Below, in pieces: positions 1-64,000 of a stretch of DNA of 64,000 bases (positions are counted from its first letter, which is position 1; the number at the start of each line of letters is the position of its first letter). The stretch covers positions 448,001 through 512,000 of the forward strand of contig CAVWUU010000001.1 of NCBI GenBank assembly GCA_963758295.1. Reading direction: 5' to 3'. The DNA comes from Candidatus Eremiobacteria bacterium. GTDB lineage: Bacteria > Vulcanimicrobiota > Vulcanimicrobiia > Vulcanimicrobiales > Vulcanimicrobiaceae. The notes under the pieces were generated by a model, which was not told where the DNA came from, did no database searches, and saw only the letters and a program-made list of their open reading frames with translations. The translations under genes were made by a program, and so were the position numbers.

Positions 1-3000
1 TCAATCGGTCGGCGGCAGCGGCGGCAACGGCGGCTTTGCAGCCACGGGTGGCGCAAGCGGCCTCGTTTCAATTTCGGGCTCGCTCGGCGGCGCAGCCGGC
101 GATGGCGGATCGGCTAACGCAGTCCGCGTCACCAACGGAACTTCCTCGAGCAGCCTGGGCTCGATCTATACGTCGGGAGACAACGCGGCCGGAATCTTCG
201 CGCAGTCGTTAGGCGGCGGCGGCGGTAACGGCGGCTGGTCCGTGTCGGGGACGCTTTCGGGCGGGGCAACGGTCGGCCTCGCAATCGGCGGCGATGGCGG
301 AGCGGGCAGCACGGCCGGCGCGGTGACGGTCACAAACTACGCCAACATCTTTACCGGTTACAACGACACGTCGTCGACCTCGTCGCATGGCACGAGTTCG
401 GCCGGCATCGTCGCGCAATCGGTCGGCGGCAGCGGCGGTAACGGCGGGTTCGCGGTGAGCGCGGGCGGCAGCGTCGACTTCTCCGGAAATCTTTCCATCG
501 GCGGCGGCGCCAGCTCGGGCGGTACCTCCAATACGGTCGGCGTTATAAGCTACGGGTCCATATCGACAACGGGAAATCAAGCCGACGGCATCCTCGCGCA
601 GTCGATCGGCGGCGGCGGCGGCAACGGCGGGTTCAGCATCGCGGGCGCGCTCTCGGCCGGCGCGGCAGCAGGTGTCTCGCTCGGTGGATCCGGCGGCGAC
701 GGCGCGTACGGCAATATCGCCACCGTTTCCCAGCACGGCAACATCGCGACCGTTGGATCGCAGTCACTTGGCATCGTCGCGCAATCGATCGGCGGCGGCG
801 GCGGCAACGGCGGACTCAGCGTCGGCGCCGGAGCCGGACTCGATGCCGGCGTCGGTGTGAGCCTTGGCGGCAGCGGCGCAAGCGGCGGCTACGCCCAAGG
901 CGTAACGGTCACCTCCACCGGTACGGGCACCAACGTTTGGAACGTCTGGACGCAAGGCGCAAATTCGACCGGTATCCTCGCGCAGTCCATCGGCGGCGGC
1001 GGCGGCAACGGCGGGGCAAGCATCGCCGGGGCGGCAAGCGGGACGGTTGCGCTCAGCGGCAGCGTCGGCGGTAAAGGCGGAACGGGTGCGAACGCGGGCT
1101 CCGTCACCGTCACGAGCACCAACAACATTTTGACAGGCGCAACGCTTGCCGGTTCGACCGTTTCGGAAGCGGCGAACGCCTTCGGCTCAGCCGGCATCAT
1201 CGCGCAATCGATCGGTGGCGGCGGCGGCAACGGCGGCTTCTCTGTCGCAGGGGCCGGGGCGGACATCGGCGCAGCGGCGAGCTTCGGCGGCATTGGCGGC
1301 GCCGGCGGTTACGCGCAGGGCGTTACGGTAACCAGCACCGGCGCGATTCAAACCTTCGGCGGCTCGGCCGACGGCATCATGGCGCAGTCGATCGGCGGCG
1401 GCGGCGGTAACGGGGGCTGGAGCGTAGGCGGCGCCGTTTCCGACACCGGCTCCGTGGCGCTTTCAATGGCGGGCGGCGGCGGTTCCGGTTCATATGCCGG
1501 GAACGTCGGGCTTACCAGCACCGGAGCGATCGTAACCGACGGGTATCAATCTGCGGGACTTTCCGCGCAGTCGATCGGCGGCGGCGGCGGTAACGGCGGC
1601 TTCAGCGTTGCGGGAAATCTTTCGGCGGGCAACGCCGCATCGGTATCGCTCGGCGGCGGGTCGGGAAGCGGAGCATATGCGGGCACCGTTCAGCTCACGA
1701 GCACCGGTAACGTTTCTACATTAGGTGGAGATTCGGACGCGATCCTCGCGCAGTCGCTCGGCGGCGGCGGTGGCAACGGCGGCTTTAGCGTCACCGGCAA
1801 CCTTAGCAGCGGCGGCAACGCCGGAGCGTCGGTCGGCGGACAAGGCGGCGCAGGCGGTTATGCGCAGTCGGTCATCCTCTCGAGCAACGGAAATGTTTAT
1901 ACCGGCGGTGCGTCTTCGGCGGGTATCGTCGCGCAGTCCATCGGCGGCGGCGGCGGTAACGGCGGGTTCAGCGTGGCCGGCGCGCTTAGCGGCGGCGGAG
2001 CGTTGTCGCTTTCGCTCGGCGGCGCGGGCGGTACGGGCAGTAACTCCGGCTTGGTGCTGCTCTCGAGCGGCGCGGCTTCGAGCCCCGTCAACATCGTGAC
2101 GACCGGATCGCAGGCTGACGGCGTTCTCGCGCAGTCGATCGGCGGCGGCGGCGGCAATGGCGGTTTCTCGGTTGCCGGCTCAATCACGAGCGGCTCCAAC
2201 CTTGGCTTCTCGATGGGCGGCAATGGCGGCGGCGGCGGATACGCCGGCGGCGTAACCGTCAATTCGTATAGCAATGTAACCACCGGCGGCGATGAATCGA
2301 ACGGCATCGTTGCGCAGTCGATCGGCGGCGGCGGCGGTGACGGCGGATTCAGCGTGACCGGCGGCGTCTCCACCGCATCGGCCGTTGCTCTATCGTTGGG
2401 CGGCAAGGGCGGCAGCGGCAATTACTCCGGCGCCGTCAACCTTACGAGCGGCACCAGTTCCAACATCGTCGCCATCTCGACCGGCGGCGACTACGCCGAC
2501 GGTATTCTCGCGCAATCAATTGGCGGCGGCGGCGGCGACGGCGGCTTCAGTGTCGGCGGGACCGTTGCGAACAACACGTCAATGGCGTTTTCATTCGGCG
2601 GATCGGGCGGCACCGGCGACTACGCCGGCGGCGTCAACGTCACGAGCTACAGCACTATCAATACTACGGGCGCAAATTCGCTGGGCATCGCCGCTCAGTC
2701 AATCGGCGGCGGCGGCGGCAACGGCGGCATGGGCGTCAAAGGCACGCTCAGCGTTACGAGTCAGTCCGGCGCAGCCTCAATCGGTTTCGGCGGCGGCGGA
2801 AGCGGCGGCTACGCGCAGGGCGTAAACGTCACGAGCGCTTCCGGAATTACGACGCTCGGCGATTACTCCGGCGGCATTCTCGCGCAATCGGTCGGCGGCG
2901 GCGGCGGCTACGGCGGCATCGGCGTAACCGGACAGATCGCAAGCGCGCTTGGCTTCTCGTTCGGCAGCAGCGATTCGGGCGGCACGGCCGGCGCGGTAAG

Positions 3001-6000
3001 CGTGACGAACAGCGGCTCGATCTCGACCGGCGATGCAAGTGCGGGAACCGGTGCGCACTCCGGTGCGATCGTCGCGCAATCGATCGGCGGCGGCGGCGGC
3101 GACGGCGGATTTAGCATCTCGGCCGGTATCACGGCGACGGGATCGGGATTGTCCCCGCTCAAGAACGCTTTCGGAGCGGCGGGCGGCGCAGGCGGAAACT
3201 CCGGCCAAGTAACGGTTAGTAACACCGCTTCGTCTTTGCAGACCGTCGGCTCGAATTCCGACGGCATTCTGGCACAATCGATCGGCGGCGGCGGCGGTAA
3301 CGGCGGCTTTGCGATCGCGGGAAATATTTCCGGCGGTGCTGCGCTCGATATTTCGATGGGCGGCAGCGGCGGCAGCGGCGCGTATGCAGGCGGCGTCAAC
3401 GTTACGTCGTCGAGCAGCATCGCAACGGCCGGCGATCTTTCGAGCGGATTGGTCGCGCAATCGCTTGGCGGCGGCGGCGGAAACGGCGGCTTCGCAATCA
3501 GCGCCGGCGGAGCAGCAAGTCTCGCGGCGTCGCTGGCGTTCGGCGGTAACGCCGGCAGCGGCGGTTACGCTAGCGACGTCAACGTCGTAAACACCGGTCT
3601 GGTAACGACGCAAGGCAATCTTGCAAACGGTCTTCTCGCGCAGTCGGTCGGCGGCGGCGGCGGCAACGGCGGCTTCACCATTGCAGCAACGCTCAGCAAT
3701 TCAAGCGCGGTAACGCTTGGCTTCGGCGGCAATGGCGGCAGCGGCGGATACGCCGGCAACGTTTACCTTACAAATCTTGCGAACGTCGGAACGTCGGGAA
3801 ATTCCGCGAGTGCCATCGTTGCGCAGTCTATCGGCGGCGGCGGCGGTAACGGCGGCTTCAACGTCTCGGCGGGCATTGCTGCAAATTACGGCATTACGCT
3901 CGGCTTCGGCGGCACCGGTGACTCCGGCGGCTACGCGCAAGCGGTCAACGTAACGAGCGGTGCAGCAGGAGCGCCCGTCACGATCGTGACGTCGGGCACG
4001 CAGTCATCGGGAATCATTGCGCAATCTATCGGCGGCGGCGGTGGTAACGGCGGTTGGAACATCACCGGTTCGATGTCCAATCAGCCGACATTGGCCCTTA
4101 GCTATGGCGGTACGGGCGGCACAGGCGGCTATGCGTCGTCGGTGACCGTCGCGAGCAATTCGAACATTCAGACGACCGGCGATCAGTCGGGCGGCATCAT
4201 TGCGCAGTCGATCGGCGGCGGCGGCGGCAACGGCGGTTTCAGCATCGGCGCTTCGCTCTCAACGAAGAACTCGTTCGCGTTCTCGTTCGGCGGCGAAGGC
4301 AACAGCGGAAATACCGGCGGTTCGGTCCTCGTTACGAGCGGAACGCCGCAAGGCGCAATGACGATCGAAACCGAGGGTTCGCATTCAGCGGGCATTCTCG
4401 CGCAATCGATCGGTGGCGGCGGCGGTAACGGCGGTTTCGCAATCGGTCTTAACGGAACGACGGGCGACAGCTTCTCGCTACGGTTTCAATCTCGGCAGCG
4501 ACGGCGGAAGCGGTGCGAACGCATCGACGGTTACCGTTGCGAGCAACACGCAGGTCGAAACGTTCGGCGCGAATTCAAACGGCATCTCCGCGCAATCGAT
4601 TGGCGGCGGCGGCGGTAACGCGGCGTTCTCCGCTGCGGGAAGCGCATCGCCCACGGCCGTAGCTGGGTCGTTCTCGTTCGGCAGCGGCGGCGGCGCAGGC
4701 AACTCCGACGTCGTCAACGTCGGCAGCTTGAACACGATTGTGACGCACGGCGACAACTCGATCGGTATTCTCGCGCAATCGGTCGGCGGCGGCGGCGGGT
4801 ACGGCGGCTCGGCTCTTCCGTTAACGCCCGTTACCGCAGCAGCGTCGCTCGTTGGTTTCGGCATGGGCAATAACTGCGCGGTCGGCGCGTCGTGCGGCGG
4901 CAACGCGAGCGACGTTACGTTGACGAACAGCGGCAACATTGAGACGTACGGCGCAAACGCCGGCGCGCTCGTTGCGCAATCGCTTGGCGGCGGCGGCGGC
5001 GACGGCGGATTTTCGATCTCCGGCGGTCTTTCGAGCCAATCGAGCATTTCAACGAACATCGGCGAGTCGATCGGTGCAAACGGCGGCGTCGGCGGTAACG
5101 CTACGAACGTCACGGTAAACAACAGCGCGCAGTCGCTATTCACCAACGGTTCGCAATCCGACGGCATTCTTGCGCAGTCGGTCGGCGGCGGCGGCGGCAA
5201 CGGGGGCTTCTCGATCTCGGGCAATATCGATCCCGGATGGGGGCTGAACTTTAGTCTGGGCGGTAGCGGTGGAAGCGGCGGCACGTCGGGCACCGTCGGC
5301 GTAACCAACGGCAGCCGTATTTCAACGATCGGCAATCTTTCCGATGGCATCGCGGCGCAATCTATTGGCGGCGGCGGCGGTAACGGCGGCTTCTCGATCG
5401 CGGCGCAAGGCGCGATGGGACTCGCTGCAAACGTTGCAGTCGGCGGCGCCGGCGGCTCCGGCAACAACGCCGGTAGCGTTACCGTAAGTAACAGCGGCGT
5501 TATCACCACGCAAGGTGGTTCGTCGAACGGCGTGCTCGCGCAATCGATCGGCGGCGGCGGCGGCAACTCGGGATGGGTCGTTGCGGTGTCGATCGATCAA
5601 GGCAATAACGCTTCAATTGCCTACGGCACGAGCGGCGGTTCCGGCGGTACGGCATCCACCGCGTCAGTCAACAGCACCGCGAGCATTCAAACACTCGGAA
5701 ATTCTTCGAACGGCATCGAGGCTCAATCGCTCGGCGGCGGCGGTGGTAATGGCGGCTTTGCGGTCAACGGTGGAATTTCGGGCGGCAAATCGCTCGGCCT
5801 TGCCTTCGGCGGCGCAGGCGGAACCGGCAGCAACAGTGACACCGTCACGGTGAATTCCGGTGCTTCCGCGAACGCCGTAACGATTTTGACGTCGGGTGAT
5901 TTCTCGAACGGTGTGCTTGCGCAATCGGTCGGCGGCGGCGGCGGTAACGGCGGCTTTGACGTAGCCGGCACGGTTTCGTCGGGCGCGTCGTTCTCGCTCG

Positions 6001-9000
6001 CCTACGGCGGAAGCGGCGGCGACGGCGGCTATGCGGGAAGCGCAAACGTTACGAGCTTCACGAACATTCAAACGCAAGGCTCGTCTTCTGCGGGTATCGT
6101 CGCGCAATCAATCGGCGGCGGCGGCGGCAACGGCGGCTTCAGCGTCGGCGCGGATCTCTCTGCATCGAATGCGCTGGGCGTTACGTTCGGCGGAAACGGC
6201 GGAAGCGGCAACACCGCAAATACGGTAACGGTACAAAACGGCGACGCTTCCACGGCGGTTGAAATTTACACGTCGGGCGCAGATTCCGATGGAATCCTCG
6301 CGCAATCGATCGGCGGCGGCGGCGGTAACGGCGGCTTCTCCGTAGGCGTTGCGGCAACGAGCAGCTCGAGCTTCTCTAAGAACATGACGCTGGGAAGCGG
6401 CGGCGGCAGCGGCGCAACCGCTAACGACGTAACCGTTTCCAGCAACACGCTGATCTGGACGCAAGGCGACAATTCGGCCGGTATTGCCGCTCAGTCGATC
6501 GGCGGCGGCGGCGGCAACGCGGCATTTACGGTTAAAGGTTCGATATCGGCAACCGGCGCGAGCGGATCGTTTAAGTTCGGCACGGGTGGAAACGGCGCGG
6601 ATGCAGGCACCGTCGACGTCGCGAGCTCGAATATGATTCTGACCGGTGGTGAGAACGCGGACGGCATTCTCGCGCAATCGATCGGCGGCGGCGGCGGTTA
6701 TGGCGGCATGTCCATGACCGGCCAGCTGGCCGATGCTGTCGGTTCGAATTTAGCGAAGCGGATGCGCATCGTGCGGCGGCAGCGGCAAAGAGCGTGAGCG
6801 TCACTTCGAGCGGCAGCATTCAAACCCAAGGCGACAACTCCGTAGCGATTGCAGCGCAGTCGATCGGCGGCGGCGGCGGCGACGGCGGTTTCTCGATCAG
6901 CGCCGGATTGAAGACGCAATCGGGGCTTTCGCAATATCGGTCGTTTCGGTCGGTTCCGCCGGCGGCGAAGCGGGTAACGGTCTCGGCGTCACGGTGGATT
7001 CGAGCGGCGCATCGTTGATCACGCACGGCGCGCAGGCAGACGGTATTCTCGCGCAGTCCGTCGGCGGCGGCGGCGGTAACGGCGGCTTTGCAATCAGCGG
7101 CCAAGTTGCCCCGGGTTGCGGGAATGAACTTCGGCATCGGCGGCGGCGCGGGCGCCGGCGGCTCCGCATCGCTCGTGCAGGTCACGAACTCGAGCGAGAT
7201 CGCAACGCTCGGCAGTCTTTCCGACGGTATTGCGGCGCAATCGATCGGCGGCGGCGGCGGCAACGGCGGCTTCGCCATCTCGGCGCAAGGCGCGAGCGGA
7301 TTTGCCGGCAACTTCGCGATCGGCGGAAGCGGCGGCAGCGGCAACGGCTCCGGTGAAGTCGACGTTACGAACGGCGGCATCATTCTAACCGGCGGCGATT
7401 CGTCGAACGGTATTCTCGCGCAATCGATCGGCGGCGGCGGCGGCAACGGCGGTTTTGCGGTAGCCGGTGCAATCGATACGAGCAGCAGCAATGCATCGCT
7501 CGCGTTCGGAACCGCGGGCGGCGACGGCGGCAGTGCCGGCATCGTCAAAGTAACGACGAACGCGAGCATTCAAACGCTGGGAAACGCGTCGAACGGTATC
7601 GTGGCGCAATCGCTCGGCGGCGGCGGCGGTAACGGCGGCTTCGCAGCAAATGCCGGTATTTCCGGAAAGAACTCGATCGCGCTCGCAATGGGCGGTAAAG
7701 GCGGAGCGGGCAGCGGCGCGGCGGCAGTTACGGTGAATGCCGGTGGTGCTGGTAACGTCGTGCAAATTCTTACCAACGGCAACGTTTCAGACGGCGTTCT
7801 CGCGCAATCGATCGGCGGCGGCGGCGGTAACGGCGGCTTCGCAATCGACGGCGCAATATCGCAAGGCACGTCGCTCTCGCTCGCAATGGGCGGAAGCGGC
7901 GGCAGCGGATCGACGAGCGACACGGTTACCGTTGACACGAACGCCGACATACAAACGATTGGCGACAATTCGTCGGGCATCGTCGCACAGTCGATCGGCG
8001 GCGGCGGCGGTAACGGCGGGTTTAGCGTTGCAAACGACACGTCGCTTTCCGGTAAAGCGTTGGCCCTTGCATTTGGTGGAACCGGCGGCAGCGGCAACAC
8101 CGCATCGGTAGTTAGCGTTTCGAGCGGAACGTCGCAATCGAGCACCTCGATCTTTACGCAACGGTGCAAATGCCGACGGCATCCTCGCGCAATCGATCGG
8201 CGGCGGCGGCGGTAACGGCGGCATGAGCATCGGTCTTGCCGAGACCACGCAAACAATGGCGAGCGGCTTCGGTCTTGGTGCCGGCGCAGGCAGCGGAAAC
8301 GATGCAGGCATCGTCGGCGTTTCGAATTACAGCACGATCGCAACGAGCGGAACCAACGCCGTCGGCATCTCCGCGCAATCGATCGGGGGCGGCGGCGGCA
8401 ACGGCGGTCTGAAGATCTCGGGTTCGCTCCAGAACAACGGCGCAAAAGCGTCGTTTACGCTACGGCAGCGGCGGAAGCGGCGGCGCAGGTAAAGCCGTGA
8501 GCGTTGGAAACGCCGGACAACTACAGACGCTCGGCGACAACGCCGACGGCATTCTCGCGCAATCGATCGGCGGCGGCGGCGGATACGGCAGCCTGGGACT
8601 AATCGGCACCCTTGCAACGGACGTCGGCATTTCGTACGGCGCGAGCAACGGCGGCGGTGGTTCCGATCTAGTCACCGTTACGAACTCGGGCAGCATTGCA
8701 ACGGGCGGCGACAACGCGAACGGTATCGAAGCGCAGTCTATCGGCGGCGGCGGCGGCGAAGGCGCGTTCAGCGTCTCGCTCGGCGCCTCGACGTCGCCCG
8801 GCCTCACGAGCCGGTTAACGAAGAGCTTCGGCGCCAACGGCGGCACGCGGCGGCGACGGCGGTCAAGTTACGGTCGGCAACACCGCGAACTTTATCTATA
8901 CGGCCGGCAGCGAGTCGGACGGCATCCTTGCGCAGTCGATCGGCGGCGGCGGCGGCAACGGCGGATTTGCGGTAGCAGGTTCCGTCTCGGGCGGCTGGGG

Positions 9001-12000
9001 CGCGGGCGTTTCGATGGGCGGCAGCGGCGGCGCCGGCGGCGTCGCGCACGACGTTAGCGTAAATAGCTCCGGCGAAGTGCTCACCTTCGGCGAACTCTCG
9101 AGCGGCATCGCCGCGCAATCGATCGGCGGCGGCGGCGGAAACGGCGGCTTCGCGGTTCTCGCGACCGGTTCGATGCAAACGCAAGCCGATGTCGCGCTTG
9201 GCGGCTCCGGCGGCTCGGGCAGTTCTTCGGGAACCGTAACGGTTGACAACTCCGGACTCGTCATCACCAAAGGCGATCTTGCAGACGGTATTCTCGCGCA
9301 GTCGATCGGCGGCGGCGGCGGCAACGCCGGCTTCGCGCTTGCCGCATCCATCAGCCAAAATTATTCGACGGCGTTCTCGCTCGGCGGCAGCGGACGGCGA
9401 CGGCTCGAACGGCGGCGTCGTCAACGTTGACAACGAAGGGCAAATCGAAACCTACGGCACGAGTTCGCAAGGCGTCATCGCGCAGTCGATCGGCGGCGGC
9501 GGCGGTAACGGCGGCATTCGCGGCGCAAGCGCCGGCTTCGGCGGGCAGGGCGGCATCGGTCTCGCGTTCGGTGGAAACGCCGGCAGCGGCGGCAACGGTC
9601 TCGCCGTCAACGTCCTCTCCGGAACGAGCGCGACCGGCACGGTCATCATCACCAACGGCGTAAATGCGAACGGCATTCTCGCGCAATCCATCGGCGGCGG
9701 CGGCGGCAACGGCGGCGTCGCAGCTGCCGGTGTCGGTGCAAACGGCCCGGCATTCGGATTCTCGATGGGCGGCAACGGCGGAAACGGCGGCGGGGGCGAC
9801 GCGGTCAACGTTCAAGTCAACTCTGCGATTGCCACGTACGGCGATTTTGCCAACGGCGTCGTTGCACAGTCGATCGGCGGCGGCGGCGGTAACGGCGCAA
9901 TCGACGCGACGGGCGCCGGTTCTTCGAAATTGAGTTCGGCGGTCGGCGTCGGCGGAAGCGGCGGCACCGGCGGCAGTGCTTCGACCGTGAACCTGATCAA
10001 TCAAGGACAAATCACGACGCAAGGCACGAATGCTGCAGGCATCATCGCGCAATCGATCGGCGGCGGCGGCGGCAACGGCGGCGTGAGCATCGCGGGCTCG
10101 ATCTCGCAATCGAACGCGTTCGGCGTGGCGGTCGGCGGCAGCGGCGGAAGCGGCGGCGGATCGAACGACGTGACGGTTCAAAACGGCGGCAGCATCGTGA
10201 CGAACGGCCAGTTCGCCGACGGTATCATTGCGCAGTCCATCGGCGGGGGCGGCGGTAACGGCGCCGTTAGCGTCGGTGGAACGTTGAGCAACTCTTCGGG
10301 CATCGGCGTCGGCGTGGGCGGCAACGGCGGCAACGGCGGCGACGCCGGCACCGTATCCGTTAGCAATACGTATGCGGGACAAGCGGGCGTCATCATTACG
10401 AACGGCGCCGGATCGGTCGGCATCCTTGCACAATCGATCGGCGGCGGCGGGGGCAGCGGCGGCGTCGGAATCAGCGGCAGCATCAACGGCTCTTCGGACG
10501 ATCTCGCGCTCGCGCTTGGTGCAAGTAACGGAACTGTCGGCCATGGCGGCAACGTCACGGTGACGAACGGCGGCACGATTCTTGCCAACGGCGTGGATGC
10601 GGTTGCGGTTGAAGCGCAATCCATCGGCGGCGGCGGTGGCGTCGTCACGGTGAACCTCGCCGGCGGCTTCTCACAAAACAGCGGTAACGTCAAAATGACG
10701 CTCGGCAGCGATGAAACGACGGCGACGGATATGAGCGGCGGTGTCGTAGCGCTTGCGAACACGGGCAACGTGCAGACCACCGGCAACGGCGCGCACGGCG
10801 TGTTGGAGCAATCGATTGGCGGCGGCGGCGGACAAGCCGCGCTTTCGGGAACGCTGACCAACGCGCTTTCCGATAATGCGACGCTTTCGATTGCAGACGG
10901 CGGATACGGCGGTTCAGCGACGGCGGCACAAAATCTTACCGCTAAGAACAGCGGCATGGTTCTCACGAGCGGCACCGGCGCGAACGCAGTGTTCGCGCAG
11001 TCGATCGGCGGCGGCGGCGGTGACGCGGGTTACGCGCTCGTCGCGGATTTGGGCGCAACGGCGAAGGCTGCAAACTTCTCGCTCGCGATGGGCGGAACGG
11101 GCGGCAGCGCCGGCACTGCGGGAACGATCGCTTTAACGACGTCCGGCGTGCTGCAAACGCTCGGTGAAAATTCCGCCGGATTGCTCGCGCAGTCGATCGG
11201 CGGCGGCGGCGGCACCGGCGGCTTTACGGCAAACGGGACGTTCACCACCAGCAGCGCGGCGTCGCAATTCAACGTTGCCGTCGGCGGAGCGGGCGGTTCG
11301 CAAAACAACGCAGCGGCAATCGGCGTAACGAACAACGGAACGGTGCTTACGTTCGGTAACGGATCTTCCGGAATCGAGGCGCAAGCCATCGGCGGCGGCG
11401 GCGGTGACGCCGGCATGACGGTCTCGGGCGCCTTCTCAGGCACGAGCGCAAAATCGATTTCCGAATCGATCGGCGGAGCCGGAAGCGGCAACGGCGCGGC
11501 GATTACGCTTGCGAATGTCGGCGCGATTCAGACCGGTACGCAAGCTTCGGGCTCCGGAACGAATTCAAACGGACTGCTCGCACAATCCATCGGCGGCGGC
11601 GGCGGTAACGGTTCCATTGCGCTCTCGCAACTCGCACTTGGAACGGCCGGCGAAGCTACGACGACGAACGTAAATCTTACCGTCGGCGGCGCGACCGGAT
11701 CGAGCGGCTTCGGCGATGCGATCGGCGTGAACGATAACGGAACGATCTCAACGTTCGGTGCGGCATCGAACGGTTTGGCGGCGCAGTCGATCGGCGCGGG
11801 CGGCGGTAACGCGACGCTTACGTTCTGCGGTTGCAACGTTACGGGCTCAAACGCAGCCGGCGCCACGATCGCCCTTAATGCGGTGCTCGGCGACCCTGCG
11901 TCGACGAATAGCACGGGCGGAAACATTTCGATCGATCATACGAACGGCGAAATCTACACGAGCGGCAGCGTTTCCAACGGCGTGCTCGTGCAATCCATCG

Positions 12001-14849
12001 GCGGCGGCGGCGGCACGATCACGTCGGCGCTCAATAGCGCGGTTGGAACGTACTCGCTGAATGCGACGATCGGCGGCAACGGCGGCGTAAACGACTCCGG
12101 CGGAACGCTCGATCTGCAAAATGCCGGATCGATAGCTACGACGGGCGCTCTTTCGGACGGGATCCTCGCGCAGTCGGTTGGCGGCGGCGGCGGTTCGCTC
12201 GCAAGCGCCTATGGCAGCGCATCGCACGCGAACGTTACGCTCGGTGGAAACGCTGCGAGCGGCGACGCCGGCGCAATCACCATTGCCAACAGCGGTGACG
12301 TCTATACGCAAGGAACGTCGTCGAGCGCCCTCTTCGCGCAATCCATCGGCGGCGGCGGCGGATCGTTCGTAACCAATGCGGCGAATGCGAACGACGCGTT
12401 CGTGCTCGGCGGTGCGAACGGCACTACCGGCAACGGCGGCGCAATCGGCATCAACAACGCGGGTTCGATCCAAACGACCGGCACGGACGCTTACGGCATC
12501 TTCGCGCAGTCCGTCGGCGGCGGCGGCGGCGCGGCGCTCGCAAGCGGAACGGTGACGCTGCAGAACGGCGGGACCGGCGACGGCGGCGCAGTCGATATTA
12601 CGAACGGTGGAAACATCGTTACCTCGGGCAACGGTGCCGACGGCATCTTCGCGCAATCCATCGGCGGCGGCGGCGGTATCGCCGGAACGTTCGCCGGAAG
12701 CGCCGGCGGAAACGGCTCCGCGGGCAACATCAACATCGCTCAAACCGGCGTGATCTATACGCAGGGATCGGCGGCAAACGGCATCGTCGCGCAAAGCGCT
12801 GCCGGCGCGGGAACCGGCGGCAACGTAAACGTTGCAGTGAACGGTTCGATTTACGTGACGGCGTCGAACGCAAACGGCGTTCTCGCGGGAAGCAGCGGCA
12901 GCGGCAGCGGCGGCGACGTCAACGTCACGCTTTCCGCAAACGGCGTGATCGTGGGCGGCGGCGGAACGAGCGGCGCCGGAACGACAAGCGTTTCCGGGCG
13001 AGCCAAATATCACGACGGCATCGTTGGACGGGGCGGGAAAGAAGACGCGGCACAAGCGTCCACCGTTTCGGGAGCAGCCGTGCAGTTTGAAGGCAACGGG
13101 ACGAACTCGTTGACGAATAACGGCACGATTACAACGCTGGCCGGCATAAAGGGCTTCGCCGTTGCCTCGACCGGCGGCACGACGTCGATCGTGAACAACG
13201 GCGTTATGGTGGGCTCGATCTCGCTCGCGAATTCGGCTAACAATTCGTTCACGAATTCCGCTAACGGGGTGTTCATCGCCGGTTCAACCATCAATTTGGG
13301 CGGCGGCACGTTCATGAACGACGGCGCTCTATCGCCCGGCGGCATCGGATCGATCGGCACGATGAACGTTACCGGAAACTACAACCAATCCATGACCGGT
13401 ACGACGGCGATGGATCTGAACTATTTGAACGGCGCCTACGATCGGATCAATGCGACCGGCAACGTGACTGTCTCGGGTCAACTCGACCTCTCGCTGCTCA
13501 ATGTCGCCAACGTGACCTCCGGCGTGCACAACTACGACCTGTTCACGGCCGGTGGAACGCTGAGCGATCAATCGCTGCAGCTGGTTGCGCCGCAGTCGGC
13601 GGTGTCGACCTATTCGCTGGTTCCGAATGCGAATGGCAAGCTGCAGTTGCAGAACGTGGTGAACTTCTCGCCGGCAAACATCAGCGGCGGCACGAGCTCG
13701 TTCGGAAGCTACGTGAGCCTGCTTCAGGCGGCCGGATCGTCACCGTCGCTTTCCGGCATGGTCGCTCAGATCTTTAATGCGCCGTCAGCGACCCAGCTCA
13801 CGCGCCTGTATCAACAGCTAACGCCCGCCAGTTACGGTCCGATGGAAGCCGCTACGCTGCTCAGCACGTTGAATTTCTCGCAAGAAATGCTCACGTGTAA
13901 ATCGCCCGAGACGGACTTCGCATCGCTCTCGCGCGGTCGCTGCGTCTGGGGTGGTTTGGGCAGCACGCAGTCAACGCAAATGGGATCCACGGCTGCCGTC
14001 GGTTACAACGAATACAACGCCGGTGTCTCGTACGGCTTCCAGAACGTCGTGAGCCGCGATAAACAAACGCTCTTCGGCGGCGCGTTCTCGTTCGGAGAAG
14101 ACAACCTTTACGCGAACAGTTCGTCGATGTGGGGCTCCCGCTTCACCGGCGGGCTCTTGTTGAAGCGTGAAAACTCGCACACCGGCATGACGTACTCGTT
14201 GGACGTCACCGGCGGATCGGGCAATTATCAAACCCGCCGCACGATCGAGTTCCCGAGCACGGCGATCCCGACGTCCGCGGGCGCGACCGGCTTTGGATCG
14301 TATCAAACGCCGTCGGCCACGGCTACCGGAGCGAGCTACGTCTCGTTCTTCAACACCGGGCTTCGCGCCGACAAGTACGTTGCGCTCGCCGACGGATGGG
14401 CGCTTACGCCGTACGTTTCGCTGACGGACACGCGCTTGTCGCTCACGCCGACGACCGAAACCGGTGCAGGCGCGCTGAACATCAAGACGGCTTACGAGGG
14501 CGATTCGTATCTGACGCTACAGAGCGGCTTCGAGCTCGGCGGAATCTATCAGGCGAAGAGCTGGCAGATCCAGCCGCACCTCGATATCTTCGCGACGCAG
14601 TTCGTCGGCAACAATCAAACGGGATTACCGTCGACCCTGGAAGGCCAGCCGGTGTGGATGAAGCCCTTCACGTTCAACAATGAAATAGACCGCACGCTCT
14701 TCAACCTGCAGCCGACGATCGATTTCGGTGGAAAATCCGGATTCAGCATGCGCCTCGGCGGCACTTACCAGTTCAGCCCGCACGTGCACGGCGGCACGCT
14801 GAACATCAATATCTCGCAGAAACTGGGGCCTTCACCGAAGGCCCCGTAA
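1..14849 (+). CDS. Giant glycine-rich repeat autotransporter/adhesin (5'-partial; broken into several ORFs by indels)
   Basis: Dozens of ~63-aa modules with GI(L/V)AQS(I/V/L)GGGGG(N/D/Y)GG continue across ORFs 242-4618, 4413-6797, 6794-9430 (pieces) and 9243-14849. The C-terminal part has a passenger-end segment (LSPGGIGSIGTMNVTGNY) and an aromatic-rich beta-barrel-like region (~13940-14849). Confidence 0.85.
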
Positions 14850-14858
14850 ACCAGCGAA

Positions 14859-15374
14859 CTACTTCAGCTTATCGCTGACTTCCGAAAAGCCCGTAAGGGG
14901 CAGCGTAGCGTTCACGGTGTGCTCGCGAAGGGCGCCGTCGAGAATCACGTAAGAGACGCGAAGATCGCCCTTGCCGGCACGCATCGCGCTCAGCAGATCG
15001 GCCGTCATTGTGCCCGTTGCGAAGCAGCCCTGCTGCGAGCACGCGAGATAGGTGAACGTTTGCGACGACGCGGTGCCCGCGGCGACCGAGACAGGCGTGC
15101 GGACGGAGACGCCGAGCGGCACGTTCATCGAAAGGCCGACCTTGCCGTCGCCTTGGGCGGCAACGGTGAAGCCGATAACCAACCCGCCGTTTGTGAGGAC
15201 CTGATCGGTCCCGTGGCAGGCGAGGCTGCCTTTAACGGGATCGCACTCCAACTTCCATCCGCTGGTGCTTCCCTGCGTCATCGTGTTCGCAGGAGCGGCC
15301 GTGGGTGCCGGGGTCGCAGCCTGAACGACACCCGAAGACAATGCAAAAAGAGCAACTGCAGAAAGCAATTTCAT
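14859..15374 (-). CDS. Invasion-associated locus B (IalB)-like secreted protein
   Basis: Signal peptide MKLLSAVALFALSSGVVQAA, then GWKLEC..LAC, VPLGV and ACSQQGCFA, a Cys/Trp pattern typical of the IalB family. Confidence 0.7.
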   Translation of the reverse strand: MKLLSAVALFALSSGVVQAATPAPTAAPANTMTQGSTSGWKLECDPVKGSLACHGTDQVLTNGGLVIGFTVAAQGDGKVGLSMNVPLGVSVRTPVSVAAGTASSQTFTYLACSQQGCFATGTMTADLLSAMRAGKGDLRVSYVILDGALREHTVNATLPLTGFSEVSDKLK

Positions 15375-15831
15375 ACCGTTGTTTTCGGCAATGCGGCTTC
15401 GAAACTTCTGCAAAACGGCTTGTTTTTGAGTAAAGATGGCCGACGAGGGGGAAGCGCTGCGTACCAGCGTTCCAAGTCGCTATGCCACTGGCTTAACGCA
15501 TCGGGCTGAGATAAATGCATAATGTCCCGACGGATAGAAGCCGTAGGTGATGTCTTCTGAAGGGCCAGCGGCAAATTTAGAGGTTGTAGCGTGTACACCG
15601 TCGCGAGCCAAGGCGTAACCGAATCGTAGTATCAAGGGTGCCGAGAACTTGTGCAAACGCGGATTCGTCGTCATCTTTGACGCATGCCAGCCTCGGTATC
15701 GCTCTTTTAAAAAGACTGGCGCGACCGGGCAAAAGCTCTGGCCGACATCGAACGCGGGAATCTTCGCGTGTGGACGCGCGTAGAAGACGTCTTACCCTCG
15801 TTGCAACGCCTCGAAAAATAGCCCCCGTCGC

Positions 15832-15975
15832 ATGCACTATGGAGCCCCGCTGATAAAGCCGGGCTCCTATTTGCATTTCGATGAATTTGCTGATCGTGCC
15901 AATGAAATGCCTGCGTCTTTAAATTTCGTCGAGGAATACGACGTTCGGTACGAAGCCATTGCTTCGACCCCTCAT
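15832..15975 (+). pseudogene. Remnant resembling the C-terminus of a TylF/MycF-like methyltransferase
   Basis: LIKPGSYLHFDEFADRANE resembles the 'PG..i.FDE' motif; no intact upstream frame. Confidence 0.3.
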
Positions 15976-16096
15976 CTAACGCGTCGTCTTCCAGGTAACG
16001 GGTATCCGAAACTCCCATCTACTACTCGGCGCAAGAGCAGGCTCCATCGCGACAGCCGACTAGTAACACTGCCAGGTTTTGAAGCTGCAGCTGAGA

Positions 16097-16789
16097 TTAA
16101 CACCCACCTGAGATCTCGATATAAAAAAGGTGACCGTGCCAGAACCCAAAGTTTTGGTCCTGCTCGCAAGGATACTTGAGCGGATGAACGTACGACAAAA
16201 CTTCGATATCCTTATTCCAAGACGCATGTTGGATGAACGTCTTTCCGTAAATCGTTTCCACTTGGGTGCGTGTTTGTCCGAGACGGATTCCATGCACCGT
16301 ACGCAGCGCCGAAAGGTCCTTATCCACTATAGGAATCGGCGGCGCTGCAATGTTGGATGCTAAAACGGTTGAGTGCCACGCGCAGCATCCTTCCGCATAA
16401 AAAACGGTGGAGTGCGCCGAATCGTAGATGGCATCGCCTCTTGGGGCGGCTTGTCCGTAGACGAATGGCGTTCCGTCCTCGGGCGAGCCTTGATTTAATT
16501 TCCACTCCATGCCGCGCGGTATTCGGTTTTCATAAACGAAGCCGTCCATGAATGGCACCTGTGCAGCTTTATGTTGATCGGAGTCTGCAAAGCCCTCTTT
16601 CAAAACCGGGAGCCAAGCCGCAATTTTCCAGTTATTGCAAACATCGTGGAAGTATTGCTTGCAATAGTCGGGCGGACGAAAGTCGGTTTCCGCGCCTTTC
16701 GGATAGTCTATGAACGTACGTTGCGCGCTAATTGCGGGAAGGTACAGCGCAACAGAAAGGGCGGTGAGAATCAGCGCGGCTCTTTTCAT
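16097..16789 (-). CDS. Secreted Cys-containing hypothetical protein
   Basis: 230-aa ORF with signal peptide MKRAALILTALSVALYLPAISA and protein-like composition. Confidence 0.7.
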   Translation of the reverse strand: MKRAALILTALSVALYLPAISAQRTFIDYPKGAETDFRPPDYCKQYFHDVCNNWKIAAWLPVLKEGFADSDQHKAAQVPFMDGFVYENRIPRGMEWKLNQGSPEDGTPFVYGQAAPRGDAIYDSAHSTVFYAEGCCAWHSTVLASNIAAPPIPIVDKDLSALRTVHGIRLGQTRTQVETIYGKTFIQHASWNKDIEVLSYVHPLKYPCEQDQNFGFWHGHLFYIEISGGC

Positions 16790-16979
16790 GATTCATCGTT
16801 CATTAAGGCTACCGCCCCGTTCCTTTCCAAGCTCGAGTCAAGCTAATGCGAAGCCGGCGCAACGCGGTTGATTCGACAATAAACTGCAAACGTTGCGAAA
16901 TTTTTTGTTCTCGTCTTGAAAGCGTTGTCAGACTTGCAGCCGGTGAAGCACTGAGCGGATGACGCCGTAAAGCGGCGTT

Positions 16980-17237
16980 CTAGAGCCCGATTCGGGTTAG
17001 GTCGGCAATGAATTCTTGCGTGCTGGGGCGATCCAGCCAATTCGCGAGTATTGCTTCAGCTTCGCGAGCCGAGCCGAGCACGCCGAGGTGATGCTCGACC
17101 GAAGCGCGTTGCGGAGCCGGATTCTGCAGCTCCGCTTCAAGGTCGTCAATTGATTGATGCGCTTCGTCGGTGGCCGGGATAGCGCCACGCAGCGCTTCCC
17201 CGGGAAAAGAAGATCGGACTTCGTCGTACTTATCCAT
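16980..17237 (-). CDS. Small helical hypothetical protein
   Basis: 85-aa ORF with natural amphipathic composition, ending LTRIGL. Confidence 0.55.
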   Translation of the reverse strand: MDKYDEVRSSFPGEALRGAIPATDEAHQSIDDLEAELQNPAPQRASVEHHLGVLGSAREAEAILANWLDRPSTQEFIADLTRIGL

Positions 17238-17409
17238 GCGGCAACGCTACAAGGCGCGTTATCGCGCGCCCTGCTGCTCCGCAAGGGGACCCCACTTCTT
17301 AAGGACGCGCCTTCTCGCTGCAAACATCGTAGGCTCGACGCCAAGCGAATGCTAGAGATGAACATCCCGTTCGTGCGGGTACTGACAGACCGCGCTGGGG
17401 CTGCCGCGG

Positions 17410-18321
17410 TCATGACGAAACAGACGTGATCCGCGTGCCGCGGTATATTCTCGGCCGCACCCCTTGCGGACCGCGACACGTCAATTGCGCCGGGGATCCG
17501 GCCGTGCTTGAAACCGTAACGTCGAACGTGCCACGCGCAGTCGCGACTCTTACCTGCAAGCGCTCTTCGTCGACCTTCGTCACCGACGTCGCGGTGAGTG
17601 CGTCGCGTGCCGTGATCCCGAGCTGTTGATGTGCGTAGACGATTGCCGCTTGCGCCGCCGGCGTCAGCCCGATGCGCCCCCGCAAAATGTCCGGCAGAAC
17701 TTGGCCTGTCTCGGCGCGTTCCACGAACTGCGCTGCGATTTCCGCGCTCACGCGCCCGTACAGCTCTCCCGTCGGCAAAACCAAGACGTTCGCGGCGAAA
17801 CGGTCGCCGCCCAAATGCGTGGTTTCCCACACGCGACGGGGGCGTAGGTGTTGCAGTGCTTGCGCAACGGGCCGCCCGCGCAACGCGCAGCACGCATCGT
17901 GACGCCCGTGCGCGCAAACCAAGTATAACGGTTGCGTATCGATCGCAATGGGTGCGCGATGCGGCCCTGCGCCTTCCAGTTCGTCGGCGAGCTGCGCTAA
18001 ATCATCGAAGCGCCACCACGCAATCGCTTGCGCACCCGCCCGCGTGTCGGCAATCCCCACGTCGTAGCCTCCAGGGGGCGGCCCCACGTGATGTTTGCCG
18101 TGGCGGCGAATCGCTTGGAGACGCATGCCGGCGCGCGCAGCTGAGACGTCGATGCGATGCGCAACGTCAGGATCGGCACGGCTCTCGAGCAAGCCGCGTG
18201 GCCCCCATGCACCCGGTTGGTGCACCAGCAGTACGCGCGCTTGCGGCGGCGCGGTGCCAAGCATCGAATCGCCGCGTTCATCTGCTGCCGCCGCGCACCG
18301 AAATGCTGGAACACGCGTCAT
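17410..18321 (-). CDS. Sucrase/ferredoxin-like (Apd1/Aim32-type thioredoxin-fold Fe-S) protein
   Basis: LVCAHGRHDACCALRG and WETTHLGGDRFAANVLVLPTGELYGR motifs; ATGA overlap with the upstream gene. Confidence 0.85.
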   Translation of the reverse strand: MTRVPAFRCAAAADERGDSMLGTAPPQARVLLVHQPGAWGPRGLLESRADPDVAHRIDVSAARAGMRLQAIRRHGKHHVGPPPGGYDVGIADTRAGAQAIAWWRFDDLAQLADELEGAGPHRAPIAIDTQPLYLVCAHGRHDACCALRGRPVAQALQHLRPRRVWETTHLGGDRFAANVLVLPTGELYGRVSAEIAAQFVERAETGQVLPDILRGRIGLTPAAQAAIVYAHQQLGITARDALTATSVTKVDEERLQVRVATARGTFDVTVSSTAGSPAQLTCRGPQGVRPRIYRGTRITSVSS

Positions 18322-19526
18322 ACCGGAACGACGATGCCCTCGCGCAGGAGCTGTGCGATCAGCGCCAAGCCCTCCAGCACATCGACGCCCGGCAGAGCCT
18401 CGGCCGAGACAACGGCGCCCGAAACGGCGAGCTGTGCGGCTTGCGCTTGCGCTTCGGTAACGCGAACTTCTTTGTCGGGCAATTCGATCACAAGCTCATC
18501 ATCGCCGGCACGGAATGTTGGACGAAGCCCGGGTCGCACACGTACTTTTGCGTCCGGTGCAAGGGACTCGGCCGCAGCGAATTGTTCGAGCGGCCGAAGT
18601 GGTGCAGGGCGCGTCGCCGCCGCCAGATTGCGTCGAAGCGCGCGAGCGATCGTTCCGCGATCGAAGCGATCGATCGCCGCGTGCAGCGCAGCGATCGTCG
18701 CTTTGAGATCGCCATCGATAGCGCGTTCATCGGTCAAATCGATGCCGGCGGGTAACGAGCGGCGCAGTTCGACATCGTCCGAGAGGACGCTGAGAACTTC
18801 ATCCGCGAGCATCCGGCGCGTCAACGCATGTATCCCGACGGTTAGGTGGCCCGAAATTTCGTTTAACGACGTCGCAGCATGAATGTATCCGCGCGGCAAA
18901 TAGAGCGCGTCGCCACATTCGAGAACGCAATCGATAAGCGGCGTTTCAGCGGCACGCGCGGCAACGGCGGGCTTGCGTGCCTGCCACGGTTGGTCGCGAA
19001 GCGGCGCCTGCAAGACGGGGTCATAGATGCGCCATCGTTTGCGGCCGGCGAATTGGAGCACGAAGACGTCGTGAACGTCATAGTGAGGGGCAAAGCCCGA
19101 GTTCTGCGGCGGCGTTAAATAGGCGTTTACTTGCACGGGGTGTCCGAGCTGCGCTGCAAGCGATTCCGCAAAGGATTGAATCGGCGCCCAAGTTCGATGC
19201 AAGCCCTGGAGCACGAGGGTTGCGCCTGAAGCAAATTCGGTGAGGATCTTGTCGTCGGCGACCTGATCGGCAATTTCCGCACCAGCGCCACCGCCGCGCG
19301 TGTACCGCGACGGCGGCAGAAGATCGCCGTCTCGAGTCATGCGGACGAACGGTGTGCGCAAACCGCGCCGCGACACCAACTCGTCGACTGCGTCCAGGGA
19401 AAGCAATTCGGAAAACCCGCCATTGGGAAGTTGCGCGGCGTTCAGAAGCAGCGGCGCAACGCCCCAATGTGATGTGGAAAATTCACCGAGGGTGAGCCCG
19501 GTGAGGCGGAAGAGCGGATCGCTCAG
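18318..19526 (-). CDS. JmjC/cupin 2OG-Fe(II) oxygenase (ROXA/YcfD-like), probable CTG start
   Basis: NAYLTP..GFAPHYDVHDVF (HxD) and LYLPRGYIH. The frame is open 40 codons upstream of the TTG at 19406, through FSTSHWGVAPLL, to a CTG at 19526 that overlaps the peptide's stop codon. Confidence 0.85.
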   Translation of the reverse strand: MSDPLFRLTGLTLGEFSTSHWGVAPLLLNAAQLPNGGFSELLSLDAVDELVSRRGLRTPFVRMTRDGDLLPPSRYTRGGGAGAEIADQVADDKILTEFASGATLVLQGLHRTWAPIQSFAESLAAQLGHPVQVNAYLTPPQNSGFAPHYDVHDVFVLQFAGRKRWRIYDPVLQAPLRDQPWQARKPAVAARAAETPLIDCVLECGDALYLPRGYIHAATSLNEISGHLTVGIHALTRRMLADEVLSVLSDDVELRRSLPAGIDLTDERAIDGDLKATIAALHAAIDRFDRGTIARALRRNLAAATRPAPLRPLEQFAAAESLAPDAKVRVRPGLRPTFRAGDDELVIELPDKEVRVTEAQAQAAQLAVSGAVVSAEALPGVDVLEGLALIAQLLREGIVVPV

Positions 19527-19753
19527 CTACCGCCACCGGCGCCTGCGTCGGCACCTCCGTCTGCGCCGCCGTCGGCATCCTCATCCGCGCCGCCGTCGGC
19601 TCCGCCGTCTTGCATGCCCGGATTACCCGAAGCGCCGCCATCGGCCGGCCCTTCAGCGCCGCCGTCCGCGCCGCCGTCATGCATGCCCGGCGTACCGGAA
19701 GCTCCGCCGTCGGCCGTGCCTTCGCGACCCGTTCTGTCGTCATCTTCAAACAT
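19523..19753 (-). CDS. Acidic DGGA-repeat peptide (76 aa), candidate precursor/substrate
   Basis: GGAG RBS upstream of ATG; eight DGGA motifs; internal duplication ADGGASG(T/N)PGM(H/Q)DGGADGGA. Confidence 0.75.
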   Translation of the reverse strand: MFEDDDRTGREGTADGGASGTPGMHDGGADGGAEGPADGGASGNPGMQDGGADGGADEDADGGADGGADAGAGGGS

Positions 19754-20143
19754 CGTTCGGCTCCATCAAAGCGTGGGTAACCGCAAAAGCGCGGTCACAC
19801 GGCGTTTGCCCAGGCCCGCAAACGGTAAAACAGCCGCGGCCCGTTCGTTCGCTCGGGCACGATTACCACGCACCTCATTGACGCCTCTTCATGTAGCAAT
19901 GAAATCATTGCGCTCTCCTTATGGACTTACCGCGCGCTGACCCCGTCGTCATCGTGTTCGGGGTGTTTTTATGTTCAAGGTACTTCTTGGACCATGGCGA
20001 CAGACGGAGGAAAATCGGCGGGACGATTTCATTTGCCAAAATAGCCTGCGCTACTTACTTCGCTACCGAAAGCAACTCACGCATGCGCGCGCCCGTGGAT
20101 GCTGTGGTCGCCGTCAAATACGCGAAGGGCGACTGTAAGATTG

Positions 20144-20215
20144 AGGCGACGGGCAGATTCGAACTACCGCATAGGGCCTTTGCAGGGCCCCGCCTTACCG
20201 CTTGGCTACGTCGCC
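20144..20215 (-). tRNA. tRNA-Cys (GCA)
   Basis: Minus strand reads GGCGACG TA GCCAAGCGGTAAGGC G GGGCC CTGCAAA GGCCC TATGC GGTAG TTCGAAT CTGCC CGTCGCC T: full cloverleaf, GCA anticodon, U73 discriminator; followed by CAA rather than CCA. Confidence 0.93.
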
Positions 20216-20440
20216 GCCGTAGACGTTATACGAGCCGCGTTGTATTGGATCATGCTTTTGCAATTGTTGCATGTGAGCTCTCTAGGGCGTTCGCTAGCGC
20301 CCACCCCTGGGGTACGACGATACCGTGGAACCAACGGCTCATACACGTGCAGCGCAGCTCAATATACCAAGTCGCCGCGCACTAGGATATCGCTCGCTCG
20401 CGATTTGCCATCCACAAACCGCAAACGCTGCTTAGATAGT

Positions 20441-20456
20441 GTAATGTTAACATTAC
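20441..20456. promoter_or_regulatory. Perfect 16-bp palindrome, candidate repressor operator
   Basis: GTAATGTTAACATTAC is its own reverse complement and lies ~40 bp upstream of the hydrolase start. Confidence 0.5.
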
Positions 20457-20494
20457 CGTATTGGGACTCGGCTGAATGTGTTCGAGGTTAGGCA

Positions 20495-22123
20495 ATGACC
20501 AATCCGCGCCTTTTTGAGAGGCGGCACTTGTGGCGATACGTTCTCATGCTCGCGTTTTTCTTTTTCACCCACGCTCGTGCAGGGCATCATGCCGCGAGTC
20601 GCTCATGCCGCCGAAGACGCTGCAACCATTCCGCGCTTCGAGCCGGCGTCGTGTCCGAAACTGCAAGGCGTAGAATGGCTCGTCCGCGCAGACTGCGGCT
20701 ATCTCATCGTGCCCGAGGATCGTAGCCGCCCGAACGGTCGTACCATCCGGCTCCTAGTCGCAAAACATCGTGCACAATCATCGAAAAAGCGGCCCGATCC
20801 GATCCTATACCTGGAAGGCGGCCCCGGGGACATTGCCCCGCTTGAGATCAACTCGATCATCGCCGCCGGACTTCATTCGCGACCGGGACATTTGGGTGGT
20901 GAGTCAGCGCGGCACCTGGCTTTCGCAGCCCGCGCTCACATGTGCGGAGACGAACAATTTCGCAAGAGCGCTCCTTGGCCTCCGTTTCTATTCTGCGGCA
21001 ACGAAGCGCGCACATTTGGCTGCGACGGAAGCCTGCCACGGCAAGCTCATTGCCACCGGAGCCAATCTGAGTGCATACAATTCGACTGAGAGCGTTGCGG
21101 ATCTCGCGGATCTTCGCAAAGTCCTGCGCATTGCTGAGTGGAACGTTTATGCGAACTCGTACGGCACGTATGTGGCTCAGACGCTTATGCGCGATCACCC
21201 CGATGGTATCCGGAGCGTTGTCCTCGATTCGGTCGTACCGACAACGTATACCATCCCTGCAAACTGGTGGAACGCCCGCTACGCCTTCGACAACATCTTT
21301 CAGGCGTGCGCAGCGCAACCGGCTTGCAATGCGGCGCACCCCGATCTGAAGCAAACCTTTACGCGACTCGTTAAGAAGCTTGAGGCCGAGCCGCTGACGA
21401 CAACAGTCAGCTGACCCTATCACCGGCAAAGACGTCAGCGTGGTGATCGACGGCGGTGCGCTGATCGACTGGCTGCGTAATCAGACATATAGCGTGCCAA
21501 TGCTTCGCGCCGCGCCGGATCGGATCGCCGGCCTCGCCGACGGTCGCCGCCAATCCATCGAGGTGATCGCCGAGGATCGGGCCGGCCGGGCGCCACCATA
21601 TCGACCGGGTGTCCGGTTCTCGGTGACGGCCTCGCTTTCGGCGTCACCTGCCGAGAAGATTATCCCTTCGCGACCACGGAAGAACTTGCGGCGGCTGGCC
21701 GAGAAGCGTTTCCGGACTTTCCCGTTTCAGTGCAGCGCGAGGCTGTCGGCGGCTGGGCGTATGCTAACGAAGACTGCCGCGAAGTCTGGAAACCGGCCGC
21801 CGCTCCGAAGACCATGCACGAGCCTGTTGCGAGCAGCATTCCAACGCTCCTCATTTCCGGCACCTTCGATACGTTGACGTCTCTCGCCGGGGCGCGGGCC
21901 GCAGCGACTCGCCTGTCCCACGCGACAATCATCAGCATCCCGGGTGTAGGGCATACTGACTTCCGCATCGTCTCCTTGCGCCCAAGCAGTCATCGTCTCG
22001 TTCTATGCCGCTCCCAATCGCGTCGACACATCGTGCGTCCGTGGGTTGAAACCGCAACGTTTCACCTCAACCGCATCACCACAGGTACGACCGTCTGCGA
22101 CGAGCCCTACGGATGCATCTTAG
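20495..22123 (+). CDS. Secreted alpha/beta hydrolase, TAP-like tripeptidyl aminopeptidase family (frameshifted)
   Basis: CGYLIVPEDRSRPNGRTIRL, PILYLEGGPG, SQRGT, NSYGT, VVLDS and PTLLISGTFD..H are spread over 4-5 frames. Confidence 0.8.
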
Positions 22124-22250
22124 CTGTTCGCAATCGCCGCTCGAAATGCTGAAGATTGACCTTAGCCGTTTCGGCACCTCAGGTCTTTTAACAATGGAAC
22201 GCCTCGCGGAAATTCGAGACGTTCTATTTGCTGGTGTACCGCGAGGACGA

Positions 22251-22661
22251 TTAGAATTTCTTCCTCTCACGTTCAGGAGACCAATCCTCTACCAATTGTC
22301 GAACTTCGATGGCGCCAAAATGCGCGCTCGGAATTAGCGCAGCGTATTCGAGCGCCTGATCATGACTGGCGCAGTTGAACACATAAAATCCAGCCAGCAC
22401 CTCTTGCTTCGCAAACGGTCCTTCTGAAAGAACTCGCTTGCCATCGCGGATTCGCAGTGTCCTTGCCGTATTTGATTCGTAGAACCGGGCGCGATTGTGA
22501 ATTTGCGTGGACAGCGTCTCGTTCAGCTGCTGATATGCATTAGCAGCCGTTTGCAACTCCTCTGGACTTGCCGCTACATCCGTCGGGATATAAATCAAAC
22601 AAATATATTTCAAGGTAGTACCTTCTAGCTCACAAAAGAATCGAGTAGTCTCGGCTACCAA
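22251..22661 (-). CDS. YciI/DGPF-family protein
   Basis: RIRDGKRVLSEGPFAKQEVLAGFY..A..G.IEVR motif; true start probably TTG at LKYICLIY. Confidence 0.8.
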   Translation of the reverse strand: MVAETTRFFCELEGTTLKYICLIYIPTDVAASPEELQTAANAYQQLNETLSTQIHNRARFYESNTARTLRIRDGKRVLSEGPFAKQEVLAGFYVFNCASHDQALEYAALIPSAHFGAIEVRQLVEDWSPERERKKF

Positions 22662-23449
22662 TCGACGACCAAACCGCCGGTAAGATTGACCGTTGATGCA
22701 GTCATCGATGTCGCGCGGTCGCTCGCTGCAAAGGCTGCCGCATCGGCTACTTCTTGCACGGTGGTCGAACGTTTCGTGTGCGTGAGGCTCTCGATGAACC
22801 CCTGAAACTGTTGCTGTGGAATACCAATCGCTTTGGCATGCAAGCCGAAGACGGTTTCGATTGTCTTCGTTTCCGGCAGCCCCGTCGAGCGAATGGTCAC
22901 CGCGCGGATCCCATATTGGGCAAGCTCGCCTGAAAAATTACGATTCATCGCTTCCATCGAGGCCCATGACGGCGCCATGCCGCCAACGAGGCGAGCGCCG
23001 AGACGTGAGACCTCCGGGACGTGCGCGAGAATTACACCGCTCTTCTGTTGCATCATGCGCTGCGCCGCTGCCCGAGCCGTAATGAAGTATGACTTAGAGT
23101 ACGCGACGATCGGCTTCATGAAATCTTCGACGGCAATCTCTAGTAAGGGTACACCCTGAACGCCCTGCTGCGGAATGCTGATCGAGCAGAACGAGATGTC
23201 GATGCGTCCGGCCTTCGTCAACACATCGTCGAGGTACGCGTTAGCTGCATTTTCGTCGAGCACGTCGACCATTGATGCTTCCGCTGCTCCGCCTGTGCGG
23301 ACGATCTCGTCGGCAAGAGCTTGGACGGCTGTGTGCGTACGTCCGGCAAGAAAGAGGCGCGCACCTTCGCGCGCAAAGGTTTTTGCGACTACGCTACCGA
23401 CGCCGCCCGCCGCGCCATAGATCACCGCAATTTTGTTTTGGAGTAACAT
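22655..23449 (-). CDS. SDR family oxidoreductase (atypical)
   Basis: IYGAAGGVG Rossmann motif, GRIDI, C-terminal TASTVNLTGG. Confidence 0.9.
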   Translation of the reverse strand: MLLQNKIAVIYGAAGGVGSVVAKTFAREGARLFLAGRTHTAVQALADEIVRTGGAAEASMVDVLDENAANAYLDDVLTKAGRIDISFCSISIPQQGVQGVPLLEIAVEDFMKPIVAYSKSYFITARAAAQRMMQQKSGVILAHVPEVSRLGARLVGGMAPSWASMEAMNRNFSGELAQYGIRAVTIRSTGLPETKTIETVFGLHAKAIGIPQQQFQGFIESLTHTKRSTTVQEVADAAAFAASDRATSMTASTVNLTGGLVVDW

Positions 23450-23523
23450 GCCTCAACCGACGGCAGCCTAGCCGAGAAAGATTCTGAATCTTTTTCGGCC
23501 GCGCCATCGTCAAAGAGGATAAG

Positions 23524-24420
23524 ATGCTATATACGGACCTCGAGGATCGCATAGAACCTCTGCGGCCGCGGTTGCACAGGTATTGCTCGCGTATGACCGG
23601 CTCGGTGTTCGATGGCGAAGACGTCGTGCAGGAGGCCCTGATGCAGGCATTTCGCGCTTTGCGCTCCGAAACGGAAATCGTCGATCTCGAGCGTTGGATG
23701 TTCAAGATCGCCCACAACGCCGCCATCGATTTCTTGCGGAAACGAGCGCGCGAATCGCCGCTAGCCGAGTACGATCCGGAAACGCTCGCCTTTACTGATA
23801 ATGAAAACGATCACATCGAGACGGTCCCGGTGAGCATGCGAATGCTGATGCGCCTTCCTGCAAACCAGCGCGCCGCCGTGCTGTTGAAAGATGTGCTCGG
23901 ATACCGCTTGCAAGACGTGACGTCAATTCTCGAAATGACGCTTCCAGCAGTAAAGACGGCGCTGCATCGCGGTCGTTCGCAATTGCGGGACCTTGCGCAA
24001 AGAGAGCTAAAACCGACGTGGGCACCGAAGCTGTCGCCGGCTCAGCGAGCTCTGTTCGAACGCTACGTTGACCTTTTCAACGCACATGACTTCGATGCAA
24101 TTCGGGAAACGCTCGCCGAAGAAGTTCGCTTGGATCTCGTCGGGGTCGAAAGGCGTGAAGGCAAGCTTAACGTCGGGCACTACTTTGAAAACTATAGCAA
24201 GCGTTCGTATTGGCGCCTGCGGGTGGGCACGCTCGAAGGTCGTTATGTGGTCATGGTGCATAGCGCTGAGGTCGGGTCACCGCCGCTCTACTTCGTGGAG
24301 CTCCAATGGGAGGGCGACAAAGTCCGCTCGATCCGCGATTTCGCGCATGCGCGCTACGCGCTCGCGAATACAGAAATTGAGGAATCCTTTTCGAAGGCGC
24401 CATCGTCCGTTGATGCATGA
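23524..24420 (+). CDS. ECF sigma-70 factor with SnoaL-like C-terminal extension
   Basis: LHRYCSRMTGSVFDGEDVVQE, WMFKIAHN and AVKTALHRGR; C-terminal RYVDLFNAHDFDAI..LAEEVRL. Confidence 0.9.
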   Translation: MLYTDLEDRIEPLRPRLHRYCSRMTGSVFDGEDVVQEALMQAFRALRSETEIVDLERWMFKIAHNAAIDFLRKRARESPLAEYDPETLAFTDNENDHIETVPVSMRMLMRLPANQRAAVLLKDVLGYRLQDVTSILEMTLPAVKTALHRGRSQLRDLAQRELKPTWAPKLSPAQRALFERYVDLFNAHDFDAIRETLAEEVRLDLVGVERREGKLNVGHYFENYSKRSYWRLRVGTLEGRYVVMVHSAEVGSPPLYFVELQWEGDKVRSIRDFAHARYALANTEIEESFSKAPSSVDA

Positions 24421-24716
24421 AGGTAACAACTGTACGCTATAAAATCGCGCCTGATCGCGTGCAAGAAAACGTCCGTTTCGTCCGTGCGGTTTTCTCGCAA
24501 CTCCACGAGACGTCGCCGAGTGGACTGCGATACGCGTGCATGAGGGCAGGTAACGGCTCATTCATGCATATCGTTTGCACCGATGACGACGCCGCCGACG
24601 AGTCGCTGACGTCACTTCAATCGTTTCACGACTTTCGCGTGGGCTTTGAGGATCGCGCCCTCGAGCCACCGACCTTCACGGAGCTTGAGGTCGTCGGAAA
24701 CTACGGGCTCTTCTGA
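24417..24716 (+). CDS. ABM-like dimeric alpha/beta barrel hypothetical protein
   Basis: ATGA-coupled to the sigma gene; VRYK..VQEN..VRAVF..L..P.GLRY..FMHI..EVVGNY. Confidence 0.7.
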   Translation: MKVTTVRYKIAPDRVQENVRFVRAVFSQLHETSPSGLRYACMRAGNGSFMHIVCTDDDAADESLTSLQSFHDFRVGFEDRALEPPTFTELEVVGNYGLF

Positions 24717-24729
24717 GCTGGGCCACACG

Positions 24730-24915
24730 ATCCTCACCGCTGTCACGCCTCGTTCACCGGAATACTCGATCGGTCGCGCGCACTTCTTGATGCAAAACGC
24801 ACTCATCGCCGCGCAAACCGTTGCCGCCGAAGGGGCCACGTACATGGCGCTTGGCAACGCGCGTATGCCGATGATCGACGGGCGCGATATTCGCGAAGCC
24901 GCAGCGCGCCATCGG
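24730..24915 (+). pseudogene. NmrA-like SDR fragment
   Basis: FLMQN...EGATYMALGNARMPMIDGRDIREAAA resembles the NmrA-family 'FMQN..G..ID.RDIA' region; no start or N-terminus. Confidence 0.5.
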
Positions 24916-24965
24916 ATTGTACACTAACCTAAATGTTCTGACGCAAAGCGCGGATCGGGAATCAG

Positions 24966-25196
24966 ATGAAAACTATGACTTGTAGTGATCTTGGCGGAAT
25001 TTGTGACGTAAAGTTGTCCGCTCGCACGTGGGACGAAATGGTAACGACCATGACAGAACACGTGATCGGAAATCATCCTGGCGTCGTTCAGCATATGGAA
25101 AAGATGCACAACGAGGATCCCGGGAGATGGTCTAGAGAGACGAAACCCAAGTGGGACGCCATAATGCCATCGGCGATAGACCGCCGGATCCCTTGA
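24966..25196 (+). CDS. DUF1059-like small metal-binding protein
   Basis: MKTMTCSDLGGICD..TWDEMV..MTEHV..H pattern. Confidence 0.7.
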   Translation: MKTMTCSDLGGICDVKLSARTWDEMVTTMTEHVIGNHPGVVQHMEKMHNEDPGRWSRETKPKWDAIMPSAIDRRIP

Positions 25197-25277
25197 GAAC
25201 TGCGTGAGCCGGTTCGCCACGGATGGCGGAGCCGCAGATGAAGAATCGTACCGTCTCGTTTTTAAGCATCTGCATGC

Positions 25278-26675
25278 TCACGGCTTTTTCGGCTGCGTGA
25301 TCTGCGCGTTAGCGTAATGACTCCCGATCGCGCCGTCGCGAATGAAGTCGGCCATCATCTCGAAATACTCCGGCGCAAAGCGCGTCGAGAGACGCTCACC
25401 TTTTGCATTCAGCTCGTATAACGTCATTCCATGTTCCGCGCCGGGATAAACCGCGAGCGTGTATGCCCTTCCGCCGGCAATCAAGGACTTTATGCGCTTT
25501 GCCGTTACAGCGCTTGGAGCGTCTAAATCGTCGGCGCCGAGTACCCAAAGCTGCGGCGTCGTAGACTTCCTTAAAACCGGCATGGGTTGGTACTCGAACG
25601 GAGTTGTGTTCACACCGTACTCCTTGGCCGCCTCAACGATCTGCTTCTCGTTCAGAGGTAAGACGATGAAGAGAAAGTCGCCATGTACATCCTTGTACCA
25701 GCGCGCTGACCTATACTTCCGGCGCAAGCTATCGAACTTATTGTAGCCTTGTCTCCCGCCGGTCTCGACGACGTATTCGCCGGCGCGCGCAAGTTCTAGC
25801 GCCTTAGCGGTATCTGCAGCCGAGCGGTGGTGTAAATACATGTCGAGGGCGACGCTTTCCTGATCTTCTTCTAATACCGTAACGGCAAGTCCAAAGCTCA
25901 CAATCGCGAAATCGACATGAGCATGACTCGCCGCGATCGGTACGACCCACCCGCCTTCACTACCGCCTTGATAGCCGATGCGCCCAAGGCGCGAACCGGT
26001 GAGGCGTTTGGCTTCGTTCAGCGCGGCGACGGCATCCTCGGCAAGAACTTCGAAATTTTGCGTGTAGGTGCCGCCGGATGCGCCGGTTCCGCGCTTGTCG
26101 TACACGAACGCGCCAATACCCTTCGCGGGGAACATTCGTTGTAACGCGTAGAAGTCAAGAGCCGAATCGTGCTCTGAACCATGCACCAAGACAACGACCG
26201 GTATTTTTCCGTGACCTTTCGGTAGAATCAGCCGGCCGGCGAGCTTCGTGCCGTTGCTAAAGAAGGTGGTATTGGTCACATCGAATGCGATGCGCGTACC
26301 GTGCTCCTCTCCAAAAACGATCTTACCTTTGTTGCAATTGGAAAACGAAACGGTCTTGCCGTCCGGGCGACCGGTCCAGCCATAGGTACTCGTCCACGTA
26401 CCGTCCTTCTGCGGATGAAGCTGCCCTGTCTCGCCGGTGAACATACGCCACCGTAGCGTGCCCGCATCAGACGGCGCGATATCGACGGTTTTACCGTCGC
26501 TCAGCCCATAGGAGCCGATGTGACAATCTTTCATCGTATCGGTCGCGGCCCCGGCGGTCAGCGGCGGCGCCACGCAGATCAGGGACGAGATAATCGCGGA
26601 CAGCGCCGCAGCAATCAGTTTGCATTTCACGCTTACCTTACGCCCGTGTTGGCATGTGTGTTTCACTCTCGTCAC
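25278..26675 (-). CDS. Secreted alpha/beta hydrolase (S9/S15-like)
   Basis: VLVHGS, YDKRGTG, GGSEGG nucleophile elbow, GADD and GAEHG; signal-like N-terminus. Confidence 0.85.
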   Translation of the reverse strand: MTRVKHTCQHGRKVSVKCKLIAAALSAIISSLICVAPPLTAGAATDTMKDCHIGSYGLSDGKTVDIAPSDAGTLRWRMFTGETGQLHPQKDGTWTSTYGWTGRPDGKTVSFSNCNKGKIVFGEEHGTRIAFDVTNTTFFSNGTKLAGRLILPKGHGKIPVVVLVHGSEHDSALDFYALQRMFPAKGIGAFVYDKRGTGASGGTYTQNFEVLAEDAVAALNEAKRLTGSRLGRIGYQGGSEGGWVVPIAASHAHVDFAIVSFGLAVTVLEEDQESVALDMYLHHRSAADTAKALELARAGEYVVETGGRQGYNKFDSLRRKYRSARWYKDVHGDFLFIVLPLNEKQIVEAAKEYGVNTTPFEYQPMPVLRKSTTPQLWVLGADDLDAPSAVTAKRIKSLIAGGRAYTLAVYPGAEHGMTLYELNAKGERLSTRFAPEYFEMMADFIRDGAIGSHYANAQITQPKKP

Positions 26676-26729
26676 TCTGGCGACTCGACCGCGTTACTTC
26701 AGCTTTGCGTCGTCAACCATTCTCGCCGC

Positions 26730-26990
26730 TATGGCCGAGACGTTTGAGTTCCAAGCGACGAAGTGAGACGTTCTGCAAGACCGTTGGTAAGGACGACGGT
26801 TGCGCCGTCTTCGTCCGTGCGGAACACGGTTACCCCGAGTGTTCCAGAGTTGCAATCGTAGACGGGGCCGGGTGGCCGAAAACATTGTGGCGGCCGACCG
26901 AGATGATTGCGTATCGCGGGTGCACCGCGGCGATGAACTCCGGAGAAGAGCTGTATGCCGATCCGTGATGGCCAACTTTCAGAACATCGG
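26730..26990 (-). pseudogene. comEC: comEC 3'-end copy (DVLKVGHHGS to stop)
   Basis: Translates DVLKVGHHGSAYSSSPEFIAAVHPRYAIISVGRHNVFGHPAPSTIATLEH / VFRTDEDGATVVLTNGLAERLTSSLGTQTSRP*, closely similar to 32319-32580. Confidence 0.9.
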
Positions 26991-27177
26991 GGCTCTGGGT
27001 TGTTAATTAATTTGCGCGCTTGTTAAGGCGCGGCTTTTTGCGGTTTGCGTGCTAAATTCGGGGACTTGCGTGTTTTACTCGCGCAGCGGCTTCATGCGGC
27101 CAGCCAACCTCGAGTGGTATGCGTGTGCAATGGGTCGCAGCCAAGGAGCCCCGCTTTCTCGCGCTGCACCTGGTTGC

Positions 27178-27850
27178 ATGACAGCAAAAGAGGATCGAAA
27201 TCTGCGAGACAGGCTGGTCTTTGCGCGAGTCGGGTGGTGCAGGCTCTACAATGAAACTGCGGGCGACGAGCCGCTGCAAGGCGGCTCCCACAATAACGAC
27301 GAGGTCGGATCTGAGTTCGCCAACTTTTCAGTCGTTAAGGGTCGCGTGTACGGCTACGTGCGGCTTGGCTACGATGGCCAAGTGGTCCGCGTCATGGGTT
27401 CGCCGGACGCTGAAGTGGACGACGTGCCCATTGCGCTTTTCGCGACCGTATACGTTTGGCCGGGCTCGGCGAAGGACGCCATTCTTCTTCCCGTTCGCGA
27501 GCGCCGGTTGACCATTCCGAAGGGTAAGGGTGGAACCGGCCAGGCAAACGTAACGTATTCGCGCAACGCCGTCGGTCGGCTACGTAACGTTCCATGGATC
27601 AGTGAGGTACGTCGGTTCATTCAGTCGTACGACGGACCGTCGTTGGTGGGTCTAAGAAATGTTCAGTCCAACGAAGAGATAGTGGCGGACGAAGCGGAGG
27701 CGTTGCTCCGTGGTCAGAACATCATGCAGAACGCGCAGATGCGCGCAAGCATCGAGGACTACGCTATGCGGAAAGTGCGCGCGGCTCTGCGAAACGACGG
27801 ATACGAGGAAGTAGAAGACGTACACGATTGGCAATCGTTCGACTTCTGGT
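27178..27850 (+). pseudogene. Truncated putative nuclease with DUF3883/NOV-C-like start
   Basis: IEDYAMRKVRAALRNDGYEEVEDVHDWQSFDF resembles the DUF3883 N-half; the sequence switches to antisense comEC before the expected (D/E)xK motif. Confidence 0.55.
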
Positions 27851-27977
27851 GTCGCGTTCTATTCTCGCAGTCTGCCGTGCGTCGTTATACGCATAGCCGC
27901 CATAGCGTTGACCGCTATCGCAAACTCCGACACGGGAAAATCGCGCAAAACGACGGGCGCACCGCCGACGTGGTCGC
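27850..27977 (-). pseudogene. comEC: comEC fragment starting at DHVGG
   Basis: DHVGGAPVVLRDFPVSEF/DSGQRYGGYAYND matches comEC DHVGGCAPVLRALRV.EIADSGQSYGGHAYHD. Confidence 0.85.
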
Positions 27978-28100
27978 ATAAAATCTTTCAGGCACACGAC
28001 CGCGGGAGCGCATGCGCCGTATGCCACAGAATAAGGCATCATGAAGGCTGCCGACACCTAACGAACGGTCGATCGTACATTACGAGGGAGGATCTTAACC

Positions 28101-29675
28101 ATGCGTCCTGTCCGCACTATTACCGCTCTAGCTTTCATCATTGTTGCTAGTCTGTGCTGTTTAGCCGTGGCAGAAGCGTCGTGCGGGCCGGCAGATCCAA
28201 CCGGGTACTACGAGGGCACCGCCCAGAGTAAGGAGGCCGGAGCGCTGAAAGTCACTATGAACCTGCGGTGCGACGGCCGTCGTTATAACGGCAGCATAGT
28301 TACGCCGGTTGGTACGTTTGCAATCGTCGACGGCAGCTACACGAACGGAACCCTCAGCTTGCAGTTCGGCGGTGGCGCCATCAATGATCGGGGGACACTG
28401 AACCTACAGATTAACGGGGATAGCGCCATAGGGTCTTTCAAACTCGCCGCCGATTCGGGCTCTTTTGCGTTAACGCGATTGGGGGATGCTCACGTGCTAG
28501 CATCGGTGACGCCCGATCTCGATATCACAAGGCAGCAGTGGCATGAGGACCTGCGGTTCCTAATGTCAGAGCTTACGACTAAACACGTCCAACCGTTCGC
28601 GTACACGTCGCGCCAAACGCTGCTGGACGACTCGGCGGCACTCGACCGGCAATTGGGCACGCTGAACTTCGATGAGATTTATATGGGCATGGATCACATA
28701 GCCAATCTTATCGGGGATGGCCATACATACGTGGAATTCCCGCCCGATCTCGCACTTTTTCCGATGCAGCTGCAGCGCTTCAATAACGATTACCGGGTTA
28801 TCGAAGCGACCGGAGAGGGCAAGAATGTACTTGGGATGCGCGTGGTGGCAATAGACGGAGTGCGCATTCAAAAGGCGCATGATGAACTTCTTGCAGCTAT
28901 CACGCCCATCGGTGAGACGAAGATACTTCGCGACGTACGGGCGCAGAATTTTTTGACCATCGGAATGGCGCTGCATGGAATCGGCATCATTTCCGAGCGC
29001 GATCGCGCAACGTACACGATTGAGGATGATTCCGGCCGCGTAAAGCAGGTAACTTTGAACGCGCTCTCGCCCGCACAAGCGGACGCGGCTCAGTGGAAGT
29101 GGGCATGGCAAAAGCGTCCACTGTTTCACCAGCGGCGAGACGATGATTTTTGGTACACGTATCTGCCGCACGCGAAGGCAGTATACCTCAGTTTTAGGGG
29201 CTACGAGAATCTGCCGTCGCTCGCTCCACGGTTCATGGATTTCGTGAAAACGAAGCGGCCCGCCAAAGTGATAGTGGATCTCCGATTGAACAGCGGTGGC
29301 GATTATAAAGCAGGTTTGAAGTATCTAGTCGACCCCATTGCCGCACTTTACAGCATAAACCGGACGGGGCATTTGTTCGTACTCGTGGGGCCGAACACGT
29401 TTTCCGCTGCAATGTCAAACGCGGCGCAGTTCCGGACCAAAACGCACGCGCTTTTAGTTGGCCAAACCATTGGCGAGCGGCCAAACAGCAACCAAGAAGC
29501 AAATGAGGAGCGGCTGCCCAATTCGCATCTGCTGCTTCGGTACTCGACGCGGCACTACGCATTCTTGCCGGGGAAGATCAATGAGATCGTTCCCGACAAG
29601 CAAATCATTCCCGCGTGGCCGCCGTTCCGATCTGGACGTGATCCGGTTTTGGAGTGGGCGTTAGCAGCGTACTAA
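28101..29675 (+). CDS. Secreted S41-like (tail-specific) peptidase
   Basis: GGAGG RBS, signal peptide, W.EDL..L...H, DGHT, IVDLRLNSGG and TFSAAM. Confidence 0.8.
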   Translation: MRPVRTITALAFIIVASLCCLAVAEASCGPADPTGYYEGTAQSKEAGALKVTMNLRCDGRRYNGSIVTPVGTFAIVDGSYTNGTLSLQFGGGAINDRGTLNLQINGDSAIGSFKLAADSGSFALTRLGDAHVLASVTPDLDITRQQWHEDLRFLMSELTTKHVQPFAYTSRQTLLDDSAALDRQLGTLNFDEIYMGMDHIANLIGDGHTYVEFPPDLALFPMQLQRFNNDYRVIEATGEGKNVLGMRVVAIDGVRIQKAHDELLAAITPIGETKILRDVRAQNFLTIGMALHGIGIISERDRATYTIEDDSGRVKQVTLNALSPAQADAAQWKWAWQKRPLFHQRRDDDFWYTYLPHAKAVYLSFRGYENLPSLAPRFMDFVKTKRPAKVIVDLRLNSGGDYKAGLKYLVDPIAALYSINRTGHLFVLVGPNTFSAAMSNAAQFRTKTHALLVGQTIGERPNSNQEANEERLPNSHLLLRYSTRHYAFLPGKINEIVPDKQIIPAWPPFRSGRDPVLEWALAAY

Positions 29676-30347
29676 CCTCGCACGACGTTCCGTCGCTTAT
29701 GATGGATATAGCGCCGTTTTCGTCGCTGCGGAAGACTCACACGCCGAAATGTTCGATTTCAAGCGTCGAGGACGCCGGATAGCCAAACGTGTTGTGGCGG
29801 CCTACTGAGATGATCCCGTATCTTGGATGAACCGCTGAGACGAATTGGGGCGACGAACTGTATGCTGAACCGTGATGGCCGATTTTGAGAACGTCGGAGA
29901 CCTGCGTGGCTTATTGGACGACTTGCGTGCTAAATTCGCCGTTGAATTCTCCGTTTGACAAAACCGGGTCGACCTTGATCACCCACAGTAGAACATCGGC
30001 ATGCAGATCGATGCCTTCGTCCAAAAAGCGACGGTCGGCCGCGACGCCGGCATCGCCGGTGAAAAGCATCCGAAAGTGTTTGTATTCAAGGACGAATGCA
30101 ATCGAGTTATCGTTGATCGCGTTTCTTCCGTCGATGAACGGAAGCGACGGTCCGATGAACGTTAGCATCAGGCCGTCATCGGTCCGCCAGACGTCGCCCG
30201 CTCGGGGTTGAACGACGGGCACATAATTTGTTTCGGCGGTTTCGAGGCAGTCGTGGTATCCATGTCCGCCGTAGACTTGTCCGCTATCGGCAATTTCAGC
30301 TACGCGTAATCGCCGCAGCACCGGCGCGCAGCCACCGACGTGATCTC
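29676..30347 (-). pseudogene. comEC: comEC 3'-half copy (DHVGG to end), interrupted at DVL by an ~92-bp insert
   Basis: DHVGGCAPVLRRLRVAEIADSGQ...FTGDAG...HADVL | insert | DVLKIGHHGSAYSSSPQFVSAVHP...; internal stop near the end. Confidence 0.9.
29888..29999. mobile_element. Scar of an element integrated at the comEC DVL site, with a 10-bp direct repeat
   Basis: AGAACGTCGG (29888-29897) and AGAACATCGG (29990-29999) flank non-comEC DNA containing TTGCGTGCTAAATTCG, which also occurs at 27045-27060. Confidence 0.75.
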
Positions 30348-30369
30348 ATAAAATCTTCCACTCACACGC

Positions 30370-30410
30370 TTGACAGCCGAGAAACCCTGTGTATACTGTG
30401 CATATAGACA
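30370..30410 (+). promoter_or_regulatory. Sigma70-type promoter with overlapping YtrA/GntR-type operator
   Basis: TTGACA-N16-TATACT; inverted repeat TGTGTATA-N7-TATAGACA; ATG at 30410 gives a near-leaderless transcript. Confidence 0.7.
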
Positions 30411-30800
30411 TGCACAGTGGTTTCGTCATCTCCCGGTCGGATGGCCGGCCGATGTACCTCCAAATCATTGAGCAGATCAAGGAGCGGATCGCGGTCGGCG
30501 ACTGGCCTCGAGGGGCGGAGATTCCTTCGATTCGTCAGCTAGCGGCGTCGCTTCGCGTGAGCGTCATCACGATAAAGCGCGTCTACGAAGAGCTCGAGCG
30601 CGAGGGCGTGATCGTCACGCAACAAGGCAAACCATCGACCGTGTCCGACGACGCCAACGTCGGGCGCGTCGAACGACAACGATTTGGTCCAGCATATCGA
30701 GCAAGTCGCCCGGCTTGGAACGTTGCTTGGATTTTCCCCAAACGAGTTGGGCGCGCGAATGCGCGACGCCGCTGTACGATTGACGGAGGAAGCCCGATGA
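30410..30800 (+). CDS. GntR family regulator, YtrA subfamily (one frameshift)
   Basis: PMYLQIIEQIK..IPSIRQLAASLRVSVITIKRVYEELEREG; the alternative frame ends DLVQHIEQVARLG..LTEEAR*. Confidence 0.85.
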
Positions 30801-31696
30801 ACGACGAGTTAGCGGTTTGTTTTGAAGGCGTCGGAAAGAAGTATCCGCACTTCACACTCGACCATATCGATCTCGAACTTCCGACCGGCCACATCATGGG
30901 GTTCATCGGTGCTAATGGTGCCGGCAAGTCCACGACATTCGAATTCTCATGGGCCTCGTTCGCCAGGATCGCGGCTACGGTTCGCGTTCTTGGGCATCCG
31001 ATGCCCGCGGAGCTCGTAGCGGCAAAACGTGATATTGGCTTCGTTTCCGAGGACATGCGGCTTTACAAGGGCGCGACAATCCAATGGCACATGGACTTCG
31101 TGCGATCGATCTTTCCGAACTGGGATGCGTCCTATGCACACGCTCTACTTAAGCGGTTTGACATCACGCCGCAACAAATGGTGAAGGGTCTTTCGCACGG
31201 CCAGCGCGTAAAGGCTGCGCTTCTCCTTGCGCTTGCGCGGCGGCCCAAGCTGCTTGTGCTTGACGAGCCTACCACGGGGCTCGATCCGGTGGCCCGCCAA
31301 GAAGTATTAGGCGCGCTGATTGAGGCACTCGTGGACGAAGAACGAACGGTGCTCTTCTCGTCCCAGAATACGATCGACGTCGATCAGATTTCCGATCGCA
31401 TCACGTTCATCGATCGAGGACGCATCGTGGACTCGGGCGACAAAGAAACGTTCCTCGATCGCTGGCGACGCATCCGCGTCGCAGTTCCCGACGGTGCGAA
31501 GATTCCATCGCTTCCCGGAGTCGTCGATGTGACCACCAGTGGACGCATAACGGTGTTGACGACTAACCGCTTTGATCCAGACGTATCGGCTGCCTTCGAG
31601 AACACGGGCATCGTGGTGCATGCGATCGACACGATGACGCTTGAAGAAATTTTTCTTTCCGAAGTAAACGGCCGCCGAGAGCGGGAGGCAGCATGA
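30797..31696 (+). CDS. ABC transporter ATP-binding protein
   Basis: GANGAGKST Walker A, LSHGQ signature, LLVLDEPTTGLDP. Confidence 0.9.
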   Translation: MNDELAVCFEGVGKKYPHFTLDHIDLELPTGHIMGFIGANGAGKSTTFEFSWASFARIAATVRVLGHPMPAELVAAKRDIGFVSEDMRLYKGATIQWHMDFVRSIFPNWDASYAHALLKRFDITPQQMVKGLSHGQRVKAALLLALARRPKLLVLDEPTTGLDPVARQEVLGALIEALVDEERTVLFSSQNTIDVDQISDRITFIDRGRIVDSGDKETFLDRWRRIRVAVPDGAKIPSLPGVVDVTTSGRITVLTTNRFDPDVSAAFENTGIVVHAIDTMTLEEIFLSEVNGRREREAA

Positions 31697-32368
31697 GTTT
31701 CTCAATGGTTCAAAGGCTGGTCGCTAAGGATTGGTATCTGTTGCGCCTGCCTCTCGTCGGCTACGTTAGTGGAGGCGTCCTAGCGCGTGCTCATGTTGGC
31801 GACGGGCGGCGAAGCGATGTTCAACGTTGGGACCATTCTGATCATCACGCTCCTCATCGCTTTGGGAATGCATGTGGTGATGGCGACGGTTGTCGGTGAG
31901 CGCATGGAACATACGCTGCCGTTCGTTATGAGTCTCCCGGTTTCAATTGCGCAGTACACCCTGGCGAAGATCGTCGCGAATGGTTCACTGTTTCTGAGCG
32001 GCTGGCTGCTGCTGTCGGTTGGCGTCTCCAGCGTTATCCTACTTCGCGCCGGCGTGCCGCACGGGTTGTTCGTCTTTTCGACGATTATGCTGCTCTATAT
32101 GCTGGCGAGTTATACGGTGCTTCTCGCCGTTGCAATCATTACCGAGTCCATGGCATGGACGATCGTAACGGTAATCATCGGGAACTTGTGCCTCAACTTT
32201 CTGATGATGGGGATGTCGCAAGTGCCAAGCATCAAGGATGCTACGACGTCAGCTCACGTTACTTGGAGTGCTCAAGCAATCGAGGTCGTCGCGTGCGAGT
32301 GTTTCGCCATGCTCGTTGCTATGGCCGTAACATTTGCGTTCCAAGCAAGGAAGTCAGATTTTCTCTGA
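31693..32368 (+). CDS. ABC-2 type permease (frameshifted)
   Basis: LVAKDW start, ER..TLPFVMSLPVS..Y.LAK, several TM helices; ATGA overlap. Confidence 0.8.
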
Positions 32369-34628
32369 GCCCGTCTGTGAGAACCATGGTTGCCGCGTTC
32401 TCGTCTGTGCGATAAACCCTCGCGCCAAAATGTTCGAGGGTTTCGATAGTCGACGGCGCGGGATGACCGAACAAGTTATGCCGGCCGACGGAGATAATCG
32501 CGAACGCGGGTGAACGGCAGCGATGAATTCCGGCGACGAGCTGTAAGCAGATCCATGATGGCCAACTTTCAGCCCATCGGCGTGAAGATCGATTCCTTCG
32601 CTCCAGGAAGCGTCGCTCCGCTGCAACGCCGGCGTCCCCAGTGAACAGCATCCGGAATTTGAGATACTGCAAGATGAACGCGACGGAATTGTCGTTGATG
32701 GCGTTCTTGCCGTCGATGAACGGCAATGATGGACCGATGAACGTCAACGTCACGCCGTCGTGCGTCCGCCAGACGATCCCCGCACGCGGTTCGACGACGG
32801 GAGCATGATCCGCAGCAGCCGTGTCAAGACAATCGTGATACGCGTGGCCGCCATAGCTTTGTCCGCTATCGGCAATCTCCGCCAACGCGTAACGCGCGCA
32901 GCACCGGCGCACACCCGCCAACATGGTCGCCGTGCGGATGCGTAATGATAATTGCATCAAGCCGATGAACGCCTTCGCGAAGCAGAAAAGGGGCGACGAT
33001 GCGTTCGCCGATCTGCTCGGCTTGCGAATCGCTGCCGGAAGCGCCTCGCTCTAGACGGCCTCCTGTGTCTACGAGGATCGCGTGATGCGCCGGCGTTTCG
33101 ATTGCAATGGCATCCGCCTGACCAACATCCAGGATGGTTATTTTTAATCTGTGGTCGTCGACTCGAGGCGGCCAGAGCACGTAGGACGTCGTGATGAGCG
33201 CTAGTGCAATTGCGGCCGTCGGTGAGCCGCGTCGCCAGAACGCGGCACCGGCCAGAAGTGAAAGCTCATACGATGCTATCGCCCACGACGGCGCCGGGGT
33301 CATTGGAATCGTGGCAGCCGGCGCAGAAGAAAGAAGCTGGACCGCGGTCGTTATCCAAGCGATGAGCCAGCTATTCACGTTCGCGAATGCTTGTGCAATT
33401 GCCGGTAAGGGCGACGTTAGCAGTTGGGCACCGCCAAGCGCCATCGTGATGGGTACGCATGGCACAACCGCAATGTTTGCAAGCAGCGCGTAGGGCGTAA
33501 ATTGCAGAAAAACCGAAGCAGTTACCGGCCACGTTCCCAATTGCGTTGCAAGCGTTAGCACTACCGCTTCCTTCGCTTGCGCCGGAAGGGAGACGCGGCG
33601 TAAAGCATCATGAAGGATCGGTGACAGAGCGAATATGGCGCCGACGCAGGAGAACGACAGCCAAAAAGACGCGGACGTAACATCGAAAGGTGCAACCACT
33701 ACAATTAGCAGCACGGCAGCCGCAAGAGCGTTCCAAGATAAAAGCGGACGGCCCGCAGCACGTGCCGCAAGCGCCATCGTCGCCATCATCGCCGCGCGCA
33801 TCGCCGGTATATGCAGTCCGCTCGCCGCGGCGAAGAGCCAAACGCCCGCGATAGCAATAGTGCATGCCGCGGGCCGCGGAAACTCCGGCAAAGCCGCAGA
33901 GCGCCGCAAGTAAAGCAGCAACGAGTCCGACGTGAAGTCCGGCGGTCACTAAAACATGAACCGTTCCGGTTTCCTGAAATTCGCGGCGCAAGTCGGGCGC
34001 TAAGGAGGCCCGTTCGCCCCACAATTCGCCCGCAATAATCGCTGCGCCCGGATCGCCGAGCTGCGCCTGCAGCTGCGCGAACATTTGCGCCTTTAAGCGC
34101 GCAATAGATGCAAGCATCCCTGAACCGTCGCCCAGACGTTCGACGATCGTTGCGTTGTCGATGCGCGCCGCTAAACCGTTCTCTCGCTCGATGTCGCGTT
34201 GGCTGGGTTCGCCGGGATTGCGAGGTCCATCGAACGGTTCGAGTCTTCCACGAATGCCGACGCGCTCTCCGGCCGAGGCCGGTTGACGAACCGCACAGCG
34301 AACGACGGTGCCGTCGTCCAGTCGAAGAAGATCCTCGTGCAGCCCCTCCGGCGTCACGCTTTCCGCCAGGATGATGCCGTAGAACCGCTGCACGCGCGTT
34401 TCGGAGACGTTCGGTTCAGATTCTGTACGGATTACGCCGTAGGCGGTCGATGCTGCGAGGGCCAGTATCACGGCCACGCGAAACCGGCGTGGTTCCGAGC
34501 GTAGCAGTGCGGCGAGAAGGACAACGCCGCAGCAGAACGGTTGCGCGCTCGTCCGTGGGTAGCGGTGCTCCTAGCAGCGCACCAAGCAGCGCGGATGCGG
34601 CGAACCAGGTGAGCGAGAGCCCGGACAT
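32319..34628 (-). CDS. comEC: DNA internalization competence protein ComEC/Rec2 (frameshifted in assembly)
   Basis: RNPGE, FQETGTVHVLVTAGLHVG, SFWLSF, LDVGQADA, THPHGDHVGG, NDNS, FTGDAG and KVGHHGS. Confidence 0.92.
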
Positions 34629-34683
34629 GGGTAGAACATCTGTGACGCCCTGGGCTTTGAACTAGAGCGAAAGGATTTGTTTC

Positions 34684-35620
34684 GTGCGTATCATCGTCAC
34701 CGGCGGAGCCGGCTTCATCGGCTCTCACATCGTAGACGCCTACCTGGCGAGCCGGACACGAAGTGCTTGTCCTGGATTCGCTTTGGGAGCACGGCGGCGG
34801 CCGTCGCGCGAATGTTCCGGAACGCGCGTCCTTCCTTCACATGGACATCCGCGACGAAAACATCGCGCGAATCTTTTTCGAATTCCGCCCGGAAATCGTC
34901 AGCCACCACGCTGCACAGCACTCCGTTGCGATTTCGTCGCGCGATCCGAAGATTGACGCCGATGTGAACGTCATCGGGCTGTTAAACGTGCTCGACAATC
35001 GGTAAAAAACGGCGTCAAGAAAGTCGATATTCGCGTCGAGCGGCGCAACCTTTGGAACTCCGGAGCATTTCCCGATCACGGAAAACACGCCGCAGAATCC
35101 TACGTCGCCGTACGGCATCACGAAAATGGTGGCCGAACACTATCTGCGCTTTTATAAAGAAGAGAAGGGCCTCGATTTTACGGCCCTGCGATACGGCAAC
35201 GTCTACGGCCCGCGTCAGGACCCGAACGGCGAAGCCGGCGTTATTTCGATTTTTATCGGAAAGTTCTTAAAGCACGAAGGCATTCGCATCGACTGGGACG
35301 GCGAACAAACGCGCGATTACGTCTTTGTCAAAGACGTGGCGAAGGCAAATCTGTTGGCGCTCGAGGGCGGCTCCGGAAAATGCTACGTCATCGGAACGAA
35401 CCGCAAGACGAGCGTGAACGACATCTACCGTTCGCTCGTGCAGATCAGCGGTTTCGAAGCGCCGGTGACCCACGCGCCCCGTCGCGCAGGTGATGCGCGC
35501 GACGCGCAATTCGATTCGGCGCTGGCAAAAGCGGAATTGGGATGGGCGCCGCAGACCGCGCTGCTAGACGGCATGCGTGAGACCTACGACTACTTTAAGG
35601 CGTTATACGTTCCGGCATAG
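34684..35620 (+). CDS. NAD-dependent epimerase/dehydratase (UDP-glucose 4-epimerase-like; frameshifted)
   Basis: IVTGGAGFIGSH, HHAAQ, SPYGITK, LRYGNVYGPRQDPNGEAGV. Confidence 0.9.
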
Positions 35621-36870
35621 GCAACGTCGCCGCCGTTGATGGCGGCGTCCGGCGCCGGATGAACGGCGAAACGTGCTCCGGACGGAAGCCCACGCCGACG
35701 ATGCGCGCCGGCAGCCGCTGCAGAAGCGGCATCTTACTCAAGACATGAAGCGGCCACGGCGCGTGTTCGGGAGCCGTTGTCGACGATAGAATCCGCGCGA
35801 TAAGGCGCTTCTGCACGAATACTTGCATGGCTTGCGTCATCTTCGTCGGCCATTCGCGCCGCTGTTGAATCTTGGCCAACGTTTCGTCTGAAACGGCGGC
35901 GGCCGTCGCAAACGCTGGTGCGAGAATATTCCGGCTGCTACCGCGTCTTGGATAGCGAGATTAATGCCGACGCCGCCGATCGGTGACATTGCATGCGCTG
36001 CGTCGCCGATGAACAAAATGCCGGGCCGATACCATTGCTCGAGCCGGTCTACTTTCACTTCGAGCAGCTTGATGTCGTCCCAGTCGTTCACTTCGTGAAC
36101 GCGCGATGCGAGAAACGGGGCAATGCGCGTCGATCTTTTGATGGAACGCTTCGAGTCCTTGCGCACGCACGGTTCAAGAGTGCCTTTCGCAATGACGTAG
36201 GCGACCTGCCAGTAGTCATCGCGATTGAGCGCCACTAAAATGGGACCCTGCCTACGAACTCCCGAGTACGGCATTGCGATCGGCCGGCTCGCGCGAAGTC
36301 GTAACCACAGCACATCCATCGGCGCGCCGATGTCCTGCACGTTGAATCCGCGCGCTCGCGCACGTGGAGGACGTCCGTCCGCGCCCACGACCAGATCCGC
36401 GCGAAATTCGGCCGGTCCTGTAAGGAGTCTCGGCTTTCACGCCCACGACGCGCCCGTTTCCTCGATCAGGCCCGTGACCTTGGCCGAGCATGAAGAGAGA
36501 AAGCCGGGCATTTCCGCGCATGGCCGGCAATAAAATCGAGAAAGTCCCACTGCGGCATCAGCGCGATAATAGGGACATTTCGCCGGTAGGTGGGTGAAGT
36601 CGCCGATGACGGTATTGCTTGTCCTCGATCACGCCGCCGACCTGCTTCACCACGTTGTGCGGCACGGCGAGGAACTCGTCGAGCAGCCCGAGCTCGTGCA
36701 TCAGCTCGAGGGTGGAGGGATGAACGGTGTCGCCGCGGAAATCGCGCAGGAAGTCCCGTGCTTTTCCAGCACGGCGACGCACGCCGGCGCGCGCGAGCAG
36801 AAAACCGAGCATCATGCCCGCCGGTCCACCGCCGACGATGCAGCAGCGCGTCGAAATTCCGGTGGGCTAT
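35595..36870 (-). CDS. FAD-dependent monooxygenase/oxidoreductase (frameshifted)
   Basis: GGGPAGMMLGFLLARAG, DFLRDFRGDTVHP, GADGR, IGDAAHAMSPIGGVGINLAIQDAVA. Confidence 0.85.
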
Positions 36871-36880
36871 TCCATCGGCT

Positions 36881-39386
<2,506 letters not shown>

Positions 39387-39461
39387 AGGGAGCATGGTAA
39401 TGGCGCCACGGCGTTCGCCGGCTACCTTTCCGGTCGGGGGCCGCCGCGTGATAGAGCGCGT

Positions 39462-40086
39462 ATGGTTCGCATTGCCGTCGTGGCCGCCGTCTTGCTCTTG
39501 GCCGCCTTTGCCGTGTGGCATCCCGCCGCCAAGCCAGCCGCCGCTTTCCGTCGCGAGCCCGCTGCCGGCGCGCACATCGTGCCGCCCGGAACGACGCTCC
39601 ACGCAGCGGCTGCCGGCCGCGGTCGTTTACGTGGCCGGTGCGGTGCTGCACCCGGGACTCTATCGGTTCAGCCGAGGTGCCCGTGTCGACGACGCGGTGC
39701 GGCTAGCCGGCGGCTTACGCCGCGACGCCGACCCGCTCGGCGTAAATCTGGCGGCGCATGTCGCAAGACGGCGATGAGATCGCGGTGCCGCACGCCGGAC
39801 GAGAGAGTTCGCGGTGCGAACACGCGTCGGGCCTCACGAGCGCGTCGGCCGCGCCAAAGAGCAGCCGCCGGCGCCCTCGAGCGTGGACGTGAACACGGCC
39901 AATGCGCCAACGCTTGCAACGGTCCCGGGCATAGGCGCGGCGATCGCGCAGCGCATCGTCGTGATGCGCGAGCGGATGGCGCCATTCGAATCGCTCGATC
40001 AGTTGCTCGACGTTGCCGGTATGACGCGCGCACGACTCGACCGGGCGAGCATCGTATCTTGCGATATGATAGAACGCGCAGGGTGA
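39462..40086 (+). CDS. comEA: ComEA DNA-binding competence protein (SLBB + HhH; frameshifted)
   Basis: N-terminal TM, VYVAGAVLHPGLY..RVDDAV..GG, VDVNTA..LATVPGIG..AQRIV. Confidence 0.85.
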
Positions 40087-40111
40087 CTCCCGGCGAAGCG
40101 AATTCGGACCG

Positions 40112-41909
<1,798 letters not shown>

Positions 41910-41917
<8 letters not shown>

Positions 41918-42341
41918 GAACGATTTTCCCATGTCGCGCCGCGTCGACGAAGTTCTCCGCGGTCCGATCAAGAGCAAGACCGTTTTCCCGGTGCTGCTCC
42001 TGCACTTGATTCAAGAACAGCCCGATCACGGATACGGTCTGATGCAACGAATCGAGTCGATCTGCGGCGATTTGGTCGCGGTAAACACAAACAAAATCTA
42101 TCCGCTGCTGCGCCGCTTGGAAGAACGTGGATTCGTAACCGCGACGTGGGATCACCCCACGAAGCGCTCGCGCCGCGTGTATTCGATCACCACGCAGGGC
42201 GAAGAACGGCTGCAGCGCATCAAGGGGTCCATGCTGCCGTACCTAGAGTCGATCGAGCGGGCCGTGGGCCGTCTGAAGAACGAGCTGTATCGTTCGATGG
42301 GGGGCGAACATGCCGTTTCTCGCGCTCGTTCATCTTCGTGA
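41910..42341 (+). CDS. PadR family transcriptional regulator
   Basis: HGYGL..IYPLLRRLEERG..RRVYSITTQG. Confidence 0.9.
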
Positions 42342-42597
42342 CCTGCGCTGCGAGCAGTGCAACGAGCCGTTGGCTACGGCAGGCGCGCGTTCGTTCGTAG
42401 TAGACGCGAGCGGCGACCCGATCAATTTTTCTCAAGAAGAGCCGCCCGAGGAGATGACGGTGGAGATCCTGTGTCCGAACGGGCACGAAACTCCGCTCTA
42501 CATCCCCAACGAGATCGCGGCCGAAGAAACGCTCGTAACTCCGGTGGATGCGCCGGTCGCGCGCGACGCAATACTAGTGCCAGGCGAAGTTCCCTAA
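42310..42597 (+). CDS. Small putative Zn-binding protein
   Basis: CEQC ... CPNGH. Confidence 0.6.
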   Translation: MPFLALVHLRDLRCEQCNEPLATAGARSFVVDASGDPINFSQEEPPEEMTVEILCPNGHETPLYIPNEIAAEETLVTPVDAPVARDAILVPGEVP

Positions 42598-42641
42598 CGC
42601 TTCTGAAGGAAGCCAGGGTTCCGGGGTTCGATTTACGCCCT

Positions 42642-44195
42642 ATGAATCGTGCGCTTTCCGTAATGCTCTTAGCGGCATTGCTCGGCTCGTCTGTTGCCGC
42701 GCGTGCCGCCGATCCGCCTGCGAAGCAACCCGCACCGGCGGTCGCAGCGCCGCAACCCGAAGATCCGGGAGCGACGCCTGACGCAGTAACCTCTCATACT
42801 ATTACCCTCGGCGGGCACGCCATTGCGTACACCGCGAGAGCGGGCACCCTTACGCTCTACGATCAGGATGAAAAGCCGACGGCGCGCGTGTTCTACACGG
42901 CGTTCACAAGCGACGCGGGCAACCCGCTCACGCGTCCGGTTACTTTCATCTACAACGGCGGTCCGGGCAGCTCGACGATGTGGCTGCGAATGGGTTCCGT
43001 TGGACCCGTTCGCGTTCAGGCGGCAAACGGCGCCGCGTCGGGACCGCCCCCGTACCGTATTGCTGATAATCCGTACAGTTTGCTCGATAAGAGCGACCTT
43101 GTCTTCATCGATATGCCGGACAGCGGCTTCGGCCGTATCCTTAACGGCAAAGAGAAAGATTTCTTCGGCGTCGATCAAGACGTCGAGGCGTTCACGCAAT
43201 TCATCTCGCGGTATATCAGCCGCTTCGATCGTTGGAACTCGCCGAAGTTCTTGTTCGGTGAGAGCTACGGAACGACGCGGTCGGCTGCGCTCGCTGATAG
43301 CTTGATGAATCAAGGCATCGCGCTCAACGGCGTGATCCTGCAGTCGTCGATTCTGAACTTCGGCTTGGATTACGGCAACGGCGATCCGATCGGCGGCGGT
43401 GACTGGCCGTACGTGCTATATCTACCGACCGAAGCCGCAACGGCGTGGTATCACAACAAAGTTCCAAATCGTCCCGCCGATCTCGCGTCGTTCGTTGCAA
43501 GCGTGAAGCAATTCGCGCTCGGCGAGTACCTCGACGCGCTTTATAAGGGCGACAAGCTGAGCGCTTCCGAACGCGACGACGTCATTCGCAAGTTGAGCGG
43601 ATACATCGGCCTGCCGCAACAGTATATTCGTAACGCAAACATTCGCGTTTCGTACGATCGCTTCCAACGCGAGCTTTTGCGCTCGCAAGGCATCGTCGTC
43701 GGCCGTCTCGATGGACGCTATCAGACCTACGATCTCGATCGCTCCGCGCTCGCAGGTCCCGACTGGGATCCTACCGACTCGTCGATCGACGCGCCGTACA
43801 CCACGGCGATCAATCAGTACCTTCGTTACGATCTCAAATACAATCCGCCGATTCAGTATCGCGCCAATATCTACGGGATCATCTACGGCAACGGCAGTTC
43901 GTGGGACTTCTCGCACAATCACCGATATCCGACGAACGTTGCGCCCGACTTGGCCGACGTGATGACGCAAAATCCGAAGATGAAGCTGTTCTCCGCGAAC
44001 GGCTACTTCGATTTCGCTACACCGTTCTTCGCGACGGATTACACGTTGCGGCACCTGAATTTGAATCCGGCGATTCAATCCAACATTACCTACGGCTATT
44101 ATGAAGCAGGCCACATGATCTACTTGAGCGATTCCGCGCTCTCGCAATATAAAGCCGATTTGAGCCGCTGGTACGACAGCGCGCTGGGACAATAG
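42642..44195 (+). CDS. Secreted peptidase S10 (serine carboxypeptidase), paralogue 1
   Basis: YNGGPGSS, FGESYGTTR, GYFDFATP, AGHM. Confidence 0.92.
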   Translation: MNRALSVMLLAALLGSSVAARAADPPAKQPAPAVAAPQPEDPGATPDAVTSHTITLGGHAIAYTARAGTLTLYDQDEKPTARVFYTAFTSDAGNPLTRPVTFIYNGGPGSSTMWLRMGSVGPVRVQAANGAASGPPPYRIADNPYSLLDKSDLVFIDMPDSGFGRILNGKEKDFFGVDQDVEAFTQFISRYISRFDRWNSPKFLFGESYGTTRSAALADSLMNQGIALNGVILQSSILNFGLDYGNGDPIGGGDWPYVLYLPTEAATAWYHNKVPNRPADLASFVASVKQFALGEYLDALYKGDKLSASERDDVIRKLSGYIGLPQQYIRNANIRVSYDRFQRELLRSQGIVVGRLDGRYQTYDLDRSALAGPDWDPTDSSIDAPYTTAINQYLRYDLKYNPPIQYRANIYGIIYGNGSSWDFSHNHRYPTNVAPDLADVMTQNPKMKLFSANGYFDFATPFFATDYTLRHLNLNPAIQSNITYGYYEAGHMIYLSDSALSQYKADLSRWYDSALGQ

Positions 44196-44203
44196 GAGAA
44201 GCG

Positions 44204-45721
44204 ATGAAGAAGATTCGTACGATCGCGGCGGCGCTCTCTGCTGCCATGCTCATCGCAGCCGCGCCGGCCGAAAAGCCGCCGGCCTACGTTTCGCCCGCCC
44301 CGGCCGACGCGATAACGCATCACGTCGCCCATGTTGCCGGACAAACGATTCCGTACACCGCGCGTGCCGGCATGATCACCTTGCGAAACTCCAAGGAACA
44401 GATCACGGGACGCATGTTCTACACCGCCTTTACGAAGGACCGCGCAAACGCGACGAACCGTCCGGTGACGTTCTTCTACAACGGCGGCCCCGGCAGTTCG
44501 ACGGTTTGGCTCCGCATGGGCTCCTTTGCGCCGATGCGCGTGGAAACGTCGAACTACAAATCGATCCCGAACGCGCCGTTCCGGCTCATCGAGAACAACT
44601 ACAGCCTCCTCGATAAGAGTGACTTGGTCTTCGTCGATGCGCCTAATACCGGTTGGAGCCGCGTGCTCGGCGCGGGCGATCCGAAGGATTTCATGGGCAT
44701 AGACCAAGACGGCCGCGCGTTCTCCCAATTCATTCAACGGTACGTTTCGCAATTCGGCCGGTGGAATTCGCCGAAGTTCCTCTTCGGTGAAAGCTACGGC
44801 ACGACGCGCGATTGCGTGCTCGTCAACATGCTCCAAGACGCCGGCGTGCAGATGAACGGCGTCGTGCTGCTCTCTTCGATCTTGAACTTCGGTTTGGGCG
44901 GCCTCGGAGGCGGACAGCCGATCGGCGGCGGCGATTGGTCTTACGTGACGTATCTTCCGAGCGAAGCTGCGGTCGCGTGGTACCACCACAAGGCCGGCCA
45001 AGGGCAGAGCTTGCCGCAGTTCTTGAAGGCCGTCGAGGGCTTCGCCGGCGGCCAATACCTGCACGATCTTGCGCAAGGCGCCGATCTCAGCCAGTCCCAA
45101 TTCAATGCCGACGTTTCACGTTTACACCAATACCTTGGCCTTTCCGAAGACTACATTCGAAATGCTAATCTTCGCGTTTCGTATCCACGCTTCGAACAGG
45201 CTCTGCTGCGCAATCAGGATACGATCGTCGGACGCTACGATGGCCGCTACACCACCTATGCGCTCGATCGTAACGCCGATACGCCCGACTGGGATCCATC
45301 GGACGTCGGCATTTCGGGCGCCTTCGTAGCACTCGGCAACGATTACATGCGTAACACGCTGAAGTACCAAACGAACATGCAGTACCGTCCGACGTCGTAC
45401 GGCGGCGAACTGGGCGCGCGTTGGGACATGAAGCACAACGGTCAAGATCCGCCGGCGAACGTTACGCCGGACCTGGCGACGGCCATGACGACGAATCCGC
45501 ACCTCTATGTGTTTTCGGGCAACGGCTACTTCGATTTCGCGACGCCGTTCTTCGCGACGCAGTACACTCTCCAACATATGGGTCTTGCGCCGGAACTCCA
45601 AAACCACATCACCTTCGGGTTCTATCCGTCGGGACACATGGTGTACCTCAATCCGCAGGCACTCGTCCAATTCAAGGGTGACTTGAGCCGGTGGTACGAT
45701 ATGGTGCTCGCGCACCGGTAA
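44204..45721 (+). CDS. Secreted peptidase S10, paralogue 2
   Basis: Same motifs as paralogue 1; GGAG RBS; signal peptide. Confidence 0.92.
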   Translation: MKKIRTIAAALSAAMLIAAAPAEKPPAYVSPAPADAITHHVAHVAGQTIPYTARAGMITLRNSKEQITGRMFYTAFTKDRANATNRPVTFFYNGGPGSSTVWLRMGSFAPMRVETSNYKSIPNAPFRLIENNYSLLDKSDLVFVDAPNTGWSRVLGAGDPKDFMGIDQDGRAFSQFIQRYVSQFGRWNSPKFLFGESYGTTRDCVLVNMLQDAGVQMNGVVLLSSILNFGLGGLGGGQPIGGGDWSYVTYLPSEAAVAWYHHKAGQGQSLPQFLKAVEGFAGGQYLHDLAQGADLSQSQFNADVSRLHQYLGLSEDYIRNANLRVSYPRFEQALLRNQDTIVGRYDGRYTTYALDRNADTPDWDPSDVGISGAFVALGNDYMRNTLKYQTNMQYRPTSYGGELGARWDMKHNGQDPPANVTPDLATAMTTNPHLYVFSGNGYFDFATPFFATQYTLQHMGLAPELQNHITFGFYPSGHMVYLNPQALVQFKGDLSRWYDMVLAHR

Positions 45722-45740
45722 AGCACACGGACCGTGAAGA

Positions 45741-45774
45741 AGAGTCGCAGCCCCGCTGCGGCTCTTTTTTCTTT
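45741..45774 (+). terminator. Rho-independent terminator
   Basis: AGAGTCGCAGC-CCC-GCTGCGGCTCT hairpin followed by a T-run. Confidence 0.75.
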
Positions 45775-45802
45775 GCAGAAAAAGGGTGGGTGATTTTTTG
45801 CG

Positions 45803-47629
45803 ATGCGTGAAGTATCGGGTGTGACCACCGGAGAGCTTGGGGAAGCCCTCAAACACCACTTCGGCCATGAATCGTTCCGCCCGCTTCAACGCGAAATCGT
45901 AGAAGCTGCGCTCGCCGGCGACGACGTGGTGGCGCTGCTGCCTACCGGCGGCGGCAAGTCGCTGTGCTATCAACTGCCGGCGATACTCGAGGAAGGATTG
46001 ACGCTCGTCGTCTCGCCGCTTATCGCCTTGATGAAGGATCAGGTCGACGCCCTCACGGCTAACGGCATCCCCGCCACATTTCTAAACAGTTCGCTCGATG
46101 CATCCGCTGCAAGGGAGCGCATCGACGCGTTGAACCGCGGCGAATTCAAGCTTCTCTATGTTGCGCCGGAGCGCATTGCGCTCTCGGGCTTTCTGGCCGG
46201 TCTCGACCGGTGGAACCTGCGGCGGATCGTCGTGGACGAAGCGCACTGCGTGAGCGAATGGGGTCATGATTTCCGTCCTGAGTACCGGCGCATCGCCTCG
46301 TTGCGGGCGCGATATAGCGACGTTCCGTTGCTGGCGCTTACCGCAACGGCAACGGAGCGCGTGCAGGACGACATCGAGCGTTTTCTGGAGTTGCGAAATC
46401 CGAACCGTTTCGTCGGAAGTTTCAACCGGCCGAACTTGCGCTACAGCGTCTTCGAAAAACGCGACGCCGCCAAACAGCTGCTGGCGTGGTGTGAAGAACG
46501 CAAAAACGAAAGCGGAATCGTTTACGCCATGAGCCGGCGCGCGGCGGAAGAACTCGCCGAGCGTCTAAGCCGCGCCGGATTGCCCGCGCTTCCCTATCAT
46601 GCCGGACTGACGCCGAACCAGCGGGCGAAGAACCAAGAGTTGTTCATTCGCGACGAAGTGCGCATTATGTGCGCGACCGTCGCGTTCGGCATGGGCATCG
46701 ATAAGCCGAACGTGCGGTACGTCGCACACTTCGACATGCCGAAGAACATCGAAGGCTACTACCAAGAAACCGGACGTGCCGGCCGCGACGGCTTACCGAG
46801 CGAATGCGCGTTGTATTTTACGGGCGGTGATGCAGCGAAGCAACGGCATTTCATCCGGCAAATCGAGGACGAAGCGGAGCGCCGGCAAGCGGAGGCGCTG
46901 CTGCAAAAAATGCTGGATTTCGCCGCGAACGTTGGATGCCGGCGTCAATACCTGCTTCAGTATTTCGGCGAAACACTCGACACGTCGAATTGCGGCAACT
47001 GCGATAACTGCTTGATGCCGCCGGAAACGATCGACGCAACCGTTCCGGCCCAAAAGTTCCTCTCATGCATTTACCGCATTCGTGCGCACAGCGGTTTCTC
47101 GACCGGGATGCACCACGTAGCCGACGTGCTCGCGGGTAAGGAAACGGAGAAAGTCGTCTCGTGGGGACACCATGGACTCTCCACCTTCGGCGTCGGGTCG
47201 GAGTTTGCGAAAGACGGATGGGTCTCGCTTGGTTCCGAGTTGCTGCGCACCGGCTGGATCGAACAAGACCCGGAACGCAAGACGCTCGTGCTAACCGAGG
47301 ACGGCGTTCGCGCGCTCAAGGAACAGCGGCCGTTCAGCTTTGCCAAACGCCTTGCGATGAAAAAGTCCCGACGCGATCGCAAAGCGGTGTTCACGACGGC
47401 GGTGGCCGACGACGGCCTGTTCGAAGCTCTGCGCCGGTTGCGAAAACAGCTTGCCGATGAAGCCGGCGTCCCCCCTTACGTCGTGTTCTCCGATGCAACG
47501 CTCCGCGAATTCGCCGCAAAGAAACCGCTGAGCCTCGTGGCATTTCGAGGCATCAGCGGCGTTGGCGACGTGAAGTTGGAACGCTACGGCGACGCTTTCG
47601 TAAACGCGATCAGAGCTTACGAAGCCTGA
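45803..47629 (+). CDS. recQ: ATP-dependent DNA helicase RecQ
   Basis: [36 protein letters not shown], Zn/RQC region and HRDC domain. Confidence 0.97.
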
Positions 47630-47650
47630 CCGCGCTCACGAGTAGCGCTC

Positions 47651-50600
47651 TTAGTGTCCGAGCGCTTTTAGTTGGGCTAGCGTTCGGGCGAGCATTGTGT
47701 TGAGCTTCGCGAATCCGGCCCGCATGTCGGCGGTGGGCGGAGCATCGGAGCTTTCCACTGCACCCTCAAGATTTCCGTAAGCATCCGAAAGGTATCGAAG
47801 GCTGTAGAAGTCTTGCGCCGGGGCGCCGACCGAATCATCCGGGTTACTCGGGTGTGTTGCTCCGAGGAGTTCGTCGCGCTGCGCCGGCGTAAGCTTCATC
47901 GAACCTGCACGCGCTTGCGCGGCTTCGATTTGGGTTTGCTTCAGCTCGATGTCGTTGGCGAGGTTGTACTGTGCTTCATACTGCGCTTGCGTCGTCGCTA
48001 GGCGGGGATCGGGAACGATCTCGATCGGTTGCGTGTACGACTTGCCATTCACGCGCATGCGAACGGTGTAGCGTCCAGGCGGAACGACGGGGCCGCCTCG
48101 ATTTTTCGCGGAGAAGTCCCACACGAAGCGATGCGCTCCCGGGTCGGCCGACGGCACGCGCGTTTGCGACAACCACCACGGCGCAATATCGACCGTTTGC
48201 GGGTTGCGCGTCCGCGGCTTGTCCGCGCTCGAAAACGTGCGCACGACATGCCCTTGGGCGTCGCTAATCTCCAGCACAACGGGCGTGGACGCGGCGCCGT
48301 TCAGTTGATAATCGAGGATCACACCGTTTGGCGGATTCTGGCCGCGCGGCTCTTCGAGTTGGATCGGCGTGCCTTCATCGAAGACGCCTTCGCCGAAACC
48401 GCCGACCCGACGGAAACGAATGGCGACTTGCGGCGCAAAGAGGAACGTGCCGGATGCCTCCGCTTTCGTCATCTGGCGGAGCGGCGTGATGTCGTCCATG
48501 ATCCAGAACGCGCGGCCGTGCGTGGCGAACGACGAGATCGTCGCCGTGCACGTCGATGTCGCGGATCGAGGTCATCGGCAGATTGCGCTGCAGCGATTGC
48601 CAGTGGTCGCCGTCGTCGAACGACACGTACATTCCGCGCTCCGTGCCCGCGTATAACAATCCGCGAAGTTTAGGATCCTCGCGAACGACGTTGACGAACG
48701 CGCCGTGCGGGATGCCGTTCGCAATCGCCGTCCACGATTTGCCGCCGTCAGTGCGTGCGATAGATGTACGGCGTGTAATCGTCCAGGCGATGGCGGTCGA
48801 TCGCCAGATACGCGCGTGTTACGATCGAAGTGCGAGGCCTCGATGATGCCGACTTTGCACCACGGGCGTCAGTCGCGCGGCGTGACGTTGTTCCAATGCG
48901 CGCCGCCGTCGTTCGTGACCCAGACCTTGCCGTCGTCGGTTCCGGCCCAGAGCAGATTCGCGTCGAAAGCGGCGAGGGCGCGATGGCGTAGACGACGCCG
49001 CGGCGCGGCAGCGCCGCCGCTGTCCGCGACGGTCGGCGCGTCGAGGTTCGGCGGATGATTCGCCTCGGTCGCCGGCGCGTCAGATCGGGACTGATCGATG
49101 CGCCAGTGTTGCCGCCGTCGCGGTACGGAAGATCTGCTGACGGCTCGAAGTAAAGCGCATGCTTATCGACCGGCGAAACGCGAGCGGCAGCGTCCAGGTA
49201 TGCCGCCAGAGCTGATCCGGATACGTCGAGCGTCGGATCGATGACTTGCTCTTGTCCGATGTCGAGATCTTCGGACGTTGTCGGTATCCGAGCCGCCGAA
49301 GACGATCGTCCGGATCTTAACGGGTCGGGCAGCGATGCTTCCGTTTTCACCGCCGACGTCGATCGGCGCGGAAATCTTGCGTCGGTAATGCTGGTCGTGT
49401 GAACGTTTGGCTCGGAACCGCCATCGCGCCGGAGTCTTGCTGCGCGCCGTAGACCCAATACGGAAAGCGGTTGTCGGTTGCTACATGATAGAACTGCGCC
49501 GTCGGCTGGTTGTACCAGGAACTCCACGTCTTGCGCGCCGTCGACGTGACAACTCGACGCCTTGATCGCTGCCCAGGATCATGCGATCGGAGTCGTCGGG
49601 ATCGATCCACAGCGTGTGATAGTCGTCGCCGCCCGGCGCGCCTTTGATTGCGTTGAACGTTTTGCCGCCGTCGTCCGAGCGATACGTCGCCGTGTCCATC
49701 ACGTAGACGACATCGGGATTTTTCGGATCGGCGGTGATGCCGCCGAAGTACCAGCCGCGCTGCCAGATGCGAACTTGATCTTTGCCGCCGGACATATGCG
49801 TCCACGTGGCGCCGCGCGTCATCGGAGCGATAGACGCCGCCGTGCGCGACGTCGCGTCCCGTATCGACCATGCGCGTAAACGCGCGACGGGTTCGAGCGG
49901 CGAGATGGTGACGCCGATGTGGCCGACGTCTTGCGGCAAGCCCGTTCGTCAGTTGCGTCCACGTTTTGCCGGCGTCCGTCGACTTGTACAAGCCCGCTGC
50001 CCGGCCCGTTGGAGGGCGGATAGACGTTCCACGGCGGACGGCGCGTTTGCCAGAGCGATGCGTAAATCGTGTCCGGGTCGCGCGGGTCCATCGCGAGGTC
50101 GATGGCGCCGGTATCGTCGTTCTTGAACAGCACTTTCGTCCACGTCGTGCCGCCGTCGGTCGACTTGAAGACGCCGCGTTCGGCGTTGGGACCGTATTGA
50201 TGACCGAGCGCGGCGACGTAGACGACGTTTGCGTCGCGCGGATCGACGAGCGATTTCCCGATTTGCCGCGTGTCGTCGAGCCCGATGTGCGCCCACGTCT
50301 TGCCGCCGTCGATGGACTTGTACATGCCGTCGCCGTACGCGATGTCGGAGCGCATGTCGGCTTCGCCGGTGCCGACGTAGATCGTCTTCGGCGTTGCTCG
50401 GCGCGACGGCGATCGCGCCGATCGAAGCATCCGGCTTGGTCGAAAATCGGATTCCAGGTGCGCCCCGCGTTAGTGCTCTCCCACACGCCGCCGTCGACCG
50501 AGCCGAAATAGAAATGCTCCGGCTGGCCCGGAACGCCGGTCACCGCCAGCGCGCGGCCGCCGCGAAACGGTCCGATGAGGCGCCACGAGAGCGAATTCAA

Positions 50601-50708
50601 TGAAGAGGCATCAACATGCGCCAAGCCCGCGCTTTGCGCCGCCGCCGGCATACCGGCGACCGGCGCTAAAAATAGTACTGCAAGCGCACCACACAATAAA
50701 CGTCGCAT
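47651..50708 (-). CDS. Secreted BNR/VPS10-type beta-propeller (glycosyl hydrolase-like; frameshifted)
   Basis: WRLIGPFRGGR, repeated S.DGG.TW Asp-boxes, GGDDYHTLWIDP, QPTAQFYHV. Confidence 0.85.
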
Positions 50709-51088
50709 TGTCTGGTGCTACTCGCTTTTGTTTTATTAGGCCTCTACTGCCAGGGCTCACTCGTCGAAACGCAGGCCGTCACTGCTCCTCGCCTTTGCCG
50801 CCCAAAACTTGCAGGCTTCGCCGATCGCGCGATTTTCGATGGGAACTAAATACGCAGCTCCTTTCGATCGTCAATGGACAACTTATGACCGTCAAACGAG
50901 ACGGAGGAGCGCTTGCGAACCAGATCGACCCATTGGACGAGGAGCGCCGCATCAACAATCGCCATTACATAACGAAACGCACAAGATCGTGAACGCAAGG
51001 TTCCACCAGCGTGGCGTCGCCGGAAAGTTGGTAGAATAGCTTTAACGTCCGCGACAAAAGCAATTTCGCGCGGTTCGTTTGCGCTAGT

Positions 51089-52111
51089 CTACCAGCCGCC
51101 GCCGGAATCTCCGCCGCCGCCACCGCCGAAGCCTCCGCCGGAATCACCGCCGCCGAAACCTCCGCCGCTCCAGTCGCCCGAACTCGAGCTGCCCATGTCG
51201 GCTTGACCCGCGTCGTTGCCCCAACCGGAAGCATCGCCGCCACCCCAGCCGCCGCCCTGGTCGCCTTGAACGACGTTGCCGGAGCCGGGATCTACGATAT
51301 TCGCGCCGCCGCGGTTACCGAAGAGTTCGTTACCGAGGAACGCACCGCCGAGACCGCCGAGCAGGCCGCTCCAGAATCCGCCGCCACCGCCGCCGTAATA
51401 GCCGGGGCCGTAGCCGCCCGGTCCACCGTAGCCCGGACCGCTCATTGGCGCTCCGCCCGGTCCCGCACCGGGGCCGCCATAGTAGCGCGGACCCGAAGCT
51501 GCGCGCATGATCGAACGAAGGATCATGAATCCACCAATGATGATGATGATCCACCAGAACATCGAAATATGTACTCCTGAATTTTGTCGCACGTAACCGC
51601 GCGATGCCGTGGCCGGATAGTTATACGCGCGGTTTCCCGAATTTGCATCGGGCGCGCTGCTCAAGTGCGCGCGAAAGATGTCGAGCACGCCGTTGACAGC
51701 GGTCGTGATGCCGCCGTCGTAATCGCCGTCACGGAATTGCGATTCCATCGATTGGCGAATCGACGTCGTCGTCGCGGCGGGAAAAAATGCCGCCGTCGCA
51801 CCGCCCGGAACGATGATGTCTTTGCGGTCGTCCTTCGCAATGTAGATCAGAACGCCGTTGACTTGTTGTTGCGAAAAGGCTTTTTGCGCTGCGCTCTGCA
51901 GCGTATCGCCGCCGAGTGACGCAACGGTAACAACAACGACTTGTTTGCCGGTTTGCGCGTTGAAGTTTGCGATGGTGTTGTTCAGCTGCGCGACCGTGCC
52001 GGGCGAAAACATCGCGGCGCCGTCCTGAACGAACGACGTAGCCGCGGTGGCCGGCAGGGCCCCGAGCAGCATCCCGATGGCGAGCGCAAGACCTGCGCTA
52101 AGGCGTTTCAT
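51089..52111 (-). CDS. TPM-domain membrane protein with Gly-rich tail
   Basis: Signal peptide, VQDGAAMFS..TGKQVVVVTV..FRDGDYDGG, TM helix, C-terminal GGGDSGGGW. Confidence 0.85.
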   Translation of the reverse strand: MKRLSAGLALAIGMLLGALPATAATSFVQDGAAMFSPGTVAQLNNTIANFNAQTGKQVVVVTVASLGGDTLQSAAQKAFSQQQVNGVLIYIAKDDRKDIIVPGGATAAFFPAATTTSIRQSMESQFRDGDYDGGITTAVNGVLDIFRAHLSSAPDANSGNRAYNYPATASRGYVRQNSGVHISMFWWIIIIIGGFMILRSIMRAASGPRYYGGPGAGPGGAPMSGPGYGGPGGYGPGYYGGGGGGFWSGLLGGLGGAFLGNELFGNRGGANIVDPGSGNVVQGDQGGGWGGGDASGWGNDAGQADMGSSSSGDWSGGGFGGGDSGGGFGGGGGGDSGGGW

Positions 52112-52169
52112 AGTTGGATGTTGTTCCTCCGAAAGCTACTATCGCGGGACGGGAGCCGTGTTTCAGGAG

Positions 52170-52355
52170 CTAGCGGTTGCCCAGGCCGCCGATAAGCACG
52201 ACGCCGCCTGCCACGCTGAACACGAAGATGGCAAGAAAAATCCACACGCCGATTTTCAACCAGATGCTGCGGCGGTCGCGCGTGCCGCCGGCTTCCCGTT
52301 CATGGGCTTCACGCGGTTTGCGGGGATCGCGAGTGTTGCGGTGACGGTTGCTCAC
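52170..52355 (-). CDS. Small single-pass membrane protein
   Basis: GTGA overlap with the rsfS stop; basic N-terminus plus a hydrophobic helix. Confidence 0.55.
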   Translation of the reverse strand: MSNRHRNTRDPRKPREAHEREAGGTRDRRSIWLKIGVWIFLAIFVFSVAGGVVLIGGLGNR

Positions 52356-52684
52356 GATTCCTGTGCTTGCCGGGCCTCGAGGGCGCTCCAGAGCCGCTCG
52401 AGATTGTAGAATTGCCGCTGGTCCGCCGTAAAGACGTGCACGATGACGTGCCCTAAATCGATCAGAATCCACGTTCCGTCGCTGTAGCCTTCCATGCGCG
52501 TAACGGTATGGCCCGATTCTTCGACCTTCTCGACGATAGCATCGGCAATCGCTCGAGTTTGAACTTTCGAGCGCCCGGTGACGAGCGCGAACGTATCGGC
52601 TAAAATCGTTCGTCCGCTAACGTCGATGGTAGTGAAATCTTCTCCCTTTTTGTCGAGCGCGGCGTCGCGCACGATCTCGATCAA
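52352..52684 (-). CDS. rsfS: Ribosome silencing factor
   Basis: DKKGED..AD.F..EG..WILIDLGHVIVHVF..R.FYNLERLW. Confidence 0.95.
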   Translation of the reverse strand: MIEIVRDAALDKKGEDFTTIDVSGRTILADTFALVTGRSKVQTRAIADAIVEKVEESGHTVTRMEGYSDGTWILIDLGHVIVHVFTADQRQFYNLERLWSALEARQAQES

Positions 52685-53271
52685 TTCAGCGATGTCTTAA
52701 CCTCCCCAAGGTCTACTCCGAAGTGCCGGGCAGCGGCCGCGGTTTGCGGCGCGACGGCCAGACCCTTCTTTCCAAAATACTCCAACGATTGCTGCAGCGT
52801 CACACGCATTCCGTCGGCAAGATTACGTTCGGCCGTCTGCCAAAGTTCGGCGCGCTCCGGAAACGTGCGGCCCGGTTCCAGGCCGTCGGCCAGGAAAAGC
52901 ACGCAATCAAGCGGCGACATGTGCTCCGCGGCCAGCGTATGCTTTTCGATCGCGGAGAGAATGTCGGGGTCGTGAACGGCAAAGCCCTCCTGCGCAATGC
53001 GCGCTCCGAGGCGGGCGTGAAGCACGATCGGGTTTTCTCGCTCGAACGGATCGATCTCCATCTGGCGCATTTCACATTCGGCGAGAAGACGGTCCGTGCT
53101 GTAGAGACGCGCAAGATCGTGAAGCATTCCGGCCAGGCGCGCTTTTGCGGCACTTACGCCGTGTTGCACGGCGAGCAACTCCGCCGAGCGCGCAACGCGA
53201 ACGACGTGGGCGTAACGATGCTGCTGCTCTAAATGGGCGCGAACGCGTTGCGCCAAATCGATGTACCGCAA
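52681..53271 (-). CDS. yqeK: HD-domain symmetrical Ap4A hydrolase YqeK
   Basis: RYAHVVRV, LHDLAR, LHARLG, HT and ADGLEPGR; adjacent to rsfS. Confidence 0.85.
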   Translation of the reverse strand: MRYIDLAQRVRAHLEQQHRYAHVVRVARSAELLAVQHGVSAAKARLAGMLHDLARLYSTDRLLAECEMRQMEIDPFERENPIVLHARLGARIAQEGFAVHDPDILSAIEKHTLAAEHMSPLDCVLFLADGLEPGRTFPERAELWQTAERNLADGMRVTLQQSLEYFGKKGLAVAPQTAAAARHFGVDLGEVKTSLN

Positions 53272-53279
53272 AACCCCGC

Positions 53280-53819
53280 CTACGTGCCGAGGCGGGAACG
53301 CAGCGCGTGCAAACGCGTGCGATAGAGTTCGCCCTTGAGGTTCCCGGCCCACATCACCATCGCGTTTTCGTTGTTATCGCTGTAATAGCCCTTACGCGTC
53401 GTTACGGTAGTGAACCCGTACTTGCGATACAGCTGCTGCGCGACGACGTTGCTTTCTCGCACTTCCAGCGTCATCCAGGCCGCGCCGCGCTCGATGGCTT
53501 CGGCGATCAAATGCACGAGCATCAATTCGCCAAGCTTGCGTCCACGGAAGGCTTCATCAACCGCAATCGTGGTGACGTGCGAGTCTTCGAAGATGACCCA
53601 GATGCCGCCGTACGCGACAATTTTCGAACCGATGCGTCCAACGAAATAGTGCGCGAGTTTGTTCGTGTTGAGTTCGTTGTAGAACGCGTCCGACGGCCAT
53701 GTGGTAGAAAACGACGAACGCTCGATCCGGCACACTTCCGAAATATCGGCGACCGACATGGCTGCGATCTCCATGCGTTCGGAGTCGCCGGCTTCCGAAG
53801 CCGTTAGTTCGGCTTTCAT
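53280..53819 (-). CDS. rimI: Ribosomal protein S18 alanine N-acetyltransferase
   Basis: HVTTIAV..RGRKLG, TLEVRESN..LY.KYGF..RKGYY; located after tsaB. Confidence 0.9.
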   Translation of the reverse strand: MKAELTASEAGDSERMEIAAMSVADISEVCRIERSSFSTTWPSDAFYNELNTNKLAHYFVGRIGSKIVAYGGIWVIFEDSHVTTIAVDEAFRGRKLGELMLVHLIAEAIERGAAWMTLEVRESNVVAQQLYRKYGFTTVTTRKGYYSDNNENAMVMWAGNLKGELYRTRLHALRSRLGT

Positions 53820-54487
53820 GATTGCCGCCGCAGCGTCCGAAGCTGCGGAACTTTGGCGGCCGGCAGTTCACCGTAATCGGCGCGCACTTCGTGAGAGCTC
53901 GCGGCGGCGCGAAACTCACCGCCCGCGAGGGCGGCAGCTGCGGCGGCTGGCGTTACGGCGGCGCTACGTCGCTCCACTACCCGGCCGCCTTCGGCAAGCG
54001 CGGCAAGTACGTCCTCCGGAGCGTTGACTGCAATCAATGCTTTTTCTTCCGCCGGCAGCACTTCGGCGAGGACCTCGTTAACCGGGCCGGACGCGCGACG
54101 GATGCCATCGCCGGACCGGTAACGCGCCGAGATAATTCCTGGACGGCCGACGACCACGGTAAACGCTTCCCGCAAATCGTCAATGCCGAATTCCAGCAGA
54201 TCGAAAGAGGAAATCGGAACCAGCGGGACGTTCCAAGCTTGCGCGAGCGACTTCGCGTAGGCGACCGTGATTCGCAGTCCCGTAAAGCCCCCGGGGCCGA
54301 TACCGACGGCGATGCGGTCCAGCTGCGAACCACGTAGTTGCGCCGACGCCAGGACCTCGGCGACCGCGGCGAGGCCTGCTTCAAGGGCGACGTTGCCGGC
54401 TTGCGCCCGCGCTGCGACGACGCTCCCATCGACCGCTACGGCCGCCGAGAATTCGCCAAGGGCGCCCTCGATGCCGAGCACCTTCAC
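53816..54487 (-). CDS. tsaB: t6A biosynthesis protein TsaB
   Basis: IAVGIGPGGFTGLRI motif. Confidence 0.9.
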   Translation of the reverse strand: MKVLGIEGALGEFSAAVAVDGSVVAARAQAGNVALEAGLAAVAEVLASAQLRGSQLDRIAVGIGPGGFTGLRITVAYAKSLAQAWNVPLVPISSFDLLEFGIDDLREAFTVVVGRPGIISARYRSGDGIRRASGPVNEVLAEVLPAEEKALIAVNAPEDVLAALAEGGRVVERRSAAVTPAAAAAALAGGEFRAAASSHEVRADYGELPAAKVPQLRTLRRQS

Positions 54488-54924
54488 CGCGTGCGCTCGA
54501 TTGAAACGGCGCGCGGTGCATCGCCGGATCCCGCGATGGTGACCTCGTAGTGATCCGCGGGAAGCAATCCCGGGGCATGCGTCCACCACTCGATGAACAC
54601 AATCGAGCTGCCGTCGAAAACCTCGTCCAGCCCCAGTTCGTTCATCTCTCGCGGATCATCGATGCGGTACAGGTCGAGATGGTCGATCGGCGGCTCGCCC
54701 GGATAGCGGTGCCAGAACGCGAAGGTCGGGCTCGTAGTTTGATCGAGTGCGTGGCGCTCGGACACGGCGGCGCGGACGAATGTTGTTTTGCCTGCGCCAA
54801 GCTCGCCGGACAGCGCCACGACATCGCCCGCTTCAAGCGTGCGCGCAAACGTGGCGGCAAACGCTTGGAAGTCCGCTAGGCTGGAAAGAGTGCAAGCGCT
54901 CGGCGCGGCGAAGCTATCGGCCAT
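54484..54924 (-). CDS. tsaE: t6A biosynthesis ATPase TsaE
   Basis: GELGAGKTTF, SPTF, HLDLYRI, IEW. Confidence 0.93.
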   Translation of the reverse strand: MADSFAAPSACTLSSLADFQAFAATFARTLEAGDVVALSGELGAGKTTFVRAAVSERHALDQTTSPTFAFWHRYPGEPPIDHLDLYRIDDPREMNELGLDEVFDGSSIVFIEWWTHAPGLLPADHYEVTIAGSGDAPRAVSIERTR

Positions 54925-55285
54925 GTCGACCGCCGATTTCGGAGCGGAGCTGCACCAGTCCGTTCAACTTTATTTGGTAACTATCGCCGCGCTGGCTAGC
55001 GATGCTAAAACGCGAATCGCCGACGGCATTGCGGGCATCCGGCCGCCGCCCGCCGAGCCGCCCTTTGTCGCAGCGCCTGCCGAGCCGTCCGCAGCGCCGC
55101 GATACACGGTGTCGTTCGACGACGTCTACGAGCCGCCGGTCGCGATGGTAAACTTCGACGGAGATCCGGCGTTTGCGTCGGCCGGCACGCCGGGTCCCGA
55201 GTCGCAACCGGCTGTTTCCTTTGATGAGTTATTCTCCGGGGAAGTCGAGAGCGCCGGGATCCCCGTGTGGGAAGACCCGGGTTAA
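54923..55285 (+). CDS. Hypothetical acidic/Pro-rich protein
   Basis: Open frame with protein-like composition upstream of gyrA; start uncertain. Confidence 0.4.
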   Translation: MSTADFGAELHQSVQLYLVTIAALASDAKTRIADGIAGIRPPPAEPPFVAAPAEPSAAPRYTVSFDDVYEPPVAMVNFDGDPAFASAGTPGPESQPAVSFDELFSGEVESAGIPVWEDPG

Positions 55286-55400
55286 AGCGCGAATTATCTT
55301 CTAAACTCGTGGCTGAGCCGCCTTAGGTTCAGCACTCCATTCCTGCGAGCTAATTGCCACACGAACGTGGGCGATTGGCTTGCTGTTCGTAAGACAGTAG

Positions 55401-57911
55401 ATGCATAACGATATCATCCAACAGGTCAACGTCGAAGATGAAATGCGAGAGAGCTATCTCTCGTATGCTATGTCCGTCATTGCCTCGCGCGCTCTTCCGG
55501 ATGTGCGCGACGGCCTGAAGCCCGTGCAACGCCGCATCCTCTACGCGATGCGCGACATGGGGATGGAACCTTCGAAGCAGCACCGCAAGTGCGCCGGTAT
55601 CATCGGCGAAGTGCTCAAGAGCTATCACCCTCACGGCGACAGCTCGGTGTACGACGCGCTCGTGCGCATGGCGCAAGACTTCACACTGCGCTACCCGCTC
55701 ATCGACGGCCACGGCAACTTCGGCTCGATCGATCCCGATCCGCCGGCTGCCTATCGTTACACGGAAGCGCGTTTGGCGCGTCCGTCGCTCGACGTTCTCG
55801 CGGACATCGATAAAGAAACCGTTCCGTTCGTTCCGAACTTTGACAACCAGGGCATGGAACCGTCGGTGCTCCCGGGCAAGCTGCCGCAGTTGCTGCTAAA
55901 CGGTTCGAGCGGTATCGCGGTCGGCATGGCAACGAACATTCCGCCGCACAACTTGAGCGAAATCTCCGACGCCATCGTCGCGATCATCGACGATCCGAAC
56001 GTCGAGGACGACAAGCTGTGCGACATCGTCAAAGGCCCCGACTTCCCGACCGGTGGCACAATTCTCGGTCAAGAAGCGATTCGCGAAGCGTATAAGACAG
56101 GACGCGGTTCGATCACGATTCGTGGCAAGGCTGAAATTATCGAAGAAAAAGGCCGCCACAAGATCGTCATCACCGAGATTCCGTATCAAGTTTATAAGGG
56201 CCGCATCGTTGAGGCGATCGCGGAAGCCCACTCGGAAAAGCGCATCACCGGTATTGCGCGTCTTGACGACGAGTCGAACCGCAAGGGTATGAAAGTCGTC
56301 GTTGAGCTGCAAAAGAGCGCCACGCCGAAGGTCGTGCTAAATCAGCTCTTCAAGCACACGCCGCTGCAGTCGAGCTTCGGCTTCAACATGCTCGCGCTTG
56401 TGCCGGTGGGTGAACAGCGTGCTGACGGTTCGGTTGCACTCGAACCTCAAGTGCTCAGCCTCAAGCAGCTGCTCGAGCATTTCATCACGCACCGTAAGGA
56501 CGTCGTCACGCGGCGCACGCGCTACGATCTCCGCAAGGCCGAAGAACGCGCCCATTTGCTCGAAGGCTACCGTATTGCGCTCGACAACATCGATGAAGTC
56601 ATCGAGATCGTTCGCGGGAGCCAAACGACCGACGAAGCGAAGACCAAACTTTCGGCGCGCTTCGGGCTTTCGGACATTCAGTCGCAAGCGATCGTCGACA
56701 TGCGTCTGCGTACGCTCGTCGGCCTCGAACGGCAGAAGATCGAAGACGAGTATAACGAACTGATCAAGCTCATTGCGGAGCTTCAGGATATTTTGAACAG
56801 CCCGCTTCGCATCGCGCAAATCGTCAAAACGGAAACGCTCGACGTAAAGAAGCGTTTCGGCGACGAGCGTCGCACCGACGTGCAGCCGGCTGAAGACGAA
56901 ATTTCGATGGAACAGCTCGTTCCGAACGTCGACGTCGTCGTGACGTATACCGTCGGCGGCTACATCAAACGCGTGTCGATCGACACCTTCCGCACGCAAA
57001 ATCGCGGGGGACGCGGCGTAACCGGCATCTCGAATCTCAAGCGCGAAGACGTTGTACGTAACTTCTTCATCACGAAAACGCACGACCACGTCCTGTTTTT
57101 CACGAATAAGGGACGCGTCTATCGCCTGCGTGGCTACGAAATTCCGGATACCACGCGTCAGGCGCGCGGAACGGCACTCGTCAATCTGTTGACGCTGCCG
57201 CCGGGCGAATACGTTACGGCCGTCTTCCCGATCGACAAGTTCGAAGGCGAGAAGTACCTCGTGATGATTACCGAGAAGGGCGTCATCAAGAAGACGAAGC
57301 TCGAAGAATTTTCGAACGTTCGCCGCAACGGTCTCAACGCCATCAACTTAGACGAAGGCGACAATCTCCTCGGCGTCGATCTCTCGGACGGTTCGCGAGA
57401 CATCATTTTGGCGTCGCGCAACGGCATGGCGGTCCATTTCAACGAAAAAGACGTTCGCGGTATGGGCCGCAATGCTCGCGGCGTGAAAGCAATGACGCTT
57501 GAGGGCAACGACGGCATCATCGCGATGGACGTTATCGAAGACGCGCGCCGCGAAGTGCTCCTTGTCACCTCACAAGCGTTCGGTAAACGAACCCCGATCG
57601 ACGACTACCGCCACACGTCGCGCGGCGGCAAGGGTGTGAAGGCGTTCGCAAAGGAGCGCGAGGACATCGGCCAGGTCGTCGACCAGATCATGGTCAATGC
57701 CGACGACGAGCTCCTGATGATCACCAGCGGCAACCAAGTGATCCGCCTCAAGGTTTCCGACATCCGCAAGGCCGGACGCTCCACTAAGGGCGTACGCCTG
57801 CAGCGGCTCGGCGAGGGCGACGAAGTGATCGCCATCACGAACCTCGGGAAGCAAGCGAAGCAGATCACCGACATTACGGGCGAGCCGGTCGAAGGGCCCT
57901 CCGCAACCTAG
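55401..57911 (+). CDS. gyrA: DNA gyrase subunit A
   Basis: [26 protein letters not shown], GyrA box QNRGGRG and beta-pinwheel C-terminal repeats. Confidence 0.98.
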
Positions 57912-57958
57912 GCGCGTACCGTAGTGGTCAAAGCATTCGGAGGATATGAAGTAGTTTC

Positions 57959-58285
57959 ATGAGCGCATTGCCAGACGTAACACAAACCAATTTCCAGAAC
58001 GAAGTTCTGCAGAACGGTCAGCCCGTTCTCGTAGACTTCTGGGCACCGTGGTGCGGCCCGTGCCGGATGCTGTCGCCGGTCGTAGAGAAAGTTGCGGCCG
58101 CGAACACGGGCAAAGCGAAGTTCGTGAAACTCAACACGGACGAGAACCCGAATATTGCGGGTCAGTATCAGGTCTCCGGCATTCCGTGTCTGATCCTGTT
58201 CAAGGACGGTCAGCCCGTCGATCGCATCGTGGGCTACGTTCCCGAGAACGTCATCACGTCGATGCTCAGCAAGCACGTCGCCTAG
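57959..58285 (+). CDS. trxA: Thioredoxin
   Basis: DFWAPWCGPC. Confidence 0.97.
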   Translation: MSALPDVTQTNFQNEVLQNGQPVLVDFWAPWCGPCRMLSPVVEKVAAANTGKAKFVKLNTDENPNIAGQYQVSGIPCLILFKDGQPVDRIVGYVPENVITSMLSKHVA

Positions 58286-58386
58286 AAGCGCCCGATTTCC
58301 GCCATGTCGTCGTTGCCGGGCGCTTTATTTCCCCAAGGAAACCGCAGCGCCCGGCGCCTAGACCTGACGAAAATCGAGCACTTCTA

Positions 58387-59727
58387 GTGAGCGACGCGTT
58401 TCGTCGGCTTCCGGCCGTACACGTTCTCCTGGACCACCCATCCGTCGCGCCCTACGAGTCTCTCGTGGGGCGCGATGCTTTACGCACAGTGATCGCTCAA
58501 GAGCTGGATCGCGAGCGCATTGCCGGCGCAGCCGGACCGCTCGAACTCATCGCCGCGCGGATTGTCGAACGCGTGGAGAGGCTCGCGGGTGAGGCGTTGA
58601 TCGCCGTCGTGAATGCAACCGGAACGCTGTTGCATACCAATCTCGGCCGCGCCCCAATCGCGCAACGGGCATTTCGCGAAGCGTGGGATGTAAGCAGCGG
58701 TTATACCAATCTCGAGTACGATCTCGACGCCGGCGAACGTGGGTCGCGCTACGAGCGCCTCGGTGCATTGCTTCGTGAACTCACCGGCGGCGACGATGCG
58801 CTCGTCGTGAACAATTGCGCGGCTGCGGTCTTGTTGATGTTGGATACGTTTGCACGCGGCGCCGAAACGATCGTCGCGCGCAATCAACTCGTCGAAATCG
58901 GCGGCGGTTTCCGCTTACCCGACGTCCTTGCCCGAAGCGGCTCTACGCTCGTTGAAGCAGGCGCGACGAACAAGGTTTACCTCAAAGACTTCGAGCGGGC
59001 GCTCTCGCCTCGCACGGCGCTTATCATGCGCTCACATCGCTCCAACTTTTCAATCGAAGGGTTCACGCAAGATGTCGAACCCTCGGAACTCGTCGCGCTC
59101 GGGAAACGCGCCGGCGTGCCCGTCGTCGAAGACTTGGGCAGCGGTTCGCTCGTCGATCTTTCCGAGTACGGGCTGCCGCGCGAGCGCACCGTGCAGGAGG
59201 CTGTGCGTGACGGGGTTGCTCTTGTCGCTTTTTCGGGCGATAAGCTGCTTGGCGGACCGCAGGCCGGGATCGTCGTCGGGACGTCGGCGCTCGTCGCGCG
59301 TCTGCGTAGCAATCCATTGTTGCGTGCGCTGCGCGTCGATAAGGTGACGATCGGGTTATTGGCCGGAACGCTGCGCATGTATCGATCGAAGGAAGCCCGC
59401 GAAGAAATTCCGTTCTATCGCATGCTCGCCGCTTCCACCGAGTCGCTGCGAGAACGGGCGCAGGCATATGTCAACTGTTTCGCCGACGCCGCGGTTCTCG
59501 ATTCGGAAGCGTACGTCGGCGGCGGATCGCTTCCCCAAGCGCGCGTTCCCTCCGTAGCCGTCGCGTTACCGTCTCCGTTCCCCGATGAATTAGCGGCGCG
59601 GCTGCGCCGCACTCGCGTTCCCATCATCGCGCGCGTCGAAGCGGGCCGGATCTTGTTCGACTTGCGCACGATCGGCCCTCACGAAGATTCGCTGGTTCTC
59701 GACGCCCTGATATCGCTCGTTCAGTAA
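58387..59727 (+). CDS. selA: L-seryl-tRNA(Sec) selenium transferase
   Basis: NATGTLLHTNLGRAP, VNNCAAA, EIGGGFRLPDV, FSGDKLLGGPQAG. Confidence 0.95.
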   Translation: MSDAFRRLPAVHVLLDHPSVAPYESLVGRDALRTVIAQELDRERIAGAAGPLELIAARIVERVERLAGEALIAVVNATGTLLHTNLGRAPIAQRAFREAWDVSSGYTNLEYDLDAGERGSRYERLGALLRELTGGDDALVVNNCAAAVLLMLDTFARGAETIVARNQLVEIGGGFRLPDVLARSGSTLVEAGATNKVYLKDFERALSPRTALIMRSHRSNFSIEGFTQDVEPSELVALGKRAGVPVVEDLGSGSLVDLSEYGLPRERTVQEAVRDGVALVAFSGDKLLGGPQAGIVVGTSALVARLRSNPLLRALRVDKVTIGLLAGTLRMYRSKEAREEIPFYRMLAASTESLRERAQAYVNCFADAAVLDSEAYVGGGSLPQARVPSVAVALPSPFPDELAARLRRTRVPIIARVEAGRILFDLRTIGPHEDSLVLDALISLVQ

Positions 59728-59739
59728 CAACGGGAGGAG

Positions 59740-61329
59740 GTGCAGATGGCCCGTTTCATCGCGATCGCGCTTGCAGCCGCGCTGCTTGTTGCATGCGGTA
59801 GAAGTCAGACGCCGCGTCAGCCGCACGTTCTCCGTATCGCCTACGCCGGCGACCCCAATTCGCTGGTGCCGCTCGTTGCAATCGATCAAGACGTCATCGG
59901 GCTGGATGCGCTGTTTTGCGAAACGCTCGTCGGTCTGTCGGCCGACAACCGCACCGTTCCAATTCTCGTAACGCGCGTTCCGTCACGGCAGAACGGCGAT
60001 ATTTCCCCGGACGGCAAACGCATCACCTATCACCTACGCTCCGATGCCAGATTCGCGGACGGCGTCCCCTTTACGTCGGCTGACGTAGCGTTCACGTACA
60101 AGGCCATCTTCGATCCGCGCAATCGCGCGACGACGGTTGAAACGTACCGCCGTGTCGTTTCGCTTCAGACCCCGGATGCGCACACCGTCGTCATCCATTT
60201 GGATAAACCGTGGAACGCGGCGGTTCGCGCGCTTTTCGCACAATCCGATTATCCGTATGGGATCCTTCCAAAGCACGCGTTTGAGGATACCAAGGTCGTC
60301 GGGACCCCGTGGGAAGACGCGCCTTTCGGCACTGGCCCGTTTCGCGTTACGCAGTGGAAACGCGGCGACCGGATAATCCTGGAAGCCAACCGCTACTACA
60401 ATCCGGCGCCGAAGTTAAAGCGTATTGTGATGGAGATCGTCCCCGATCTTAACTCGAATTTCGTCGCACTACAGTCCGGTGCAGCCGACGTAGGCCGATT
60501 CACTGCCGAGAACGTCAGCCAAGGGGAGCGTATTCCGGGCATTCGCGTCCTGCGCGTCCCGGAGAACGCGACGGGATTTCTTTATTTGCAAACCCAAGCT
60601 GCGCCTACGAAGGACGTCCACGTTCGGCGCGCGATTGCGTATGCGCTCGACCGGCCGGAACTGGCCAACGCGTGGCATGGAGAATACCTCAGCGCGAGTT
60701 CGTTTTTGCCTCCACCGATCGTAAGCTGGAAGAGCGTTTCGATTGCAGCGTACCCGCATGACCTTTATGCCGTGCGCGACGAGCTAACCGCCGCCGGTTG
60801 GCGGATGACCGACGGCGTTTGGACGAAGAACGGCGAAGCGCTGGGCGGCATTGTCGGCGCTAATTCCGAGGATCCGGTTTCCGTCCGCGTCGCAACGCTC
60901 GTTCAAACACAACTCGCAGCTGCCGGAATGCGGTTCTCCGTGAAGACGAATCCTACGCGGATTTGGTTCAGTACCGAAGGATTATTGCGCAACGGCAAAG
61001 CGGCCATAACCTCCGAGTCGTGGGTTGGCGGCGGCGATCCCGAACAATCGCTCAACCTCCGTTGCGTTCAAGCCGCAAGCGGCGGTTCCAATCATTCTTT
61101 CTACTGCTCGCCGCAGTTCGAACGACTATACGACGATCAATCGCGCACGCCGAGCGAGGCTCAACGCGATCGCGATTTCAACGAGATTCAGCAGCTCGTT
61201 CACGAAGACGTTCCGGTTATCCCAATCTACTACGAAGTGCTCCTCGAGGGCGTCAATCAGCGTGTCACCGGCTACAGCAAAAACATGCTCCGCATCCCCG
61301 TCCACGCTGAACTCTGGGACGCTCGATAA
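59740..61329 (+). CDS. Peptide/nickel ABC transporter substrate-binding lipoprotein (family 5)
   Basis: Lipobox LVAC, FADG.PFTSADV.FT, GTGPF, VRRAIAYALDR. Confidence 0.92.
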   Translation: MQMARFIAIALAAALLVACGRSQTPRQPHVLRIAYAGDPNSLVPLVAIDQDVIGLDALFCETLVGLSADNRTVPILVTRVPSRQNGDISPDGKRITYHLRSDARFADGVPFTSADVAFTYKAIFDPRNRATTVETYRRVVSLQTPDAHTVVIHLDKPWNAAVRALFAQSDYPYGILPKHAFEDTKVVGTPWEDAPFGTGPFRVTQWKRGDRIILEANRYYNPAPKLKRIVMEIVPDLNSNFVALQSGAADVGRFTAENVSQGERIPGIRVLRVPENATGFLYLQTQAAPTKDVHVRRAIAYALDRPELANAWHGEYLSASSFLPPPIVSWKSVSIAAYPHDLYAVRDELTAAGWRMTDGVWTKNGEALGGIVGANSEDPVSVRVATLVQTQLAAAGMRFSVKTNPTRIWFSTEGLLRNGKAAITSESWVGGGDPEQSLNLRCVQAASGGSNHSFYCSPQFERLYDDQSRTPSEAQRDRDFNEIQQLVHEDVPVIPIYYEVLLEGVNQRVTGYSKNMLRIPVHAELWDAR

Positions 61330-61364
61330 CTCCTCACGATCCTCCACTCAGCGCAAACACCCTC

Positions 61365-62254
61365 CGTCACCCTGAGCTTGTCGAAGGGCAGGCGAATTCA
61401 GCAAATGCGGCGATGCGCCCATGCTTCGACGAGCTCTGCATGACGAGTTTTCGTATCGGCGAATGTGGGCGATCGCGCCCGTGCTTGGACAATCGCATTA
61501 TGCGCGCACAAACCCCCGTCACCCTGAGCTTGTCGAAGGGCCGGCGAATATCAGCGAATGCGAGATGCGCCTGTGCTTGGACAATCGCATTATGCGCGAA
61601 CAAACCCCCGTCACCCTGAGCTTGTCGAAGGGGCAAGCGAATATCAGCGAATGCGGAGATGCGCCCGTGCTTCGACGAGCTCAGCATGACGAGATGTCGT
61701 ATCAGTGAATGTGGCGATGCGCCCGTGCTTCGACGAGCTCATTATGACGAGACCGTCGTATCAAGCGAATCCGGACACCCGCCGGGGCTTGGACAATCGC
61801 ATTATGCGCGCACAAACCCCCGTCACCCTGAGCTTGTCGAAGGGCAAGCGAATATCAGCGAATGTGGGCGATGCGCCCATGCTTCGACGAGCTCAGCATG
61901 ACGAGATGTCGTATCAGCGAATGTGGCGATGCGCCCGTGCTTCGACGAGCTCAGCATGACGAGATGTCGTATCAAGCGAATGTGGCGATGCGCCCGTGCT
62001 TCGACGAGCTCAGCGTGACGAGATGTCGTATCAAGCGAAATGGGGCGATGCGCCCGTGCTTCGACGAGCTCAGCATGACGAGATGTCGTATCAGCGAATG
62101 CGGAGATACGCCCGTGCTTCGACGAGCTCAGCATGACGAGATGTCGTATCAGCGAATGCGGAGATACGCCCGTGCTTCGACGAGCTCAGCATGACGAGAT
62201 GTCGTATCAGCGAATGCGGAGATGCGACCGTGCTTCGACGAGCTCAGCATGACG
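61365..62254. repeat. Mosaic array of CGTC-type REP-like repeats
   Basis: Four copies of CGTCACCCTGAGCTTGTCGAAGGG and about ten of the inverted relative TGCTTCGACGAGCTCAGCATGACG, with near-identical linkers; ~58-bp tandem period in the right half. Confidence 0.88.
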
Positions 62255-62361
62255 AGGGAGTGCCGTGCAAGGAGCAGCGTGGCTGGCCGGATGTCGGACA
62301 TAGGAGCGTGCATGCGATTCCCGTCGAGAATCCTCAGGAAAAATAAGAATACCGGAAAATG

Positions 62362-62390
62362 TTTATCGGGCACTCCGCGAGTGGTATAAT
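62362..62390 (+). promoter_or_regulatory. Extended -10 promoter (TGGTATAAT) with AT-rich upstream region
   Basis: Perfect TGnTATAAT at 62382-62390; TTTATC 17 bp upstream. Confidence 0.55.
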
Positions 62391-62437
62391 TTGAGAGTAA
62401 GTGAAGACAGAGGTTTAGTCCAATGGCGTAACTTGCC

Positions 62438-62471
62438 GGGGAGATGTGAAAACATCTCCCCATTCATTCTT
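62438..62471. terminator. Stable hairpin, probable terminator
   Basis: GGGGAGATGT-GAAA-ACATCTCCCC perfect 10-bp stem just downstream of the aldehyde dehydrogenase stop. Confidence 0.7.
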
Positions 62472-62480
62472 GCTCGGCAG

Positions 62481-63971
62481 CTAAGTGCTGAACCAGCCGG
62501 AAGGAACGACGTCGAGATTAACGTTGATCTGCTTCACTTCGGTGTACGCGTCGTAACCATAGGTTCCGAGTTCGCGGCCGATTCCCGATTGTTTGTATCC
62601 GCCCCACGGTGCTTCGTTGTACGTGGGGTGGTAAGTGTTTATCCACGTGATGCCGGCGCGAAGCTTGCGAATGACGCGGTGCGCCTTCGCAACGTCTTGC
62701 GTGAAGACGGCACCGGCCAAACCGTAGATGGTATCGTTGGCGAGCCGAATTGCGTCGGCTTCGTCCTTGAACGTCTGTACCACAAGCACCGGCCCAAAGA
62801 TTTCTTCGCGGACGATGCGCATGTTCGGCGTCGTGCGATCGAAGATCGTCGGTGCGATGAAGTTTCCGCCCGCAAGCGGCCCCTCTAAGCGTGTGCCGCC
62901 GCAGCGAAGGCGAGCACCCTCCTCTTGACCGATCCGGATATAGTTTTCGACTTTGCCTGCATGCGTTCGGGAAATCAAGGGCCCCATCTCGGTCTGCGTA
63001 TCGAACCCGTTACCAACGCGAATCTTCTGCGCGCGTTCCACTAGCGCATCTACGAAGCGATCGGCAACAGTCTCTTGAACGATGAGCCGCGAACCCGCGG
63101 AGCAAACTTGTCCCGCATTGGCATAGATACCGAAGAGCGCGTAATCGACGGCCGTATCGAAATCCGCGTCGTCGAAGACAACGTTCGGTGATTTACCGCC
63201 GAGCTCAAGCGAGATCTTCTTGAGATTGCCGGTAGCCGCGCGCATGATCGAGCGGCCTGTCACCGTTCCACCGGTAAAAGCCACTTTGTCAACGAGGTCA
63301 TTTTCGGCGATCTCCGCACCGACTTCCGCTCCCGCCCCAAGAACGACGTTTACGACGCCCTGCGGAAATTCAAGCTCTTCAAACAGCGTCGCAAGACGCA
63401 GCAACGAAAGCGGCGTCAGTTCCGAAGGCTTGATGACGCAGGTGTTGCCCGCGGCGAGCGCCGGCGCAAGTTTCCACGCGCCCATGAGGAGCGGATAGTT
63501 CCACGGAATGATTTGGCCGCATACGCCTATCGGTTCGCGAACCGTGAACGTTTGCGAAGGCGCCGGCACATCGAAAGTTTGGCCGTGCGGTTTGGTCGCA
63601 AGGCCGGCGTAGAAGCGGAAGCAATTAGCGGCGTCTGCTACGTCGTACTCGGTCTCGCGCAGCGGCTTCCCGTTATTGAGCGTATCGATGCGTTTGAGCT
63701 CGTCGGCGTGTTCGTCGATCTTGTCGGCCAGACGCATTAGCAGCCGGGCGCGGTCTTGCGCGCTCGTTTCGCGCCAGGGCCCCTCGAAGAACGCGCGGTG
63801 CGCGCTTTCGATTGCGCGCTGTGCGTCTTCCCGCGTCCCTTCAGCAACCGTTGCGATGGTGGCGCCGGTGGCGGGATCGATGAGCGCGCGCGTGTTGCCG
63901 TTCGACGCTTCGCACCAACGCCCGTCGACGTACATGAGCGTCGTGCCGCCCGAACGCGGCAAATTGCGCAA
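62481..63971 (-). CDS. Aldehyde dehydrogenase (betaine/aminobutyraldehyde-type); start may lie beyond the window
   Basis: IIPWNYP, FTGGT, LELGGKSP, GQVCSAGSR, EEIFGPV. Confidence 0.95.
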   Translation of the reverse strand: MRNLPRSGGTTLMYVDGRWCEASNGNTRALIDPATGATIATVAEGTREDAQRAIESAHRAFFEGPWRETSAQDRARLLMRLADKIDEHADELKRIDTLNNGKPLRETEYDVADAANCFRFYAGLATKPHGQTFDVPAPSQTFTVREPIGVCGQIIPWNYPLLMGAWKLAPALAAGNTCVIKPSELTPLSLLRLATLFEELEFPQGVVNVVLGAGAEVGAEIAENDLVDKVAFTGGTVTGRSIMRAATGNLKKISLELGGKSPNVVFDDADFDTAVDYALFGIYANAGQVCSAGSRLIVQETVADRFVDALVERAQKIRVGNGFDTQTEMGPLISRTHAGKVENYIRIGQEEGARLRCGGTRLEGPLAGGNFIAPTIFDRTTPNMRIVREEIFGPVLVVQTFKDEADAIRLANDTIYGLAGAVFTQDVAKAHRVIRKLRAGITWINTYHPTYNEAPWGGYKQSGIGRELGTYGYDAYTEVKQINVNLDVVPSGWFST

Positions 63972-64000
63972 AATGTGCTCGGCGTTACCTGAGCTCGGTG

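Follow-up and report, generated by a model that had tools for sequence, protein, structure and literature searches.

Gene organization of the locus

The window, a 64,000-nucleotide stretch of DNA from a Candidatus Eremiobacteria bacterium, contains three adjoining genes on the minus strand: an acidic microprotein gene, a ROX-type JmjC Fe(II)/2-oxoglutarate (2OG) oxygenase gene, and a gene for a Suc_Fer-like protein. The microprotein ORF (76 aa; 19753-19523, minus strand, by ORF and translation) ends in the stop codon TGA at 19525-19523, and a Shine-Dalgarno-like GGAG, read from the sequence at 19761..19764 on the same strand, lies 7 nt ahead of its ATG and is retained in the alignment with the related loci L007 and L008. 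The JmjC gene spans 19526-18318 (minus strand) and encodes 402 aa counting from a CTG at 19526-19524, and the Suc_Fer-like gene (303 aa; 18321-17410, minus strand) begins at the JmjC stop, where its ATG (18321-18319) and the JmjC TGA (18320-18318) overlap as ATGA. An earlier, sequence-only reading had claimed three coupled genes at this position, and all three were found on the minus strand at the coordinates it gave, together with the ATGA overlap of the JmjC and Fe-S protein genes. It had also claimed a 4-nt overlap between the microprotein stop and the JmjC start; this overlap is real, but the JmjC codon within it is a non-canonical CTG, so that the junction reads CTGA and not ATGA.

Scans of the locus for sigma-70 promoters and terminators found nothing above shuffle level, and an Rfam search of 16800-20600 returned a tRNA and one chance-level match and nothing else. 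A tRNA-Cys was considered as an integration site and rejected: no tRNA adjoins the unit in 12 related loci, comprising 10 Eremiobacterota genome loci and two metagenome loci, and the tRNA-Cys is therefore only a local feature here.

The microprotein gene and its family

The microprotein (N-terminus MFEDDDRTGREGTADGGASG) has a pI of 4.05 and starts with MFEDDD. It is built from two 23-aa units of the form EG[TP]ADGGASG[TN]PGM[HQ]DGGADGGA followed by a DGGA tail; the repeat-unit type is EGPADGGASGNPGMQDGGADGGA. Eight DGGA motifs were counted on the translation, and Tandem Repeats Finder reported a 69-nt unit in 2.0 copies with 85% matches, in agreement with the earlier description of a 76-aa peptide with eight DGGA motifs and an internal duplication. 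Searches of Pfam and NCBIfam with the microprotein gave no family match. Its relatives are annotated as 'hypothetical protein', or as 'BatC protein' through automatic naming.

The ORF is a real gene. The two 69-nt copies differ at 10 codons, 7 of these differences being synonymous, and comparison with the L007 orthologue over 73 aligned codons gave 26 synonymous and 10 non-synonymous differences, with nucleotide differences distributed 6/4/30 over the three codon positions. This codon pattern indicates that purifying selection acts on the microprotein amino-acid sequence, and the offset of the ORF frame to JmjC varies among loci (0, 1, 2), which identifies the DGGA reading frame as what is kept. 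It is scarcely credible that the repeat is a GC-rich 12-nt tandem DNA repeat without a coding role and that the ORF is its by-product. The microprotein DNA does show tandem periods of 12, 24 and 69, and gene finders often miss the ORF or use another frame, with 11 of the 17 over-long JmjC calls examined reading through an alternative frame of the repeat; however, third-position changes dominate (30/40) and the codon statistics already contradict this explanation, the ORF retains its start codon, Shine-Dalgarno-like sequence, N-terminal motif and stop, and the same amino-acid repeat is encoded by differing DNA and in differing frames relative to JmjC.

Among 136 complete ORFs of the family, peptide length ranges from 41 to 280 aa (median 88), the amino-acid make-up is extreme (G 37%, A 19%, D 19%), and an acidic run lies at most 10 aa from a start codon in 102. 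DGGADG is present in 136/136 and is the sole motif common to every family member. His is frequent but not universal (86/136), the JmjC tree requires at least 11 changes in the state of the His motif, and the repeat copies of the window microprotein have H in one and Q in the other at the equivalent position, suggesting that His is dispensable. No signal peptide is evident in the family peptide sequences. The microprotein is proposed to be a disordered, very acidic Asp/Gly/Ala repeat protein.

The JmjC start codon and translational coupling

The JmjC frame has a TAG stop at 19529-19527 with the CTG directly after it, and no ATG, GTG or TTG occurs in this frame between the TAG and a TTG at 19406. 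The 40 JmjC residues encoded between the CTG and this TTG are conserved in homologues and modelled with pLDDT 87-95, and many homologues are 402 aa long and begin with MSDPL or MNDPL where the window has its CTG. A canonical JmjC start is absent in 6/12 Eremiobacterota loci; CTG overlaps the peptide TGA in four Eremiobacterota loci (the window, L171, L172 and L180), and L174 has a CTG one codon past an in-frame TAA. Soil contigs (four DNA runs, shares 0.07-0.14) cover the operon in pieces, with no full-length match across 19523-19526, and the window CTG is supported by identical CTGA junctions in L171/L007, L172/L008 and L180/L090. In this Eremiobacterota lineage, translation of JmjC would depend on translation of the peptide ORF: judging from the sequence alone, ribosomes terminating at the peptide TGA may re-start on the overlapping CTG, which would yield little enzyme per substrate. 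The Eremiobacterota copies present an example from nature of translational coupling that apparently depends on CUG. A peptide-JmjC fusion produced by frameshifting or readthrough was set aside, given that the junction is -1 in four loci, that an in-frame TAA is present in two, and that no slippery sequence is evident.

Loci of this kind would also be expected if the small ORF were mainly a cis-acting leader (uORF) that gates JmjC, for example through Asp/Gly/Ala sensing or stalling, and whose product is functionless: the six Eremiobacterota JmjC genes without a canonical start abut or overlap the ORF stop, and the peptide composition is extreme. A leader role of this sort is nevertheless improbable. 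Actinobacterial JmjC genes have their own GTG or ATG with a Shine-Dalgarno-like sequence, separated from the peptide ORF by spacers of mostly 20-135 nt and up to 279 nt; the peptide sequence is under purifying selection, and its N-terminal acidic motif and repeat unit are conserved across phyla; and lengths of 41-280 aa are unlike those of attenuator leaders, with no terminator-like site found between the microprotein ORF and the JmjC gene.

Annotation of the unit is systematically wrong: the microprotein often goes unannotated, and JmjC calls either run too far, through an incorrect frame of the repeat, or are shortened to 340 aa, a truncation called in 11 of 120 JmjC homologues among the matches listed.

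Conservation and distribution of the three-gene unit

Wherever a related locus extends far enough upstream of JmjC, a DGGA-type ORF lies just ahead of the gene, in 150 of 150 loci: 76/76 from genomes, where 74 nt or more of upstream sequence was required and the remaining 4 of 80 were too short, and 74/74 from metagenomes, where the minimum was 150 nt. Homologous JmjC genes without the peptide were looked for and none was found among these 150. The ORF is also present in 11/11 further Eremiobacterota loci, and no peptide ORF was found at the loci of JmjC paralogues of ~30% identity (n = 5). When a DGGA-type ORF segment was defined by at least three DGGA-type motifs plus DGGADG, 156 segments were found on the JmjC strand within 1 kb upstream of the gene, in 139 kb of such sequence altogether, against a background of one elsewhere in 1.81 Mb of flanks on both strands. 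The DGGADGGA DNA pattern has four matches in the host genome, all at this locus, and the reversed control has one. The Suc_Fer-like gene follows JmjC in 69/80 genome loci and is absent in 11/80, mostly in Micromonospora and Actinoplanes, and the Suc_Fer-like protein therefore cannot be essential to the chemistry. No other neighbour gene is conserved in 81 loci.

The sequence-only reading had called the locus a RiPP-like operon. A small precursor gene does adjoin a modifying enzyme gene in 150/150 loci, but an RRE, a leader protease and an exporter were not found: the 4 kb flanking the unit to each side in 81 loci hold no conserved protease, exporter, receptor, RRE or immunity gene, in keeping with the earlier remark that no protease or exporter is adjacent, and a leader-recognition (RRE) or protease domain is absent from all three proteins in Pfam and NCBIfam. 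Since the peptides are also 41-280 aa long, the label 'RiPP' appears to be a loose fit. A true RiPP natural product, in which a poly-beta-hydroxy-Asp metallophore would leave the cell and chelate iron or calcium, draws on the same linkage evidence as the substrate reading, and beta-hydroxy-Asp is an iron ligand in known siderophores. An Fe/2OG Asp hydroxylase is moreover described for a RiPP in the available text of PMC12186529. Against this stand the long peptides (median 88 aa, up to 280 aa), the lack of an evident signal peptide, the lack of a conserved protease, exporter, receptor or RRE in the 81 loci, and the location of the unit among housekeeping menaquinone genes in one lineage, and such a metallophore is considered unlikely. 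A dedicated enzyme-substrate pair is the best reading, given the peptide in every testable locus, its kept frame, and the co-conserved Suc_Fer-like gene.

The unit is widespread: a search of species-representative genomes yielded at least 596 stretches that match, from genera that include Micromonospora, Actinoplanes, Amycolatopsis, Pseudonocardia and Geodermatophilus. Within the phylum of the window the unit is patchy, with orthologues in 12/301 genomes and in 0/5 genomes of the same genus, and the operon has a GC content of 62-67% against 52-58% in its flanks. On a JmjC tree from a quick search, rooted on long-branched paralogues, the window JmjC falls in a 7-row clade (SH-aLRT 99) that is sister to Marmoricola and Allobranchiibius (99) within the actinobacterial radiation. 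The occurrence of the unit in an Eremiobacterota genome, with its JmjC nested among actinobacterial sequences, is new here. The unit seems to have entered Eremiobacterota from Actinomycetota by horizontal transfer, and a transfer across phyla suggests that it works as a portable module.

The JmjC protein is a ROX-type oxygenase

The JmjC protein matches PF08007 (JmjC_2) in Pfam at 96.6 bits against a cut-off of 22 (E 1e-27), as well as Cupin_8 (1.6e-08), and is the sole PF08007 match (99.6 bits) in a six-frame search of the host genome; an NCBIfam search with the protein matched no named family. The predicted facial triad H148/D150/H227 and 2OG-binding K163 are invariant in 27 homologues and align with the PHYD, GRKLW and SLHLT motifs of NO66, so that the earlier call of a JmjC gene with an HxD...H motif holds on both family score and active-site residues. 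A profile search of PDB sequences with JmjC retrieved NO66 (1.9e-27), MINA53 (2.8e-23) and YcfD (1.2e-08), and by such PDB searches the JmjC clade of the window is probably the bacterial clade closest to NO66. The AF2 model of JmjC (pLDDT 85.9) aligns full-length to NO66 in Foldseek (437-460 columns, E 2.4e-25, TMq 0.58-0.60), and also aligns full-length to MINA53 and YcfD. The three-part ROX layout of a JmjC barrel, a helical domain, and a C-terminal winged-helix-like domain is present in the model, and the moderate TM score suggests that domain angles differ between the model and NO66.

JmjC is acidic in 85/85 orthologues (median pI 5.64, none above 7.5), a charge under which simple electrostatic attraction to a polyanion is not favoured. 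Such acidity would be a better match for basic substrates, ribosomal proteins among them, than for a polyanion and counts against the microprotein as substrate. A search for JmjC columns that co-vary with the peptide His found none convincing (10 phylogenetically independent pairs, no sign test <0.05), and prediction of a complex from the JmjC alignment, Fe(II) and the 76-aa peptide reached an ipSAE of 0.02 twice, where 0.32 was the mark, with a partner pLDDT <50, an outcome that speaks neither for binding nor against it.

In a possible, though doubtful, alternative, JmjC keeps an ancestral ROX role on a basic cellular protein, for example a ribosomal one, and the microprotein is a partner of the enzyme: it might inhibit it or act as a decoy, serve as a chaperone, or buffer Fe(II)/Ca(II) so as to load or control both the enzyme and the Fe-S protein. 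Every solved close relative acts on ribosomal proteins, the genome has no second PF08007 gene, the Suc_Fer-like protein is basic in 45/68 orthologues while JmjC is uniformly acidic, and an Asp-rich polyanion would be a plausible cation binder. On the other hand, the patchy spread of the clade within the phylum and the genus does not look like that of a housekeeping modification of the ribosome; the microprotein accompanies the enzyme strictly, in 150/150 testable loci, as expected of a substrate; and a repeat with an invariant DGGADG resembles an array of identical target sites.

The Suc_Fer-like protein

The Suc_Fer-like protein of the window (303 aa, pI 9.76) matches PF06999 in Pfam at 71.1 bits against a cut-off of 34.9 (E 1.6e-19), in a family that presumably includes yeast Apd1/Aim32. 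A PDB sequence search with the protein gave 0 matches, and NCBIfam gave nothing but a ferredoxin hint of 0.04. Its AF2 model (pLDDT 91.3) matches 1f37 and 1m2a-d in Foldseek with probability 1.00, and aligns to the Aquifex thioredoxin-like ferredoxin 1f37 with an E-value of 8.5e-04 and a TMt of 0.68-0.71; the central domain of ~100 residues is accordingly modelled as a thioredoxin-like [2Fe-2S] ferredoxin fold.

Residues that may serve as cluster ligands are C136, C144/C145, H169 and D173. Among 68 orthologues, C136, H138, D142, C144 and C145 are conserved in 68/68 and H169 in 67/68, and position 173, the candidate fourth ligand, is D in 54, C in 8 and E in 5. Asp, Cys and Glu are all able to bind metal, but C136, C144/C145, H169 and D173 are not an established ligand set; the cluster is held by four Cys in Aquifex Fd4 and by two Cys plus HxGGH in Apd1/Aim32.

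Proposed function of the unit

The linkage of microprotein and enzyme suggests that the hydroxylase most likely has the microprotein as a substrate of its own. The account that we tentatively prefer, with the scales close to balanced, is of a horizontally acquired three-gene operon with coupled translation, in which the microprotein would be the dedicated substrate of an NO66-like hydroxylase and the Fe-S protein an accessory. The JmjC enzyme would hydroxylate repeat residues of the microprotein many times over. The best guess for the site is C3 of Asp in DGGADG, the sole motif found in every family member, and the His beside DGGADG may be a second or alternative site. The closest characterised JmjC relatives hydroxylate His or Arg and not Asp, which counts against the Asp reading. 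The Suc_Fer-like accessory may be a one-electron donor that keeps or restores the oxygenase Fe(II), or may bind the acidic product.

The sequence-only reading had interpreted the unit in a similar way, and of that interpretation the dedicated enzyme-substrate pair stands as the best reading, but the RiPP fit is loose and the acidity of JmjC disfavours simple polyanion binding. A bolder version is rather unlikely: an NO66-like oxygenase would make a ribosomal poly-(beta-hydroxy-Asp) polymer from a coupled (DGGA)n microprotein, to serve as a molecule of a new kind, an intracellular or released iron/calcium binder or an O2/Fe/2OG sensor, with the Fe-S partner servicing the iron, the unit moving between phyla, and the Eremiobacterota enzyme made only via a CUG re-start.

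Comparison with known systems

The three-gene unit is conserved in many actinobacteria, yet no description of it was found in the literature searched. Searches on DGGADGGA-type sequences gave nothing relevant to the microprotein, those on sucrase ferredoxin/PF06999 gave only fungal or plant work, and those on JmjC enzymes with RiPP precursor peptides, on hydroxyaspartate in ribosomally synthesized peptides and 2-oxoglutarate enzymes, and on actinobacterial ribosomal oxygenases gave no DGGA unit or DGGA/JmjC pairing among the matches listed. None of the three proteins matched a specific named family, the microprotein having no match in Pfam or NCBIfam and JmjC no name in NCBIfam. The bacterial MINA/NO66 neighbourhoods given in the available text of Iyer et al. 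2010 (PMC2938197) are of ATP-grasp, cyanophage and pseudouridine-synthase type, not the DGGA unit.

In the curacozole cluster, CzlI is a JmjC-type Fe/2OG hydroxylase that acts on a ribosomal peptide, and as in the window, a JmjC-subfamily oxygenase gene adjoins the gene of the precursor peptide that, in this case, it hydroxylates (PMC11575548, available text). In the same text, CzlI resembles B. subtilis YxbC, has a single Phe target, and belongs to a multi-enzyme cyanobactin-like cluster in which it is not essential, whereas the window unit has three genes only and a repeat peptide. SmaO, an Fe(II)/2OG oxygenase making beta-hydroxy-Asp in a RiPP pathway, establishes that such an enzyme is able to beta-hydroxylate an Asp of a ribosomal peptide, but an HD-domain enzyme then makes aminomalonate (PMC12186529, available text). 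The window unit has no conserved HD-domain gene.

Aquifex Fd4 (PDB 1f37) shares the fold of the central ~100 residues of the Suc_Fer-like protein, with Cys and His at ligand-like positions. In contrast to thioredoxin-like ferredoxins, the Suc_Fer-like protein, at 303 aa, carries additional domains at its N- and C-termini, and its cluster binding is putative; it differs from known ferredoxins in having Asp, Cys or Glu, and not Cys or His, at the fourth ligand position, and in a further invariant motif, CxHxxHDxCC.

E. coli YcfD (RoxA) and the Rhodothermus marinus YcfD-like protein are bacterial JmjC_2/ROX members with the same multi-domain layout as the window JmjC, but match it much more weakly (E 1e-08 to 2e-12). 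YcfD-type enzymes are Arg hydroxylases of ribosomal protein L16, and we know of no linked substrate gene for them. To our knowledge, the ROX oxygenases NO66, MINA53 and YcfD are known solely as ribosomal-protein hydroxylases, and a JmjC clade that carries an apparent substrate gene of its own would point to an undescribed substrate for a known enzyme family, and to a simple two-gene system for learning what ROX enzymes can do to Asp/Gly-rich sequences. The closest likeness is to human NO66 (RIOX1) and MINA53 (RIOX2), which are the top sequence and fold matches of JmjC and align with it in the PHYD...GRKxW...H motifs. The targets of NO66 and MINA53 are located in Gly-rich loops, a likeness to the DGGA repeat system, but these enzymes modify His in basic ribosomal proteins whose genes lie elsewhere, whereas the window unit has an acidic repeat microprotein gene in front of the enzyme gene, His in only 86/136 of the family peptides, and an Fe-S protein gene after it.

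Organisation of the operon and its surroundings

The operon lies on the minus strand and opens with a DGGA-repeat ORF (19753-19523, minus strand), translated as a 76-aa peptide of pI 4.05 with an acidic N-terminus (MFEDDD), the 23-aa units EGTADGGASGTPGMHDGGADGGA and EGPADGGASGNPGMQDGGADGGA, and a DGGA-rich tail. The eight DGGA motifs and internal duplication described in the sequence-only reading were confirmed in the translated ORF and with Tandem Repeats Finder, which reports 2.0 copies of a 69-nt duplication at 85%, and GGAG lies 7 nt 5' of the peptide ATG. The second gene matches the Pfam model JmjC_2 (96.6 bits against a cut-off of 22), with Cupin_8 also matched, the third matches Suc_Fer-like (71.1 bits against 34.9), and the ATGA overlap that was read between the JmjC stop and the ATG of the Fe-S-type protein gene is present in the sequence. 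Two small hairpins discerned by eye in the 5' leader of the peptide gene (19780-19824, minus strand; CGTTTGC-8 nt-GCAAACG and ACCGC-6 nt-GCGGT) are also discernible in the alignment with L007, a related Eremiobacterota MAG, and could form an operator or leader RNA structure.

When all ORFs of at least 90 aa were clustered across 81 loci, wide sharing was limited to the JmjC gene, present in every locus, the shadow ORFs antisense to it, and the Suc_Fer-like gene, present in 68. The next clusters, each in at most 19 loci and assessed by eye, are a UbiE/MenG-like methyltransferase, a radical-SAM menaquinone-type enzyme, a pyrophosphatase, and a D-Ala-D-Ala carboxypeptidase-like protein; these represent lineage synteny. 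The clustering revealed no conserved protease, exporter, or regulator beside the unit, in line with the initial remark that neither protease nor exporter is adjacent. In the window, the neighbouring genes encode an ECF sigma factor with a SnoaL_2 domain (23524-24420, plus strand), a short-chain dehydrogenase (22655-23449, minus), a YCII-domain protein (22251-22661, minus), and an IalB-family protein (14859-15413, minus), none of which is conserved beside the unit at related loci. A tRNA-Cys(GCA) gene (20143-20215, minus) with a terminator-like hairpin (20078-20092, minus) precedes the co-oriented peptide gene by approximately 390 nt, and no tRNA adjoins the unit in twelve related loci. An alpha/beta-hydrolase/TAP-like peptidase gene appears to be spread over at least three overlapping ORFs at 20514-22152 (plus), with Abhydrolase_1 in 20770-21414 and Abhydrolase_4 in 21730-22152, and is probably a frameshifted pseudogene. 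An 1868-aa protein (9243-14849, plus) has dozens of Gly-rich units (…AQSIGGGGGNG…), a non-repetitive C-terminal third, and no Pfam match at E 0.001; it may be a giant surface protein of the autotransporter type.

Conservation of the DGGA-repeat ORF

Codon differences and genomic linkage identify the small ORF as a real gene. Between the 69-nt copies, 10 codons differ, 7 of them synonymously in the DGGA frame. Against the orthologue from L007, whose JmjC protein is 79% identical to that of the window, 73 aligned codons comprise 37 identical, 26 synonymous, and 10 non-synonymous codons, with 6, 4, and 30 nucleotide differences at codon positions 1, 2, and 3. The proposed neighbourhood check for DGG peptides co-conserved with JmjC homologues was borne out: a same-strand DGGA-type ORF lies 5' of the JmjC gene at 76 of 80 loci from species-representative genomes, the other four having at most 111 nt of upstream DNA, and at all 74 metagenome loci (of 80) with at least 150 nt upstream. 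No such ORF was found at five loci with JmjC_2 paralogues of approximately 30% identity. The ORF occurs in frame 0, 1, or 2 relative to the JmjC gene and the spacing ranges from an overlap to a 279-nt spacer; because frame and spacer vary between loci, it is the amino-acid reading that is conserved rather than a fixed-register DNA repeat. In a control scan for ORF segments with at least three motifs and the hexapeptide DGGADG, 156 fell within the upstream kilobase (139 kb in total) and one within the remaining 1.81 Mb, both strands included. The latter is L068:1608-1851 (plus strand), from Actinoplanes sp. HUAS TT8, where the JmjC gene has both the adjacent ORF and this second DGGADG-containing one approximately 2 kb 5'. 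Within the window's genome, the DGGADGGA-type pattern is confined to the operon locus.

Family statistics were derived from 136 complete ORFs out of 151 found, excluding those with N-runs or lacking a start or stop. The N-runs within the repeat ORFs of Kineosporia (L075) and Micromonospora (L077 and L083), which give X in translation, are assembly gaps or masked stretches, and these three ORFs were among those excluded. The microproteins have a median length of 88 aa (range 41-280) and consist of 37% G, 19% A, and 19% D, with Cys in one ORF and Trp in one. An acidic run lies within 10 aa of a start codon in 102 of the 136, typically M-A/S-L-D-D-D-D-M/I-T, and DGGADG is present in every member with a median of 6 copies; a longer unit, GPAD[GS]GA...PGx[HQ]DGGADG, is frequent but not universal. 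No Pfam or NCBIfam model matches the family, its relatives are publicly named 'hypothetical protein' or, automatically, 'BatC protein', and a search of called proteins did not recover the window's peptide.

Start of the JmjC gene

The peptide stop had been read as overlapping the JmjC start; the overlap stands, but the codon that overlaps the peptide TGA is CTG, immediately preceded by TAG, and the earliest canonical start in the frame is a TTG at 19406, 40 codons further on. The first 40 residues of the JmjC protein are conserved and well folded in the AF2 model, and many 402-aa homologues begin with Met where the window has CTG. Six of twelve Eremiobacterota loci lack any ATG, GTG, or TTG in the stretch from the upstream in-frame stop to the conserved N-terminus. 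CTG overlaps the peptide TGA in four of these (the window, L171, L172, and L180). In L174 (genome G233) and L173 (G141) the peptide and JmjC ORFs share one frame: L174 has CTG one codon past an in-frame TAA, and in L173 the JmjC frame runs on directly past the TAA. Of the remaining six loci, two have a spacer of 93-120 nt before the start codon (ATG at one, TTG or ATG at the second), and the rest carry GTG or ATG within the 3' end of the peptide ORF. That the junction frames differ between loci argues against fusion of peptide and JmjC protein by frameshift or readthrough; the inference it favours is re-initiation beside the peptide stop at a non-canonical codon. For L173 and L174 specifically, both re-initiation and readthrough of the stop codon into a fusion protein are conceivable.

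The JmjC family is systematically mis-annotated in public gene calls. Calls cut to 340 aa account for 11 of 120 homologues among the matches listed, the window's own included, and 11 of 17 retrieved long calls (P0013, P0017, P0022, P0050, P0062, P0075, P0095, P0100, P0103, P0109, and P0112) extend through the wrong frame of the repeat, so that false N-terminal extensions such as TAAPMAARTAEP… are the DGGA repeat in another frame.

The JmjC enzyme and the Suc_Fer-like protein

Searched against solved structures, a profile of 27 JmjC orthologues matches human NO66 (E 1.9e-27), MINA53 (2.8e-23), the YcfD-like protein of Rhodothermus (2.4e-12), and E. coli YcfD (1.2e-08). The AF2 model (pLDDT 85.9) aligns over its full length to NO66 (E 2.4e-25, TMq 0.59-0.60), followed by MINA53 and YcfD, and the invariant H148, D150, H227, and K163 match the iron and 2OG motifs of NO66 in the alignment. 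Given these profile and fold matches and the aligned iron and 2OG residues, the enzyme is assigned to the ribosomal oxygenase (ROX) type of JmjC protein hydroxylases. No second PF08007 match was found in the window's genome.

The Suc_Fer-like gene lies 3' of the JmjC gene at 69 of 80 genome loci; the 11 without it are two cut contigs and nine Micromonospora or Actinoplanes loci whose downstream DNA extends for 4 kb. Among metagenome loci, all 40 that combine a near-complete JmjC match with at least 400 nt of downstream sequence carry the gene, whereas L163, where the JmjC match is shorter, has none. The central approximately 100 residues of its AF2 model (pLDDT 91.3) match the Aquifex thioredoxin-like [2Fe-2S] ferredoxin 1f37 (E 8.5e-04, TMt 0.68-0.71). 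C136, H138, D142, C144, and C145 are invariant in 68 orthologues, H169 is present in 67, C9 and C282 each in 65, and position 173 is D in 54, C in 8, and E in 5; this conservation makes a metal or cluster site likely, with a ligand set unlike any described. The protein is basic (pI 9.76) in the window and in 45 of 68 orthologues.

Origin of the unit in Eremiobacterota

The names of the closest hits place the host genome in Eremiobacterota. Orthologues were found in 12 of 301 sampled genomes of this phylum, all of one family, and none was found in five same-genus genomes (completeness 61-92%). In a quick IQ-TREE phylogeny of 89 JmjC proteins, with four distant paralogues as the root, the window and L007 form a pair (SH-aLRT 100) within a seven-row clade (99) whose sister is Marmoricola and Allobranchiibius (99), and all of these are nested in the actinobacterial radiation. 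GC content is 62-67% in the operon, 52-58% in its flanks, and 60.9% in the window. Between 14800 and 23500, DNA-level similarity to same-genus genomes is limited to the tRNA-Cys gene, the IalB-like region (about 14800-15800; in genome G003, 84% over the first 606 bases), and a few short, weak stretches (49-171 bases, 68-86% identical), none inside the operon; the operon therefore sits in a variable region. The simplest reading of these patterns is that Eremiobacterota acquired the unit by horizontal transfer from Actinomycetota.

A putative microprotein substrate and comparison with known systems

The strict linkage, the array-like repeat with its invariant hexapeptide, and the protein-hydroxylase family of the enzyme together point to a JmjC enzyme with its own microprotein substrate. 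The hydroxylated residue would most probably be the Asp of DGGADG, the sole candidate residue present in all microproteins. His is frequent (86 of 136) yet repeatedly lost, with at least 11 changes of His-motif state on the JmjC tree, and differs between the window's two repeat copies. Two results count against a substrate role: the JmjC protein is acidic throughout, in 85 of 85 orthologues, and no co-variation of JmjC with the peptide His was found. In the main rival reading, the enzyme would still act on a basic substrate, ribosomal or other, with the microprotein as a partner or metal buffer.

A literature search found no description of a microprotein/JmjC/Suc_Fer-like unit, to which the window adds a cross-phylum copy, putative non-AUG coupling, a ligand analysis of the Fe-S-type protein, and the dispensability of the peptide His. 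The nearest relatives of the JmjC enzyme hydroxylate His, whereas in the microproteins this residue is not universal. Ribosomal peptides are known targets of JmjC and other Fe/2OG enzymes: the JmjC enzyme CzlI (PMC11575548), the Fe/2OG enzyme SmaO (PMC12186529), and, reportedly, those described in papers on biphenomycin.

Follow-up and report, generated by a model that had tools for sequence, protein, structure and literature searches.

For the CIMEs of streptococci and the SCC composite islands at rlmH, helper elements that share their att sites are known, and just tens of bases of the target are duplicated. Phage 21 and e14 in icd are single integrase-bearing prophages bringing a substitute gene end of about 165 bp, and the displacement arrays of rhs and cdiA contain unrelated toxin-domain tails with immunity genes, the orphans keeping variable core lengths. 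The tycheposons of Prochlorococcus are described, in the accessible part of their report, as carrying their own tyrosine integrases and as targeting tRNA genes (10.1101/2020.12.28.424599). In the 64-kb window, i.e. the whole stretch of DNA that was analysed, which comes from an uncultured soil bacterium (Eremiobacterota), we find comEC on the minus strand being followed downstream by two additional copies of its 3' part. A three-tail alignment and a junction table agree with the first-pass annotation that all tails begin at one base inside the Gly codon of HPHG/DHVGG (homology to comEC starting at 32930 in the resident gene, 30347 in tail B and 27977 in tail C), and that a common arm precedes both extra tails. 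The start falls on base 2 of this codon, and the arm is 22 nt long with the consensus TTGTGTGAGTAAAGGACTTTAT. We give about an even chance to a model according to which these units are non-autonomous, site-specific gene cassettes using comEC as their docking site.

The features of the locus are collected in Table 1. The target gene is ComEC/Rec2, as judged from the Competence and C-terminal metallo-beta-lactamase domains (Pfam matches of the comEC pieces in the window to PF03772 at 3e-38 and to PF00753) and from TIGR00361 via a same-genus orthologue, the intact 766-aa ComEC of genome G003, which passes that model with 236.9 bits at a cut-off of 190 and to which the comEC 5' part of the window is 76.7% identical at the nucleotide level. 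Lengths of 2583 and 2370 bp for the two units, the composition of arm, cargo and tail with no recombinase domain, and the nature of the cargo as a GntR-ABC operon and an S41-like peptidase (in agreement with Pfam) were described correctly in the first-pass annotation; its claim that each extra copy is a comEC 3' half holds for tail B and fails for tail C, in which the middle is replaced by 890 bp, the comEC sequence being restricted to about 95 nt at the 5' end (27975 to about 27881) and the last 262 nt. This tail C 3' fragment shares 86.5% amino acid identity with G003 over tail residues 117-168, where tail A reaches 63.6% and tail B 58.5%.

Table 1. Features of the comEC locus, in window coordinates.
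Feature	Position	Strand	Basis or remark
Alpha/beta-hydrolase gene, S9/S33-like	25278..26675	-	Directly 3' of comEC in the empty-site genome G003
Tail C 3' fragment, 262 nt, CCGATGTTCT to stop codon	26729..26990	-	Part of tail C most similar to G003
Foreign 890-bp stretch in tail C, ending at the second hotspot	26991..27880	+	Takes the place of the central tail portion
Tail C 5' fragment, DHVGG...YAYND, about 95 nt	27881..27977	-	Alignment
Arm 2, 22 nt, followed by core 27972-27977	27978..27999	-	Matrix score 27.0 bits
Cargo 2: 524-aa protein, weak Peptidase_S41 match	28101..29675	+	PF03572 at 4.8e-06
Tail B, displaced comEC tail with a 92-bp insert	29647..30347	-	Alignment
Tail B insert, 92 bp, at the second hotspot	29898-29989		10-bp direct repeats CCGAYGTTCT at 29990-29999 and 29888-29897
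Arm 1, 22 nt, followed by core 30342-30347	30348..30369	-	Matrix score 30.6 bits
Cargo 1: GntR-family regulator and ABC ATPase, one ORF as assembled (30389-31696); ABC-2 permease (31787-32368)	30389..32368	+	Pfam
Tail A, comEC 3' part fused to the 5' part	32319..32930	-	At least 3 indels vs tails B and C
Resident 6-bp core GCGACC, from base 2 of the Gly codon through base 1 of the His codon	32925..32930	-	Homology boundary; putative crossover region
comEC 5' part, multi-frame: DUF4131, Competence domain, metallo-beta-lactamase start up to HPHG	32931..34628	-	ORFs, Pfam

The tails of the window are 73-87% identical to each other (repeat families in the window), showing that the locus is no collapsed or duplicated assembly of one sequence, and the near-identity expected of a misassembly was not seen in the tail alignment. 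The many indels of the window assembly might suggest strain alleles of the comEC end having been concatenated artificially; the chance of this is negligible, as tails of such divergence are separated by unique genes and arms and the architecture is repeated in independent assemblies from both the genome collection and metagenome contigs. As assembled, the resident comEC together with tail A is split into four reading frames, and the neighbouring epimerase carries three single-base indels compared to its intact same-genus orthologue, so that the frame breaks in comEC may be either real or assembly errors. The earlier proposal that DNA uptake is kept intact thus receives support from other genomes and none from the frameshifted comEC of the window: the resident comEC is open in the array-bearing genomes G151 (765 aa), G155 (798 aa), G005 (779 aa) and G086 (789 aa), i.e. 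a substitute gene end is supplied and the fused gene stays open as for an integrative element that restores its target gene, and at the loci L048, L051 and L055 it forms one open frame or one continuous alignment.

The arrangement recurs among relatives. In 25 loci from Eremiobacterota genomes and metagenome contigs we found 41 arm-core-tail junctions, 37 of them unique and 36 of these continuing with GAYCAY, which provides the arms beside DHVGG codons predicted for related genomes; at every one of these 36 unique places the cargo beside the arm is unrelated, and the orientation of the arm relative to the tail is identical (36/36). An empty allele, likewise anticipated, is present in G003, in which an uninterrupted comEC is followed by 64 bp and the hydrolase gene. 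Scanning 348 family genomes with the strict arm pattern yielded 15 hits in 12 of them, at least nine of the hits falling on known array positions, and none with a reversed control; two matches lie in the window (0.01 expected), and they are the sole ones in the whole 3.03-Mb genome. Orphan tails starting at tail-query residues 2-5 occur in at least 17 of 151 family genomes among the matches listed. Arrays hold up to about seven tails, the smallest units being as short as ~0.8 kb (L036), and in L029 (16646-16706) an arm follows 37 nt after a tail.

The arm is conserved beyond what its surroundings would suggest. Pairwise identity amounts to 78.8% within the arm, a value somewhat inflated by selection of the arms with a matrix built from 11 of them, to 58.1% over the next 66 coding bases (39.4% at codon position 3) and to 25-27%, i.e. 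random level, upstream of the arm; in G147 and G018, which represent other genera, the 12 core-proximal bases of the arm are different. These data bear on a reading that dispenses with any dedicated recombinase, in which one ancient arm-tail junction would have been followed by RecA-dependent exchange between the ~600-bp tails (excision, Campbell-type insertion or uptake of tail-cargo-arm-tail segments) and by cargo turnover in place. A 22-nt non-coding relic should not outdo the adjacent codon positions 1 and 2 in conservation across genera, and neither its sharp outer edge against dozens of unrelated cargos nor the single start base in every tail copy is expected of it. Arguing for RecA-dependent exchange, no recombinase is found in or near any array, the host gene itself is the DNA-uptake channel, and the flanks are mosaic: the hydrolase region (25192-26665) is 92.9% identical to G003 at the nucleotide level without a gap vs 80.1% for the comEC side, and the variable region extends about 10 kb past the array.

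A cassette has also been transferred between lineages. L048:4579-8549 matches L051 (reverse) 8023-12029 with 93.5% identity over 4 kb, starting at the core and comprising tail, cargo, arm and next tail, in genomes whose comEC 5' parts are 73% identical. As this block includes the next tail and is thus bounded by tails on both sides, homologous recombination could have moved it. It ranks first in the L048 array and second in that of L051, which would be compatible with proximal insertion and equally with loss of a unit. In a tail tree of modest support values, the distal, displaced tails of one genus cluster with the resident tail from an empty-site genome belonging to it (SH-aLRT 83-90), in line with native tails having been displaced, and tail C of the window is likewise the tail closest to G003. 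Tail A clusters with tail B and one displaced G005 tail, apart from the resident tails of G003 and G001 (SH-aLRT 81-87). Exchange by RecA as the sole process is, with all this considered, a rather unlikely explanation; inverted arm junctions around exactly 6 bp, too, are something that homologous recombination is not expected to produce.

Those junctions in opposite orientation define the 6-bp core G-N-G-A-Y-C, its length being set by an arm-GCGACC-inverted arm arrangement in L034 and by comEC...GGTGACC with an inverted arm in G018. The same arrangements, including inverted arms behind comEC 5' pieces in G018, might mean that non-autonomous DDE-type transposons (mobile insertion cassettes) have inserted here with duplication of a 6-bp target, the arms being their terminal inverted repeats and the tails secondary duplications; rve-type transposase genes are present in all five genomes checked. 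We rejected a non-autonomous DDE transposon (MIC/MITE) at the HPHG/DH site and regard this reading as very unlikely: only three inverted arms reached the matrix thresholds of 11-15 bits in the loci that gave 41 forward junctions, an inverted partner arm was not found near the tail ends, in the typical unit an arm is present on one side only, comEC running seamlessly into the tail on the other, and a simple insertion would break comEC, rendering repair via DNA uptake impossible. DDE-type behaviour does occur at a second hotspot of insertion, located within tails B and C. There, G014 carries a 37.7-kb insert with 9-bp direct repeats and imperfect terminal inverted repeats, and the traits of inverted repeats and target duplication hold in G014 and in tail B of the window, with its 92-bp remnant. 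A 16-nt motif is common to the foreign stretch of tail C (27045-27060) and the tail B insert (29923-29938). This second hotspot, the internal deletion of tail C and the comEC frameshifts had escaped the first-pass annotation.

Cargo 1 shows PmtA-like and PmtR-like NCBIfam matches below cut-off and has a promoter-like pair, TTGACA / TATACT, just inside the arm, the cargo 2 protein has no match in NCBIfam or PADLOC, and a 310-aa ORF (27049-27981), most of which is held by the foreign stretch of tail C, matches no family. Among 242 array ORFs of 13 arrays no protein family recurs except for the tails.

Recombinase genes are absent in cis. The expectation of a serine or tyrosine recombinase beside the arm elsewhere was not borne out, none of 323 ORFs in and around the arrays having such a domain, and an integrase is absent from all 13 genome arrays and 13 metagenome loci examined. 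The genome containing the window, which is 82% complete, has one Xer-like gene, its single intact tyrosine recombinase located on another contig, and one frameshifted integrase, both far from comEC; in the single-contig 3.2-Mb genome G176, which has two arms, we identified one PF00589 match (Xer-like) and no PF00239. Further classes of known element were rejected as candidates. An integron does not apply with no integrase gene adjoining the array (no PF00589 among the 323 ORFs) and no attC-type hairpin, a consensus fold of 23 junctions (-40 to +50) yielding an energy of 0.0 and no conserved hairpin. An IMEX, using Xer at dif, was rejected with comEC being the target and with arm and core mismatching the best dif candidate, TCCATAA-N6-TTATGGA, in the homology-boundary register; of the 41 relatives searched for this candidate, seven have it as a unique copy, and an eighth match, that of G002, does not look like dif. 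A large-serine-recombinase element, as hinted at in the first-pass annotation, disagrees with junctions pointing to a 6-bp core instead of a 2-bp crossover and with the absence of PF00239 matches in the window's own genome, G176 and G155. The 6-bp core together with one long, conserved, binding-site-like arm would fit a tyrosine-type better than a serine-type recombinase, though the comEC sequences flanking the core do not resemble the arm, which is unusual for simple tyrosine recombinase sites.

The units might instead derive by decay from, or be satellites of, ordinary islands or prophages with an integrase and a replacement 3' end that use comEC as their target, the helper being unsampled. 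Precedents exist for elements restoring the 3' end of their target gene and for tandem accretion involving derivatives that lack an integrase (CIMEs; tycheposons, as far as the accessible part of their report goes, 10.1101/2020.12.28.424599), and two tyrosine-recombinase fragments lie elsewhere in the own genome. We consider this origin unlikely, given the integrase-free arrays and metagenome loci, G176 having no integrase except for Xer, the lack of any match to the arm-core pattern in a viral contig collection, and the unit in L036 and the tail-37 nt-arm arrangement in L029, which look like designed minimal units and not like deletion debris. In a limited sampling of 13 genome arrays and 13 metagenome loci, we found no autonomous element with matching att sites and its own recombinase.

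We therefore return to comEC as a docking site for site-specific cassettes, for which we propose the following model. Each cassette comprises a complete replacement comEC 3' part, from the Asp codon of HPHG/DHVGG to the stop codon, any cargo, and the 22-nt arm. In a putative circular form the arm would abut the core and the start of the cassette's own tail, and crossover within the core against its six-base counterpart in the resident comEC would join the cassette tail to the resident 5' part, so that comEC stays whole, leaving the old tail downstream behind the arm. Repeated rounds, with entry at the proximal position, would push older tails away and generate arrays, the enzyme presumably acting in trans; arrays once formed would be further reshuffled and passed between lineages via ordinary homologous recombination between tails. 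The integron-like accretion suggested earlier is thus largely supported by recurrence at one base, the empty allele and the shared 93.5% cassette, while mobilisation in trans stays an inference, no enzyme, circle or autonomous element having been found. More tentatively, Eremiobacterota may possess a previously unrecognised gene-capture platform, a functional integron analogue docking in the ComEC coding sequence, whose cassettes would have no other marks than the 22-nt arm and the gene end they supply themselves, and whose moving enzyme would be chromosomal and not identifiable by its sequence type as a cassette integrase. If so, the mover could be the single Xer-type recombinase of the lineage or a new protein, the cassettes, with the host gene intact, could be spread through transformation, the same pathway to which their host gene belongs, and the stored tails might be a reservoir for varying the ComEC nuclease domain.

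The comEC arrays share features with several known systems and differ from each in others. Like integrons, they consist of small recombinase-free cassettes with unrelated cargo and a conserved, recombination-site-like end, and new units may enter proximally, which would push older ones distally; in contrast to integrons, they have no adjoining integrase, the arm is a linear motif lacking a conserved hairpin, and the docking site lies inside a protein-coding gene for which each cassette brings about 600 bp of replacement coding sequence. Tycheposons, according to the accessible part of the report, also show partial copies of the target gene scattered through the island (10.1101/2020.12.28.424599), differing from the comEC arrays, for which we found no integrase and whose target is the coding sequence of comEC. 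As in CIMEs and SCC islands, att-type-bounded units without a recombinase, presumed to be moved in trans, lie stacked where a conserved gene has its 3' part, whereas the comEC units have no known helper and the duplicated part of the target is 0.6 kb long and diverged. Phage 21 and e14 likewise bring a diverged substitute for the displaced gene end, thereby keeping the target functional, yet the comEC units form arrays of minimal cassettes. Finally, rhs and cdiA loci resemble comEC in that behind an expressed gene there are orphan 3' fragments, all beginning at a conserved motif and interspersed with accessory genes, but the comEC tails are homologous throughout, share one exact start base and are preceded by a conserved arm.

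The resident comEC of the window is followed by two extra copies of its 3' part, so that three tails are present, i.e. tail A, fused to the resident gene, and the displaced tails B and C. In a three-way alignment and in the junction table, comEC homology in all three begins within the Gly codon of HPHG|DHVGG, at its second base, and the same 22-nt arm precedes each extra copy. The arm pattern is matched twice in the window, with 0.01 matches expected, and nowhere else in the 3.03-Mb genome (6 contigs, scored as 82% complete, the window lying on contig 1). As cargo the units carry a GntR regulator with ABC ATPase, a permease of the ABC-2 type and a protein resembling S41 peptidases, and Pfam detected no recombinase domain among them. 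The alignment, the arm matches and the recombinase-free cargo therefore bear out the first-pass annotation, which had reported extra comEC 3' copies with a common start base and a common arm, carrying GntR-ABC and S41-like genes and no recombinase. Each unit comprises tail, cargo and arm. Tail C is incomplete and retains ~95 nt past the core and the final 262 nt, the middle being replaced by foreign DNA.

Features of the comEC array and its surroundings (window coordinates)
Feature	Position	Strand	Remarks
ORF of 1868 aa	9243-14849		synteny with G003 restored near 15400
ECF sigma factor	23524-24420		in variable region past hydrolase gene
SDR	22655-23449		in variable region past hydrolase gene
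Hydrolase segment	25192-26665		
Hydrolase gene	25278-26675		
Tail C	26729-27977	minus	homology starts at 27977
Second hotspot, tail C	26981-27880		
Foreign stretch in tail C	26991-27880		890 bp; 310-aa ORF, no known family (Pfam, PADLOC)
Arm beside tail C	27978..27999		
Tail B	29647..30347	minus	homology starts at 30347
Second hotspot, tail B	29888-29999		
Arm beside tail B	30348..30369		
Tail A	32319..32930	minus	homology starts at 32930
comEC	34628 down to 32319	minus	Competence domain PF03772 (3e-38) and start of metallo-beta-lactamase domain; four frames
Epimerase	34684-35620		3 single-base indels vs intact G003 orthologue
leuS	37100-39700		apparently frameshifted, several overlapping frames

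The fused comEC is open in better-behaved array genomes and frameshifted in the window, and the indels in comEC, epimerase and apparently leuS stem from unevenly distributed errors of assembly or from genuine decay. An empty comEC allele, which the first-pass annotation had proposed to seek in relatives, is present in the same-genus genome G003, which encodes an intact 766-aa ComEC passing TIGR00361; 64 bp further downstream lies the counterpart (orthologue) of the window hydrolase gene. Tail C adjoins this hydrolase gene and best resembles the G003 tail (86.5% amino acid identity; tail A, 63.6%; tail B, 58.5%). Full-length comEC frames were also found in the unpublished G004 and in G005; the empty and occupied species of genus g72 share ~76% nucleotide identity, too diverged for setting boundaries base by base.

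The same junction recurs in related genomes. With the G003 tail as query against 151 family genomes, orphan tails starting at query residues 2-5, i.e. at the same site, were found in at least 17 genomes among the matches listed. Arrays were taken from G005, in which about seven tails extend over 30 kb, and from G151, G155, G133, G147, G086, G092, G014 and G018, and further loci came from a species-representative genome collection (10) and from metagenome contigs matching arm, core and GAYCAY (13). The proposed search of relatives and metagenomes for the arm beside the DHVGG codons was productive: scanning 25 loci with a scoring matrix, for which 11 arms had been picked by coordinates, gave 41 junctions with full flanks, 37 of them unique, and in 36 the GAYCAY of the comEC tail follows. 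Exceptional arms are followed by the core and an inverted arm (L034:1897-1946) or by GACC and then unrelated DNA (L059:2085-2108). Of 348 family genomes, 12 contain the strict arm pattern, with 15 matches in all and in 5 of 78 genera (this set and that of 151 taking in genomes flagged as unpublished), and its reversed control has none; nine matches coincide with positions in the arrays analysed, the remaining six being counted on the pattern alone. Arms from other genera (G147, G018) retain a GTGAGT-like distal box and differ in the core-adjacent bases, and arm plus core had no match in viral contigs. An origin of the window array as an assembly artefact is exceedingly improbable. Two typical arrays lie in contigs of the genome collection labelled Verrucomicrobiia and Acidiferrales (L046, L047); mis-binning is likely since, with about 63-65% identity to the G003 protein, their ComEC is comparable to that of other Eremiobacterota.

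Across the 36 junctions, mean pairwise identity amounts to 25-27% over 48 bases further upstream, 78.8% in a 24-nt window comprising the arm and two core bases, a value inflated by the junctions having been chosen with the arm matrix, and 58.1% in the following 66 coding bases (67.0%, 67.8% and 39.4% at codon positions 1, 2 and 3). Even so, a function of the arm is suggested by its contrast with upstream DNA, which is at random level, and by its abrupt outer boundary with unrelated cargo. Standard junctions read arm and then G-M-G-A-Y-C, L034 shows two arms facing each other across exactly GCGACC, and in G018 two comEC 5' pieces end in ...GGTGACC followed by an inverted arm; these junctions together therefore define a 6-bp core, which begins with base 2 of the Gly codon and ends with base 1 of the second His codon. 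Neither conserved secondary structure nor an attC-like hairpin was found at the junctions, and in 28 tail ends the distal edge showed neither an inverted second arm nor any other motif. A palindromic arm-core-arm arrangement occurs once in 25 genomes of two genera, at the known L034 site; an additional match with one mismatch proved unrelated.

Our reading, to which we assign about an even chance, is that of site-specific cassettes, which would be inserted at comEC and mobilised in trans, the arrays later being reshuffled by homologous recombination. The main rival, a system working purely by homologous recombination from one founding junction, is in our judgement unlikely: the lack of a detected enzyme and the mosaic flanks speak for it, yet it leaves unexplained the arm constraint, the single start base of the tails and the inverted junctions. 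The mosaic is evident in the comparison with G003, in which the comEC-to-leuS side has 80.1% identity with 176 gap columns in 11.7 kb and the hydrolase side has none. The hydrolase segment looks like a separately exchanged gene-sized piece because its identity reaches 92.9% with G003, without gaps, and 89.7% with G005, as compared to 75-80% in the genes flanking it. Far-side synteny returns only near window 15400, likewise in favour of this rival, and the variable region extends beyond the tail array. The ~10 kb of the window past the hydrolase gene (about 15400-25190) are missing from the corresponding position of G003, where ~11 kb of different DNA are found.

A 4-kb block of tail, cargo, arm and next tail, starting at the core, is 93.5% identical between two array loci (L048:4579-8549 and the L051 reverse strand, 8023-12029) from genomes whose comEC 5' parts share 73% identity only; in L048 the resident 5' part runs directly into the block, and in L051 the arm of another cassette precedes it. 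In a tree of 34 tails, which is of low resolution with one long branch flagged, the tails of this block from the two loci are almost identical, the displaced distal tails of the same genus cluster with the resident tail of an empty-site genome of that genus (SH-aLRT 83-90) and tails fused to resident genes are placed elsewhere. A cassette of only ~0.8 kb carries a tRNA-Ile(GAT) gene (L036:3863-3938) ~50 nt from the arm. This tRNA-arm-tail block, intact or degraded, is shared at ~75% identity by three loci of different genomes (L036 and remnants in L034 and L048), ARAGORN detecting an intact tRNA-Ile in L036 only, so that the arrays are old as well as active.

For the site-specific reading an enzyme acting in trans is needed. 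The first-pass annotation had proposed to look for a tyrosine or large serine recombinase next to the arm elsewhere, and Pfam detected neither type in 323 ORFs, which were drawn from the window, from 13 genome arrays including their flanks and from 13 metagenome loci; the one DDE_Tnp_1 insertion-sequence gene among these ORFs lies inside an insert in G014. Pfam (E up to 1) and PADLOC, applied to nine and eight large unknown ORFs, returned nothing relevant. The window's own genome encodes one XerC/XerD-like protein, on contig 4 at 332-333 kb, scoring 309 bits against the XerC cut-off of 335 and passing the XerA-type model, and one frameshifted integrase, and has no resolvase-type gene; in G176, whose 3.2 Mb form one contig and include two arms, the one PF00589 match is a Xer-like gene. 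The hint at a serine-type enzyme found no backing, PF00239 having no match in the window genome, G176 or G155, and rve-type transposases are present in all five genomes checked. That the cassettes are remnants or satellites of integrase-bearing elements outside the present sampling is quite unlikely. TCCATAA-N6-TTATGGA, found on contig 4 of the window genome (428588-428607) and once per genome in seven of 41 relatives searched, is likely the dif site of a lineage with a seemingly single Xer-type recombinase. The junction was compared with a dif motif and with this better host candidate; the arm matched the latter only in a register barred by the homology boundary and no better than chance would allow over so many alignments, and the match was rejected as support for Xer. 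Xer is a possible candidate for the enzyme.

The first-pass account, otherwise right on the array structure, lacked the tail C gap, an insert in tail B and a second hotspot, at the codons HxDVL|KVGHHGS of the comEC tail. Tail B carries 92 bp, flanked by 10-bp direct repeats (CCGAYGTTCT), at the position of the tail C foreign stretch, with which it shares a 16-nt motif. The insert in G014 (L023:19415 with L037:1670) measures 37.7 kb and has 9-bp direct repeats, and the inserts at this hotspot, from 92 bp through 890 bp in tail C to that of G014, are flanked by direct repeats of 9-10 bp and imperfect terminal inverted repeats. Among the matches listed, the tail matches of G092 and G136 stop near this residue, which suggests a break there too. 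Two-ended cassettes of the DDE type, an improbable explanation for the arrays, would fit this second hotspot better than the first.

Cargo across the arrays ranges from transporters, regulators and hydrolases to the tRNA-Ile gene and includes defence-type genes (TIR/CAP12 protein, HORMA with AAA ATPase, HipA-like kinase, Fic). Directly upstream of an arm, one metagenome contig carries a CBASS-like set (L058:4257-8378) of bacterial HORMA, AAA ATPase, RNase_T exonuclease and two unknown ORFs. In an all-vs-all BLAST of 242 array ORFs, the tails are the sole recurrent family. G018 (L024, L025; G018:C4:870000-909500) displays a different architecture, in which comEC is interrupted near residue 467, where the channel domain gives way to the nuclease domain, and followed by 35 kb containing two partial nuclease-domain heads, each ending in HPHGDH plus inverted arm, and behind them an ORF for a full nuclease domain; its cargo comprises a TIR/CAP12 protein, a HipA-like kinase, a TonB receptor and BlaR/BlaI-like genes. 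Outside the window, contig 1 of the window genome contains spaced repeats (about 810796-811851) whose units begin with GTCATGGTGAGC... and are spaced by 48 nt or more.

The conflict between mobile elements and natural transformation is known, and the arrays bear on it because comEC, a competence gene, harbours the units and is not destroyed by them. If our reading is true, they would constitute a second, independent bacterial route to ordered arrays of captured genes, built from units without a mobility gene of their own, in a phylum of soil bacteria that is widespread yet uncultured. The 22-nt arm, the 6-bp core and the comEC motif codons provide a concrete recombination site to test, which makes a search for the enzyme feasible. 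In the literature covered, subscription journals lying outside it, neither comEC cassettes nor arrays of this kind in Eremiobacterota are described, and the comEC passages of PMC12479173 and PMC6008420 do not mention them. The arrays work like integrons, like tycheposon islands (10.1101/2020.12.28.424599) and like target-restoring prophages, but have no adjacent integrase, no attC hairpins, no integrase of their own and no dif-like site. If our reading is true, the comEC cassettes would be a site-specific cassette accretion lacking the defining features of integrons, tycheposons and target-restoring prophages.
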